Shown here one piece after another: positions 1 through 64,000 of a DNA stretch of 64,000 nucleotides. The stretch covers positions 25,296,001-25,360,000 of the forward strand of contig NC_134478.1 in assembly GCF_964194025.1 (NCBI RefSeq), in the 5' to 3' direction. Below the pieces are notes generated by a model. The model had not been told where the DNA came from. It worked only from the letters and a program-made list of their open reading frames with translations, and ran no database searches. Position numbers and translations under genes: made by a program. Numbering within the stretch: the first letter of the stretch is position 1; each line of letters opens with the position of its first letter. The DNA is from Convolutriloba macropyga (lineage: Eukaryota).

Positions 1-663
1 TTTTCAGCACATCAATAGAGCTTTCGTCGAATCCTGTGCACTCAAAATTTTACTTCAAAACTACTTCTGAAATTTTGCTCCAATCTTTTTTGTTTTACAG
101 GCTTGGCAATTGTCACGTCTCTTGTTCACTGTCATTTTCACCGTTGCTCAATATAGTTAAATTTGCTCGAAAAAAACTGATAAAAATGCTGTTTTTTCTT
201 CCAGTGGACCGAAAAGAAACCGGAGAAAAAAATAACAAAACAAAGAAATATTGCCTTTCTTGTTTGACTTTTTGTGGCTGCCGCAAGCGCAATTGTTTCC
301 GGAACAGTCATTAACTTTCAAATTTTCATTTGAATTTAACTCAAGATTGTAGTTTTTGTGCAGCAATTTCTGTTTAAGGAGATAGCTGTGAGTTTTGGTC
401 TTTGAGAAGTCAGTCTTCTTCTCAACAACGAGAGGTCAGTCTTCTTGAATCTTTTTGGTCGATGTATTTTAATACGCTGACGTTCGTTTAATTTGCTTAT
501 GCCTGTATATATTTGTGTATTTGACTAATTGTAATTTATTGTTTGAGGTCAATTTAATAATTAGTTTTTGTTGGTTAATTTGAGTCAATTGTAGCGAAAG
601 AAAGCAAACTCTTTGAAAGCAAAACCCTTTGATTATAGCGAATGAAATCAAACTGAAGGTCAA

Positions 664-1075
664 TTTATATATAAGTGATAAGCATGAATACCTTGACAAC
701 TAAACAGAGCTAATTCAATATGCAGAAGACACAATCGTTCTCACATCTAATACCTCAATCAAGGATGCAAAAATATTAGAAAGGAAACACAAAAATTATT
801 TACTTTTTTCCAATCAAGTGAGTTAAATCGCAAATGGTTGTTGACAAAATAGCCATTGATGAATAAGAGGCAATCAAAGAATTAGGTCGTCACATTGATA
901 ATTTATTAGCGTTCCAAGAACAAGCAAAACACCTACAAAAAATGGCTTCCGGTTTTAAGATTTTTGATACAATAAAGAGAACCATTCGAGACAATATGAA
1001 AAACTCATTCTGAAAGCATTAGTTTTGAGTCACATTCATTATTCAGCAACTATCATTCAGTCTAATAACAAAAGC
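664..1075 (+). pseudogene. Decayed non-LTR retrotransposon (CR1/L2 group) RT C-terminal fragment
   Basis: Manual translation gives IQYAEDTIVL (YADDT-like), ELGRHIDNLLAFQEQ (cf. YLGVxIDxxLxF) and KLILKALVLSHIHYS (cf. LVLSHLDY), in the expected order and with frameshifts. Confidence 0.55.
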
Positions 1076-2920
1076 CTGAAAACAAAAGGCAAATCACTAA
1101 AATCACTCATTCAAGGAAAATAAAACTAAATTTTACATATCTACAGTTGTATCTACAAAATTTTACATCTGAGCAAATTTAATTTTTTGATTTGATTTAA
1201 TAGATGCAGATCGACATGTTTTTTATTTTAAAAAAACCTAAATAAATTACCTTAAACATACTTTGGTTTTGTTCCATTGTAAAGTTGAAACTTTCGTTTC
1301 GTAACGTGTCTGTTTTTCAAATTTCGTCTCCAAACTAAGATTTCAGCGTCAATTCTCAAGTTCGGTATTCGTCGCGCGTGTTGATGGCTGGTTTCAGTGT
1401 TCTTATATTGAGCGCCTCTAGTGCTATTAACTCAGATTGGTTGCTGCATTGGTCTAATATCTTCCACTGGAAAGCTGTTTTATCACCGTTGCAATCAATT
1501 GAATGAATTCCCATCAGTGAGTCCGCCTTTTTTGCTCTGCAACCTTTGAGGTAATATGTCGGCATCTCTGCCCTACATAGATGGATTTGAATCCATTACA
1601 ATGGTGTTCATAAACCACGTGGGATTTGAGGTCTTTATCAAAGCTAGACTTGAGGCTAGGTAAACAACTTTTAAATTACTGAGTGATGAAAATTGTCAGT
1701 ACAGGATAGATTTTGTTCAGCATATTTACAATTTCATTAGAAATGTTGCCTCTCTACTCTGATACAAATTGTTGTTTCCCAGTTTTTTTCTGTTTGTTTA
1801 CGGCTACGCCAGAGTTATATCCTTTTCTTTATTCTTTCATTTGCAGCTGGTTAAAAATATCTCTGACAAAATTCCCTACCCAATGCCTAGGATATTGACT
1901 ACGTTCCTATTTTTTAGTTTTTTGTGAATGTTTCAAGGAAGGCTTCCCAATTCCCTGTATTATTTTTCCCTGTATTATCCTTTTCTTATGTTGAAGGGTG
2001 CACAGCTACGATAGTTCGGAATTGTTTCAATTTCTGATGGATTTTGATACCATATGCAACAAATCGTACCCTATGGTTGCACGTTAATTGACATGTCCAA
2101 AAATGGCACACTGTTTATGTCATCCGTTGCTTCTAATGATAATTGGAAAATTAAATAGATATTCCGTGTTACCGATTCACTGACATTTTGCGTGGAACCG
2201 TCTATTGCAGATTAGACAATCAACACCCCGGGAACGTGCTGTCACGCGGCGTTCGCAATTGCGACAGATGCGCCATTGTGCTTTGGTTTTAGATTTAGGT
2301 TTCTGTAATTTCAATTGTGGCTCCCATGATTTCATCCAAAGGTTAGCCAAAATCACTGCGAAGGACGCATCCATTGCTAACCCGTCTTTCTGACAGTACC
2401 AACTTTCATTGCACTTGACATGGACATTTGTGACGGCTAATTCAAGCATACGTTTCATTGTTGTTCTAGATATGTTTTGTTTATCGTCCCTAGCATAAAG
2501 CGATCGCAGGGCAATGTTTATGGCTTTCTTTACGGGAACGTTCTCGTATAAACTTTTAACATCTAATCATAGAATTTTTTCATCTTTTCCAAGTTTTATT
2601 TGCTCCAGAGGCTTTCGTGCGTCATTGGTGTTAGTTTCTATGTTTGCTGCTTCAATCTTTTGGAAAATGGGATTTAGAGACTTGTTAAAATTATGGTTTG
2701 GAAAGTTCATTATGGTTTAGTTTGGAAAGTTCAATTAAATTTATGGTTTGTTAAGTTTAAAATTTGGAAAGTTCATTCCTTAGAAAAGCTCTAAAGGACT
2801 GGAATTCTTTACCTTGTCAATTAAGAAAAAACAAAAGTAAAAATCTGTAAATGGGCTAAATATTGTATAAACGAAAATATTTCTAGATTTACAAAAGGAT
2901 TGTCAATTTAAAAATTTCTT

Positions 2921-2957
2921 CCGAACTTTTTCGAACTGTGAGTGCATCGTCAGGTTA
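2921..2957 (-). ncRNA. Degenerate minimal hammerhead ribozyme in PLE pseudo-LTR
   Basis: Minus strand reads C-CTGACGA-T-GCAC-TCACA-GTTC-GAAA-AAGTTC-GG, about 290 nt downstream of the GIY-YIG stop. Stem II has one mismatch and stem I is weak. Confidence 0.45.
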
Positions 2958-3241
2958 TAAACAATACAAAATGCGAAAAAAAGAGCCTAAAAAATGCAAA
3001 TCACTAAAATCAATCATTCAAGGATATTTAAAACGAATTTTTACATATGTTCAATCGTATTTACAAAATATTTACATCTGAGTAAAAATGCATTTTCGAT
3101 TTGATGTAGCAGATGCATATCGACTTGTTTTTTATTAAAAACCTACATATATTGCTTTAAACTTACTTTGGTTTTGTTCAAATGTAAAGTTGAAATTTTT
3201 GTTTCGTAACGTGTCTTTCAAGTTGGATTTTCATCTCCAAA

Positions 3242-3631
3242 CTAAGTTTTCAGTGTCCATTCTCGTGTTCGGTATTCATCGCGCGTGTTAATGTCAAGTT
3301 TCAGTGTTCTTATATAGAGCGCCTCTAGTGTCATTAAATTAGATGGGTTGCTGCATTGGTCTAGTGTCTTCCACTGGAAAATTGTTTTATCACCGTTGCA
3401 CTCGATTGCATGCACTCCCATCGGTGAGTCCGCCTTGGCATGCTCTGCAACCCTTGTGGTAATATGTCGACATGTCTGCCCTATAGAGATGGATTTGCAT
3501 CCATTACAAATGAGTTCATAAACCACGTGCGATTTGAGGTCTTTATCAAAGCTAGACTTGAGGCTAGGTAAACAACTTTTAAAGTTCTGAGTGATGAAAA
3601 TTGTCAGTACAGGATAGATTTTGTTCAGCAT
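3242..3631 (-). pseudogene. PLE GIY-YIG endonuclease domain (best-preserved copy)
   Basis: VVYELICNGC / SIGQTCRH..R..EH / LEALYI / IN motifs. Paralogous pieces at 1336-1710 and 5152-5520. Confidence 0.88.
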
Positions 3632-4827
3632 ATTTGCAATTTCATTAGAAATGTTGCCTCTCTACTGTGATACAAATTGTTGTTTCCCAGTTTTTTTCTG
3701 TTTGTTTACGGCTACGCCAGAGTTATATCCTTTTTTTTATTCTTTCATTTGCAGCTGGTTAAAAATATCTCTGACAATATTCCCTACCCAATGCCTAGGA
3801 TATTGACTACGTTCCTATTTTTTAGTTTTTTGTGAATGTTTCAAGGAAGGCTTCCCAATTCCCTGTATTATTTTTCCCTGTATTATCCTTTTCTTATGTT
3901 GAAGGGTGCACAGCTACGATAGTTCGGAATTGTTTCAATTTCTGATGGATTTTGATACCATATGCAACAAATCGTACCCAATGGTTGCACGTTAATTGAC
4001 ATGTCCAAAAATGGCACACTGTTTATGTCATCCGTTGCTTCTAATGATAATTGGAAAATTAAATAGATATTCTGTGTTACCGATTCACTGACATTTTGCG
4101 TGGAACCGTCTATTGCAGATTAGACAATCAACAACCCGGGAACGTGCTGTCACGCGGCGTTCGCAATTGCGACAGATGCGCCATTGTGCTTTGGTTTTAG
4201 ATTTAGGTTTCTGTAATTTCAATTGTGGCTCCCATGATTTCATCCAAAGGTTAGCCAAAATCACTGCGAAGGACGCATCCATTGCTAACCCGTCTTTCTG
4301 ACAGTACCAACTTTCATTGCACTTGACATGGACGTTTGTGACTGCTAATTCAAGCATACGTTTCATTGTTGTTCTAGATATGTTTTGTTTATCGTCCCTA
4401 GCATAAAGCGATCGCAGGGCAATGTTTATGGCTTTCTTTACGGGAACGTTCTCGTATAAACTTTTAACATCTAATCATAGAATTTTTTCATCTTTTCCAA
4501 GTTTTATTTGCTCCAGAGGCTTTCGTGCGTCATTGGTGTTAGTTTCTATGTTTGCTGCTTCAATCTTTTGGAAAATGGGATTTAGAGACTTGTTAAAATT
4601 ATGGTTTGGAAAGTTCATTATGGTTTAGTTTGGAAAGTTCAATTAAATTTATGGTTTGTTAAGTTTAAAATTTGGGAAATTCATTCCTTAGAAAAGCTTT
4701 AAAGGACTGGAATTCTTTACCTTGTCAATTAAGAAAAAACAAAAGTAAAAATCTGTAGATGGGCTAAATATTGTATAAACGAAATTATTTCGAGATTTAC
4801 AAAAAATTGTCAATTTAAATCTTTCTT

Positions 4828-4864
4828 CCGAACATTTTCTAACTGTGAGTGCATCGTCAGGTTA
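4828..4864 (-). ncRNA. Second degenerate hammerhead copy
   Basis: Minus strand reads CCTGACGATGCACTCACAGTTAGAAAATGTTCGG, at the same position in the next unit. Confidence 0.4.
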
Positions 4865-6390
4865 TAAACAATACAAAATGTGAAAATAAATAGCCTAAAA
4901 AAAGTGCAAATCACTAAAATCAATCATTCAAGGTTATTTAAAACGAATTTTTACATATCTTCAATCGTATTTACAAAATATTTACATCTGAGTAAAAATA
5001 CATTTTCGATTTGATGTAGCAGATGCATATCGACTTGTTTTTTATTAAAAACGTACATGTATTGCTTTAAACTTACTTTGGTTTTGTTCAAATATAAAAT
5101 TGAAATTTTCGTTTCGTAACGTGTCTTTCAAGTTGGATTTTCATCTCCAAACTAAGCTTTCAGTGTCCATTCTCGTGTTCGGTATTCATCGCGCGTGTTA
5201 ATGGCAGGTTTCAGTGTTCTTATATAGAGTGCCTCTAGTGTCATTAACCTAAATGGGTTGCTGCATTGGTCTAGTGTCTTCCACTTTAAAGCTGTTTTAT
5301 CACCGTTGCACTCGATTGCATGCACTCCCATCGGTGAGTCCACCATGGCATGCTCTGAAACCGTTGTGGTAATATGTCAACATGTCTGCCCTATAGAGAT
5401 GGATTTGCATCCATTACAAACGAGTTCATAAACCACGTGCGATTTGAGATCCTTATCAAAGCTAGACTTGAGGATAGGTAAACAGTTCTTAAGTTTCCGA
5501 GTGGTGAAAATCGTCTGTACATGAATTTTGTTCAACTTCTTTACAAATTTATTAGAGATGTTGCCTCTGTGCTGTAACACTAACTGTTGTTTCTCAGTAT
5601 TTTCCTGTTTGTTTACGGCTACGCCAGAGTTATATCCTTTTCTTTGTTCTTTCTTTCGCAGCTGTTTAAATATATCCTTGACAATATTCCCTACCCAATG
5701 CCTAGGATTTTGATTACGTTCCTTTTTTTCATTTTTTGTCAATGCTTCATGGAAGGCTTCCCAATTGTTGGGGCTTCGGAACGGGCGGTGTATTTTTCCC
5801 TGTATTATCCTTTTCTTATGTTGAAGGGGTGCACAGCTACGATAGTTCGGAATTGTTTCAATTTCTGATGGTTTTTGATAGCATTTGCAACAAGTACCCT
5901 CTGGTTGCACGTTAATTGATATGTCAAGAAATGGCAGACTGTTTTTGTTATCCGTTTTTTCTAATGTAAATTGGAGAATTAATTAAAAATTCTGTGTTAC
6001 TGATTCGCTGACATTTTGGGTGGAACCGTCTATTGCAGATTAAACACTCAACACCCCGGGAACATGCTGTCACACGGCGTTCGCAATCGCGACAGATGCG
6101 CCATTGAGCTTTGGTTTTAGATGTAGGTTTCTGTAATTTCAATTGTGGCTCTTACGATTTCTTCCAAAGGTTAGCCAAAATCACTGCGAAGGACGCAGCC
6201 ATTCCTAACCCGTCTTTCTGACAGTACCAACTTTCATTGCACTTGACATGGACGTTTGTGACGGCTAATTCAAGCATGCGTTGCATTGTTGTTCTAGGTA
6301 TGTCTTGTTTATCGTCCCTAGCATAAAACGATCGCAGGGCAAATTTTATGGCTTTCTTTACGGGAACGTCGTTGTTTAAAATTTTAACAT

Positions 6391-7377
6391 CTAATCATAG
6401 CATTTTTTCATCATCTCAGTATTTTCCTGTTGTTTTACGACTACACCCGCATTATATCTATGTCCTTTTCTTTGGTCTTTCATTCGCAGCTGGTTAATTG
6501 TATCCTTGACAATATTCCCTACCCAATGCCTAGGATATTGATTACGTTCCCAAATTTCTTCATTTTTGGTCAATGCTTCCTGGAACGCTTCCCAATTGCT
6601 GGTGGCTTGGAACAGGCGGTGTATTGTTCCCTGTATTATGCTTTTCTTACGTTGTAGGGGTGCACAGCTACGATAGTTCAGAATTGTTCCAGTATCTGAT
6701 GGTTTTTGAAACCATGTGCAAAAAATTTTCACCTCCGGATGTACGTTAATTGACATGTCCAGAAATGGCAAACTGTTTTTATCATCTGTTGTTTCTAATG
6801 TAAATTGGAGATTTGGATGGAGGTTATTGACCGCATCTAACAGCTCTTTTGTCTCACCTCTAACTGTTCTCACAATATCATCGACATATCTTAGGAACAC
6901 TTTAGTTTCGTTCGAATGGTTAATGTCAATCTGATCAATTTCACGACAGAATGCGCGCATCCAGAACTGGTTTTCCATGCTATCATATTCTGTGTTACTG
7001 ATTTGCTGACATTTTGCGTGGAACCATCTATTACAAACTTCACACTCAACAACCCTGGAACGTGCTGTCACATGGTGTTCGCAATTGCGACAAGTGCTAG
7101 ATTGTGTTTTGGTTTTACATTTAGGTGTCTGTAATTTCAGTTGTGGCTCCTGCGATTTCATCCAAAGGTTAGCCAAACTCAATGCGAAGGATGCACACAT
7201 TGCTAACCCGTGTTTCTGACAGTACCAACTTTCATTGCACTTGACATGGACGTTTGTGACGGCTAATTCAAGCATGCGTTTCATTGTTGTTCTAGGTATG
7301 TCTTGTTTATCGTCCCTAGCATAAAGCGATCGCAGGGCAAATTTTATGGCTTTCTTTACGGGAACGTCGTTGTACAA
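6391..7377 (-). pseudogene. PLE reverse transcriptase core with inserted PHD finger
   Basis: 328-aa ORF: motif B' (GLAM..LANLWM), then CRNC-x11-CEVC-x4-H-x2-C-x16-WM(R)AFC, then RYVDD and the thumb. Confidence 0.88.
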
Positions 7378-7388
7378 ACTTTTAACAT

Positions 7389-8385
7389 CTAATCATAACA
7401 TTTTTTCATCATCTCAGTATTTTGCTGTTGTTTTACGGCTACACCCGCGTTATATCTATGTCCTTTTCTTTGGTCTTTCATTCGCAGCTGGTTAATTGTA
7501 TCCTTGACAATATTACCTACCCAATGCCTAGGATATTGATTACGTTCCCAAATTTCTTCATTTTTGGTCAATGCTTCATGGAACGCTTCCCAATTGCTGG
7601 TGGCTCGGAACAGGCGGTGTGTTGTTCCCTGTACTATGCTTTTCTTATGTTGTAGGGGTGCACAGCTACGATAGTTCAGAATTGTTCCAGTATCTGATGG
7701 TTTTTGATACCATGTGCAAAAAATTTTCACCTCCGGATGTACGTTAATTGACATGTCCAGAAATGGCAAACTGTTTTTATCATCAGTTGTTTCCAATGTA
7801 AATTGGAGATTTGGATGGAGGTTATTGACCGCATCTAACAGCTCTTTTGTGTCACCTCTAACTGTTCTCACAATATCATCGACATATCTTAGGAACACTT
7901 TAGTTTCTTTCGAATGGTTAATGTCAGTCTGATCATTTTCACGACAGAATGCGCGCATCCAGAACTGGTTTTCCATGCTATCATATTCTGTGTTACTGAT
8001 TTGCTGACATTTTGCGTGGAACCATCTATTACAAACTTCACACTCAACAATCCTGGAACGTGCTGTCACATGGTGTTCGCAATTGCGACAAGTGCTAGAT
8101 TGTGTTTTTGTTTTACATTTAGGTGTCTGTAATTTCAGTTGTGGCTCCTGCGATTTCATCCAAAGGTTAGCCAAAATCACTGCGAAGGACGCACCCATTG
8201 CTAACCCGTCTTTTTGACAGTATCAACTTTCATTGCACTTGACATGGACGTTTGTGACGGCTAATTTAAGCATACGTTTCATTGTTGTTCTAGGTATGTC
8301 TTGTTTATCGCCCTAGCACAAAGCGATCGCAGGGCAAATTTTATGGCTTTCTTTACGGGAACGTTGTTGTTTAAACTTTTAACAT
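7389..8385 (-). pseudogene. Second PLE RT-PHD core (~1 kb tandem duplicate)
   Basis: The 269-aa ORF 7389-8198 is near-identical to 6391-7377 with a 998-bp offset. The same junction (QQENTE joined to DEKM.LDVK) occurs at ~6410, 7410 and 8405. Confidence 0.88.
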
Positions 8386-8435
8386 CTAATCATAGGATTT
8401 TTTCATCATCTCAGTATTTTCCTGTTGTTTTACGG

Positions 8436-8816
8436 CTACACCCGCGTTATATCTATGTCCTTTTCCTTGGTCTTTCATTCGCAACTGGTTAATTGTATCC
8501 TTGACGACATTCCCTACCCAATGCCTAGGATATTGATTACGTTCCCAAATTTCTTCATTTTTGGTCAATGCTTCCTGGAACGCTTCCCAATTGCTGGTGG
8601 CTCGGAACAGGCGGTGTATTGTTCCCGCTACACCCGCGTTATATCTATGTCCTTTTCCTTGGTCTTTCATTCGCAACTGGTTAATTGTATCCTTGACGAC
8701 ATTCCCTACCCAATGCCTAGGATATTGATTACGTTCCCAAATTTCTTCATCTTTGGTCAATGCTTCCTGGAACGCTTCCCAATTGCTGGTGGCTCGGAAC
8801 AGGCGGTGTATTGTTC
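8436..8816. repeat. 192-bp in-frame tandem duplication within PLE thumb region
   Basis: ctacacccgcgttat occurs at 8436 and 8628. ORF 8386-8973 shows GTIHRLF...YNAGVA twice. Confidence 0.9.
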
Positions 8817-9262
8817 CCTGTATTATGCTTTTCTTATGTTGTAGGGGTGCACAGCTACGATAGTTCAGAATGGTTCCAGTATCTGATGGTTTTTGAAACC
8901 ATGTGCCAAAAAATTTTCCCCTCCGGATGTACGTTAATTGACATGTCAAGAAATGGCAAACTGTTTTTAACATCTGTTGTTTCTAATGTAAATTGGAGAT
9001 TTGGATGGAGGTTATTGACCGCATCTAACAGTATAGTGAACCATAATGTATGACATGCTCATAGATTACATATTATACGCAAAATTCGAAATTTTCATAA
9101 ACGAATAGGAGAACAAAAAGAGATGGTTACTAATAGTAAACCCGATTTTAACAATTTAGAGAAAGCATCATAAATAATGATGGGAATCATTATGGAATTT
9201 CATCTTGACGCGACAGGTCAAGGAATGTTTGTTCATAACGGGATTCGTCAAGCAGGTAAACC

Positions 9263-9642
9263 TGTTATCTGTTAGTTTAACTAACAGGGACCCGTGCGGT
9301 AGAAAATAACTAAAGTCCCAAGGAGATTAACGAAAATGGGTAAAAATAACCTAAGATTAATTAACCACTGATGGGACTGAAACCAAAGAACATATTCATA
9401 ACTAAACCTTACACAATCGAGCTGCCTCTCTTTAATTGCTTTACAGCTCTCATCTTCACAAAACTTCTAATTTTTACAAGCAATAGACCTAACTTTGTAT
9501 TAAACAGATTTTACATTTACATCTGCTCAAATAAATTCAAGTCTGAAACTTGGAAAATTTTCCTCAGTAACTCCGAGGTTTAAAGTGCTTAAGAATAACA
9601 CCCAACCCAAACCGTAACCGTAGACAGTGCACGGATATTACA
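9263..9642 (+). repeat. Putative 5' LTR (TG...CA), followed by PBS TGGCGACAGAG at 9644
   Basis: Ends ...GATATTACA, then 1 nt, then TGG. AATAAA near 9530. The left boundary (9263 vs 9270) is uncertain because there is no second LTR to compare. Confidence 0.6.
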
Positions 9643-10667
9643 CTGGCGACAGAGATTTAAAGGAAAATTAACATTTTAAAATTTTAACAAATTTGTTGGT
9701 AGGGAGACGCAAATAAAAAGGACTTTAACCCCAAAAACTCCGAGAATCAAATTTTTCTCGAGACAAAACACAATATTTGGGATAACAAATCTTCAATTTC
9801 CACCATTTTCCACCAATTTTTGTGGAAATCAATTGCAGAAGTCACAGCGGAGGAAATCAGTCGCAGGAAACCAGTCGCAAGAAAACAAGAGAGAAATTAC
9901 TCGCGTGGTGCTATCTTTTACTCGTTGGTGGAGACAGAAACTTCCTTGTGTGGAAAGATCGGATCATACCAAGTGAGTAGAAAAAAAAAGTTCTTTCTTG
10001 TTGTTGTTGTTGTTCGGAATTGAAACTGATCGCCCTTGCGTAAGTCTTTTTAGTCTAGGAACTATTTTTTTCTTTCGGCCTTATTTGCTAAATTGACTTT
10101 TAGACAACGAGCGGCATAACCATCGGGAAAAAAGTGCGGAATAGTCGCGTTGTAAAATCAATTGAAACAGTTGCTGAAAGTTGTATATTGACTTTTTCTG
10201 GAACTACCATTAAAAAAGAACATAAAGCGAAAATAGTTGAAAAGGTAGCAATAAGCAGGAAAAAGGAAAAGAAAACTAAAGCACCTAATATCATATTTGT
10301 CGTAAATAGGAAAGAAAATATATTAAAAACATCAATAAAACAAGGAAATGGGAGTTCAGCCAAAATCATATTAAAAAAAAGTTAGGTGGGACAGTCGTCT
10401 ATAAGACTGTAAATTAAAACTTCCTTAAAAATAAAGAAAAATATATAAGTAAGTAAAAAAAGAACTGCCATGTTGAAATAAGCGTTAGATTTTTATAAAC
10501 AAAAATTTTTAAACATTAAAATAAAGAGAGTGCTATAGAAATTCAAAGATAAAAAAAGAAAACACCTTCCAGTGACGATCTAATTGATAATTATTTTATA
10601 GAAACTATTAATTTCAACAACTTAACAAAGTTTTAAAAGGGCACGATACAAGTAGGGGAAAAATAAA

Positions 10668-11642
10668 ATGGCAACGGGCTCAACCTCTAGAATGCTATAA
10701 CCGGAAGCATTTACCGCTTCAAACGACTTGGAAAGTTACCTGACGCATTTTGAGCTATAAGCGGAACTACAAAAGTGGAAAAGAACTGGAAGAGATCCGG
10801 CTCGCGAAGTTGATGAACGGCCGCATTACTTTGCACTTAGGCTACAAAAATCTGCCATAGAGTTCTATCGCACTCTACCGCAAGCTACACGAAAAATTTA
10901 TGATGAATGCGTTAAAGCTTTTCGAGAACACTACAGCGAAAAACCGGTCGTTTTCCGGGGACGGCTAGCTCGCCGAGTACAGCAACAAGGAGAAAAACTG
11001 ACAGATTTTCTGGGAGATTTAAAGCAGTTGGCTTTGAAAGCTTACCCAACGGAGTCGCAAGACATTAGAGAACAACTTGTTCTGAGATGATTTCTAGAAG
11101 GAAACAACCATAGTCAGTTGAGGTTAGATCTCAGAAAGCAAATCGGCGACAAGGATATGAAAATTGAAACAGTTTTGGAAAGAGCATTGCATCTGGAAGC
11201 TGTAACAAGAATAGAGGAGGAAGAGCAAACACCAAAAGTTGCGGTAATTAGACGAGATGAAACAAAAGATTTAGTGGAGGCCCTCACCAAGCTTGTGAAC
11301 CAATTGTCAGTAGATGACAAACAGCGAGAAAACCGTCGAAACCAATCTAGGGAGCGAAGCGGTTCCCGTGGACGGTGGGGTGACGACAGACGTGACAGAT
11401 GCCAGCAACAAGATCGTGAGTTTAACGATCGGCGGCGATTTCCAACGCCAGGACCTAGTCACCGAGACAGATCTTTAGGAAGAGAGGAACCGTCTGACAA
11501 GCAGGGTTTCAAGTGCAGAGCTTGTGGACAAGAAGAACACATTTCGAGGAATTGTCGAAATTGTTTCCTATGTGGAAGTTCCCAACAATTGAAAAGAAAC
11601 TGCCCTTTTAAAAAAAACCACCGAGAACTGCAATGTCATTAG
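10668..11642 (+). pseudogene. gag: Gypsy gag (in-frame stops)
   Basis: MATGSTSRML*PEAF..LESYLTHFE..; RVQQQGEKLTDF; zinc knuckles CRACGQEEHISRNC and CFLCGSSQQLKRNC. Confidence 0.85.
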
Positions 11643-14600
11643 AGTTTGCTCGACAAACACAATTAAATGTCTAAACGCAGAAATCATACTTCATGGGAAC
11701 AGATGCGTTGGATTAATAGACAGTGGAAGTAGTATATCGCTTTTGATCTGGTCCACATACAAAAAACTGGGAAAACCGGTAATTGTACAAACATTCACAA
11801 AACGAGTGTTAACAGCCAATAACTCAGCTGTCAAAACAATAGGCAGAGTAACGCTTTTGATACAGTTGCAACCAAGACTACCGGAGACTGAAAAAGAGTT
11901 TGTGATAACGGCAGACGAAGGTATAGAATGTCTGCTGGGAATTGAATTCTTGAAAACCAATAAATGTGTATTGAACTTACACGAAGAGAAACTATACAGC
12001 AGTCTTTTTAAAATTTCAATACCGCTCACCACAGAGAAACGCAAGGTGTTCAAGTTCTTGCAATTGCGGGACAAAACCCTTATATACAGAGTAAAAACGA
12101 AAGTCTAATGAAAATTAGATTAGCTGATGAAAACGGAGAAGAAATTCCGGGAGTGGAAGGATTAATGGAAGCAATTGAAGATTTTGAATTAAAGACTGGT
12201 TTGCTTTTAGCCGCCTGTATGATATCGATGAAAGATGGTTGGAGTTTGATAAAAGTGTTAAATCTAACGGACGAACCAGTAACCGTGTATAAAAGCACTA
12301 AAGTCGGAACTTACTTTGAAAACAAACAAAACTTAGTTGTGAATGGAATTTTCACAAATCAAAATAAGCTAAAAACATTGGAAAATTTTCAAATGGGAAA
12401 ACACGCAAACTTGGAAGGTTCTAAACTAAATGACCAACAGAAAGAGAAAGTACAGGAATTGTTCAAGAGACATCGACAAGTCTTCTCACGAAACTCAAAT
12501 GATTTAGGATAATGTTACAAAATTAAACACCAGATTAAACTCAACAAAGGTGCACAGCCGTTCAGAAGAAGTTATTGCAGTCTGAGCTTCGATAAAAGAA
12601 AAGCAATGAAAAAATTGTCGAAGATCTGGAGGATGCAAAATTATTAGAACCAACCCATTCGTATTGGGCAGCACCATCAATATTGTTGAAGAAGAAAGAT
12701 GGCAGCTACAGACTAGTTGTAGATTACAGAGGTTTGAATAAACAAATCGAGAAAACCAGTTGGCCGCTACCAAGAAGAAATTTACAATATCGATTTGACA
12801 TCGGGATATATTCAAATGGCACTCGATGAAGAGTCACAGAACGTGACACTTTTTGTAACTCCAATGGGACTCTACAAATGGAAGAGACTACCCATGGGTT
12901 TGGCGTCATCGCCAAGAGCTTTCCAAAATTTAATGGAATTGATCATGTCGGGACTCTTCTATGAAGTGGCTTTAGTATACCTGGATGACATAATCATTTT
13001 CAGTAGATCCTTTGAGGAGCATCTCAAACGCCTAGATCTTGTACTTGGGCGACTTAAAGACGCTGGATTGAAATTAAAAGGCTCAAAATGCAGGTTTTTT
13101 CAGGAAAAAAATTCATTTCCTGGGACACATTGTATCATATAAAGGCGTAGAAGTGGATCCTGAGAAAGTAGCGGCAGTCAGTAAAATAAAATCCCACGAA
13201 CAATAAAAGAATTGAGAGCTATATTAGGACTAGCAGGCTTTTACAGAAGATTCATACAAGATTTCGGAAAAATAGCAGAGCCGCTTTATAAGCTATTAAA
13301 CAAAAAAGAACGTTTTACTTGGAGCAAGGAATGTGAATCAGCAGTTGAACAACTCAAACAAGCTAAACAGAAAGCACCAATTTTGGGTTATCCGAATGAC
13401 ACGGATCCCCATACGTTAACCACCGACGCTTCTTTGTTTTGGCATTGGAGCAGTTATTTCTCAAAGACAACAATGGGGTGAAAGTGTTATTGCATACGCA
13501 AGCAAAACGCTCAGCAAAAGTCAACGAAACTATTCTGCGACGAAACGAGAACTTTTTGCAATAGTTTATTTTACTCAACACTTCAGAAATTATCTTCTGT
13601 GACAAAAATTTTTAATTGTTATTGACCATAGGGCCCTCACGTTGTTATATAGTTTTGAAGAACCAGACGGATTATTGACCAGATGGATAGAAAAGCTCAG
13701 ACAGTTTGACTATGAAATCAAACACAAAGCGGAAACAGAATCCCTCACGCGGACTGTCTGTCGAGAGTTCCACAGACTGAAGACCAAGTCGAAGACTGCG
13801 ATCAAGTGAACCAAAAAAATACGGAAGAAAAAATATCTGGTCCATTGGACTAGGGAAATCTGTTGAACAACTAGTTGAACATCAGAAAAATGCAGCCGAC
13901 CTCATTATACTGAGAAACTGGATTGAAAACGGGAAACGCCCTCAGTTAAAACACATAGCATGAGCCTCTAGGGTACTGTGGAAACTTTGGACTGATTTCA
14001 GAATCTTACGGATTGAAAGTGATCTAATCAAGGGACAGAAACGTATTGACGAATTTAATAATTTAACACAAATAGTCATTCAGAGATCTCTTTTAAAAGG
14101 AATTCTGCCTTTCCTTCATGAACATTGTGGACATTTTGGTTTGGCCAAGAAATTCGATCGGGTTCGAAAACAATTCTACTGGCCCGGGATGAAAAAAGAT
14201 GTCCACGAGTGGGTAATTTCTTGCGAAGAATGCTGTCAAAAGAAATCTCCACACCAGAAACAGATACATAGCCTGACAACGTGGAAACCAAGTCATCCGT
14301 TCTGGCAAATTTCCTTAGACATTATGGGACCTTTACCCGAGTCCATCAGAAACAAATACATTCTGTTAATTGGAGATCAGTTTACAAAATGGTATGAAGC
14401 AATTCCCATGAGCAACCAAGAAGCTTCAACGGTAGCTAAGGCCTTTGTAAACGTATGGGTTTCAAAGTTTGGTTGTCCGGCAAATCTTCATAGCAACAAG
14501 GGCAGTATTTTATGTCGAATCTTTTCAAGAACATGTGTAGAGCGCTGGGAATTAACAGGACATCAACAACAGCTTATCACCCTCAAGGAAACGCAATGAT

Positions 14601-15669
14601 ATAGCGCACCAATCGCACAATCGAAGAGAGTCTTGCAAAATATTTGGGTGAACATCACAACACCTGGAGCGACTACCTTCCGCTAGTAATGATGGCGTAC
14701 AGATCATCAATTCACTCTGTTACGAAGTACAGCCCCTTTTACCTCCTTTTTGGACGATCATGCGCGCAGCCGATTGATTGCATGTATCAAACAATACAAA
14801 CCAAAATCTACACAACTTTGATTGATTGCGTTGTTTGTTTGAAAGACGAACTACAAACGTGCCATGAGTTGGTACGGGAAAGCATGGATGTGGAGCAAGA
14901 AAGACAAAAAACCTATTGTGACCGTAGCACATTTGGACCACAATATGAAGAAGGTGATTTCGTAATGGTGTTCAACACCACAAAAAAAAAACTGGCCAGA
15001 CAAATAAATTTACATCCTTTTACGGCAGACCTCAGGTAATACGTGAAATAATAGACGATCTGAACTTTGTTATTGAGAATGTGAAAACAAAAAAACAACA
15101 AAAGGTCCACTACGATCGACTCAAACGTTTTAACAGTAGAAGTGCTACCACTGATAAAAAAAGAACCTAAGAAGGGAATGATTGAACCGAGAACAACACA
15201 AAACGACGGTACGGAGGACAATGATTTTGTGGAAATTGAAGTGGTGACCCCAATATTGAACGACACAGAAAGAAGAGAAGTTCAACCTGAAGGAAAAATT
15301 AGTCAAATTAATCCTAATACTGAAACTCACAATGAGACAGTCAAAGACGAATCGCTTCAAACACCTATGGGTGGGAGTACAAGAGAATCAATAAATACTA
15401 ACACCAACAATAAGAGCAGAAGCACAAAGATACCTGCGCCCAAAGTAGCCACACAGCAGAAGCGGGAGAGTCTGGTGTCAACATCCGAAAGGAGTGAAGG
15501 CGAAGAATTTCCAAATAGGTGCACGGCTTCTACTTCGCAAAATGTCGCCGAACCAAGATATCAGACAAGAAGTGCGTCGGGAATAACAAGACCACGGAAA
15601 CTGAAAGACTATTTTTTTTTCAAGGATAAAGATTCAGATGAAAAATTCGATAATGATGTATTTTTTTAA
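11640..15669 (+). pseudogene. pol: Gypsy pol (PR, RT, RNase H, integrase and low-complexity tail), fragmented
   Basis: LIDSGSSIS; RLPMGL..YLDDII; LTTDAS, YSATKRELFAI; YWPGM..CEEC, LDIMGPLP, GDQFTKW, TKYSPFYLLFGR. Confidence 0.9.
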
Positions 15670-15686
15670 AAAGGTGATACGACAAA

Positions 15687-17176
15687 ATGCAGAGGGCGTG
15701 GAACCCACATTGGATCGTAAAGCTGAACTGGAAACTTCTTCAGTTGGTTAGAATATTAGGTTTTTCACAATGCTGGAGATTGTGTGGTATGATTTTAAGA
15801 ACGTTCTACAGACGCAGAAATTTGCAATGACGGAGCCGACAAAATGTGAAACGTCACATATAAACGAGGAGCAGGTAAACAAATGAGGACTGATCTACGC
15901 CAAATGCAGCATGAGTAAACTAAAATACTGCATGTACAGGGCTGCAAATACGGTAATTGTGCTGAAAAAGAGTAGTTGGTATGACGACGCAACTTATTTA
16001 AACGAAAAATCACAAATATTTCCAACGTTTTACCCAATAAGAGAGTCAGTCTGTTAACATCTATGGCAGGGACACAAAGCGCGGTTACCGGGTCTTGGTG
16101 ATTTTGAATTCAATGCTCAAAAAAAGTCCTCAACGAGATGAATGTTGACCGAACCGATGCTGAATTTTTTCAGAAGATATCAAAAACTTTCATGAAAGGC
16201 GGAGATGAGAAAGGAGTGAATTATGTCTACCCCGTGGATTGGATCAATCCAAAAGGTGAAACACAGAAAGGTAACATCATGATAAATGTTGAAATTTTCA
16301 TGCGGCTTTGTTCATTGCAACTAGAGAAGTAAATGAAGGAACATGGTTATATTTTAAAGAACCTTTGAAACAGGAGCAGACCCTGTTATATCAAGGAGAC
16401 ACATTGGAAATAGATTCAGTACAATATCTGTTCGACCAAGACAAAAAACTAAACATCTTAACGATCGTTAACTTTTCAGACTCGATAACAGCAAAAATAG
16501 TTCGCGCTGGAAACAAAAAGTACTTGACGAGCAAATTAGACAGAAAAAGAAATTTAGTTGTCCAGTTGAAAAACAAGACAAAACATATAGGTAATTTTCT
16601 GCTTTTTGGAACAAACCACAGACATTTGTTTTACACAGCGGAAAAGTTGACGGCCATGGAACAAATTTTTTCAACAACAGATATATCTGAGACAGATCTC
16701 AGGGACAAAAAACTCGACCAACTTTTTGGATGGGATTTTCGAGGCATGTTTGAAAACCTGAAACAAATAGAGTTATTAAATTGTCACATAAAAAAACTGC
16801 ACAGAGCTATAATTCTAACGACATCAATTAACGGAAATTCACACCAATTTTTCTTAAGTCAACAAAACGCCCTGAGTACAAGCGCAGAAAGAGCGGGAGG
16901 AATACTTTATGTCCATAGGTGCCTTAAAATTAGTTTTGTACGGAGGAAGTACCAATTAGGGTGTCTTCTGACAATACTTCAGAAGTAATTAGATACATGG
17001 ACCCCATTTCTAGAGTATCCTATAGAAATTTCACACTGATTAATTGCAACCCCATGTACCCGAACGCTCTTGAATTGCGGAATGGGTCATGGATAACATA
17101 TGGGCGAAGAATACAATTGATTGAAAAACCCAATGATATGCCTAATTATAGAGTTAACGTCAATTGGTCAACTTCG
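15687..17176 (+). pseudogene. env: Env-like glycoprotein, class III (gB/chuvirus-like), truncated
   Basis: Signal-like N-terminus, then LLNCHIKKL..AERAGGILYVHRC..GC and YMDPISRV..INCNPMYP..NGSW. This matches the cysteine pattern of class III fusogens in invertebrate LTR elements. Confidence 0.65.
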
Positions 17177-17697
17177 GCTCTTTTGTGTCACCTCTAACTG
17201 TTCTCACAATATCGTCGACATATCTTAGGAACACTTTAGTTTCGGTCGAATGGTTAATGTCAGTCTGATCATTTTCACGACAGAATGCGCACATCCAGAA
17301 CTGGTTTTCCATGCTATTATATTCTGTGTTACTGATTTGCTGTCATTTTGCGTGGAACCATCTATTACAAACTCCACGCTCAACAACCCTGGAACGATAT
17401 GTTACACGGTGTTCGCAATTGCGACAAGTGCTAGATTGTGTGTTGGTTTTACATTTAGGTGTCTGTAATTTCAGTTGTGGCTCCCACGATTTCATCCAAA
17501 GATTTGCCAAAATAACCGCCAAGGACGCACCCATTGCCAACCCGTCTTTCTGACAGTACCAACTTTAATTGCATTTGAAATGAACGTTGGTTACGGTTAA
17601 TTCAAGCAGACGTTTCATTGTTGTTCTAGGTATGTTTGGTTTATCGTCCATAGCATAAAGCGATCGCAGGGCAATTTTAATGGCTTCCTTTACGGGA
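17177..17697 (-). mobile_element. Continuation of the PLE RT-PHD copy interrupted at 9031
   Basis: Resumes exactly at gctcttttgtgtcacc. This copy keeps WMCAFC and GLAMGASLAVILANLWMKSWE. Confidence 0.88.
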
Positions 17698-17704
17698 ATA
17701 TTTC

Positions 17705-17800
17705 TGATGTGTGGACGACAGAGAACACGGCTTGATTGTCAAGCTTTTATTGAATCAAACATCAGACATCTATAATACACAAGTACATTAACATAGGATT

Positions 17801-17845
<45 letters not shown>

Positions 17846-17877
17846 TTATCAAGTTATGTAGGAGTCGTATTATGACA
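17705..17877 (-). repeat. 3' LTR (173 bp, TG...CA) containing (TA)n at ~17804-17843
   Basis: Minus strand: PPT GAGTGGTGAAGAA, then TGTCATAA...AATAAA...CCACACATCA. Confidence 0.8.
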
Positions 17878-18118
17878 TTCTTCACCACTCAAGTTCTTGT
17901 CACTCTATGTTTATCTCGTAGTCTTGCAAATGCTTATGTTTGTTTCGGACTCTGTCTGATCTTCGCGGTGCCGTGGTGGTCCCTTCAGGAACAGTGGCCG
18001 CTGGCTGGTCGTCATCTCTGTTTGATCTTCCCGGCGCCGTGGCGGTCTCTTCAGGAACAGTGGCCGCTGGCTGGTCGTCATCTATGACTGGTACATCGTT
18101 ATCCTGCGATCCCCTATC

Positions 18119-21100
18119 TCAACGTCCTCCGACGCCGGCAATCTCAACGTCCTCCGACGCCGGCGAAGGTATGTTTAAGGTGTCGTCGGTTGGCCTTCGC
18201 GACAAGTCCCCGGCAAAGACGGTGTCTATTCTACCATCAGGGAAGCTCACCCTCGTCAGATTCGGTGTTATGACCTCGTCTATTTTCACAGGAATAACAG
18301 GCATCTCATCTTTGTTTCGGACGTGCTTTTTTAAGTACGCATCACTGCCGGCTCGTATCCATCACGCCTGGGCGAAGACACCTCCTCCTGCCTTCCTTGT
18401 GAAGTTGAACAGCCTATCGTGAGGAGTTTCGCGGGTAACGGTGTTGATGAGGGTTCGAAGAGCGGACAGTGCTCTAGGCAAGAGATCCTCCCAGGCAGAG
18501 CCTTTCCGGCCTTCCGAGTGGAGAAGGCACTGTACGGACTTCCAGATGACACCGTTGTATCTCTCGTTCTGCCCGTTTCCCTTGGGGTGGTACGGTGACG
18601 TTCGAGAGAGACCGATACCCCGTGAGAAGCAGAATTCTTGGAATTCCTCTGATTGGAACTGGGTGCCACGATCTGAGTGTATGAAACTCGGAGGACCAAA
18701 AATTGAAAAGAGTTGAGCAAGGCAGCCTTTCACACTGCTTGATGTAATCTTGCGGAATGGAAAGGCAAAGGGGAACCGACTATTTTCGTCGATTACAGTC
18801 AATAAGTATTGATTTCCAGACTGTGATATCTCTTTGGGCCTCACGATATCGATGGATAACTTTTCCCAGGGTCTAGTTGACTAAATGAGTTGTTGTTTTG
18901 GTGGCTGATAAAACTTGGGCTTCCAGAGGGCACAAGTTTGACAATCTGTTACTGTTTGTCGGACTTCTTGGACAGAGAAGGGAAGCTTATATCGCTGAAC
19001 GTATTCGTAGAGACGTGTGATGCCTGCGTGCGCAAGATCCCTGTGAAGTTGCTGGCAGGTTTTGTTCTCGAGTGAAGCCAATCTGGAAAGGGCGTCGGCA
19101 AAAACGTTATCGCATACCTTATGATAACTAATGTCGAAATTGTATTGTGAGAGCTCTAGTCTCCATCGGACTAACTTTTGACTTTTTATCCGTGACGTAT
19201 TGCGACTGAAGATGAATGAGAGCGCATTTTTGGTCAGTTTTTACCAGGACTCTCGAGCAGCGTAACAAATCCGAGAATCGTCGAAAGCCCTCAACAATGG
19301 CCATCGCTTCGCGTTCAACAGCTGCGTATGCAGTTTCGGCTTTGGATAGTGTACGGGAGAAGAATCCGACGGGTTTTTCTTGTTGACACAAGGTTGCACC
19401 AATCCCCGAGCCGGAGGCGTCAGTTTCAAGGACCAAGGGCTCACCTGGTACAGGAAGCCATAAAATGGCCGTTCCAACTTCTTCCTTGAGTTTTTGAATT
19501 GTAGACTTGCATTCGGAGTCCAAGGGAAAAGCCCCTTGCTTCCGTGCTTTGAGCAACGGTGAGATTTTAGTGGAGAAATCTTTTATCCACTTGCAATTGT
19601 AGGCAAAGAAGCCTTCCAGGCGTTTCAATTGGGCTTGGTTTTCTGGTACCGGGTAATCTAGGAGGGTGCGTATTCTCTCCGGGTCCGGGCGTTTTGTTCC
19701 AGCTTCCACAATGTGTCCCAACATTGCGACGGTTTTGGTACGAAAAACGCACTTCGCCTCATTGAGGGTGAGGCTCTCTCGCTTTGCCGCCGCCATGAAG
19801 TGATTTAGATTTGCGTCATGTTCCTCCACTGTGCGTCCCCCTATGATGACGTCATCGAGATAGGCCAAAGTTCGTTCTAACTTATTCCGTTTGATGAAGG
19901 ACAGCATCTCCCTTTGAAAGACGGAGACGGCATTCGTGAGGCCAAAGGGGAGCCTGGTGAATTCAAAGAGCTGGCCACATGCCTCAAAGGCGTTGAATGG
20001 GCGATCTTCTTCTTTTATCGGGACCTGGTGATAAGCTGATTTCAAGTCGATTTTGGAGAATACAGTTTTCTGGGCTGCTTTGTCCAAGAGCTCTTGCATA
20101 TCCGGAAAAGGAAACGCGTCTTTGGAGGTGTATCGGTTCACTGTTTCGGAGTAGTCTATCACCATGCGGGGCTTGTGATCTCTATTTACGAAGGCTTGGG
20201 CGCGCCACGGGGACGTGGAGACGGTGATGATCCCATCCGCGATCATCCTTTTGACTTCAGTGTCCATGAAATTGCGGTCCTCGATCTTGTGTTTCCGTGA
20301 TTTTGAAGCGATAGGCTTTGCTTTGTAAACCGAAGGCGAAAAAATTACGGGTGGGTCAATTTGCATGGTTGGGAAACCAGATTGCGTGGATGAGGCGCAT
20401 ATCAGACTTGTTTTTGGTCGGTGACCATTGAACATCAGGTTCACTTCATGGTGCCTTCGAAGCACATCCAGTCCAATAATTACGTCTGCGACCAACGACC
20501 TAGCGACTGTGAACGCTACGTTATACTCGTTTTTGTTCATGACAATTGTTGCTTGTGTCGATCCACTAGTTACCAAGGTGTCTCCATTGGCCAGAGTTGT
20601 CTCTTTCCTCTTCTTATTGATCTTGAGGGCGAGTTTTGAAGCTGCTTCCAGAGTAATGAACGATCCGGTCGAGCCAGTGTCGATCATTCCCTGCACGGAC
20701 GTTCCCGCTTCTTTGAAGAAAATTTCTGCCTGCACAGTGTTGGCCGCTCCTGTAGCACAAAAAACTGATGCGACTGTTTGGTCCCCATTACCGTCGCTTT
20801 CAGGGGAAGCATACATGACTGCAGACGAGGAGCGACATACAGACGCCCAATGACCCAACTTCGAGCACTTGTGGCAGGTGTCGCGCTTCGCTGGACATTT
20901 GGTGCGAGGATGTGACTTGAGACCGCAAAAGTTGCATTTTGCTTTGGTGGTACCGTTGAAGGGGGGCCGTTGTGTACCAGGTTTTGTAGATGACAGTGTG
21001 AAAGTTGCACAATTCGTATCCGCAACTGCAACAACTGATGCTTCAGGCGACTTGAAAGACTTTGAGAAGTCCGTTGAAAGCTCGATTGCATTTGCCAAGG

Positions 21101-21569
21101 AAACACAGCTATCAATATCGGGTTTGGAATCCTACAGCTCTAACAACCGCGCACGAATCGTGTCGGAACGAAGTCCCGCAATTAGGGCATCGCGGGCTAA
21201 ATAATCCTTGTGCTGTTGAATGTCCAGGTCGGCACATTCGCAGTTCTCGACCAGGCGTTTCCAACGTCCAAAGAACTGTGTGACAGTTTCTTCCTCCTTT
21301 TGCCTAGCACTTAAGGCTTGGTGACGCGCGAACAGGACCCTTGTTGGCTTCAGGAACTGCTTGTCTAGTGTCGCTATGGCATCGTTGTAGCCGGTATTAC
21401 TCTCAAGAAGCGCAAAGTAGTCGGCCCCTACGTAGGTTCGCAAGAAGACCAGCTTGTCAGCATCTGTGGTGGTGCCATTAATGCGCAGTCCATCTGCAAA
21501 GCAACGTTTCCACCACTTCCATTGTTCCGGGGTAGCAGTTGCCGATAGGTCAGGTGGTTTGAACTTCAT
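18119..21569 (-). pseudogene. gag-pol: Gag-Pol polyprotein (TAG stops at 21132 and ~18881, frameshift near 19210)
   Basis: Gag QWKWWKRCF..RDALIAGL; CNFCGLKSH/CHKCSKLGHW; MIDTGS; SPWRAQ, RLPFGL, AYLDD; ETDASG, EREAMAI; HRDLAH..CQTC, IDENSRF, SDRGTQF, GNGQNER. Confidence 0.92.
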
Positions 21570-21623
21570 CTCGATTTTCTTTTGGGGAACCGATGTAAGT
21601 CAAGTTATACGCAAACAGAGGAG

Positions 21624-21698
21624 CAACCGGTGATACTTAAAGAAGTATCGGGGTTGGTATTTGTGAAGCCGGTGATACTTAAACAAGTATCGGGGCTT
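21624..21698 (-). other. Twin stem-loops between the SGNH ORF and gag
   Basis: Two copies of GATACTT-n4-AAGTATC with outer stems AAGCC/GGCTT and CAACC/GGTTG. Confidence 0.75.
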
Positions 21699-21709
21699 AG
21701 AAGACTAGC

Positions 21710-22299
21710 CTAGTTTCGAGAAAGGCCACAAATGCAGCGGCGGTGTGAGCAGTAGAAGGTTCCCGTGTGGCCCTCTCGATCCACTCGCTCGCTGAACTTG
21801 GCTCTGAGGACCCGTTGTTTGAGGATGCTTCTCACCCCACTGAGTCCTCTGTGATTTAGATGGACCCGGTCCCTTCGAACGTGGAGGTTCTCGTCGTAGA
21901 TGACCTTGGAAATTCCTCGAAACAACCAACCCAGGCCTGTGCTGCTAGAATTTGGTTGGTATGTTTCGACCTCTGCGGCTGATAGTGTCCTGGTGGGATT
22001 CCAATGACAAACACTCTCGGTGCGAGCGTGCAGGCCCTGTCAGCGAGGAGGCAGAGTTCGTTGGCAATGTCCAACTCAGAGGCTGATGAGGGGTTTCGAC
22101 CGTTGAAGAGGTCGTTCCCACCAACGAACAGCACGATGGTCTCGTACTGACCTGGCTGTGGAAGGAAGTTGTAGAAGTCTTTGATTCGCGCTCCCGGGGC
22201 GGACAAGACGTTAAAATTAGGAAACCTCAACGCCTTACCTTGTGAGTCTGTGAGGAAGAGGTTTGGTGTAGGAGACTCCCTCAGGATGTGGAATCGCAT
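21710..22299 (-). pseudogene. SGNH/GDSL hydrolase (esterase) ORF with one frameshift near 21940
   Basis: Block I TDSQG, block II PGA, block III GGND, block V DRVHLN (in frame 21710-21925), C-terminal CSHRRCIC. Confidence 0.8.
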
Positions 22300-22304
22300 G
22301 TAGA

Positions 22305-22317
22305 TGATTCAATAAAA
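22305..22317 (-). promoter_or_regulatory. Putative self-priming PBS
   Basis: TTTTATTGAATCA lies 1 nt after the inferred LTR end and is the exact reverse complement of LTR TGATTCAATAAAA (17745-17757). There is no TGG-type tRNA PBS. Confidence 0.7.
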
Positions 22318-22323
22318 TTGATG

Positions 22324-22523
22324 NNNNNNNNNNNNNNNNNNNNNNNNNNNNNNNNNNNNNNNNNNNNNNNNNNNNNNNNNNNNNNNNNNNNNNNNNNNNN
22401 NNNNNNNNNNNNNNNNNNNNNNNNNNNNNNNNNNNNNNNNNNNNNNNNNNNNNNNNNNNNNNNNNNNNNNNNNNNNNNNNNNNNNNNNNNNNNNNNNNNN
22501 NNNNNNNNNNNNNNNNNNNNNNN
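22324..22523. other. Assembly gap (200 N)
   Basis: Run of N. Confidence 1.
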
Positions 22524-23450
22524 TGTGTGTGTTGGAGGCATTCTGACAATGGTTCATCCCAGTTTCTTCCTTTTTTAATGATTTTCTGGAAAATGCATCT
22601 AAATCTGATAGCAATCAGTGAAATTAGTCCAAATGGATTGATTAGAGAAGCTTCCATTGATAGCACCTCCAATTGAGTTAGTTGTTGTCCTGTGTAGAGA
22701 AATTTTGGTTTTGCGAACATCAGCTTGTCCATCTTTGGATTCCACGTCTGACCTAGGATTTTTTGGGTTTTCATTTCGGCCTTGACCTCTTCCAGTGGGT
22801 TTTCCAAAGAGGTTGGTTTGTAGCTTGGGAACCTTGTCAAATTGAATCCACCTGTCAGCAAAACAGCTTCAATCTCATGTGCACTTCTGCGTGCCTCCTC
22901 CTCAGAGGGGTAGGTCTGTATGTAGAACAGCTGCACGATTGATTTGTACGCCTCTGGATGCTCTTGTTTGTGGTAATTTGCACGCTTCCGCAGATCAAAG
23001 ATCGCACAGGAAGGTGAACATGCGGCTCCAAAAACAAGTCGATTGTATTTGAAGACCTTTTCTTTGCCATCTTCTGTCCAGAGAAAACGTAGAATGTCCT
23101 GGTCTTGCAGTTGTATGCCACTCTGCATGAATTTTGCTTCGATGTCCCCTGTGACTGCTAGTGAGTACTGTCTAAAGCAGAGAAGAAGGTCATGCAGGTT
23201 GCAAAGTAGATTAGTAGATTAGGTCCTGACAGCAATGCATCAGTGATTGAGATTCCCTGATATTTTGCAGCAGCGTTTTTGACTCTGCGGATTTTGTCCT
23301 GCTTCTGTTTTTTTGGTCACTGTGTAATGGGGAAATTACCAAACGGAGTGTCTGCAAGAGGCAGTTTTTATCAGTCTGCAATTGTGATGCAGTTTTTATC
23401 CAAATCCTTTTTGATTGTTTCCTCGTAGCGATCTCTCAAGTTGTTGTCCC
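22524..23450 (-). mobile_element. BEL/Pao pol relic (RT and RNase H region)
   Basis: GDIEAKFMQ..DQDILRFLW..RLVFGAACSP; GGFNL; KILGQTWNP; ASLINPFGLI; WDEPL. Confidence 0.85.
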
Positions 23451-23844
23451 TGTCGTACTGTATTTAAATAGAGTAGCTTCTTGCAATGCGCGTGCGTTTA
23501 ATTTTATTTAACTAGCGATTCGCGGAGCGAGATCTTAACTAAATTTCTTTGCGCTTACTTGCGGAGCGGGATTTACATGAGAGTTTGTTAACTGAATTTG
23601 AATTGCAAACTTAAGAGAATGAAATGAAAAGAAATGAAATGAAGTGCTTGTAAGCATACGTGAATGCGTGATCAGACATGTCTGATCACGAGGCGGGAAA
23701 CCAAGAAGGAAATCATTAACAGATCACAAGACACGAACTGAATAAATATGAACAGGATTATCAAGGGCAAATAAATTGAACTACTTTACAACATCATATA
23801 AATTATACTGCATTGAACAAATGATGATATCTTTACGTATCACA
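23451..23844 (-). repeat. 3' LTR (394 bp)
   Basis: TGTGATAC...GTACGACA on the minus strand; closely similar to 29512-29906. Confidence 0.92.
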
Positions 23845-24325
23845 TACCCCTTACACCGACAAGGAAAATTGTTATAATACAATTTTCGAATGTATAAATA
23901 ATAACAATATTTACAAATTAATACTTGGTCCCGGGTTATATAAGTAATAAAATTATTTTTACTGGTTATTATAGCTAAAAATATATATTAATAAATTAGA
24001 GTTTGTAATTAAAGCAATCTGTATGTGAGTTCAATTCCTAATGGTTTCACTCGTTGGTATCAGGATTTTTGGCCTCATAAACTGTTATCGAACGTACGAG
24101 GGTTGGAATGTCGATTTCCAAGAGAGAAGTATTTCGCGAAGCGGGTGGAGATACTTCTCCTATTCGTGGAGATACGTTGAATTCAGTCGGCAGCTGTTCA
24201 GCAATGTATTGCACTGTTTCGACAACAGAGCTAGATGGGGCTGAAAGTTTTCGATATCACACGCTTGTCGTGGACGTTTGGGTGGTGCTGCAATTGTGGA
24301 GTCAGGGGATGGACTTTTATATCCA

Positions 24326-27300
24326 TTAATAGGAAGGACTGCGGCGAGTCCTGTCCGATGATCTTGATGGTTGTGTGGTGGCCGTTGTGTTTGTGGAAGA
24401 GGTTGTAGGTTCTTCGCTATGCGAAACGGTGTTTGCTTCTGGCTTCTGATTTCGCATCGCGAGAAAGTTGGGTATTTTAGGAATGCGACCTCGCATCGCG
24501 CGTGAGATGTTTGACTTCGATGAAGAGATCCCGCTGCCATGATCACGCTTGCGGTGCTTCATCTTTTTGTCCCCCTTCTGTTTTCTCGTAAATTCTTTTA
24601 CATGACATTGAATCAACTCCTCCACCCACATTTCCCCAGATCTTGGTCCTCTGCGGTCCACGTATGCCTTCAATGGAGTTTGCCGCTCCAGTTGCATCCC
24701 GAATTTAGCTAAATCGCTATTTCTGACGGTCACCACAGGTTTCCCCGGCTCTTTGATGGTGGAGGTCGTTGGGCTAACTTTCAGAATATGAGATCCCGGG
24801 GCAAGTACCTCATATAATCCTTCGAGGTTTTTCTTTGATTGTCTCTTGCCATGAATTTTTCGCGCTAGATTTAGTTCGACCGCACGCTCTTTGAGGGGAG
24901 TTGGTCGAGTGGCCTTTGTTCGCAGGAAGCGAGATTCGCAATCGTTGCTAGCCCGTTCTCTTGACTTGGCCTCTTGCGTCGCTCGTGACATTCCTTTCTG
25001 AACCTCAATGTTACTGCGGTAACCATACAGCCATTTGTCGGCTGGAAAAATTTAGGTATTGTCGATATCATGCTCATTGATTGCCAACCAAACATTTTGC
25101 TTGATCATGACGAATAGATCGAGGAATTCCGTGATTTTCTATATACATGTCCAAAAATTTTAGAACATTAGGTCCGTTTGCTTTGTCATATATAAATGCA
25201 GTAGGATATTTGAAAAAACAATCAATAGCAGCTAAAAAATAAACTTCAGTTCCCTTTTCATCAGAAATCGGGCTTCCAAAATCAATTTCGATTTCTTGAT
25301 TCGGTTCAACACAAGGTACATGAGGATGAAATTGTTTAGCAGGAATAACAAATTTAAGATTCTTAGCAATCACAGTGCAGGGCTTGCATTCAGTAGCCTT
25401 TACGATAAGTTCGCGGTGCATGTAGGGCCACCAGCAATGCGTAGCCATGCAAATCTTGCCCCATAAGCCCGGATGGCTTGCGTGTATATCCTCAGTTAAT
25501 GCCTCTCGCAATACATTTGGTATGGCTACTTTTTCATCGATTCACACGCACACAGATCGAACGTGAAGGTCTCTCCAATGCGAATGTATGTAGGGGTTCA
25601 AGGCTTTTATACGGCTTTCGTTATTAGTCAGTATGCAATCCCTAACTTCTTTTAAAACTGCGTCCTTACTCTTAGTGATGCGATTAGAGATTTATTGAAA
25701 ACCTTGGACACAATGTAATCAATTGTGGCTACAACTGGGCTGGGTGTGAGGGGAGTACTAGCATTAGAGGAATGAACCGGAGATGTTGGGGTTAATGTCT
25801 ATAAAGGACTCGCGGCACGGGTAGTGTTATTCGAAGCTGTTCGCTGACTTGCGGTGCGGGTATTGTCAGAGGTATTTGAGAGCGGACTTGAAAGGCGGGT
25901 TGAGTTTTGACTTGAAGATTGTTGATTCGCGGCGCGGGATGTGTCATTAAAACGAACGCGAGTGATCCGCTTCTTAGAAGGCATGTTGTTATTAAATTGA
26001 TTTATTGAATTTATTTCCGAAGAAAATTTAGATGACAATTTATTTCTAGAATTCGGATTGCACGACTGAATTGTAGAATGATGTGAGATCAAAGCGCTGA
26101 ATTTATTTGTGGGTGGTGACTTTTAAAATTATTTGAGGAATGTCTCCTAATTGGCGGGAAATTAGAGTTAAAAATTAGAGTCTCGCGCAGCGCGAGAGCT
26201 AATTCATTCCGATTTTGGACTAATTGTTTATACTTATTTGTATTGTGCTGGGCGAGAGAAGTGTTAAGTGATATTTGCGACGCGGGGTCTACATATTTCA
26301 AATTGTTTATATTGCAAGTAGTATTTGAGGCTAATTTTTCGCGGCGCGGGGGAATTGTAATGATCATGTTTGCGTACTCGTGCTGCATGTGTGCTAATTA
26401 TATTTGTCGCCTTATTGTTGGCCTCAATTTTGGGTGTGATTTGCAATGCGGGATCGTGTGTTTTTTATAATTGGTGTAAATGTGATGCGGGATGTGTTTT
26501 ATTTAAATCTAATGAATTAATAGATGCAGAAATTAACTTGAGTTTTGCTACTATAAATTCCTTGTCATAATTGGAAATTTTTTCAGCTTGTTGAAACGAG
26601 TGTCGAGAAATATAATCCACCAGACCCATTCTCGCCCCCAGAAGATGTTCAATGTCAAATTGAAATGGTAGTAGACGACCTATCCAGCGAGTTAGTCTAC
26701 TATTGTACGATTTATTCGATCTATTTTCTTTCATAATAGAGAGAAGAGCTCGATGATCCGTAATAACTATAAAATTTTTCCCATACAGATGGTTTTTAAA
26801 ATATTCAGTCGACCAAACTACTCCCAATAGCTCAAGTTCATTCACTCCATAGCGCTCTTCGCATGAAATTAAGAATCGCGAGGCAAACGCAATTGGTTTC
26901 CACCCGTCAACTGTTAGTCGTTCGAGTGCTTTTCAGAGACCGGAGCGCCATGCATCACATTTTTTGCGTGTTTAGAGTTGCGGGTTATAGTGACTATTTG
27001 CGGTTGCGTTCGCGATGCGATCTTTTATTTCGTTAAAACACTTCTCGCGCTCCTCTGTCCAGATGAATTTCGATGTCTTTTTCAGTAGAGGGCGGAGGGG
27101 GTGGCTAACTTGTGCAAGATTTGGAATAAATTTTACGATATAATGCACCGATCCCGGAAAAGAACGGAGTTTCTTTAGCGTTTTCGGAGCTGCAAGTGCC
27201 AAAATTGCAGCTGTTTTACTTTAAAGTGATAAAATACCCGATTGAGATATATGATATCCTTGCCAATCGATTTCTAATTTTCCAAAGTGACATTTGGGAA

Positions 27301-29511
27301 GGTTTATTCCAAGATTTTCATCATCCAATCGTTTTAAACAATTCATAACATAACTTTTATGTTCTTCCAAAGATCCGTTGCTAACTATCAAAATGTCGTC
27401 TAGGAAACAATATGTACTTATTAGACCGACCAAAGTATAGTCCATTGCTTTTTGAAATTCGGCAGGCATATCCGTTAGCCCGTAAAATGCCGTTTGAAAT
27501 CTGTAAGTGCCAGTCATATCACCACTAATAATGTCAAAATTGCAAAGATCTGCCGTATTAATAACTAAGTTTAACTGACTGTATGCATACTTTAAATCTA
27601 TCGTTGAAAAGTATGTTGTGTTTTGCGACGCGGGAGCACTAATCTGTTGAGAAATAGATTCGACAAGCGTATCATTGTTTGGCATTTGATATTTATTCTT
27701 GTTAATGGCTTTGTTTAGTACTTTTGAATCGAGTGCTAGCTTTATCGTTTGGTCTTTCTTTACTGTAACCACTATTGGAGATATAAAGTTTTCGTCTGGG
27801 CAACTTGAAAGTTTAACGATATGTTTTTCATCTAACCATTTCTTAAGTTCAGTATTGATTTTTTCTTGTAAATTAATAGGGATTCGTCTACCTTTTTGAT
27901 GTCGAGGTTGAAAGTCTTTATGAAATTTAGATTTTGCCACGTGATTCTTTGATCTTCCGATGCGCGATACCAGTTCAGGAAAAGCTTTTGCGATTATTTC
28001 TTTGAACTCTGGAGAGGAAATATTGTTGACACATATACCTTTTTGAGATGTAAATTGAGTCATAGCTAGACCAAGTCGATCGAACAAATCACGACCAACT
28101 AGAGATTTTAGTTCGTCAGCTACAATAGTGAAAGTTGCAGAGTCACAAGTCTATCCATTGCTCGTTATTGACGCTTGTTGAGTCTATCCATTGCTCGTTA
28201 TTGAGTCTATCCATTGCTCGTTATCTTCCCTTCTACCGGGATGGGTTCATTCAAGAAATTCCGAAGTTGTGGTGGCATCTGTTCGCTAATCTAGAATGCG
28301 CGAGGACTACTTTGTACCACTTGCGATGCGAGTGAACGGTTCAGAATACTGCATGCACTACCTGAGTCCACGAGAAGGGTAGTGTTAATATTGCCGATCT
28401 TGATGGGCATGTTGAGCGGTTCTACTTTTTCTACTGAATTCTCGATCACCGCAACCGTGTTATCTTCTCCGCTGCTGTAGTCCGATTCTTAGAGCTCAAC
28501 ATATTGTAGACAATTTATGAATCCTCAGGATGCGGTTCTTCTTCTACGACACTCACCATCTTCTTTTTAGCATTTACTGGTTTCACTGTCTTTTGTTTTC
28601 TGCAAACTTTCTTAAAATGATTTAGGAGTCCAAAATTGTTGCATGTTTTGCCTTTCGCGATACATTTATTGCGATGTTTCGGAAGCCAAATCCGTCCACA
28701 ATTAGAGAACTGAACCGTGTTGACGTTCGACGGGATGACAATCTTATTATGCTGCTGAATCTGATGCTGGTTTCGGATCCCCAGTTCCATGTTAATTGCT
28801 AGCTGTAACGCCTGGTGCGGCTCAACTGTTTGTTTGAGAAGTTCTTTTTGAATTTCAGGATCTATGAGGTTAGTAATGAGAAGACATCGCGTATCAAAGT
28901 TTCTTCCTTATTCTCGAAGTCACAGTTCTCTGCCAACTCCTTTAGTTTTCCATAAATGTGTTCCACCGTTTCTACCGGAAGTTGTTTCGTAATCAAGAAA
29001 ACATGACGGTCAAAAGTTATGTTGCGAGGACGGATGAATGCCTCTTCTACGATTTTCCAGAAATCGACGGTTGTTAGGGTATCAATCATGATATAAGGGT
29101 TCTTGCAGTTGAGGATGCGGCGTCCTTCTACCCCGATGCTTAGATACAGCAAAGACACGGTTTTGCGATCCGCCAATGGCGACGGTTTGTCGTCACACAT
29201 TATACCAACTTCTATGAGTCGTTGGCACTTGTTTTGCAAATTCATCTTTTGTTGCTCGTTGTGAGCGTGGCTTTCTCTCTCTGATTGTGCAGAAGCTCCG
29301 ACTATAGTTTATTCGTATATTGGTTCGAGGGTAAGTTCCACCATTTTGGGTTTGGGTCCAATTAGTGTATCAAGGATGATGTTCTCTTTCGCCAACAGTG
29401 CCAATTTATATTGCACTCGCTATTTCTCCCAGCGGAGGGGAGGATCGGGTGTAGGTTTGTCCCAGAAAGAGTCAATTCCGAGTGGTGTGCGTTTAGTTGC
29501 TGGCTGCGCCA
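24326..29511 (-). pseudogene. gag-pol: Gag-Pol of the nested Gypsy (fragmented; integrase core partly deleted near 25075)
   Basis: MAQPATKRTPLGIDSFWDK; RNITFDRHVF; LLVDSGS; IDLKYAYSQL, FLDDILI; ELELLGVVW, TDHRAL; HASHPG..CKPC, IDCFFKYP; HDQA followed by a break. Confidence 0.9.
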
Positions 29512-29906
29512 TGTCGTACTCTATATAAATAGAGTAGCTTCTTGCAATGCGCGTGCGTTTAATTTTTATTTAACTAGCGATTCGAGGAGCGAGATCTCAA
29601 CTAAATTTCTTTGCACTTACTTGCGGAGCAGGATTTACAAGTGAGTTTGTTAACTGAATTTGAATTTCAAACTTAAGAGAATGAAATGAAAAGAAATGAA
29701 ATGAAGTGCTTGTAAGCATACGTGAATGCGTGATCAGACATGTCTGATCACGAGGCGGGAAACCAAGAAGGAAATCATTAACAGATCACAAGACACGAAC
29801 TGAACAAATTTGAACAGGATATTCAAGGGCAAATAAATTGAACTACTTTACAACATCATATAAAATATACTGCATCGAACAAATGATGATATTTTTAGGT
29901 ATCAAA
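29512..29906 (-). repeat. 5' LTR (395 bp)
   Basis: Direct repeat of 23451-23844, followed directly by the PBS. Confidence 0.92.
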
Positions 29907-30315
29907 GTCCCTGTCCAACCTCTGTTGCAGAGCGTGCCAATGAACTTTGGCCATGAAATAGGTGTAAGGGAGTGTGATGTCTTTTTTTCAGGAAGTCCAA
30001 TCTGGTATCTGTCACCAATGTATTTTATGGTATCACTGAGCGTGAAAATAGCTTTTTTGTCATCTGAAGATTGTCCTTTGGATGAACAATGATTGAAAAT
30101 CACTCCTGCAATTGCCCCGAAAAGCTAAGGGGGATCTTCCCCACGATAGTCTTTTCGTCTCTTGATATGATTGAAAAATGCTATGCTTGTGATGTTCGAT
30201 TGTCCGACCCTCTTCTGTGTGTACATCTGAGAAATGGGACCTGTCAGTGTCCAACCAAGCAGAGTGTTGACTCCGTATGGGGCACCAGTTGTTTAATTTC
30301 TTCAAAGCAAGCATT
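29907..30315 (-). mobile_element. BEL/Pao relic, upstream part of pol
   Basis: Reads through the TSD into 23450 (ALQQRLDRD|NNLRDRYEE); also RYQIGLP and GAPYGVNTLLGWTLTGP. Confidence 0.8.
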
Positions 30316-30990
30316 TCAACAACAGTGGCCTCTCAGATGCCCAAAGAATGACATACCTCCAAAACTCTGTAACTCATAAAGCAAGTGATTCCATAAGTGT
30401 ATACTCCTACAATAGAGACTACTACCATGAAGTCATCGCTAAACTGACCAGGAATTTTGGCAAACCACAGCATATTGTCGCTGAATACCTGGATCAATTG
30501 TAGAAGTAGCCTAAACCCAGACTAGACGAATCAAACACTTTTGTGGGCTTCTCATCTTTCTTCAGGAGACTGGTACACACCTTCCGAATTGACAACTTCG
30601 AGGCTGACCTCAAGTTGTTAGCCTTCTTGAGAATGGTCAGAGACGAACTGAACGCTAAAATGATAATCAGATGGAGTCAACATACAAAAACCGAGCATTG
30701 TTGCAAACTAACCTTACCCACTTCGCAGATTGGATTGAGTCCTACGCAGAAGCGTGCGAAGGCTTCTCCCTACAACGGAACCAGAGAACCAGAGTAAAAA
30801 AATCCTCTAGAAGGGAGCAACAAATGTGTCATGTCAACTCTGCTCACAAAACTACAACTTTGGTTGATGTCCCGAATACATTGAAAAATGAGTGCACGAC
30901 CAACAGGGTTGTGCGAGGAGGTTCAATCTCTGCCCTAACTGTCTAAGAGGGCACCAAAAGGGTCTCTGCCAATCAAAAACACGGTGCCTT
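30316..30990 (+). mobile_element. BEL/Pao gag fragment in inverted orientation
   Basis: LSDAQRMTYLQNSVTHKA..YYHEVIAKLTRNFGKPQHIVAEYLDQL (DUF1759-like), plus decayed Cys/His knuckles. Confidence 0.7.
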
Positions 30991-33479
30991 GTGGTAAAAT
31001 TTCTTATTTACCTACACACCTAAACAATTCTTTCAAACATATACACACATATCAGAATTTAATAAAAAAAACTATATGATATATACGACCCTACTTTTTG
31101 GCCGGCCGATTTTTTCGTTGTACATAATTGTCATCTGTATTGTTACAGAGCCTGTCGAACATAAGATTACAATTTAAAGAATTTCGTCATCCCATGGGGT
31201 AAACAAGGTGTAAAGTTTCAGTAATTTTTGCCTTATCTTCTTTGTTGCAAATTTTCGATAATATCTGCGTAACTTTTGTTTTTTTTTTTGGTAAGTTTAT
31301 TTGCAAACTGTTAACAATCGTTTTGAATATCGAAATGAGTACTTGAACCAAATTTGATCGTTTTTGCTACTGTTAAGCTTTTGTGGAAAGTGAGCCACCA
31401 AATTTTCTTGTTTAGCTCATTTCGTCCAAACTCAATGGAAGTACAGATCTGAAAACTGCTGAACCAATCTTTTTTTTGAATCAACATTTCTTTCTCGCGA
31501 AAGCAATTTTTACTTCAGCTTCCTATGAAACTGATTGCAAGGCCATTTTCGTTGTCCTTTTTTTTAATTTAAAAGGAGTCAGATTGTATTGAGGTGCCAA
31601 TTTTCAGGTTTTCGTTTTTTTTTCAAATACGCCCGTTGCGTAGGTTTATGAACTAATAATTTTACCTCGTCCGCAAGGTTTTTCCGCAATTTTTTATTTT
31701 GCTCCTCTGTTTTGAACTCATTTTTTTTTGCAGAATTATGGCTTAGTCTCACTAATTGATGTTTCATTTTGGCTTCCTAAATAGGTAGAGATAAACATAT
31801 CTTACGCTCTCATCGGATACCTAATGCCAATTATGTCATCAAATTTTTTTTAAATAATAGAATTGACAATTGATTGTAAGATAGCAACATTATTGACTGG
31901 TCCCAGTCTCTTTGAGGTGAAAACATTTTCAGCTAAGCCGTTTTAATCTGACTAATAGCTCTAACGACTTTGAATACAATTGTTTTGAAAACATCATTAA
32001 ATTTTTCTTTTTTTCCAATGTTAATCTGTCAACTTGTAGCTTAGTCTAAATGATGCCCCTTCGCAAATGTTTATGTGTGGGATCCGTTTTTTAGTTACTT
32101 GCCTTTATTTATTGTTTTTTGGTCTCTTGTCATATTAAAGATAGCTCACATTGGCAGCTTCCTTTTGAAAAGAGATCCAGTTGAGCATATTTTATATTTT
32201 CAGTGCATATCTTATCGTTTTGAAGGTCACATTTTCGCAAATTTAAACTTTTTTGTATGTAGTTGATGATCTCTTTGTTGTCGTTTGACATATTCCGAAT
32301 TTTGACAGCTCTCAATGGCTTTCTATGGAGGTACACATGAACTTAATTAATATCTTCAGTTTAGTGACCTTTACTTCATTTTTTTCAAAAAAATATTGTG
32401 CTTTTGAGTTTTTGTTCTTTTTGTCGGCTAGTTATTAGTCTCATTGAGGACAGATTCCATCAGCTTTTCAGTGCAGTACAAAAATTTTTGCGTAAAAAAT
32501 AGTTTTGCCAGAGTTATGCCAGTAATTAATGTTTCTTGTTTTGCTGTTTGTCTTGTCTCGTTGTCTCATTAAATGCAGGAATTGTCGGTCATCTAATGTA
32601 GCATTATTTATTTCGTTTATTGGTTTGAGTTCATAACAATTTTTACTCATACACCAATAGTTTTTGAACAGTATGTTTTTCGAACAGTATGTAACAGAGA
32701 GTTTAAGTTGTTCTAATGTTATCGAGTATTTGTTTCTACAGAAGCTATAGAATCGTTTTAGCGGATTACTGAAAATTTGATCACAATGTTTGATTGCCTT
32801 GTTAGGCATTATTGTTGCCAGTATTTACCTATCAGGTTTTCCACGGATTATGTGAACAAAATCAGAGTAGACGACAATCAATTCTTGGTTTTAAAGCTTA
32901 CTTAGTTAGCTTGTAATAACTTACATAGTAATCATAATAATAGATTAGCTCTCTATTGCACGCACTTACTTAATGCACTCAATTCAAATCACTACAATAT
33001 AGCAGTACTTTATTGCATTTGGCACTTGAATCAATGCACATAAATTAAAAGCGGCTAGGCTTCACTTGACCATTCGCAAATCATATGACGCAGCGATACC
33101 TTACCAAATCAAATGTTTCCTCGAGTTCTCCAGCAAAAGGGTCCAATATTGCTTGCTTTATCAGTTGAAGTGATCAATAAAATCATTCAATATAAAGGAA
33201 ACTTTTGATAACAGAAAGGCCTTAAAATACTAGACCAGTTTTGGTCAAATTCGCAGCAGCAGGCAGCAATTACAAATTTCCAAGAAGTTTTTAGTTAAGT
33301 TTCAAGTCCATAAAGTTTGCAGAAAACCGAGTTCGCTGTTCCAGTTTTAGACTGCTATTGGATACCGTTATCTAGTCTATTGAGTAGGTGTCACTTGTTC
33401 TTGGTCAATCAGTCAGTCCCAATCTTGAACTGTTAAGTCTCGTGTGAGTGAGTGAGTGAGTGGTGAGTATATAATTAAT

Positions 33480-35740
<2,261 letters not shown>

Positions 35741-35983
35741 CTTTTCTGGTCGTAAATAATATTGCTTTCTAGTCAACTGGAGGAATATTACTCAACAACG
35801 TAAGCAGAGGAGCACAACTATATCTGAAATGCAGAGAATGCAAAAATGAAGATTTATTGAATTACACGATGAGGAAAAATAACGGATTCTATTTTGACTG
35901 TGCTTATGATTAATAAATAATCAATCGACGGTAACCAACACAAAACAACACGCGGGGAGGAAACGCAACAAAATTTGCTCAAA

Positions 35984-35996
35984 ATTGCTTAGCAAC
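35984..35996. promoter_or_regulatory. RFX X-box-like site upstream of tubulin (second site in intron 1, 35544-35557)
   Basis: ATTGCTTAGCAAC and TTAACCATGGCAAC each differ from GTNRCC/GTTGCT-n-RGYAAC only at the first base. Confidence 0.5.
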
Positions 35997-37206
35997 TTCA
36001 GAAGTATTCCACACATATATGCAACTTGGCATGAACACGCACAACAAAGATGAATGATAAAACAGGTGAAAACTGCAATTAACAATTAATGACCCAAAAT
36101 ATACGATACCAATGTAAAGTACGCGTATGAACAGATTCCAAAACAAACTTATATTGTGAATATAACCTGGGAAAAAAGGAAAAGAAAATATTTACACAAC
36201 AAACCAGTCTTTACTGAGCTGAACGCGTTACTGCTTCAAAAATTACAGCCAATAAACCCAATAAATTCATGAAACCTGAGTATATTACTTTGCACGTAGA
36301 TATAGGTCTAAACTAGATGGACCCAATTTTTACTGCGAAAATTCCATTTCCTAAAATCCGCGCAATCGTTGTTATCTCAACATTATGAACCACAACTAAC
36401 AAAAGCGCTTTTCTAAAAACGGTGTAAAAGCTTGGCATATAAAAATATAGCCGGCAGATTGCCGGAAAATAGCCGCCGTTGGGCCCACTGACCGACTTTG
36501 GTATTGAAACAGTGGTATTGAAAATAAAAATTGGTAACATTCTAAGTGTCAAAAACTGTTCTGCAGTTTCATTAGATTCGATAAACAAGGTTAATTCACC
36601 CTGTAATATGGAGAACATTAACCTTAATGCCATTTAGCAGTATACTCAAGAAACTTCCATAGCTTAACGAATTAGGTCTTTAAACATCAATCATTTCAAA
36701 AATAAACGGTACCTCAGTGAATGAACATGTTGGCTAAATAAACTCATTGCACTCAGTCAACAAATTAGATTCACTTATTTCTCATTAGAAACCAATGAAA
36801 GCTGTCATCAATGAGATTAAATAATAAAAACACAACAAGACAAACAAATTTCATTAAAAACTCATAACTTGCTAACACTTTTTCGAAACAAATAGCGTAA
36901 AAGTCACAAAACAATCCTCAATAACGACCGATAAGTCTTGTCATTATTGAGATTAAGTTAAAAACAGTCTTCTACAGCCTTCTACAAAATATCCTTGATA
37001 TTCCATTTTTATTTTAATCCTTCCATATCAGTTCCCTATGCTTTCCTCTCCACTTGTTTATTATTTTTGTGACTGGGCCGTCTTTACACTGTCTGGAGGG
37101 GAACAGCTTGGAGTGCAGCATCCGTCTAAGTGCTATTCATCATCCCATATTTTCTGACCTACATCCATCGTTGCCGTATGGAGTACACGGCCCTTGATAT
37201 GGCAGC

Positions 37207-37209
<3 letters not shown>

Positions 37210-37245
<36 letters not shown>
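37210..37245. repeat. (GA)n microsatellite
   Basis: Directly visible. Confidence 0.95.
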
Positions 37246-37249
<4 letters not shown>

Positions 37250-38575
37250 AATAAAAAAAATCAAATATATTTAAAAACACTATCAGCCGCCGATTAAACC
37301 TGTCATTAATGCGACTAAAAGATAAAAACAAAATAATGAACAAGAAAATTTCACAAACCTCAAAAATTCGATAATGTTTTTCTTTGTAAACAATAAGTGT
37401 CAAAGTCATAGAAAGCATTTATTTTCATCAGGAGCAATAAAATCAATTAATTTAATCATATTAGCAATCTATGAAATCTGTCCCAATGATAAAAGGAGAG
37501 GACACCAAAAAGTACAAGAGAACACAAAAACCAAAACAAATTGAAAAAAATTTCGAGCAAACGTATCGTCAACGTCATGAGCCCACTAGCTATTAACTCG
37601 AATCATTAATAACGTCCATTTTTGCCTCGTTTGCAACTAATCAGACCTTTCATTAATGATAACAAGTGACAAGCCAACAAAAATTATAATAAATAATAAA
37701 CAAAAAATCAAACAATCACAAATATTTCATGACAAAAGAATTGTCGTACTCATAAAAAGTCATTAGCTGCACGTTGATAAATTCAAGAAATTGCAAAGAT
37801 GCGGAATTAGAATAAGTAATTATCATAACAAAAGCACTCGAGAGAAAAACAATTAAAACATTTCTTCAAAGAGCAATTTACCACTCCAATGTGAAGGTAG
37901 TTTCAAAAATAATCACTCTTCAAACCTGCTCGATTTTTGCGGCCTTTACCTCTTGAGGGTGACTAAATTCACCACTTAAATTAGACTTCTCACTGACGCG
38001 GACAAGCCGAAAAAATTTTCAACACATCTTAGAATTCTGGAAATGACGCCAAGTAGAAAATTAACCACAATAACTAACATACAGAAATCAACCTCCCACT
38101 TATTTAAACTAATCATCTTTGAATATTACGAGAAAACTTAACGTTAAAACTTTTTGACTATTTTAAGGTTTCTGAGAATTTAACTAAGTTGAGATTTTTT
38201 AAATAAAAACCTCAAAATAGTTCCAACCTTAAGATACTATAGCAACAAGCAAAAAAAAAACAGAATAAATAGTACTAAAATAGGAAACGAAAATCGGCTT
38301 AACGTTTGTTTAAAAGTACCGAATTATCTTCAAAAAAGAATTAAAAAATATATCAATCAAACGGAAAGACAACGAAAACAACTAATTGGAACAACAGAAC
38401 TCCCAAAATGCTTTAAAAACTGGAGAATACAAAATTTGATGAGAAGCGCATAGATAGCAAAATGTTAACAATTATACAAAACTTAATTCAAAAGTGTATT
38501 ATTTTCTTCAGATAGTCAAAAACTTTTCCCAACACACTATTACCATATTATATGATTGAGACAAAACACCTTCAA

Positions 38576-38620
38576 CTAGAAACATACCCGGCAGATTGCC
38601 GGAAAATAGCCGCCGTTGAT
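38576..38620 (-). mobile_element. Helitron-like 3' terminus (degenerate second copy at ~36447-36482)
   Basis: Minus strand hairpin CCGGCA-ATC-TGCCGG, 8 nt, then CTAG followed by T. Confidence 0.5.
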
Positions 38621-41600
38621 TCCCAAAACTCTATTGGGATTGAAAGGAAAGAAAACATCAACAAAAATTGATTTTTGTATAAAAACATTTTAAGTGCGAT
38701 TTATTTTGATGTCATTTTGTAATTGAACATACTCCTGTCTCTCACTGAGAGGCTACAGGGTCTAGTAGCAATACCAATACTCATTATAGATACTAACTAA
38801 AACTTATGAGAACAAAGTTCAAGTACCGGGCATCTAAAAATGGGCTTTATGGGTTTATCCCGTTTCTATTTCTGACTTTGATTTTTTTATACTGACTCTT
38901 CATTTTGAATTGCTTTGCTGAGCAGCTGCTGTTTAAAAGGACTTTGAGCAGAATGACAGAAGAGTGAAACTAGCCTAGAGAAGTGAAAAAGATTTCACGC
39001 AAAAAGTCTAAAAAGCGGCAAAATGAGGTAAAGCAAAAAAAAAGTTCGACGAAGTAAAAAAATAGGAGCGCTATAATAGCCGGCTGAGAAGATGAGGGCG
39101 GTTATTATTAATTGGAGTCTAAAAAAAACTGCTTTATTCTAAAAATATTAAACTAAAAAACTGCTTGAACAAATGTCAATCAATAATAAGACAAGAACAG
39201 AAAACCACTCTTTTCGTTCAACTTTTCGGCAATATGACCAAACCACTTTGCTTTCACACAATTTTCTTCCTGTTTTAAATACACTCCAACATAAATACCA
39301 ATAAAAAGACGCTCCACCAATACTCCTCTTCGACGAGTCGCAAAATCTAAGAGAAAGCCACAAGTTGCCTCTGTTAAGAAAACTACCCCTTAAATTACCT
39401 GGATTCCTACAAAAGCAAGCAATAAAACCATAATCAAACCACAAAATAAAAAAACAATATACCAATAAATCAACTAAACAGAAACGAGAAAAGTCACTGA
39501 TTTATTTCTATAATACATGTAGAATAAATACCAAAAATGTTTCTGTTTCTATTGCTAAATAGCTTTAAAATTCGAAAAAAGCTGCACAAACCACAAGAAA
39601 ATCATTAAACTCCAATTAATTACAAAAAACTTTGCTAACTGCACATGCTCAAAAATAATTGAGCCTATTCAAACCACTAAACCAAAACAAAAACTTTTTG
39701 AACAAAAAAGCTGCTTAAAGAATCTGCACGTGAGAAAAAAATTTCCCTCGCTTACAGAAAATTTTTCACGCGTCAATTTCTCGCTCTCTCATAAAACAGC
39801 AACTTAAAATACTCTTTTCGCTCCACTTCCTAAATTTGTTCAATACTTCAAATTTTTTCAAGGTTTTCATTTCCTTCATCAAAATTCACTCCAAAAAACT
39901 GATTAAAAAACGCCTCCATTACTTTTCAGGTCGTAACAAGACAGCCCACCAATACGGTCCAAAAACCAGGGGTTGTAACAAAAACAAAGCGCCCAAATAA
40001 TTGGCGTTGCGAGGCTGGCGGCGGTTATTAATAATGTCTGGATTCAAAAAACATTAGACAAAACTATTCATTTTTTGAGCAAGGAAGAAACATTCTGGTT
40101 AAGCGGTCCATTCATATAAAGAAAAGTAAGGTTAACCTACCTTAGAATGAAATGCTGGTTGCACTTTTCACGGGTAATGTAACACCACGGGCTTATTTAT
40201 AGATTACATGTAGTATATATATTAAGTCTGGCTTGCTCTCAGTGGGAACTTGAGTCAACAAAGCCTTTCCTCTTTTGTTAAAACATTGCCTACATGTCCA
40301 TTAAAACAGAGGCAGAAATTTATTGATTACAAATACCACAAAGCGCACGCCAGAGAGCACGTATGTTGGTATTGAAAACGCATACAAGTGCTCCGAGATT
40401 CTAAATATCCGAGCACAAAAATCAAGAGAACAAAATAATTTTAGTTCAACTGTTTTCTAAGAAAACAAAAGTTTTGGATCCAAAACACTTGAATTCCGAG
40501 AGTACATAAATAAAATTTACATCAATTCCATATACCCGGAAGTTTATTTTAATTACACGTAATTCTTAATTCAGTGGACGTGCATATCTACCTCGGAAAA
40601 TGAAGCACATTGATTTATCTAATGTAGAAAAATGCAGAACACAGCCGACAGCGTGACGTAGTAATGTGTATATGGTCGCTTCCGCACGGTGGAGCCGATT
40701 CCAGCCATGCTTAAAATCGCAATTTTTGCTTTTATTACAATTAGCTCATTCTTACTAATATTTTCTTTAATTTAATATTTCTTGTTATTTTACTCTAAAA
40801 AAACAATAATAATAAAAATTTATATATATCTCTAAAAATTATAAAAATCTAATTCACTGATAGAATCTAAATTTACCATTACTATCTCTAATGCCTTTAT
40901 CATCAAATGGATCTATAGCTATAAGCACAACCAAAAATGAAAAATTAGCCAAAAATAAGCCAAAATCCGCATACGGCTGCGCATAGTTTCCTACTCAGAA
41001 TAATGCGCAAGTATGCGGGCATGCGCTTATATTTTAATTTTTTCAAAAATTTTATTATTATATTTCAGGCTCATCAGGGAACCTGCTTCGCAGATAATTT
41101 TATTAAAAATAAGGCTTTAGATAAGGGTTTGAGATAAGGCTAAAGATAAGGCTTTAGATAAGGTTGGAGATAAGGCCAATGATAATGCTAATGATAATGC
41201 TAATGATAATGCTAATAATAAAGCTAAAGATATGAAAAATAATTTAATAATCTACTCTTCTAATAATTTATCTATATCTAGACATTTGGCTTTTAATTTA
41301 CAATAAATTAGATAAAATTTATAATACTCTGTTTCTTTTATTTCTTTATCAGGATGAAGACCCCCTTGCCAGATCTATATTTTTATGAGAATTTTTTATA
41401 TGCTTCCTTAACCCACTAAAGCTAATAATCGAAGGGCAATATTCACACTTAACTTTAGTTGAACTACATTCCTTACATATTGACTTCTTTTTATCAAAAC
41501 ATGTTATTTGTTTTGCTGCATCTATTACAAATTTTATTTATATCAAATTTTGTTTCTATATGGTTATTTGTTTCTATACGTCCGTGGCAAGCCAAAGGGG

Positions 41601-42759
41601 CTTCACCCTTCGTACCCAATTGCTTTGCAGATTAGAATCAGTGAAACTGCTTCGCAGATCAGAATTAGAATCAGAATTATAATCAGTGAAAGGGGCTTCG
41701 CCCTTGGTTCCCCAACTGCTTCGCAGATTAGAATCAGAATTAGAGCTGAAGATAGAACTAGAGCTAGAACATTTTGAAGCAGTACCCCTTAACTTAGAAG
41801 AAATTTCTTCCACACAATTACCACTTATTGTTTGATTTCCACATGCACACTTACTAACTTTATCTTTATGTTCTATTTTTTAATGAAAAAGCAAAGTGTG
41901 TGGGGTTCCACATCTATAATTACAATCTAAACATTTCATATGCATTATTTCTAAGGAATCAAAACTTTTTATTTATTTATAACTGATCATAAATCTGTAT
42001 ATTTATTTATATTTATAATTATACTTATATTTATATTTATATTTATAATTATATTTATATTTAATTATATTTATAATCATTAATAACTAGCTATAATTTC
42101 AATTAAACTTCTAGAATGATCTTAAGAGAAGGTAAACATACCCAAAATGTTCATACCTAGCATAGTAAGAGTATCATACTTATATCTTTTATCTAAAATC
42201 TTCTCATTACCCAACCCAGTTTTATCTCCAACTAAATTTATAACTTCATCTCTAAATTTTTGATTATTTTTTTATAGATCTTTTAAATTATCTCTACCCT
42301 TTTCATTTAAAGCTTCACTATCTTCATCTACGAAGGGGCTCCGCCCTTGGTTCCCCAAGCAGCTTCCCTGATAAATATACTCTTCTTGCTGATTGGTATT
42401 ATTATACAAAGAAGAAACTCCATGTTGATGATGAAACTTCGTGCATCCGTGAAACGGCTTCGCCGCTGATTCACCATTCTCTTGATATGAAGGTGGTGAC
42501 CCATCCTCGCCCCAAGCATGGTTCAATAATGTATCCGTTCTAATTATCATATGACTTGCATGTGCTGTCACTTGTGCTGTAGTTCTTACTTGTATCAGGT
42601 TTAATACAATTATATATCCAAAATAGTGCTCTCAAACCCCCTGATATACACCCTATATACTTTGCCCAATTAGTAGCAATCTTTTCTTTTGTTAGAACAT
42701 CATTCTGAATTTTAATAACTCTTGAAGTAAGAAGTTTATTAAAGTAGAATATATAGTTA

Positions 42760-43560
42760 TCTTTATTAATAGTATTTCTGTCTGTAGCACTATTCATTAG
42801 TGGTTTAATATAATCTATAATTTTATTTATCTCACTAATCTCTAATTCATTTTTTAAACTAAGAGCTTTAAGGTCTAGGAAACCAACTCTTTAGTCATAT
42901 ATCTTAGTTCTATTTCGATCATAAAAAATAAAAGTTTCCTCTTTCTTATTATAATTAATCATACCATAACGAAGAGCATCATCTGTCCCATCTGTACAAT
43001 TATAATAACTAATATTTAAATCTTGAATTATACCATGGAAGTCAAGCTTACACTCATATGTTGTTTTAAAATTCTTAAATAGATTGGCCCCATTATAAGT
43101 TGTTATACAAATAGTGTCACAATTCATTCTAGCCACAAAATCTATCTGAGCTGGTTTACGACGCATTACAATCATTTGAATATTTTTATTTCTTCCTTCT
43201 GTAAAATAATAAATTATATCCTTATTAAACTCATCACCCATATCATCAAGAACAATTACGCTATTTTGGAATTTGCGTATATTTTTCATTGTGATCATAT
43301 TTATATCACCCATTTCAAATCCAGCATAGGGGGCACCTGTCTCGGGATCAATCCAATCCTTTTCATCTTTACATACTATGATTATATTTTTGTTATCTTG
43401 ATCTTGTTCCTGATGGGTCTCCGACCATCAGTGAACGGACTTCGCCCGTGGCACGTCAAACGGCTTCGCCGATGCATTGCCATCCAAGTATAACTTTAAA
43501 TATTGTCTAACAAAATAAGTTTTTCCCGTACCAGTAGCACCTAAACAATAGTATGTAATA
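42760..43560 (-). pseudogene. A32/FtsK-like packaging ATPase 1
   Basis: Walker A GATGTGKT (43518-43541), Walker B VIVLDD, FTEGRNKNIQMI. Confidence 0.75.
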
Positions 43561-43867
43561 GTGACTTTTCAGATTCGAATCTAACTAAACTTTTATTCAG
43601 AAACCCACCAAAGTTTTATTCTAGTTTTGTATATCTACTTGGCAAGTCATAATACATTATAAAACAAACAAATGCTACTAACACGAGAATAAAAATTAAG
43701 GGACCGTTCTTCATTTTTATATGTTGAATATAGTCTTATAATTAGACTTAGATTTATAATTAGACTTAGACTTATAATCAGGTTTAGACTTATGGGTCTT
43801 CGACCATCCGTGAAACGGCTTCGCCGATGCTTTGCCATAATTAAACATTAATAATTATTATATAAAA

Positions 43868-44362
43868 ATGCTTATCCTAAGTTTTGAAGAATTCAATAAT
43901 GAATTTGGTATTGATAATGAACCAATGAGTAATATCAGAATAAAAGATATAGGTAAAGATATAAGTCTAAACCCAATAGAAATAATAATGAGAGATGAAA
44001 AACCAGAAATGATTTATGAAACCAACTGCAACATTATTGTTAATTTACTTCCAACTGATGCCACTCATTGGGTTCTAGTTATAAGAAGGAGAGCTGGTAA
44101 GGTTTATTACTTTGACAGTTTTGGTGTACAGATTCCACCATTATTCTTAGAAGAATATGTTGATCTGGGCTCTAATGAAAAAATACAAGAAAATAATAAA
44201 TCTTATTGTGGCGCTTATTGTTTATATAAGATCTATCTTATAGATAGACGATTGACAATAGAGGGTGCTTTGGATATTCTAGTTAATCAAGTTAAATGTC
44301 CTGATGGATATAAAAAGTGTCAGTGTTTGGGTTGTAAAGTTGGAGTTGAAGGTAATCAGTGA
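43868..44362 (+). CDS. Adenain-like cysteine protease
   Basis: THWVLV, YYFDSFG, IQENNKSYCGAYCLY (H-D-Q-C). Confidence 0.88.
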   Translation: MLILSFEEFNNEFGIDNEPMSNIRIKDIGKDISLNPIEIIMRDEKPEMIYETNCNIIVNLLPTDATHWVLVIRRRAGKVYYFDSFGVQIPPLFLEEYVDLGSNEKIQENNKSYCGAYCLYKIYLIDRRLTIEGALDILVNQVKCPDGYKKCQCLGCKVGVEGNQ

Positions 44363-45232
44363 ACCTGCAGAGCTTGTTCGCAGATGGTAATGACAATGAC
44401 AATCAGGGAAACTGCTTTGCAGATGACAAACAAGAATCCTCCTTATCAGAAGAAGATGACATAGTATGGTCGAAGGCTCAAGATTCCCCCACCAAACAAA
44501 GAGATAAGCCTTGTTCACAATGTGGATGTGGATGTGGAGGGACCCCTCCCCTTAAAGTATCAAGGCTTGGTGCGCCAGTAAATAGTAAAGGAAACTTATT
44601 TATCAATGTTAATGGAAGTCTACAATCATGGATAACTGATAGAAATATAACAGTCTATGCCCCCTTCCCAGAAAAGCTCAGATGTATAATAGCAGGTCCT
44701 AGTGAGTGTGGTAAGACAGTCTTATTAAAGAATCTATATATACCCGGCATACAATTTGATAGATTATATATCATTGGTCCTACTGGTAATCAACTTGATG
44801 ATTTAGAGTATAAAGATGTCGTGTTTATTAAGGATATAAAAGAATTACCCCACCCCGATAAACTACCGAAAGATATAAAAAAAACTCATGATATTTGATG
44901 ATATTTTAGCTAAGGAACCAACTATTAATGAATACTTTTGTAGAGTTAGAGATGAAAACTGTGATATGATATCTTAAACAAAAAATCTTCTCTGCAGACA
45001 GACAGAATGTTAGAGAGAACTGTAATCTATTTATTTTCTTTGAACAGACGGGCAAAGCCATCACTGCTATATATTATGATCACTTTACTGGATCTCAACT
45101 TAGTTATAATGATTTTAGTAATAGATGTGAAAAGGTGTGGTCCAAGCCTTATAATAACATTGTCATTGATAAATCTAAAAATAGATATGATTGTGGTGAA
45201 CTAAGAATTAATTGGGATTGGAGAGTTCTATA
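44359..45232 (+). pseudogene. A32/FtsK-like packaging ATPase 2 (frameshifted)
   Basis: IIAGPSECGKT, LMIFDDI, RQNVRENCNLFILFEQ across frames. Confidence 0.82.
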
Positions 45233-45393
45233 GTTTAATAATATTTATAATTAGGTATAAGTCTAAGTCTAAGTATAAGTCTAAGTATAAATCTGAGTCT
45301 AAGTCTAGGTCTAATTATAAGTATAAGTCTAAGTATAAGTCCAAGTATAAGTATAAGAATATAACTAAATCAGATGGACCTTTGGTCAGCTAG

Positions 45394-46111
45394 TTACACT
45401 AGATGCAAAGTAAAACTCAATACATCCCCATTAAAGTCTATAGGTCTTCCATGCTCATCTTTAATATGAAATTCAATCTATTCTATTCTATCCTTTGTTA
45501 CATTTTGATATAAGATATTAGTCGGTATAATATTTATTAGATAGCCTGGTGGTTCTGTTAGAGTAAAAGTATATAGTATGTCTGTGCTATTGCCATTATC
45601 TTTAACACCAGATATAAGATTACAATGAATATTAATAGTACTAAAACCCATAATATCAATAATCCTTTGAGATGCATATTTACCTTGATCATATACTTTT
45701 TTCTAAAACCCAGTAATGGGGCTATTGAGTTTTCTACATCAAAGTTAATTGCACCTCTTGTTTTATTTCCATTAAACATTTCATTGTTTTCTTATCGGGT
45801 TCTATTATAACATTACCATTAGTTTCTTCATTTATTAATTGTGCTATTCCAGTTAATTCATATGCACCTGGTGTAATAGCTATAGCCATACCTTCATATA
45901 AGAGTTGATTATTATTTCTATTTACATTAAACACTGAGTTATAAACAGATAATCTAATTAAAACTAATTTTGTTGTATTAAGTATAGTTTAACTAAAGTT
46001 AAACTTTTCTCTTGTCTTTATCATTCTAAAGTTAAGTGTGTGTTCTTCTTTAGTTTTAGTTAAAGCTTCATGTATCTTTTGTAGTTCCCATAAGATTAAA
46101 CTTTCAGTCAT
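45394..46111 (-). pseudogene. Minor capsid (penton-like) protein
   Basis: ITPGAYEL..IN; APLLGF; IHCNLISG..NG..DILYTF..PPGY.I..IEFHIKDEHGRPIDFNG. Confidence 0.7.
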
Positions 46112-46127
46112 TTTTTGACTTATAAAA

Positions 46128-47400
46128 ATGGACTTTGATTTGAATACAAATTCATATCAAATGCAATTTGATATGAATTTAATAAAGATATACACAAAAG
46201 TAAGATTATAAAATATAAACCAAATAAACTAGCAACAATGAATACCATTAATACTAACATTAATATCATTCTCAATAGAGAAGAGAATCATTTAAATGTA
46301 CACGATTCATATCTAGAGATAGCGTTTGTTGTATCAGATAATGCTGGTGGTGTATTTGCTAATAATGCTAATATCAGATAGTTAATTGTGGTTATGATGG
46401 CATTATTTAGTTCAGTTAAGCTTGAAACTAGTGGTGGTAGGACAATTGAATAAATAGATCATTGTCATCCTAATCTATTGATGTATAAGTTATTAACTAG
46501 TACTGGTCATTAATGAGAGTGGTTTTTGTTAGAAATCAATGTAATAGAGATAGTCAACTCAAAGGTGATCATGCTGCTGCAGAAAGAGGTCAAATGTATA
46601 TGATGGTTAAGATGAGAGATCTATTTGGTTTTGTGATTGACTTAGAAAAGATTATATATGGGTTAGGATTTAAACTAATATTAAAACGAAATAATAATGA
46701 TAGAGCTCTATTTAGAGTTGATGCTGATCCCGACCGGGTGGCTAATGATGGTAATATAGATATTGGAGATATATCATGGTGTATACCTAGTATTGTTCCT
46801 ATTAATAATAAAAGAATTATGGTACAGAAAGGATTAAATAAAAAGAATAATATTGATTTTAGTTATTATGAAAGACATTTTATAAGAATGTACCCAATGC
46901 TACTAACTTCTTATTTGATCTTGGTATGGAAAGTGATATGGAAAGATCCCAATATATAATAATTGGTTTTGAAAATAATAATGTTAATGAACAAACTCAT
47001 GATGCAAGTACGTTTGATATAATGAATGCTACTGAATGTTATTGTAAGATTCGTAGCGAGTTTTATCCAGAAGATAGAATGAATATTAATTATGGTACTA
47101 ATAATCATAATGATGCTTTTAAAGAGATTGTTGATTTTAATAAAGATTATAATGGATTACCCCATAATATTAAACCATATATAAATCATATAAAGTTATA
47201 CATTCAAAAGTAGTTATAGAATATATGTATTTGATACTAGATATCAAAATGATCACATAGGTCCACAACCAATACAAACTAATTTCAAATTTAGTGTTGC
47301 AGTTGCAGATGTTATATGTCATGCATTAGTGTTAACTAGAAAGGTTATTAGTGTTAATAGTGATGGTCATAAGATGGCTGATATAGTCTTGAAGTTATAA
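46128..47400 (+). pseudogene. Major capsid protein (double jelly-roll type, inferred)
   Basis: DSYLEI, ALFSSVKL..IE, RDLFGF..YGLGFKLILKRNNNDRALFR, YIIIGF, FYPEDRMNINY, IYVFDTRYQ. Size is about 420 codons. Confidence 0.72.
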
Positions 47401-47789
47401 TATACTTATACCTAATAGTATAGTTATAGTTAATAATAGTATAGTTATATTTTTAGTTATATAATTGTACTTATACATAGTAATACCCATATACTTATAC
47501 TTGTACTTATACATAGTAATACCCATATACTTATACTTATAGCCAGTTAGCTCTAGTCATTATCTTAATCAAATTCTTTCCTATTAGTCTTAACAAAACC
47601 TTTAGCATAAGAAGTGTCTAGTTTCTTTTTATTCTCTAGAGTTAGACCTCTAGCTTCAGGTTTAGTCTTGGGCTTAGGTAATGGCTTAGGCTTAGGCTTG
47701 GGTTTAGTCTTAAGCTTAACAACAAAGGGATTATACTTTTTAACTTCATTATTTTTTATATATAAATCTGAGTACCTTTAATAAGTTTA

Positions 47790-48185
47790 AAACTAATTCT
47801 TATTGTGTTGGTGGTAGGCATTATAGTGATACTAATAATATAAGAGGGGTTATCTCAGCCAAAGGAACTAAGATGTTAAAGGGTAATTGTAATAAGTGTA
47901 AAAGGAATAAATCAATGACTGTCAGTGGTGCAACAATAGAAGCAGAAGGATTGAACGATTTGCTAAAGTGTTGGTAAAGCAACAGTTAACTTTGGAAAGA
48001 AAGTCGCTAATAATCCTGCGAGGGGTTAAGAGATTGCAAGTGAAATAGGAAGTGCGGCTGCAAGTAGAAACCCTAAAACAGCTCTAGCAGCCAGACCTGA
48101 TTCAATTAAATTTGCAACTACTGGTGAAGGTATAAGAGTAGTACAGAAAGGTAGAGGGTTATATTTAGGTACAAAGAAGAGATAG
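47790..48185 (+). pseudogene. Small Cys-containing / amphipathic core-like virion protein
   Basis: YCVGGRHYS..GNCNKCKRNKS; EAEGL..VGKATVNFGKKVANNP; C-terminal GRGLYL. Confidence 0.5.
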
Positions 48186-48428
48186 TTTAACTATATTAGA
48201 GTTTAAATAATAACTGACTATCAGGAAGTGCTTCGCAGATGACTATGGGTATGACTTTAGCTATGACTATAAGTGTAAGTCCATGACTATGACTATGACT
48301 AGGACTATAACTATAAGTGGAAGTCTATGACTATGACTAGGACTATGGCTATATCTACATCTAAGGGTAAATATAAATACTAATATTATTATTACTAAAT
48401 AAACTATTATAACTAAGCACTATTAACT

Positions 48429-48998
48429 TTAGTTTAAAAGAACACTCAATTTATTTTTCTTATTCTTCTTATATTCCTCATATACCTTAACTAATTCATT
48501 ATATTCGTCGTTACCTATTTCATTATCATTCATTAATTTAGTATATAGTTTATTAAACTTGTCACTAAACTGTTTACTTAAAATATACATTTGTGAATAC
48601 TTTATAATTTTATTTCTTATTTTAGTATTAATTGTTTTTGATAATGAACCACAAACAGTTGCTGTAGCAAAAACTGTTGGTATAGAATAAGGTAATCCTG
48701 TACCTGTTAATGCAACTGATGTTGATGTTGCAGTTGTTGCTATAGATAATACTATTTCTGTTATCTCAGCTACGTTAATATAATTCTTATATCTACTTAA
48801 CTTCTTATTATAATTATTAGTTTCAGTTTCATAATAATTTCTAAAATCTTTCATAATTTTAATGTTGTTATTAAATTTATTTTTAGCTTGAATCTTTTCA
48901 TTTACCAATTTTTCTGATAGAGAAGATAGACCCGGATATGATAATCCCTCACTCGGTGCTGTTGGTTGACTCATTTTCAGTAGTAAAATAACTCTCAA
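48429..48998 (-). CDS. Polinton membrane-associated protein with hydrophobic hairpin (possibly the 'gasderminX' class)
   Basis: Coiled coil, IVLSIATTATSTSVALTGTGLPYSIPTVFATATVCG, then DNEIGNDEYNELVKVYEEY. The ORF is intact. Confidence 0.5.
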   Translation of the reverse strand: MRVILLLKMSQPTAPSEGLSYPGLSSLSEKLVNEKIQAKNKFNNNIKIMKDFRNYYETETNNYNKKLSRYKNYINVAEITEIVLSIATTATSTSVALTGTGLPYSIPTVFATATVCGSLSKTINTKIRNKIIKYSQMYILSKQFSDKFNKLYTKLMNDNEIGNDEYNELVKVYEEYKKNKKNKLSVLLN

Positions 48999-49189
48999 TA
49001 TATTTCATTATATCTTCTTGTTTAAAATCATAATGCATCTCTAGTCTTGATTGTTCTTTGTTGTCTACTAGCTTACTTTCTAATAATACAGCTATTATAT
49101 ATATTATAACCTCATCATTAATATTTCTTATATCTACATCATTGATATATGGTTTTCTCTTAAACCCCTCCATCTATTAACACATGCAT

Positions 49190-49650
49190 CACCCAATTGA
49201 ATATTAGTAATTGACTGATTAAACTTATTGTTATCAAACTCCACTTTTAATTCATTTTATTTAGAAATGGTTTCAGCGGAGACTTTGCTGCCAAAATGAA
49301 CAATATTAGTTTCAATTTCAGTTATCTTATTGGCGAGTGTGGATATATTAGATGAGTTAAGAGAAACTAGTTCAACTGTATCACCATCAATCCATACAGT
49401 ATCTCCATTGGTTGCAGATGATGGCAAACCAATAATGTTTGCATTTAGTTGGCCAATTGTAACTTCATCAAATTTACCTTTTCTTAATTCAGTTATGTTT
49501 TTAATTAAAATATCTATTTTATTATTAGATTATAATAGGTTATCATCACAATACTCTTTATTAACAACATCTTTTTGATCTATGGGAGGGTGTACATTTG
49601 TAATTTTATAAGTATCGTTCATGTCAATATTATCCTTATCTTCTAAGGAA
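49190..49650 (-). pseudogene. Fibre-like protein relic
   Basis: NIDMNDTYKITNVHPPIDQKDVVNKEYCD motif, typical of viral fibre repeats. Confidence 0.45.
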
Positions 49651-49689
49651 TGAAACAAGAGCCTTACTTAGTGTTAAGTTGTTCATTGA

Positions 49690-50330
49690 TGTTGATTGAT
49701 GTTTAGCCTGATTGAATCTATTTCTTGTCATCTTTGTATTTGTTTACAATAAGAAATATACCTAATGATTCCAAAACCTGATAATCATATTCAAAATCAA
49801 ACTCGGATTTTAATGGTTCCTCTTCATAGTATTTACCTTCTACGATCTCACCATTAATATCTTCTATTCTGTATGTTGGTATCTACTATTCTTAATTATG
49901 TGTAATAATGTTCCATTAAATCTCTCTATAAATACAGCCTTTAAATCACTGTATGTAGAATACAGTTCTGTCTCATATTCTTTAAGATCTAAATGTTTTA
50001 TTGTAAAACTCACTACCTCTATCTACCCATAACTTTTCTGGTTTTCTAGGTTCAGAGCCACCTTCTGGGTGTTCACTTAATACTATTTTAAAACCATTAG
50101 TTATAGATAAACCAGATTTATTCTTTGAAGGAATAGCCCATGCATATTTTGTGAATATATCTATAACTGTTAATATAAACTTATAATTATTGTTGTATTT
50201 ACTTAGAGATGACTTATCAATTAAATCAGCTGACCATATATCATCTTTATATAATGGTATTATTCTTTGTCTTTTAAACTTTGTTATTTGAGGACTAAAT
50301 ACTTCTTTAGCTAGAGTTGTTGTTTAGTTT
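49690..50330 (-). pseudogene. Polinton-type retroviral-like integrase (partly deleted)
   Basis: IWSADLID, YKFILTVIDIFTKYAWAIP, LWVDRGSEFYN, PTYRIEDINGEIVEGKYYEEE. Confidence 0.88.
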
Positions 50331-50459
50331 TAATTGTGCTTTGTTGTTTCATTATGGATGTAGTTATAGGCTTACTCATCTGCGAAGCAGTTTCCCTGAT
50401 GGACGTGGTTGTAGGCTTACTCATGGACGCAGTCATAGTTTTGCTCATTTACCATAATT

Positions 50460-51416
50460 AAAAACAAAATTGTCTAGTTGTTCTTGATTGATAATATTCA
50501 TAGATAATAGTTGTTAGATATATATTTAACATTTCATCATAAAATCCATCATGACCAGCTTTTGTTTCTAGTATAAGTAATTCTAGTCTTTCTACTAAAA
50601 TATTCGGGTCTATTTCGCTAAGACCACTAGCTTTCACTTCTTCATCACTCTCGTAAACAGTTTCTTCCTCTTCTTCTACTACAGCCCCTTACTCATAATC
50701 ACTAGTATCACGTTGATATTTTTCGTCTTCACTGGAGGTTGGTATTGATATAACCTGAGAAGTGGGTTCACCGATACTAGCAATTATTCTTCTTATAAGT
50801 TTTGATCTATTACTTTTAGTATCTCCTCTTTGTTTATAACCAATATCCTTTAGAAATTGTTTTATTTTGATTTCATCGCCTTTCGGTTACATCTTTACTA
50901 GTAATAAACACAGCAAAGCCCTTAGAAAAATCATAGACTTTACATTTCAATTTTATACTATCTGGTATTAGAGATACATCTATATCAATTATTATAAATT
51001 TGTTTGAACTCGCATCAACTGATATTAATTGGAGTTGTTTAATTGTTTGTTTACCCATTTCTAACAAAATATCAATCATATCATTGTCTACAGTAAATGT
51101 TTTTCCTCTATCATCTTTTAATTTTACAGGTATCGGGTGTGGATGTTATGACAGCAGCTCGTTCATCAAGAAAACTGTTTTGTTGTTGGTGCCATAGACT
51201 CTTTAAAGCATAAGTATTACTGTCTAATGCGGTTAAAGTTTTGTTTTGAAGAGTTTGCATTGATTCAGCGTTTGTATTTAAAGTTTTAGTTAAAGGATCA
51301 AATAAATCTTCTATATCGCCATAATATTCTTGTTGTCTTAGTTTATCTTCTAATCTATTTCTTCTGTTTAGTGTTTCTAGTTTGTTTAATTCTATAAGTT
51401 TATCTAGCTTAGTCAT
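50460..51416 (-). pseudogene. Polinton hypothetical protein (fragmented)
   Basis: ORFs 51111-51416 and 50873-51079 plus downstream DPNILVERLELL. Function unknown. Confidence 0.45.
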
Positions 51417-51446
51417 TTTTCTATTTGTTAAGATAAAATTTAAGTT

Positions 51447-51731
51447 TTATGGTTTAACTTCAAAATTATATTTCTTTGCTTGTTCTAAGAATCTTTCTTT
51501 AGTATGACGAAATCTATATCTTCTAAGATAAACACATTCCCTACAAGTGAAATGCTTAAATCTATAGTTAGATATATGTTGATTTACGTTGCATAAACTA
51601 CATACTAAATATTGATCTGGGTCACTAAAATGAATATGCATATGATTATGTTTTCCTTTATATGTTATAGTTTCATTACATACGAAACATATGTATGGTT
51701 TACTTTGACACTCATCACAACTCCAACACCA
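51447..51731 (-). pseudogene. Zinc-finger protein, 5' end cut by LTR
   Basis: WSCDEC..YICFVC-x12-HMHIH..CSLC..CREC in one frame, running up to the LTR boundary. Confidence 0.65.
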
Positions 51732-52153
51732 AGCTAAGACGTGTGCTGAGGTAGGGTTACCTAGGGAGGTTACTCTAACTCTGTCTTATGGAGTCTCAAG
51801 AATATAGTATATCTTAAGGCTTACCTGACTAACTAAAGTTCTATTCCTCTAGTCTGTTACTCTTCTATCTGAGCTTCAGCAGACAGTGCACCGGCCGCAA
51901 TGCTAAAGTCTAGCGTATATCTCAATACAAAACAAGAGCGGAGTAGAGAGAGAGAAATATACTTTATTATTATATCAGGTCTGACTGGTACCGACTAAAG
52001 GGTAGAGTTGTCTTGTTGTCTCTGGGAATAACAAATAAACATTTAAGGGAAAGGTATTTCCATAATTTCAACCAATCAGGGTTGAGTATTTCAGTATTTA
52101 TTTATTAAATAAAATAAGTTTATAAATCCTTTTGTTGGAAGTCAACACTGACT
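51732..52153 (-). repeat. Putative 3' LTR with AG...CT termini
   Basis: Minus strand PPT GGAAAGATGG, then AGTCAG...AATAAA...GTCTTAGCT. Abrupt junction with the Polinton ORF. Confidence 0.65.
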
Positions 52154-53865
52154 CCATCTTTCCGGGTTTTAGAGTTTTTGTTTTTTTTGAAAGTCTTCTT
52201 TACTGTATATCAAAATTAATTTCTCTTCATTCTCTCTGAAAGGTTTTTCTTCTTTTTAGGCTGAAGGTGTTGCCTTGTAGTCGTGGTTTTCAGATAATAG
52301 ATCCCTGGATACAGGTTGCCCACATAGCAAAGATGAACATCAACAACCACAAAAGTATCTATTCCACCACCACACTTCCAGTGGGTGAAGATCCTTCTGT
52401 GTCGCTCCAGTGTTGATGGATGTGGTGCTCCTGTTGTCCAGTGACTTACCTGACTTACCTGATTTGTATGTGTTAGCTGTTAAAGTGTTTATTATTTTTC
52501 TCTATGTAAATGTTCTTTGTTATTACGTAGTATCCCTTCCGGTGGGAAAAAGAAAAAGAATGTATTCTATTCCGTTCATATTTAGAAATCGTTCGATTTC
52601 AATGGCGTAGATTTACTGGTTAACTCCTGTGTTTTAATGTTTTTTGTTATGGAATTCCATGGAGAAATTGAGGGTAGTAGACTTTTTGTGGCTTTCTTGG
52701 CCATGTTGGATTTTGTAATTGAGATGAACATGTATTACTTCTTGCATCTGTTCGAGATCAAGAGTCATTCTGATGTCTGTCTCTTTACAATGGTTTTGTT
52801 ATACTTCTACAACGTCAAATTATATGACTGCGCTTTTCGTATCTGTATATTTTGTTATAATGCCTAAAAGGTGCTTAGTATTTTAAAGATTGTAATGGGT
52901 AGACCCAATTTCACAATTGTTTGATTTCCATTAACGGTACTTTAAATGATGTAAAATGTTGCCTGTCCGCGCGCTTATATCCAATAACCGAATTTTCCTT
53001 TTTGAGGAAAAAATACTTAGTAATTTGTTACAAATAAGATGTTAGTTGTTACGAATGGGTTACATGTGTCTATATGTGTTAACATACATATGTGTCTATA
53101 TGTGTTTACATACATATGGATTATTTTGTTTAAGGTACATATTTGTTTTGTTCAGAATTGTTACGTTGCATATTTCGAGTGTTAAGTTTGGATTGTGAAA
53201 TTTTCGAATTTCAAAATATTTGAGAAATTCTTTCATTCTGTTTGGTACAAGTGTAATACTAAGTGCTATGTATTTTGTTATGTGTTGTTAAAGAATCATT
53301 TTTGTACAATGAATTAAAGTTTGCATGTCTAAATGTACATATTTCCCTAAAGTATGTGTTTTGTTTGTAAATTAAATGATCATGTCTTAACTCGTTATGA
53401 GTAATATGTATATGTAAAGTGTTTTGAAAATTTGATATGTCCGGCTTATACATTGTGTTATTCTTTGTATGTATTAGTGTTACTCATAAAACTATTGTGT
53501 TCCTTTTCATTGAGTTTTCCATTCTATTTACAAAATTGCATATATCTAACTATGGAAAGGCTTTGCATATTTACATGTATACATATGACTAATTTCGGGG
53601 TAAAGTAGAAAAGTATTTTTTGGAAATTATCATATTTTATTTCGCTTTCAGTGTTATACCAAAGGGTATAACTAGTCTTATAAATGGGGGATATTAAAAG
53701 TGAAAGGTTATCTAAAAAGATTAAAGAATAAACAAATATGCACTGAGTCATCCATGGTTGGATGTATTGTTACTAAATACATTATTGTTACTAAGTACAT
53801 TCATTACATTGATGTGTTACGACATAGAAGAAAGTTGTTACATATATATTTGTTATAGCTCCTTG

Positions 53866-55527
53866 TTATAACTTTTCAGTTTGTTTCGGATGATTCGTTC
53901 GAGAATTATATTGTTCATATTCTTTGACGAAGTGATCGTCGTTTGCCAAATAGAATGCGATTAGATTTGTTAGTTCGTCCAGCGAGACTTCCGTTATAGA
54001 AGCTTTAACCGATTTTCGTATTTGTTTCTCTAAGTCTGTAGTTTTACGTTCGTTATTGAATTGGATACGATTTATGACAGCTCTATTTGTTACGCTGCCT
54101 TCAAGATGGTACGTATGGTACTCTTCGCAAGGTTCGAGTGCTTCAATAGGTACTATCAGTGGCCGTTCGGGAAATTCGTTTGGTTGAAATATATAATGGT
54201 TCTTTACGGGATCGAAGTTTCGGAGTGTTCCTACAGTGTATTCCCATTTCAACTTATATCCGTAATTCAGGAAGTATGGTGACGTAAGTTGGTCGTTAAT
54301 ATGAATATAACTTTTTGTTGTGTTTTTATTTTTGTCTCGTAAAAATGTGTAGTAAATGAGGTTATGAACAAGTTTAGTCTCGTGAACTCTGTAGTTATTG
54401 TTCTGTACATCTTTAGCCGTTGGATGTAAAAAGTTAAAACTAAGCTGGAAAATTTGGTGGTCAAAAACGCTGTAGGCAGAAAGATCTTGGGATGCCTTTG
54501 CAACGAGAAGGTCAAATGTGCATACGGTTGGCAGTTTGAACTCATAATCATAGTCGTACAGAAATCGTTCTGTAAGACTATAGAATTGTTTAAGTACTGG
54601 GTAGCATGTTTGATGTAGTTTATCTCTTCCCATGTTCTTGGTACTGCGTTTGACAGTATTTGTATTTTCGGAGGGTAGTGGGGGAAAATACTCCGATATG
54701 CGGTCCTTTAAGTTATGTAATGGAGCCATTATAAAACAATAATCGCGGGAGTCGAATGGTATATTGGACCAATTTCTGTAACTAAGTAGGGGGTTATAGT
54801 TACTGCTGTGAGGGTTTGTTAATAATCTAGGATCGTTATCCTGGAACCAAATGGTTTCCATCACTGTGGCTGTTGGAGATTGTTCGTTCGTTGACTGATG
54901 AAAGAATGATTTATGATTATTACTTCGTGGTGTTATCGCATAAGGAAATCTCAAATTATGTGGTCGTATAAAAGATTTATTAGATGTACATTGTTGATTG
55001 TTATATATTGTTCGTTCATATACACGATCTGTAGGAGGGGGTGGTCGCACTGGTGGAGGATAGTTAGGAAGTGGTGGCGATTGAAACTCTGTATTCGGTT
55101 GGTATACCGTTTGTATGTTTTTATTACCATTGTTACTAGGTCTAGTATGTTGATAACTATGTACGTGTGTACTAGTTCCTTGTTCATTCGGATTGTTCGG
55201 TGTTCTATTCGAAAACGTTTCCTGATTGTTATTTTTACTTGTTAATCGCTTATGAGTTACCTTATCCTTGATCATTTGTGCAATTTCTTTTGGCGTTGGT
55301 TGCAGTGAGGTCTGTGTCTGTTGATCGTTGGTGTCTCCATCGATCTCAACGCGCATGGTTGTTATACGATTGTCAGTTTGTGTACTACATGTAGAGGCGT
55401 TATCGCGAACTGTTCCTGGTGAGGAACGTCCAGATCCAGAGCTGAGTTCGCCCTCCTCAACGTCGTAGCTGAGGGGCGAATCTGCTCTGTATGCAGATTC
55501 GTACTCGAAGTCCATCTTATGTGCCAT
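53866..55527 (-). CDS. Orphan 553-aa protein (disordered N-terminus, globular C-terminus)
   Basis: Uninterrupted ATG-initiated ORF between env and the LTR. Confidence 0.75.
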   Translation of the reverse strand: MAHKMDFEYESAYRADSPLSYDVEEGELSSGSGRSSPGTVRDNASTCSTQTDNRITTMRVEIDGDTNDQQTQTSLQPTPKEIAQMIKDKVTHKRLTSKNNNQETFSNRTPNNPNEQGTSTHVHSYQHTRPSNNGNKNIQTVYQPNTEFQSPPLPNYPPPVRPPPPTDRVYERTIYNNQQCTSNKSFIRPHNLRFPYAITPRSNNHKSFFHQSTNEQSPTATVMETIWFQDNDPRLLTNPHSSNYNPLLSYRNWSNIPFDSRDYCFIMAPLHNLKDRISEYFPPLPSENTNTVKRSTKNMGRDKLHQTCYPVLKQFYSLTERFLYDYDYEFKLPTVCTFDLLVAKASQDLSAYSVFDHQIFQLSFNFLHPTAKDVQNNNYRVHETKLVHNLIYYTFLRDKNKNTTKSYIHINDQLTSPYFLNYGYKLKWEYTVGTLRNFDPVKNHYIFQPNEFPERPLIVPIEALEPCEEYHTYHLEGSVTNRAVINRIQFNNERKTTDLEKQIRKSVKASITEVSLDELTNLIAFYLANDDHFVKEYEQYNSRTNHPKQTEKL

Positions 55528-56209
55528 TATTAATGGTTAGCTAAAATTGCAATTAATATGTTACTCATTTACATTTGGTATTACTGAAGAGTGTTACTAT
55601 ACGATAGTACAAATTGTTACTGATTTACAATGTTATAGGTGTTTTATTGTTACGAATTTGTTTGTTATCTAATATCGTTACTATTTAATATCGTTACTAT
55701 TGTTAACAATTCACTGTTATTGTTATATTTGTCGTTGGACATACTCGGTAAGTGTAAAGTTTCGTACAAAATTGGATAGTATTAAAATGTGTTAGCTAAT
55801 AGTGTGTTAGTTGTTCTTAGCAAGATTCACGGTTACACTTCATATGTATTTGCTGAATGAGTGTCGAAATATGTGACTTCATTCGTGTGTGGTTGATCGT
55901 CATCGTTCAATATGTCTAAACTATGGCTGCGGTTATTCATTTTATTTGCTGCTAGTTTCAATTGGGTGAAATCAATTGGTGGTGGATTTTGTATTTCTAT
56001 AAGCTTCACTGATGGGATGAGATTATTTTGAGTTTTTATTTGTGATGGTTGTGGTATTTCATACGGTGTTGTCTTATTGATTCCTAATTGTGGTTCATAT
56101 GATGTTCCGTGAAATGTAGAAGTTTGTTGTATATTGGGTGCACTTGGGGTTGGTGACACGTGGGGGGGGGGGGTGAATTGTGTGTTGTACTTACTGGTAT
56201 GTTATTTCC

Positions 56210-58797
56210 TCAACATTGATACGCTGGTGGAGGGGTAATGAGTTGTGGAGGTAATTTAGTCATTTTGTTTTCAGTTATTGTTTCAAGGGGCTCGATTTTT
56301 AATGGTTCGGGTTGTTTGTATTTCCGTTCTGGTAGTGGTGGTTTTTGTTTCTTAGGTGGCGATTCTAGTGTTCTCAATTCTAGTCCTTGATCTGTTCTAC
56401 GAATGGTTGTGTTATAATGTTTGTAGTTTGTGTCAATATATGTTTGTTCTGGTGGGTTGTTTTCATTACGTGTTAAATGAGTAACGTCGGATGAATGACG
56501 GCGGAAGGTGTGTTTCCTATTTTTATTGTGTTTATTGTGTTTAGTATAGTGTGAGTAGTTGTTATCACTATCCTGGCTATCATGACTAGTGTCATCTTCT
56601 TGTATCTGTGCAACTAGCTGTGTTAAGGTTTGTGAGAATATACCAAATATTCCTGTTAATAGTATTTTAGTAATACTTGCTTTTTTACCAATCGCTTTAT
56701 GGATTGCGAATGCGTTGTAAAATTTAATTACTAGGTTAGTTGTAAATAATATCATACTGATCATTGCGTATATAATTGCCATCTTTTCGAGAATATACCA
56801 TGGCCAACCAAATATTGATAATATTTGGTCTTTGAGCCATTCTCCATCAAAAATTTCTTTCCAGTTTACGCTTGGTTGATCTATTTGGAAGTTATATCCA
56901 TTTATGTTAAGATCTTTTAACCATTTTAAGGATTGTTCATAATTTTTGTATGTTTGTAAAAGTCCAAGTTGTTCGAGTTCTAATAATTTTTGTGCATTTG
57001 CTGATGTAGCTTCTTGTAGTGGTTTTTCACGATCTCTCATATATTCGTGGAGTAGATCTCTTTTACGTTCTTGTATTAGTTGTTCTTTACTATAAATGCC
57101 ACTTTCTATTAAACTTGCTTTACTAAACATGTTATCTAAAACTATTTCCTCGGGCGATATGGTGTTCAATATCGTTTCTACTTTTACTGGGTAGGGTGTT
57201 ACTCTATATCGTGCTGTTCCTTCAGTGTCTATTGAGATGAGTTGATCAAAGTTACTGTGTGAACAAGGTACTGTTTTTGCCCATAAGTATGTCTGTCTTG
57301 TTAGCTGGTGTACATATTGTACTCTGTTCTTGTATAGAATAGGAATTTTATCGTAACATTCGCGTGTTTGTGGTACATAAAGAGGTGATGATTTCTTCGC
57401 ACATTTATACATTTTCATGACGTTTACGCCTTCTTGTTTCACAAAAATGGATCTGTCTCCAGTAAGAATGTATCCTAAGAGTGGAGTGTTCTTTTGTACT
57501 TGAGTCAATGTTAATTGTCTGAGGTTTCGAGTTTGTTCGCAAATTTGTGAATAGAATTCTATTGCTTGTAAACTAATTCGAGAGTAAATGTTACTCATAT
57601 ATAGGTCCATTTTCATATTAAGGTGAGTTTCTTCGTTTACAAAACCATAATAGTATTGATGGTTTTCTTTGTCTTCGTATCGTGTACGTTCCGATATTAT
57701 TTGTTCTGGTTTTATTTTAAAAAACTTTTCATCGTCAAATTTGTCTTTTTTCTTTGTTACTTTTTGTCCTGTGTGCATGTCAAATCCATATTCATATATT
57801 ATGTATATATCGTCGTATTCTGTTTTGTGTAGTGGTTGTGGTGAACCACATTCACGTTCGACTAGTGGGTATACTTCGAATCGTGTTGCTATTGAGTCTG
57901 TTTGATTTAATTTTATTTTCTTTGTGATGTCTGGTTGTTGGACTGTGGTCCATTCTGCATTTGTTTCTATCCAATATCTATCTTGATATTTTCCATATAT
58001 GCGTCAAATCGTATTAGTTCGAATAGTTGACAGTGTGTCTGTGGTTCCCACACAATTGTTGCTTTTGTTAGTGGTGTGGGTAAACATTCTCCCTTGCGGA
58101 GATCGCATGGTAATTTTGTTCCCATGTATGATATTTCTTCGGTATCTAAATTTAATATTAGTGAGACTTCTCGTATTTCGAGTGTCCAATCTAAGATGTC
58201 TATTCTGTTCTGTTTACGAGGTCCTTTCATACAGTTGGACTGTGCGTTTTTAATTGCGCTAGGTATCCAAAGTGGGTTTGTGTAGTCGTATACAATTCGT
58301 CCGTATGGTGGTACTAGTGGAATGTTCATATCGAACTGTATTCTGCCTTGCAGATCTTCAATCTTTTTCTGTAATGGTGGATTTGCAATAAAGTTGAATG
58401 ATATATTGTATCTTGTAGGTTTATATTGTGTGTTCTTTAGTAAGTTTATTCTAGCGAGTTCGTTACGAAATTTATTTAAAATGCTATCTGTTAGTCTTTC
58501 TGTGTAGAAATTCCAGTTTCTTGTCCATTGGTCTATAGCTGTTTCCCACATTGCTTCATAATCTGTATCGTTTATATTTGTTATATTGTCGATATTAATA
58601 GAATGTTTATATTTATCAATGTGTTTAAACTTGTTTGTGAAGGTGTTTGTTCCATTTCGTGTTCTGTTTTTCTGTTTAAGTTGTTCAATGTGTATATTCA
58701 TTCGTTCGTTAATTAGGTCTTTTATTCTGTGTTTTGCGTTGTCCTGAAGTCTTTGTTCATGTTGAAGTTTTGTTTCTATTTTCATACATATATACAA
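56210..58797 (-). pseudogene. env: Env glycoprotein, class III (gB/chuvirus-like), one frameshift near 57990
   Basis: LPCDLRKGEC..TIVWEPQTHC; ECGSPQPLHKTEY; ICEQTR..EGVNVMKMYKC..CYDKIPI..LTRQ..VPC; TM segment MAIIYAMISMILFTTNLVI; long Pro/Tyr-rich tail. Confidence 0.75.
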
Positions 58798-59985
58798 TAT
58801 TAATAATAATAATATGCATATAATTGCTACAGTTGAAGCGACATGTGTATGTCAATCCTGTATGTGGATTATAGAATGTGGCGAATCCAAGTGTTTGTTT
58901 TGTATATCTGTCAAATTTATATACGAAGTCTATACAAATGAAGGGTGCTGGTATTGTGGTTGTTACAATTGAAGGTGTTGTTGCATGAAATGGATGGTTA
59001 AATATAGTGTTATATTTGATTGTAGTGTTAAATTTCAATTCGAGAGATGGTGTTGCTAGAACTTCTAGTGCTGAATTGCGTTGTCGTGCTGTGAGATTGA
59101 GTGTGTTAGTTAGTCTATTTCTTGCCCAAATTGTAAGTGTATCTCCAAGATTTGTAGGTCCGTATAAAGGAGGAGGTGGGTTCCAAGTTTTATGGTCTAA
59201 TGGGAATAAATAGGTATGTTCATTAGTTCTGCTCTTGGTTGGGGGGTTACGATTGAGTATGGGGGTTGATCTAGTTCTTCTGGGATGGCTGGATGGTAAT
59301 CTAATTTCGGGTATGAATGATGCTGGAGATAGCACTGTGTTTCTAGGTGGTTGTAGGGAGTTCGGGATGTCAACTCTGGGTATGCTTATAGATGTGTTGG
59401 ATGATGTTTGGTTTGTTCGTAATGGTGTTGTGCTTGTACTAGCTGATTGGGGGGATGTTGCTGACCAATGTGAACTGTTGGGTGATTGCAATGGTTGTAC
59501 ACGGAAATGTTCTTGTACAAAGTTAAAATCTTGTCTTTGTTGAAACGTTGGGGGTAGGAAAGGGTTTGCTCGTAATTCAGAAGGTGTTGGTGTATGATCT
59601 GTGTTTACACTTGAATGTTCGCTTGGTGAGCTTATACTAAAGTTGTGTAATGTGGGTGTGCCTGTTCTACTTGGTGGTTCTGAATTTATTGTTTCTATTG
59701 GTCTAATGATATTAGATTCTATGTCTGTTGAACCGTAAGAAACTAGTGTAGATTCTTGTGTAGGGAAGGATAGAGATGATCTACGTCTTGCTCTAAGAAG
59801 TTCTCGTCTATCCGGCCGTTCTCGTCGTACTGTGTAGGGATTTTCAGTATCTATACTTACAGTATCTTCATTTTCTGGTGAGGTTGGTATATTTGTTAGA
59901 TCTGTAACTTCGTTATGGTGTGGTCTTTCGGAGTTATTGTTACTGTTATTATTACTAGACGACGCAATTTTTGCTGTTTTATGCG
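58757..59985 (-). pseudogene. Ser/Thr/Pro-rich accessory ORF
   Basis: The frame stays open from ~59985 through ORF 58757-59491; its 5' part is disrupted. Confidence 0.55.
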
Positions 59986-60810
59986 TTTATGCGCCGGTCT
60001 CAGGTCCGTGTTGTGGTATGTGTATATATGGTGGTGCTAATATTAATACTGGTATAAATTCTTGTTCTGGTGTATGTGTTTGTGCTCCTAGGTTTGATAT
60101 CCAAATTTCTCTATTTGCAATATGTAACTGTAGTTGGTAAATAATAACAGTACCGTATAACGGTGAGTTTTCGGGAAATCCTATTTGTAGGTAGAATCTT
60201 TGTGAATGTAATGTGTAATAGATAGATTCTTCTATATCTGGAAGTGGATCAATTTTTATGGGTTAAGAAAATATTCTGCTAAACTCAAACACATTCGTAT
60301 GAAAAAGTATATTATTAGGGCTATTTTGATGAATTTAAATATTTCGAGTTCAATAATATCAATATTTGATTTACAAATGTGAAATATGTCTGAGTGGAAG
60401 TCCTGCATAAGGTGGTGTGAGTTAGGTGGTGTGATATTTTTGTGTGTGATGTTGTGTATAATTTATTGAACTGGTGGGCTAGCATATATAACTCTACGGT
60501 TACGTATAAATTCGGTAATGGTTACCACTGCTAGATATGTTGAAACAACTATTATACACGGTATTAAGAAGATTGTTAAGAAAAATAGTACTTTAGATAA
60601 TAATATATATATTGCAACTAGTGCCTCTGTGAAATCAATGGTTGAAACTTATATTAGTTCGTTCACTATTTGTTCACTGTGTAAATCAGATACAATGCTA
60701 CACTGAATAGTGACAGTTATTTACTATTGTAACTGACACTAAACGGTGCCGCACTATCAAATTTCTGTTACGTTTATTTGTATAATATTATAACAATGAG
60801 TGGTATCATG

Positions 60811-61263
60811 TTATTTCTTTGTTCTGTCATCAGTGAGGAATATAGCTTCTTTCTTGCAAACTGCGATAAAAACTGTTTTTAGTTGATTTAAATCAACACA
60901 CTTTGTTTGTGTTATCTGTTGTTTTAATGTTTCGAATTCAGTTACTGTTTCAGAACAAGGTAACGTATACTTAAGTATATCAAAATGGTGTTCTCCCCAA
61001 AAGAGTTTTATTTCTTCTTTTGTTTTTGTTACACCTTCAAAGATGAAGAGGTAGTTTTTTGGTGAAACTTTGCAGTTTGTTAGTACAACGTAATCGTCGT
61101 CAAAATGTAGATGACTACCAGTTGGGTATTCAATATCTGTAAACTCGTTTGTTTGTATTGCAATTTTGATTACAAGTTGGTTTTTGTTAAGAGAATTTAG
61201 AAATTCTGATACTGACAACATAGGTGGGGTTTCATTACAATGATAGTTGTAATGATGTATCAA
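60811..61263 (-). CDS. Hypothetical accessory ORF (150 aa)
   Basis: Protein-like composition, on the sense strand of the element. Start codon uncertain. Confidence 0.5.
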   Translation of the reverse strand: MIHHYNYHCNETPPMLSVSEFLNSLNKNQLVIKIAIQTNEFTDIEYPTGSHLHFDDDYVVLTNCKVSPKNYLFIFEGVTKTKEEIKLFWGEHHFDILKYTLPCSETVTEFETLKQQITQTKCVDLNQLKTVFIAVCKKEAIFLTDDRTKK

Positions 61264-63693
61264 TCTTTCTGATATAAAATTAAGGTAGTTCAGTTTACCT
61301 GTGATTGTAGAACTGTGTTGTGAATGGTTGATAAAAATGTGAAAGATGTTGATATTCTTTCACTGGGAATAGTTATTGAAGTTTTGGTTTATAGAGAAAT
61401 GATTGAAGAAGGGTTTATAGATGATTGAGAAAATTTTTGAAGAATTTATAAAAAGGAATCTGTGAGAATATTTTCAAAGATTTTTACTGAAACTGTGATT
61501 GAAATTACAACTGGGTTGAATTATATGAGAATTTTTTAGAGTTTTCAGCTTAGCTGATTTTTAGAGAATTTTTCAATTTTCGGAGAGAAGTTGTTTGTGC
61601 AAGACAAAATTGGAATTGTGATTCTAACTTTCTTGTTTCTTGTTCTCTACAATGTTTGTGACATTTGCATATCTTCCGTTTTTCGTTTTTGGTTCTTGAG
61701 TTGCCAATTACTGGGTCTTGTTAGCTTTTGGATAGGTCTTTTTCGATTTTTGAGTACTTTCTTAGATTCTTTTAGCTTTGTTGTTACCATTCTTTCTTCT
61801 TATAATTATTTGATGTTTATGATTATGTTGGTTGGTAATTAGTATCTTTGGTTACGATATTGGTAAGTTTAAGGGTCTCTTTAATGATTTGTTGGTGCCA
61901 TCAAGTTGGTGCCATTTATTTGCCATTTTGTTATTTGTTAAATTGTTACTTCTTTCCTAGCAATTAGCTTTCAAGTTGATGATTAGTGATGGTGCCATTA
62001 TAGTCGGTGCCATCTAGTTGGTGCCATCTAGTTGGTGCCAACTTCTTGGTCTTCTAATGTGCTTTTATGTTAGTGAGATGTCAATTTCGTAAGATAGTCT
62101 AATTGGATGGTGCAAGTTGGGGATGGTATGACGTTGGGGATGGTATGACGTTAGGTTTTGGTAGTGATTAGTACTGAAGTGTCTACTTCAGTATTTTCTT
62201 TGATCTGTGTCAGATCTATTTCGTAATTACCATTTTGTAATGGTTGTAAATGTTAATTGGGTTGACATTTTCTAATTTGTTACTGGTTGAGTCTACATGG
62301 GTATGTTTCAAGTCTCTTATGTCCGTAATGAACATATCACTTTGTGCCTTTTTTCTTCTGTTAATGATCTCTCTACATATTTGTAGTAATCGATGTATTT
62401 CTTTAATGGTGATACTAATGATGTTGGCATTTTACAAATGCTACTAATTACGTTTGTTATAATAACGTCCGTATTGTTAACGTCCGTTTTTGTTAATGAC
62501 GTAGTTTAGTTTATGACGTACAGTCTTGTTTGAATGTCATATCTATTTAGCCGAAGGTCGTCTGACCGAATGATATTCAAAGTTGAACTAAATTGTTTTA
62601 ATTCAGTTCAAATCTGAACTAAATGGTGTTGTGTAATGTCTGAATCTGTGTTTTAGATGAGGCGTTGTTTCATCGTGGATTGTTACTGTCTGGAACGTTT
62701 ATATGTGTATTTGTTACTACGGATTTATTGTTACACTGAGATGAATTCAACAGATTACACGGTGATGAATTCAACATCATGGTTATGCTTCCAGATTGTG
62801 TTGTCATTACTTCACATTAATTTTTACTTTGATGAGGAAAGAGGAAGTTACTCCTTTTCTTATATTTTGTTTGTTATTATCAGTAATGAGTGCGGGAGAT
62901 GTTATCCTTTGTATTTTGTTTCAACTCCTTATTTTAATATTTATGTTTCTTTGTATTTCGTATTTTACCTGTTTTAATATTAGTGTTTTGTGTTAACCTG
63001 TTATGTGCGTTTTATATATATTCCATTTTTATATTGTGTATTTACTATTCTGATTTATCAATTTCTACAAAATATCTATTCCATTCCGCGAGTTTATCAA
63101 TCGTGGATTTTTCATGCTTTGTTATTTGAACGTATTTGTTATTTGAATTTTGAATATTTTGATTTTTTGTTTATTGTTTTACTTCAATTTAACTACAATA
63201 ACGTCTATTCCAGTTCTAAACCTGTGAACATCAATACCTTTTTGTTTTTTGTTTTTGTTGTTATTTGCTTGAATTGTTTATATGAAAATTTACCTTTTTG
63301 TTAAACTTAATGTGAGAGGTTCAGGGGCTAGTATTAAAATCAGTTTGTTTTATACGATTTGTTATTTGGATTATTTGTTTTATTTATTTTGTGTTACTAT
63401 TGTTGGTGTATTCACGATGGATGAGAAAATGGAATTGCTGTTGATGGAATTGCTGTGGTTGGATTGCTGTGACGGAATTGCTGTTGATGAGATGGAGGAA
63501 GATTTGTGACAATTTTGAGAAGAGTTGTGTTGAAGATTTGAAGGAAGAAGTGAAGAGAATTGATGATGAAGGAGAAGTTTGTAGTGGAAGTTTGTATGTG
63601 AAGAAGAGTGAAGGTTGTGAAGAAGAGTGAAGGTTTTTAGTCGTCATGTGTCATTTATTTTATATTGATGTTTGTTTTTAATTCCTTTTGATG

Positions 63694-63698
<5 letters not shown>

Positions 63699-63724
<26 letters not shown>
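63699..63724. repeat. (TA)n microsatellite
   Basis: Directly visible. Confidence 0.9.
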
Positions 63725-64000
63725 TTGATGTTTTATTATTTTTTGTTCCAATTTTAATAGAAATGTTCTTTTGTTAGTTAAAAATGTTTGTTTGTTAATA
63801 GAAATGTTCGTTTGTTAACGTAAATACATTTCGTTTTGTTTATTCGGGGGAACATATACGGGAAAATACACACGGGTTAGGGTTAGGATGTGTGTTACGT
63901 AGAAATACTGGATATATTATTTGTAGGAATACTGGAATACTTGAAATCTAGATCTATATTTGAAATGTTTGTTTCATTAGTGAATTAATAGGGTTAGGTG

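What the first reader, a model, noticed from the sequence alone, without database searches (positions are those of the whole stretch)
21710..22299. SGNH esterase as the first cistron of an LTR retrotransposon
Seen: an ORF with all four SGNH blocks (DS, G, GxND, DxxH) starts 6 nt after the PBS-position sequence and lies upstream of gag on the same strand, so it appears to be inside the element. Established: SGNH esterases occur in ORF1 of some non-LTR elements (CR1/L2/RTEX) and bind lipids. Inference: the element may use a lipid-binding or deacylating accessory protein for membrane targeting or particle assembly. Together with self-priming and the twin hairpins this is an unusual element design.
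Basis: partly seen in the sequence, partly recalled or inferred. Interest (0 to 1): 0.76.

Follow-up and report, generated by a model that had tools for sequence, protein, structure and literature searches.

The report
Esterase-first gypsy retrotransposon
A small esterase gene of the kind normally carried by LINE elements sits as the first gene, ahead of gag, in a Ty3/gypsy retrotransposon, and it contains no internal start codons, so ribosomes can probably scan through it to reach gag.

Summary
On the minus strand, 22299->21710 is a 196-codon SGNH/GDSL-type esterase ORF. In this copy it is broken by a one-base deletion near 21932.

- **It lies inside the element.** Eight other copies (92-99% identical) show a 184-bp LTR ending 19 nt before the ATG. 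They have 5-bp target duplications, a polypurine tract, and gag-PR-RT-RH-INT downstream. The window's 5' LTR lies in the N gap.
- **It is an esterase.** The ORF is intact in five other copies. Ser/Gly/Asn/Asp-His blocks are conserved, and the model (pLDDT 88.6) matches SGNH esterases at Z 16.
- **It belongs to a shared family.** Relatives at 39-47% identity are the first ORF of CR1-like LINEs and BEL/Pao elements here. A sister gypsy from another sample keeps the same layout.
- **New here: start-codon avoidance.** The 727 nt from the esterase AUG to the gag AUG hold no ATG, against 11 CAT. LINE and BEL/Pao versions show the same. The first AUG context is weak and the next one strong, which is a leaky-scanning design.

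The lipid or membrane role remains an untested analogy. GDSL ORFs are already known in bdelloid LTR elements (PMC5408684). This scan had already noted the BEL/Pao version in this genome. I rate it a new variant of a known kind.

The parts
17705..17877 (-). 3' LTR (173 bp here, about 184 bp in other copies). It starts TGTCAT and ends CACATCA. It holds a (TA)n run and an AATAAA signal.
   Evidence: Matches both LTRs of L015 (3822-4005 and 8426-8607) at 94-97%.
17878..17890 (-). Polypurine tract directly upstream of the 3' LTR.
   Evidence: Purine-rich 13-mer conserved in all copies and in the sister element L020.
17900..21569 (-). gag-pol, broken into several ORFs in this copy. It comprises gag (21132-21569), two CCHC knuckles, PR, RT and RNase H (19128-21098), and integrase (about 18100-19081). 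The pol stop is at 17900-17902.
   Evidence: Pfam hits: Retrotrans_gag (weak), gag-asp_proteas, RVT_1 2e-26, RT_RNaseH_2 1.5e-22, rve 1e-16. The frame end comes from L010/L017.
21570..21709 (-). 140-nt spacer between the esterase stop and the gag AUG. It is ATG-free and holds two near-identical hairpins, repeated units at about 21669-21695 and 21627-21653.
   Evidence: RNA fold shows two 7-bp stems with 4-nt loops; overall z-score is only -1.7.
21710..22299 (-). SGNH/GDSL-type esterase ORF, 196 codons in intact copies. It is the first cistron of the element. Here it is split by a one-base deletion near 21932. It has no ATG in any frame after its start codon.
22300..22318 (-). 19-nt leader at the primer-binding-site position. 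It has no tRNA-type TGG start. Its first 14 nt are complementary to a 13-nt LTR segment that includes AATAAA.
   Evidence: The pairing is kept by a G/C to C/G swap in the sister element L020.
22319..22323 (-). Last 5 nt of the 5' LTR. The rest of the LTR is not readable in the window.
   Evidence: Alignment with the 5' LTR ends of L012, L013, L015, L016 and L017.
22324..22523 (.). 200-N gap where the body of the 5' LTR should be. I did not fill it.
   Evidence: Copy L010 has a 200-N run at the same place.

Best explanation
**The element.** This is a roughly 4.8-kb Ty3/gypsy LTR retrotransposon. Its layout is LTR, a 19-nt primer site, an esterase ORF, a 140-nt spacer, gag-PR-RT-RH-INT, a polypurine tract, and the second LTR. 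The first cistron is an element-owned accessory gene.

**The protein.** It is a 196-aa basic protein (pI 10.3) with an SGNH-fold serine esterase domain. The Ser19/Asp144/His147 triad and the Gly36/Asn62 oxyanion residues are complete. A short C-terminal His/Cys cluster follows the domain.

**Its origin.** The gene belongs to a family of stand-alone esterase ORFs of about 195-210 aa. In the same genome these ORFs head CR1-like LINEs and BEL/Pao elements. The gypsy lineage therefore most likely acquired a ready-made 5' cassette from another retroelement. LINEs are the likeliest donor because they hold most of the diversity. Donor direction is an inference.

**How it is expressed.** Esterase and gag-pol are most likely translated from the same full-length RNA by leaky scanning. 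Three features point to this:
- The esterase AUG has a pyrimidine at -3.
- The following roughly 730 nt contain no AUG in any frame.
- The gag AUG has a purine at -3.
The sequence signature is shown. The mechanism is inferred.

**What the protein does.** This is the weakest step. By analogy with the ZfL2-1 LINE esterase, it may bind or deacylate membrane lipids and so help place the RNP or particle at membranes.

**My sub-confidences.**
- Genuine, selected element gene: about 0.85.
- Same cassette family as the LINE and BEL/Pao esterases: about 0.9.
- Leaky scanning: about 0.6.
- Lipid or membrane role: about 0.35.
For: **Element structure.**
- There are nine copies at 92-99% identity.
- Homology between copies starts and ends at the LTR edges.
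- LTR pairs are 96.5-98.7% identical in four copies; older L017 is 81%.
- Target duplications are perfect in two copies (CGGAG in L015, ATACT in L016) and 4/5 in two more.
- The PPT and domain order were confirmed.

**Esterase.**
- Ser19, GGND60-63 and His147 are invariant; Gly36 and Asp144 are conserved in at least 90% of 18 sequences.
- The model has pLDDT 88.6 and pTM 0.87.
- Foldseek and VIA top hits are all SGNH enzymes: sialate O-acetylesterase Z 16.2 and PAF-AH Ib alpha Z 15.6.

**Selection.**
- Sister gypsy L020 has gag-pol 65.7% and esterase 51.3% identical.
- Synonymous sites between the two are saturated; dN is 0.49 against 0.28 for gag-pol.
- L020 keeps an intact 194-aa ORF in the same place.
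- Four more diverged gypsy-gag loci have an esterase hit 80-330 bp upstream.

**Shared cassette.**
- L019, L032 and L047 show esterase followed by a PHD ORF and/or APE/RT.
- L048, L050 and L052 show esterase followed by a DUF1759 gag.
- L018 and L053 are BEL/Pao elements carrying it.

**Leaky scanning.**
- The window has 0 ATG against 11 CAT in 727 nt.
- L015 has 0 ATG, with 9 in the next 728 nt.
- Four LINE families and BEL L018 also have 0; shuffles give 9-13.
- The first AUG has a pyrimidine at -3 in 8 of 9 families. The downstream AUG has a purine at -3 in 9 of 9.
- The precedent is RTBV ORFs I-II, which lack internal AUGs (PMC5902531).

**Function analogy.** PMC3905857 reports an active esterase with a basic surface that binds acidic liposomes.
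Against: - Pfam scores are below the gathering cut-off.
- A profile of the family does not find the solved LINE esterase 4c1b at E <= 10. 4c1b is also not among the top 50 structural hits.
- There is no coiled-coil domain like the one in ZfL2-1 ORF1p.
- No RNA run exists for this organism, so transcription, the 5' end and splicing are unknown. A spliced gag mRNA or reinitiation is not excluded.
- Differences among the nine copies look neutral, at 3-4 synonymous against 6-11 non-synonymous per pair. Selection is seen only between lineages.
- Every copy examined has a broken gag-pol, so the family may be extinct.
- The esterase tree is unresolved at depth, and the gypsy clade has only 82/85 support. 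Donor and number of captures are open.
- The nearest gag relatives (52% identity) have no esterase hit nearby among the 150 scored candidates. The trait may therefore be patchy.
Confidence: 0.6

Rival explanations
1. The esterase is a real element gene but does not act on membrane lipids. It could be an O-acetyl or other small-ester hydrolase that removes a modification from a host glycan, protein or nucleic-acid-associated molecule. Such a role could resemble a receptor-destroying or counter-defence activity. Alternatively it could bind RNA through its basic surface and C-terminal His/Cys cluster.
For: The best structural matches are sialate O-acetylesterases (Z 16.2) and the PAF acetylhydrolase Ib alpha subunit (Z 15.6), which are short-acyl esterases. 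A conserved H-x5-C-x4-C-x-C tail is present, and the protein has pI 10.3. There is no sequence link to the lipid-binding ZfL2-1 esterase.
Against: Fold similarity does not give substrate. There is no signal peptide or transmembrane segment for an extracellular glycan role, judging from the N-terminal sequence, which forms a beta-strand of the core fold. The only experimentally studied retroelement esterase binds acidic lipids (PMC3905857).
Confidence: 0.22
2. The ORF is a neutral passenger. It would be a 5' fragment of a LINE picked up once by template switching or nested insertion, carried along without benefit to the gypsy element.
For: The differences among the nine copies are compatible with neutral decay. 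The closest gag relatives at 52% identity show no nearby esterase hit. All gag-pol frames seen are broken.
Against: The same layout persists in sister element L020 after saturation of synonymous sites. There the ORF is open at the same length, the catalytic residues are kept, and the ATG-free property is kept, with one ATG in 699 nt against 11 CAT. Four further diverged gypsy loci show the same adjacency. A passenger would not keep strand-specific ATG avoidance.
Confidence: 0.07
3. gag is not reached by leaky scanning. Instead it is reached by splicing out the esterase ORF, by reinitiation after the esterase stop, or by an internal entry site built on the twin hairpins. On this view the ATG depletion has another cause.
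For: There are no RNA data. LINE bicistronic RNAs are known to use termination-reinitiation (PMC3894237 reviews these routes). A structured spacer lies just before gag.
Against: Neither reinitiation nor an IRES requires removal of every ATG in all three frames over about 730 nt. The depletion is strand-specific (0 ATG against 11 CAT) and recurs in three element classes with different spacers. The hairpin region folds only marginally better than shuffles (z = -1.7).
Confidence: 0.3
4. The linkage is an artefact. Either it is an assembly chimera at the N gap, or a host esterase gene merely lies next to an LTR element.
For: The window's 5' LTR is hidden by a 200-N gap, and a BEL/Pao pol fragment lies beyond it.
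Against: Several ungapped copies on different contigs show LTR-esterase-gag-pol-LTR flanked by target duplications. A further copy sits in an independent assembly, L054.
Confidence: 0.02

Closest known systems
Esterase domain of ORF1p in CR1/L2/RTEX non-LTR retrotransposons (Kapitonov & Jurka 2003; ZfL2-1 ORF1p, PDB 4c1b, PMC3905857)
   Same: It is an SGNH-type esterase encoded as the 5' cistron of a retroelement, with a basic protein. Relatives of the window's ORF at 41-47% identity do head CR1-like LINEs that have a PHD ORF and APE/RT.
   Different: Here it is a stand-alone ORF of about 196 aa with no coiled coil, and it is carried by an LTR element upstream of gag. No sequence match to 4c1b was detectable with a family profile. 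It has a C-terminal His/Cys cluster.
GDSL esterase ORF3 of bdelloid rotifer Vesta LTR retrotransposons (Rodriguez, Kenefick & Arkhipova 2017, PMC5408684)
   Same: An LTR retrotransposon carries an extra GDSL/SGNH ORF with intact catalytic residues. The same ORF type is shared with other retroelement classes.
   Different: In Vesta the ORF lies downstream of pol, in the env position, and does not cluster with LINE esterases. Here it lies upstream of gag and belongs to the same family as LINE esterases of the host genome.
Leaky-scanning polycistronic RNA of rice tungro bacilliform virus and badnaviruses (Futterer et al. 1997, as reviewed in PMC5902531)
   Same: Long upstream ORFs are devoid of internal AUGs. 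The first start codon is weak, so scanning ribosomes reach the next ORF of a reverse-transcribing element.
   Different: Those are plant pararetroviruses with unrelated upstream ORFs. Here the evidence is the sequence signature only, in animal retrotransposons of three classes.
BEL/Pao elements with an SGNH ORF ahead of gag in this same genome (scan notes s1-208229, s1-244514) and in another assembly (L018, L053)
   Same: The esterase family is the same (39-45% identity). The ORF occupies the same 5' position and shows the same ATG-poor design.
   Different: They belong to a different LTR superfamily. In L053 the whole esterase ORF lies inside the 1.23-kb LTR, upstream of a tRNA-type PBS. In the gypsy it lies after the primer site and is not part of the LTR.
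Ogre-type plant Ty3/gypsy elements with an extra ORF upstream of gag (from my own knowledge, not checked here)
   Same: An additional ORF sits between the 5' LTR and gag in a Ty3/gypsy element.
   Different: The Ogre ORF1 has no assigned enzymatic fold. It occurs in a plant lineage and has no link to LINEs.

Membership tests
SGNH/GDSL hydrolase superfamily | Block I serine nucleophile at the end of the first core strand | tested here: met
   Ser19 in T/A-D-S-Q is invariant in 18 family members. It follows strand 13-17 in the model.
SGNH/GDSL hydrolase superfamily | Block II Gly and block III GxND Asn (oxyanion hole) | tested here: met
   Gly36 is conserved in at least 90% of members. G60-G61-N62-D63 are invariant. 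Block III aligns with GGND of solved GDSL lipases.
SGNH/GDSL hydrolase superfamily | Block V DxxH (acid and base of the triad) | tested here: met
   Asp144 is conserved in at least 90% of members and His147 is invariant. It aligns with D-x-x-H of AlinE4 and EstL5.
SGNH/GDSL hydrolase superfamily | Score above the curated Pfam cut-off (PF13472) | tested here: not met
   Scores are 22-24 bits against a cut-off of 32.9. Some database relatives carry precomputed PF13472/PF00657 hits.
SGNH/GDSL hydrolase superfamily | Three-layer alpha/beta/alpha SGNH fold | tested here: met
   The model has pLDDT 88.6. VIA gives Z 16.2, rmsd 2.2 A over 155 aa to 7pzg, and all 50 top hits are SGNH enzymes.
SGNH/GDSL hydrolase superfamily | Hydrolytic activity | not testable with these tools
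   Needs recombinant protein.
LINE (CR1/L2/RTEX) ORF1 esterase | Encoded as the first ORF or domain of an APE/RT non-LTR element | tested here: not met
   The window's ORF sits in an LTR element. Its relatives (41-47% identity) do meet the feature: L019, L032, L043 and L047. It shares the protein family but not the host element.
LINE (CR1/L2/RTEX) ORF1 esterase | N-terminal coiled-coil dimerisation domain as in ZfL2-1 ORF1p | tested here: not met
   The SGNH core starts at residue 1-4 of the 196-aa ORF and the structural alignments cover residues 1-168, which leaves no room for a coiled coil.
LINE (CR1/L2/RTEX) ORF1 esterase | Detectable sequence or structure similarity to the solved ZfL2-1 esterase (4c1b) | tested here: inconclusive
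   The family profile did not find it at E <= 10. It is not in the top 50 of Foldseek or VIA. 4c1b is a domain-swapped crystal form (PMC3905857), which may hinder matching.
LINE (CR1/L2/RTEX) ORF1 esterase | Binding of acidic phospholipids or liposomes | not testable with these tools
   Only the basic pI of 10.3 is known.
Ty3/gypsy LTR retrotransposon | Two LTRs flanked by a short target-site duplication, with a PPT before the 3' LTR | tested here: met
   LTRs are 184 bp. The 5-bp duplications are perfect in L015 and L016 and 4/5 in L017 and the C3 copy. The PPT is conserved.
Ty3/gypsy LTR retrotransposon | gag with CCHC knuckles and the pol order PR-RT-RNase H-INT | tested here: met
   Pfam hits are in that order along 21569->18100. 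Two CX2CX4HX4C knuckles are present.
Ty3/gypsy LTR retrotransposon | tRNA-complementary primer binding site after the 5' LTR | tested here: inconclusive
   The 19-nt leader has no TGG start. Instead 13 nt pair with an LTR segment, and the pairing is kept by a compensatory change in L020. I did not compare it with the host's tRNAs.
Bdelloid Vesta-type GDSL-bearing LTR element | GDSL ORF placed after pol (ORF3) and unrelated to LINE esterases | tested here: not met
   Here the ORF is before gag and is 41-47% identical to LINE-borne esterases. The definition comes from PMC5408684.
Leaky-scanning polycistronic RNA (RTBV type) | Upstream cistron and spacer free of AUG in all frames | tested here: met
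   0 ATG in 727 nt in the window against 11 CAT. The pattern recurs in L015, L010, L016, L019, L032, L033, L038 and L018.
Leaky-scanning polycistronic RNA (RTBV type) | Weak context at the first AUG and a better context at the next | tested here: met
   There is a pyrimidine at -3 and no G at +4 at the esterase AUG in 8 of 9 families. There is a purine at -3 at the downstream AUG in 9 of 9.
Leaky-scanning polycistronic RNA (RTBV type) | Both proteins made from one capped RNA | not testable with these tools
   No RNA runs are available for this organism.

The most novel reading that the evidence does not exclude
In this animal lineage a single portable 'esterase-first' cassette has spread among all major retroelement classes: CR1-like LINEs, BEL/Pao and Ty3/gypsy. 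In one BEL/Pao family it has even become part of the LTR itself. The cassette is a Met-free, AUG-free SGNH esterase ORF with a weak start codon, so it can be bolted in front of any retroelement's first gene without blocking that gene's translation. This would mean that retroelements here share a class-independent need for the enzyme, for example for membrane-associated assembly or germline or cell-to-cell entry. It would also mean that translational transparency is what makes the module exchangeable.
Probability: 0.3. Interest if true: 0.78.

Novelty: new variant of a known kind. Interest (0 to 1): 0.62.

Why it matters
Accessory enzymes of retrotransposons are rare windows on what these elements need from the cell. 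Esterases were known in LINE ORF1 proteins, and as a 3' ORF in bdelloid LTR elements. Their role is still unproven.

This work adds three points:
- The LINE-type esterase also leads Ty3/gypsy and BEL/Pao elements, so it is exchanged between classes with different replication modes. That argues for a general function rather than a LINE-specific one.
- The cassette has a clear, testable expression design, an AUG-free first cistron, which explains how it can sit before gag without silencing it.
- Naturally intact copies provide material for direct enzymology and lipid-binding tests.

If the function is membrane targeting, it would link LINE RNP biology and Gag-type assembly.

Tried and rejected
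- **RNA evidence.** The look-up of sequencing runs found only four runs of unrecorded type from one study and no RNA run. I therefore did not use read laying, and expression, the 5' end and splicing stay open.
- **More genomic context.** I could not read the contexts of the 52%-identity gag family or the four extra esterase-gag loci. Those rest on coordinates only.
- **Link to the solved LINE esterase.** A sequence search with one protein and with a family profile did not find 4c1b.
- **dN/dS between lineages.** Synonymous sites are saturated, so no ratio could be computed and only dN is given.
- **dN/dS within the family.** The counts look neutral and say nothing about function.
- **Esterase tree.** It was meant to find the donor, but deep nodes are unresolved. 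Only the gypsy pair groups, at 82/85.
- **Twin hairpins as a strong structure.** The region folds only marginally better than shuffles (z = -1.7).
- **Assembly chimera and a neighbouring host gene.** Both were considered and rejected on the evidence of the other copies.
- **Complex prediction.** I did not use it because I make no binding claim.
- **The N gap.** I did not read, fill or look it up.

Full report
**1. What is in the window**

Read on the minus strand, 22299->21710 encodes a protein that starts MRFHILRESP. It carries TDSQ (Ser19), SAPG (Gly36), GGND (Asn62) and DRVH (Asp144/His147). In the window the frame is split into 147-aa and 71-aa pieces by a one-base deletion near 21932 relative to the other copies.

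Downstream on the same strand lie:
- a 140-nt spacer with two near-identical hairpins;
- gag (21569-21132);
- an ORF with two CCHC knuckles, aspartic protease, RT (YLDD) and RNase H (21098-19128);
- an integrase (about 19081-18100), all by Pfam;
- a polypurine tract (17890-17878);
- a 173-bp LTR (17877-17705).

Upstream of the ORF there are 19 nt and then five bases. After that comes a 200-N gap (22324-22523), which I did not try to fill. Beyond the gap is a BEL/Pao pol fragment that belongs to another element.

**2. Is the ORF inside the element?**

Yes. The genome is 1.18 Gb, and the window is C11:25296001-25360000. It holds eight more copies of the 755-bp esterase region at 92-99% identity.

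- In ungapped copies, homology starts at a 184-bp LTR (TGTCAT...CACATCA) and ends at a second LTR about 4.6 kb downstream.
- Five-base target duplications flank the element. They are perfect in L015 (CGGAG) and L016 (ATACT) and 4/5 in L017 and the C3 copy.
- An independent assembly holds a further copy with LTRs (L054).
- All nine copies carry the ORF. It is open over 196 codons in five of them.
- No examined copy has an unbroken gag-pol.

Differences among copies look neutral, at 3-4 synonymous against 6-11 non-synonymous per pair. That is expected for copies decaying after insertion.

**3. Is it an esterase?**

Pfam alone is weak. PF13472 scores 22-24 bits against a cut-off of 32.9.

- A word search found ten relatives.
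- The genome itself has over 1000 candidate loci.
- In an 18-sequence alignment (A2), Ser19, Gln20, G60-G61-N62-D63 and His147 are invariant. Gly36 and Asp144 are conserved in at least 90%.
- The AlphaFold model built on A2 has pLDDT 88.6 and pTM 0.87.
- All top Foldseek hits are SGNH hydrolases.
- VIA gives Z 16.2, rmsd 2.2 A over 155 residues to a sialate O-acetylesterase, and Z 15.6 to PAF acetylhydrolase Ib alpha.

The SGNH core fills residues 1-170. A conserved H-x5-C-x4-C-x-C tail follows. The protein is basic, with pI 10.3. It has no coiled coil.

A profile of the family does not find the solved LINE esterase 4c1b. The tie to LINE esterases therefore rests on genomic context, not on similarity to that structure.

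**4. Relatives and their hosts**

I classified the ORF that follows each relative by tblastn and Pfam.

- **LINE.** The nearest relatives outside the family (44-47% identity; L032-L034, L043) and many others (L035-L047, L049, L051) are followed by a PHD-like ORF and/or an APE endonuclease. In L019, from another assembly, the order is esterase, PHD ORF, APE/RT. That is the CR1-like design of Kapitonov and Jurka 2003.
- **BEL/Pao.** L048, L050 and L052 (39% identity) are followed by a DUF1759 gag. L018 and L053, from another assembly, are full BEL/Pao elements.
- **Gypsy.** L020, a contig from another sample, reads integrase end, a roughly 150-nt LTR, esterase (51% identical), then gag-pol (66% identical). 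It is a sister gypsy with the same layout.

Matching the places shows four more diverged gypsy-gag loci with an esterase hit 80-330 bp upstream. They are at C1:56251416, C2:85283643, C7:923472 and C12:42052951. The gag family at 52% identity has no such hit among the 150 scored candidates, which is not conclusive.

In a tree of the esterases, the two gypsy lineages group at 82/85 support. Deeper nodes are open. The direction of transfer is therefore inferred only from the much greater LINE diversity.

Between the two gypsy lineages synonymous sites are saturated. dN is 0.49 for the esterase and 0.28 for gag-pol. An open ORF of equal length with the catalytic residues kept across that distance argues for purifying selection.

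**5. How it is expressed: a new observation**

- In the window there is no ATG in any frame in the 727 nt between the esterase AUG and the gag AUG. The same stretch has 11 CAT.
- In L015 the count is 0, against 9 ATG in the next 728 nt and a shuffled mean of 9.4.
- The same holds for LINE L019, L032, L033, L038 and L043 and for BEL L018 (0 ATG in 641-766 nt against 9-16 CAT). L020, L047 and L048 have 1-4.
- The proteins have no internal Met in 13 of 18 sequences.
- The esterase AUG has a pyrimidine at -3 and no G at +4 in 8 of 9 families. The next AUG has a purine at -3 in all 9.
- From the last ATG of the LTR to the esterase AUG there are 74 ATG-free nucleotides.

This is the signature of leaky scanning through a long AUG-free cistron. 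The same mechanism has been shown experimentally for ORFs I and II of rice tungro bacilliform virus (PMC5902531). It would explain how a 196-codon ORF can sit ahead of gag, or ahead of a LINE's ORF, without blocking it. It would also explain why the cassette is portable.

The mechanism is inferred. No RNA run exists for this organism, so splicing or reinitiation is not excluded.

**6. What it does**

This is the weakest step. The only studied retroelement esterase, ZfL2-1 ORF1p, is a slow esterase with a basic face. It binds acidic phospholipids and liposomes, and its authors proposed a Gag-MA-like membrane role (PMC3905857). The gypsy protein shares the fold, the triad and the basic charge, but not the coiled coil. 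I give a lipid or membrane role about 0.35. I give a different ester substrate, or an RNA-binding role through the His/Cys tail, about 0.2.

**7. Comparison with what is known**

Three things were already known:
- esterase domains in CR1/L2/RTEX ORF1;
- GDSL ORF3 in bdelloid Vesta LTR elements, placed after pol and not related to LINE esterases (PMC5408684);
- sharing of accessory ORFs between retroelement classes (same paper).

Four literature searches found no report of a LINE-type esterase as the first cistron of a Ty3/gypsy element, or of AUG-free esterase cistrons.

Earlier notes of this scan had already recorded the BEL/Pao version in this genome and its sharing with LINE and gypsy-like elements. 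I found the same contexts independently before reading them. One note calls the genome an acoel worm and reports a host CCDC174-esterase fusion. I did not test either claim.

**8. Verdict**

- The architectural reading is supported.
- The functional reading is open.
- It is a new variant of a known kind.

The added points are the cassette's presence in three element classes, its conservation in a sister gypsy lineage, and the start-codon-free design. A retrotransposition test would need a restored element and is referred.

Noticed in passing
window 22300-22318 and 3' LTR 17741-17753; L020:1745-1802: The 19-nt leader after the LTR pairs over 13 nt with an LTR segment that includes the AATAAA signal. 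In the sister element L020 both partners differ at one position in a compensatory way (G/C swapped), so the pairing is conserved. This fits Tf1-like self-priming, as in the other first-stage note, or a hairpin that masks the 5' poly(A) signal. The last ATG of the LTR lies just upstream of this segment.
   Followed up: partly
L053:9378-10607 and 17251-18516; L018:7373-8660: In a BEL/Pao family of another assembly the whole esterase ORF lies inside the 1.23-kb LTR, with both LTRs 98% identical and a TSD of ATCAA. A tRNA-type primer site (beginning TGGTGCC) follows the LTR. The esterase there is LTR-encoded, unlike in the gypsy.
   Followed up: partly
residues 178-191 of the esterase (window about 21727-21768, minus strand): A conserved C-terminal H-x5-C-x4-C-x-C cluster follows the SGNH domain in gypsy, BEL/Pao and LINE versions. 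It may be a zinc knuckle. Model confidence there is low.
   Followed up: no
window 21627-21695, minus strand: Two near-identical 27-nt units each form a 7-bp hairpin with a 4-nt loop in the esterase-gag spacer. L020 has one longer hairpin at the same place. The function is unknown.
   Followed up: partly
window 22324-22523 and L010:3796-3995: Two copies of the family have a 200-N run exactly where the 5' LTR should be. The LTR holds a long (TA)n run. I did not read or fill these runs.
   Followed up: no
window 22524-23128, minus strand: A BEL/Pao pol fragment (RT to Peptidase_A17 start) lies just beyond the gap. It belongs to a different element from the gypsy.
   Followed up: partly
G000:C5:57129533-57131316 (L045, L047): Two esterase ORFs lie in tandem about 1.2 kb apart at the head of one LINE-like locus, followed by a 179-aa ORF and APE.
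   Followed up: no
G000:C16:22651122-22661465: A tandem array of at least nine gag-like open frames of 262 aa, 48-49% identical to this element's gag, repeats at a period of about 1.2 kb. This rests on coordinates only.
   Followed up: no
L048:284-1413 (G000:C1, upstream of a BEL/Pao esterase): An array of roughly 128-bp tandem repeats lies directly upstream of the esterase ORF of the genome's own BEL/Pao family.
   Followed up: no
G000, whole genome: The first look found more than 1000 candidate loci for this esterase family. It is one of the commonest small ORFs in the genome.
   Followed up: partly

Follow-up and report, generated by a model that had tools for sequence, protein, structure and literature searches.

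A 20.8-kb element closed by a 5′ LTR, a 3′ LTR and a 4-bp target duplication runs through the end of the window (the whole stretch of 64,000 nt that was analysed, numbered on its forward strand) and on into L031, the next 10 kb past the window edge beyond 64000. The element and all of its parts lie on the minus strand (Table 1). Its LTRs show 0 mismatches over 422 positions and have TG...TA ends instead of TG...CA, 4-bp duplications were present at 5/5 LTR pairs having both ends located, and the insertion site lies inside a Polinton-like element. A primer tRNA look-up for the primer-binding-site-like stretch came back empty, and an Rfam search returned a chance match only. Overlooked in the initial annotation were the 3′ LTR (52156-51735) and, between 60809 and 59987, four conserved small ORFs.

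Table 1. Features of the element in order along its own strand; L031 positions count within the next 10 kb past the window edge.
Feature	Position	Strand	Remarks
5′ LTR	L031 8079-8504	-	426 nt, TG...TA ends; beyond window edge
Two splice-donor-like sites	in U5 of 5′ LTR	-	
Primer-binding-site-like stretch	about L031 8059-8076	-	
gag-pol	L031 301-7956	-	2,551 aa in a single unbroken frame, ending 301 nt past window edge
Spacer	61300-64000, extending 300 nt past edge	-	~3 kb, without conserved ORFs
Nucleotide-conserved blocks in spacer	near 61534-61710, 62201-62297, 63064-63390	-	
ORF-A	60811-61299	-	136 aa from Met (61221); protein conservation from 61299, 26 codons earlier
11-codon ORF	60774-60809	-	hydrophobic; starts one base past ORF-A stop
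Stem-loop	60692-60757	-	just after 11-codon ORF; sequence-conserved, z -4.3, little covariation
TM1	60463-60639	-	~58-aa membrane protein without Met, likely ATT start
TM2	60256-60408	-	50 aa, one hydrophobic segment, ATG in weak context
s91	59987-60253	-	88 aa without Met, likely ATT start
STP	58757-59968	-	~380 aa, Ser/Thr/Pro-rich, without Met, likely ATT start
env	55833-58844	-	gB/chuvirus-type class III fusion glycoprotein (PF24664)
Splice-acceptor-like site	55541-55548	-	T-run then AG, just before ORF5 start
ORF5	53866-55527	-	553 aa; N-half disordered, C-terminal domain conserved
3′ LTR	51735-52156	-	422 nt, then 4-bp target-site duplication

Reading frames and gag-pol

The one-strand A/C skew reported for this sequence was borne out, with A 41%, C 21% and G 12.5% on the element strand. 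No frame in 200 block shuffles exceeded 196 codons, so the frames in the window, such as the intact 553-aa ORF (55527-53866) and the S/T/P-rich frame estimated at ~400 codons (59986-58757; 409 codons, 36% S/T/P), lie beyond chance. Both of these had been called correctly, and the previously described 150-aa ORF does sit in a frame of its own (61359-60811, 182 codons), from which a protein of 136 aa is read from its Met.

The initial annotation rightly saw no RT within the window's part of the element and took gag and pol to be nearly erased or absent. Inspection of the next window, which had been set in advance as the test, overturned this: an ordinary gag-pol lies just beyond 64000. It comprises Retrotrans_gag, a CCHC-like knuckle, protease, RT, RNase H and integrase, with Pfam positions in the one frame at 567, about 1090, 1527, 1713 and 2109-2275. 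The peptide LQPLQNGNYEI (62217-62249), once proposed as a GPY-like integrase relic, does exist. It belongs to a 33-codon frame with 0 protein-level matches in 30 diverged loci, and the real integrase end is found in the next 10 kb.

Pfam matches and motifs place gag ahead of protease, RT, RNase H and integrase, which is the gypsy order, and the nearest solved structure to the RT is that of Ty3 (E 4e-34; next group 3e-21). Retrotrans_gag is present, and the Pao peptidase family is absent among the gag-pol matches listed. Domain order, paired LTRs, a target duplication of 4 bp, within the expected 4-6 bp, and the primer-binding-site-like stretch are all features of Ty3/gypsy (Metaviridae). Retroviridae were rejected because retroviral RTs score far below Ty3 against the RT of the element and its env matches a class III-type family, not class I. 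Troyka was set aside as well, since its CG...CG ends and 3-bp duplication, as described in PMC12440569, differ from the TG...TA ends and 4 bp seen here.

Envelope and copies of the element

By its match to PF24664, which is above the cut-off (E 7e-9 for the class III-type fragment) and recurs in 7/7 distant env homologs scanned, the envelope is of the gB/chuvirus type. Five cysteines are invariant in the env alignment (A2), and a search of the env profile against PDB sequences matched no solved gB. In unbroken copies env encodes ~1,130 aa, with an N-terminal hydrophobic stretch, a furin-type site, one TM and a long tail carrying PPxY and PSAP; its ATG is itself in weak context. The class III assignment of the initial annotation held, and its single frameshift became four breaks: three frameshifts (near 58.83, 58.0 and 56.17 kb) and one deletion at 58.47 kb, where ~385 nt are missing that are present in 28/28 other close copies.

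Among 40 scored matches each, copies were 98% identical in env, 99% in RT and 97-99% in ORF5, and the spacers were less alike between copies than these three. Gene order is identical in all lineages, including one at ~25% ORF-A and 55% STP identity. The copies fall into about eight lineages, and rows within one lineage are not independent; one copy comparison left out 4/37 copies and another 5/12. Many copies are broken (env is unbroken in 14/28, gag-pol in 2/11), and one on C4 with an apparent strand conflict turned out to be an ordinary full-length copy.

It had been proposed that the element is non-autonomous, one half of a bipartite system in which env and accessory genes sit on one element and gag-pol is supplied in trans. 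For the locus in the window this is refuted, as its own copy carries an unbroken gag-pol, and for the family I give it a very slim chance. Gag-pol lies upstream in 38 of the best 40 of 739 env candidates, one of the other two being an internal tandem repeat and one a unique deletion, and pol is upstream in 11/12 diverged copies checked. A pol-less, env-bearing copy of the kind predicted was found once among these 40, at a junction seen a single time, and no amplified pol-less family was found there; a diverged pol-less subfamily may lie among the remainder of the 739. The one diverged copy without pol also lacks the 5′ part of env. RT candidates outnumber env candidates at first look (1,239 vs 739), so relatives with pol and without env may exist. 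The pol-less copy, on contig C2, was considered as a retrocopy of spliced RNA and rejected, its junction being an A-run without splice ends. What did stand was the fallback reading of an unusually gene-rich element with its pol outside the window, and the element is richer in ORFs than had been seen.

Selection on the accessory ORFs

Besides gag-pol and env, the element carries a cargo of seven ORFs in fixed order. Purifying selection between lineages acts on every ORF, as was found when the suggested comparison of dN/dS per ORF was run by NG86, a method that ignores base bias and is here near saturation. Between closer lineages dN/dS was 0.08-0.09 for gag-pol, 0.08-0.10 for env, 0.07-0.12 for STP, 0.09-0.14 for TM1, 0.15-0.21 for both ORF-A and the 11-codon ORF, and 0.16-0.34 for s91; for TM2 and ORF5, pN was far below a mostly saturated pS. 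Against this counts TM1 in the comparison with the far lineage, at 0.69 on 52 codons. The notion that the extra ORFs are passively captured cargo with no role for the element could draw on the lack of any family, fold or sequence match for those scanned; it is contradicted by the dN/dS values and by an order that stays fixed where synonymous sites are near-saturated, and I regard it as highly improbable.

ORF-A is modelled as a folded domain (pLDDT 73) that has no match in PDB or viral Foldseek searches (best VIA Z 4.6). Position 61299 carries a conserved donor/acceptor-like site and a conserved CTG codon. A role of ORF-A as an eIF1/SUI1 mimic was not supported: its profile matched aIF1 at E 0.046, yet there was no SUI1 chain among the structural matches listed. 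The 11-codon ORF was not found in the most diverged lineage, and s91 had no family match. The end of STP overlaps the start of env in other copies, and in the window copy it runs on owing to a frameshift.

Proposed initiation without a Met codon

TM1, s91 and STP have no Met and share a conserved ATT codon at their putative start, within a 2.7-kb ATG-poor stretch: 10 ATGs were observed over 58845-61550 against 31.5 expected, compared with 150 against 122 elsewhere. ATT stands where conservation begins in 22/25 rows for s91, 22/23 for STP and 18/24 for TM1 (plus 4 ATA), whereas of the 33 ATT codons in env just 5-10 persist in any one lineage comparison. These three proteins are thus likely to be started at ATT. 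A sub-genomic RNA, probably spliced from a donor in the 5′ LTR, would form one polycistron from ORF-A to env, along which scarce ATGs and weak or non-AUG starts (ATT, possibly CTG) would keep each ORF within reach of scanning ribosomes; the 11-codon ORF and stem-loop may act via re-initiation or shunting. Judged from sequence conservation, I somewhat favour this scheme of leaky scanning. Three ATGs that persist within s91 and STP count against it, as do the weak context of the env ATG and the obstacles to plain scanning formed by the stem-loop and by those ORFs that start with ATG (ORF-A, the 11-codon ORF and TM2).

Alternatively, each Met-less ORF could receive an AUG by cis- or trans-splicing on an mRNA of its own, with no non-AUG initiation. 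This is favoured by the donor-like sites of the LTR and of position 61299 and by the acceptor-like site ahead of ORF5, and weak splice sites are hard to spot in an A-rich strand; no AG, however, is conserved across lineages ahead of TM1, s91 or STP, conservation begins at the ATT codon in all three, and every ORF is conserved to its own stop codon, which makes splicing of this kind unlikely, if a serious contender. Four unlabelled runs (as contigs) span the whole stretch, and among the matches listed none has a joint at the proposed splice sites, which tells neither for nor against splicing. Fusion of s91 and STP by stop read-through, or of TM2, s91 and STP by frameshifting, is more improbable still: s91 and STP share a frame with a single intervening stop in the lineage of the window, and the TM2 stop overlaps the s91 start, but there are two stops in one lineage, the frame is lost in another, and the far lineage has a different spacing. 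Read-through from s91 into STP was rejected on the extra stop and the lost frame.

ORF5 and a predicted link to ARS2

The acceptor-like site ahead of ORF5 is found in 18/18 copies listed, across all lineages, its type of hexamer occurring 6 times in 11.8 kb, and ORF5 is quite probably expressed from its own spliced mRNA. Residues 24-28, in the disordered N-half, form an ARS2-binding-type motif, defined as [ED][ED]GE[IL] in a disordered region (10.1101/2022.01.19.476877) and shared with Red1, ZFC3H1, FLASH and NCBP3. At five residues the motif is short; it is present in 112/120 ORF5 homologs listed and 8/9 of the far-lineage copies listed, E24, G26 and E27 being invariant in 11/11, and the host has an ARS2 gene. 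The best 120 of 553 matches to the ORF5 profile contained only the element's own family, PDB gave no match, the C-terminal domain is without family match, and the structure model (pLDDT 32) is too low for use. I put at even odds the prediction that the acidic motif lets ORF5 bind host ARS2 and thereby direct intron-containing element RNA to export or keep it from decay, in a Rev- or CERV-like way. The pS of ORF5 (0.73, vs 0.18-0.20 for env and STP) suggests that ORF5 may have been exchanged between lineages, but the two trees compared are broadly congruent.

Discussion

The locus is best read, with a probability of roughly 0.8, as a copy of a Ty3/gypsy element of 20.8 kb that is autonomous and was recently amplified. 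The element encodes its own gag-pol, an env of the gB/chuvirus type and seven accessory ORFs under selection, and it likely works in the manner of a complex retrovirus. It likely uses splicing and leaky scanning together with a Rev-like RNA regulator. From what is known of such families, PPxY and PSAP in the env tail would recruit the budding machinery, particles would pass between cells, and the small membrane proteins would assist assembly or entry. A broader proposal, tentative and rather doubtful, is that a lineage of invertebrate 'complex' gypsy viruses converged on complex-retrovirus organisation: in a genome of 21 kb, the six-gene accessory block and env would be read from one RNA by way of successive AUU starts and a shunt-like element, and the last gene would make a Rev-like regulator mimicking the host ARS2-binding motif, rescuing unspliced RNA from nuclear decay.

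Env-bearing gypsy elements have been found across animals and are described as simple three-gene elements. The present family extends regulatory complexity on the scale of retroviruses beyond the vertebrates, and its short genes without Met escape ordinary gene callers. If the proposed mechanisms are true, an animal retroelement would here start several ORFs in series at non-AUG codons, as a natural example, and ORF5 would be a candidate for a mobile-element protein that mimics the ARS2-binding motif, a kind of mimic on which a literature search listed no paper. The family would also bear on the question of how LTR elements get RNA that still contains introns exported, to which CERV is one of the answers described for retrotransposons (PMC10309623). 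A search of the literature outside subscription journals and Repbase found no paper on this family or on AUU-started ORFs in a gypsy element.

The combination of a gB/chuvirus-type env with Ty3/gypsy is already published (Chary and Hayashi, eLife 2026, PMC13524379), and the unusual part is the cargo. The HSV/gB-type 'ancient errantiviruses' described there share the gag-pol-env order, the type of env, LTRs, a primer site and multiple copies at >98% identity, and differ in that the element here has a pol-to-env gap of 5.5 kb and ~20 kb from LTR to LTR. As the survey's stated filters allow at most 1 kb of gap or an env within 3-5 kb, regions of no more than 10 kb and LTRs no more than 14 kb apart, it would skip a 21-kb element. 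'Accessory' and 'splic' occur 0 times in its main text, and its separate element table (supplement 1) may list the family.

Burro (planarian), Ogre (plant) and foamy-like fish ERVs are likewise >20 kb with accessory coding capacity, and Burro has env homology; as described in PMC6431247, however, in Burro a single polyprotein of ~4,900 aa holds the domains, env lying between those of gag and pol, and Ogre is large on account of its long LTRs and has 1-2 additional ORFs. The present element, with LTRs of 0.42 kb, has an env that stands alone and is flanked by seven separate ORFs. Among the Caulimoviridae, rice tungro bacilliform virus and badnaviruses resemble the element in an AUU-started ORF, AUG-poor ORFs for leaky scanning and a short ORF ahead of a stem-loop, according to PMC5902531; rice tungro bacilliform virus, a precedent for an AUU start with AUG-free leaky scanning, is a plant pararetrovirus without LTRs or env, in which leaky scanning has been shown, and in the element it is predicted. 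By description, CERV of the C. elegans element Cer1 (PMC10309623) is a further parallel, being a novel protein that an LTR retrotransposon makes from a spliced mRNA and that handles the nuclear fate of RNA, although ORF5 follows env and its role is suggested by the motif. Described likenesses extend to the captured extra ORF3s of bdelloid LTR elements (PMC5408684) and to the small membrane ORFs sORF1 and sORF2 of the Drosophila MDG1 group (PMC11952523); sORF2 elements are without env and have a small protein in its place, whereas small membrane ORFs and env occur together here.

Replication genes and copy structure

The 20,770-nt Ty3/gypsy element on the minus strand is ordinary in its replication. 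Gag and pol had been taken as nearly erased or absent in the initial annotation, which did not hold: the next 10 kb past the window edge contained gag-pol in a single frame free of breaks (2,551 aa when counted from Met, end 301 nt past the edge), as its fallback of a gene-rich element with pol outside the window had anticipated. In Pfam, the domain order was that of gypsy elements (Retrotrans_gag, RT, RNase H, integrase), and a protease match at a catalytic-type motif was weak; the RT was nearest to Ty3 among solved structures. The 426-nt 5′ LTR aligned to the 3′ LTR (52156-51735) with a single gap and no mismatch, and the element is bounded on both sides by a 4-bp target duplication. Four other copies likewise showed an LTR pair and 4-bp duplication (5/5 pairs with both ends found). 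The window's element is young.

A bipartite system, with Gag-Pol borrowed from a partner, had also been considered. An env probe of the genome gave 739 candidates, of which the best 40, all at least 98% identical, were scored. Among these best 40 of 739, an RT match lay ~10 kb upstream of env in 27, and gag-pol was located upstream of one further match and ten more, so that it was present in 38/40; one match was an env-ORF5 block repeated in tandem, and one env copy was without gag-pol, with a unique junction that is not a splice junction. This single copy (L110) had a deletion running from mid-5′-LTR to just before TM2, with both LTR ends kept. Pol was present in 11/12 diverged copies covered by both tiles. 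Within a sample skewed towards copies most like the window's, the bipartite idea is not supported. Tandem repetition of the env-ORF5 block inside elements was seen at two loci in all (L058 and L107), and one copy (L034-L036) sits in a long T/C-rich simple-repeat array.

Coding frames and envelope

The A/C skew described for the minus strand at 52.2-64 kb was borne out, and the long frames reported there are real, because the longest frame in block shuffles was at most 196 codons. A 597-codon frame matched the viral fusion glycoprotein family PF24664 (Pfam, E 7e-9), in agreement with the proposed class III-type env. Two details needed correction: the suggested integrase relic lacked protein-level conservation, and env in this copy had four breaks instead of one frameshift. 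Frameshifts lie near 58.83, 58.0 and 56.17 kb, and ~385 nt present in 28/28 other close copies are missing at 58.47 kb. The envelope protein carries a hydrophobic stretch near its N terminus, a furin-type site, a single membrane segment and a tail of 290 residues, in which PPxY and PSAP were found in 5/5 unbroken copies examined. Both motifs are budding signals and would serve as such here.

Accessory ORFs

Seven accessory ORFs under selection are the element's unusual trait. Across diverged lineages in the same genome the order was fixed as ORF-A, an 11-codon ORF, TM1 (~58-aa membrane protein), TM2 (50 aa), s91 (88 aa), STP (Ser/Thr/Pro-rich, ~380 aa), env and ORF5 (553 aa). The farthest lineage kept all except the 11-codon ORF, at identities from ~25% (ORF-A) up to 55% (STP). 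In 28 close copies, ORF-A was unbroken in 24, the 11-codon ORF in 28, TM1 in 27, TM2 in 25, s91 in 28, STP in 27, env in 14 and ORF5 in 21. Pairwise dN/dS among closer lineages was 0.07-0.34 for accessory ORFs where computable, similar to env and gag-pol (0.08-0.10); synonymous sites of ORF5 and TM2 were mostly saturated (pN 0.05-0.22). Against the farthest lineage, dN/dS reached 0.21-0.33, and 0.69 for TM1. Synonymous divergence between the copies L091 and L097 was 0.73 in ORF5 versus 0.15-0.20 in env, STP and TM2, which may reflect either exchange of ORF5 across lineages or a higher rate, a choice that trees did not decide. The farthest lineage (L113, L121, L124) has an extra conserved-looking frame of at least 50 codons upstream of ORF-A, and none was seen in the window's lineage.

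A Pfam scan matched none of six accessory ORFs (the 11-codon ORF was too short to scan), ORF-A, s91 and ORF5 matched no PDB sequence, and a model-based fold search with ORF-A gave no match. Protein homologs of ORF5 and STP were ENA records only, among the matches listed. Among the matches listed for ORF5, 112/120 homologs carried [ED][ED]GE[IL] at residues 24-28; the farthest lineage also keeps it, in a half that is 26-35% identical. In Red1, ZFC3H1 and FLASH, according to the available text of 10.1101/2022.01.19.476877, this motif binds the zinc-finger leg of ARS2, with Leu tolerated for Ile, and the host genome has an ARS2 gene with that zinc finger. On this basis, I propose ORF5 as a putative host-motif mimic with a role like that of Rev and CERV (the latter as presented in the available part of PMC10309623), a role for which the chances stand about even.

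Translation and splicing

TM1, s91 and STP all lack Met, and the conserved part of each begins with an ATT codon, in most cases flanked by A at -3 and by G at +4 (s91 22/25 rows, STP 22/23, TM1 18/24 plus four ATA), while only 5-10 of 33 env ATT codons were kept per lineage comparison. No conserved AG preceded these starts in the rows compared, which argues against AUG-supplying splicing. ATG was depleted at 58845-61550 (10 observed, 31.5 expected) compared to the remaining sequence (150 observed, 122 expected). The 11-codon ORF starts one base past the ORF-A stop and ends ahead of a conserved stem-loop (z -4.3; compensatory change in 1/21 pairs). Rice tungro bacilliform virus combines an AUU start and AUG-free ORFs with leaky scanning, and a short ORF ahead of a stem with shunting, according to the available text of PMC5902531; the AUU/ATT start, AUG-poor ORFs and short ORF before a stem are common to both, and the element shows signs of what may be non-AUG polycistronic translation.

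Donor-like sites in the LTR were kept in 6/7 and 7/7 other-lineage LTRs, another lies at 61299, and an acceptor-like site precedes ORF5 in 18/18 rows. In the simplest model, one spliced polycistronic RNA would carry ORF-A to env and another spliced RNA would carry ORF5. A non-coding block (61534-61710), 76-80% conserved across closer lineages, is a candidate splice acceptor or internal promoter; between it and ORF-A, ATG is almost absent.

Genomic surroundings

The element is inserted in a Polinton-like element, where it splits a small ORF rich in Cys. L033 contains a further, related Polinton-like copy. The decayed element at 11-17 kb has unmatched frames past its integrase (15085-15666 and 16293-16985).

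Table. Features around the insertion and at other loci (L031, next 10 kb past the window edge; other L-numbers, further loci)
Feature	Position	Strand	Remark
Polinton/Maverick-like element	window 41000-51734; L031 8505-10000; L032; L033		around insertion
Double jelly-roll capsid, Polinton-like	46501-46956		E 3e-7
A32-like ATPase, Polinton-like	42894-43427		
Integrase, Polinton-like	49985-50323		
Zinc-finger ORFs, Polinton-like	beyond gypsy 5′ LTR		
Tubulin (beta-like) coding stretch, 317 codons	window 33911-34861	-	among transposon debris
Tandem array, 1.9-kb and 1.0-kb units	window 1000-9000		holds decayed frames (RT-like, PHD-finger)
Several decayed gypsy and BEL/Pao elements	window 11000-17000, 18300-21600, 22200-23200, 24300-28200		
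Pol-less copy (L110)	G000:C2:39436000-39445000		deletion removes gag-pol, spacer, ORF-A
Repeated env-ORF5 block (L058)	G000:C12:48868148-48878147		

Relation to known elements

The boldest reading is that a gypsy lineage converged on complex-retrovirus organisation, with an AUU-start chain, a shunt-like element and a Rev-like ARS2-motif mimic; I consider this unlikely, at a probability of roughly 0.3. The element is set apart by seven selected accessory ORFs, together with a putative host-motif mimic and signs of polycistronic translation from non-AUG starts. The gB-env gypsy type itself is known and published across animals, and the element is larger than every survey limit named in the available text of that work (pol-env gap of 1 kb or env 3-5 kb from pol, region up to 10 kb, LTR distance up to 14 kb; PMC13524379). 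Giant gypsy elements such as Burro and Ogre (PMC6431247) and occasional extra ORFs (PMC5408684) are also known, but their layouts, as far as the available portions of these sources describe them, are unlike that of the window's element.
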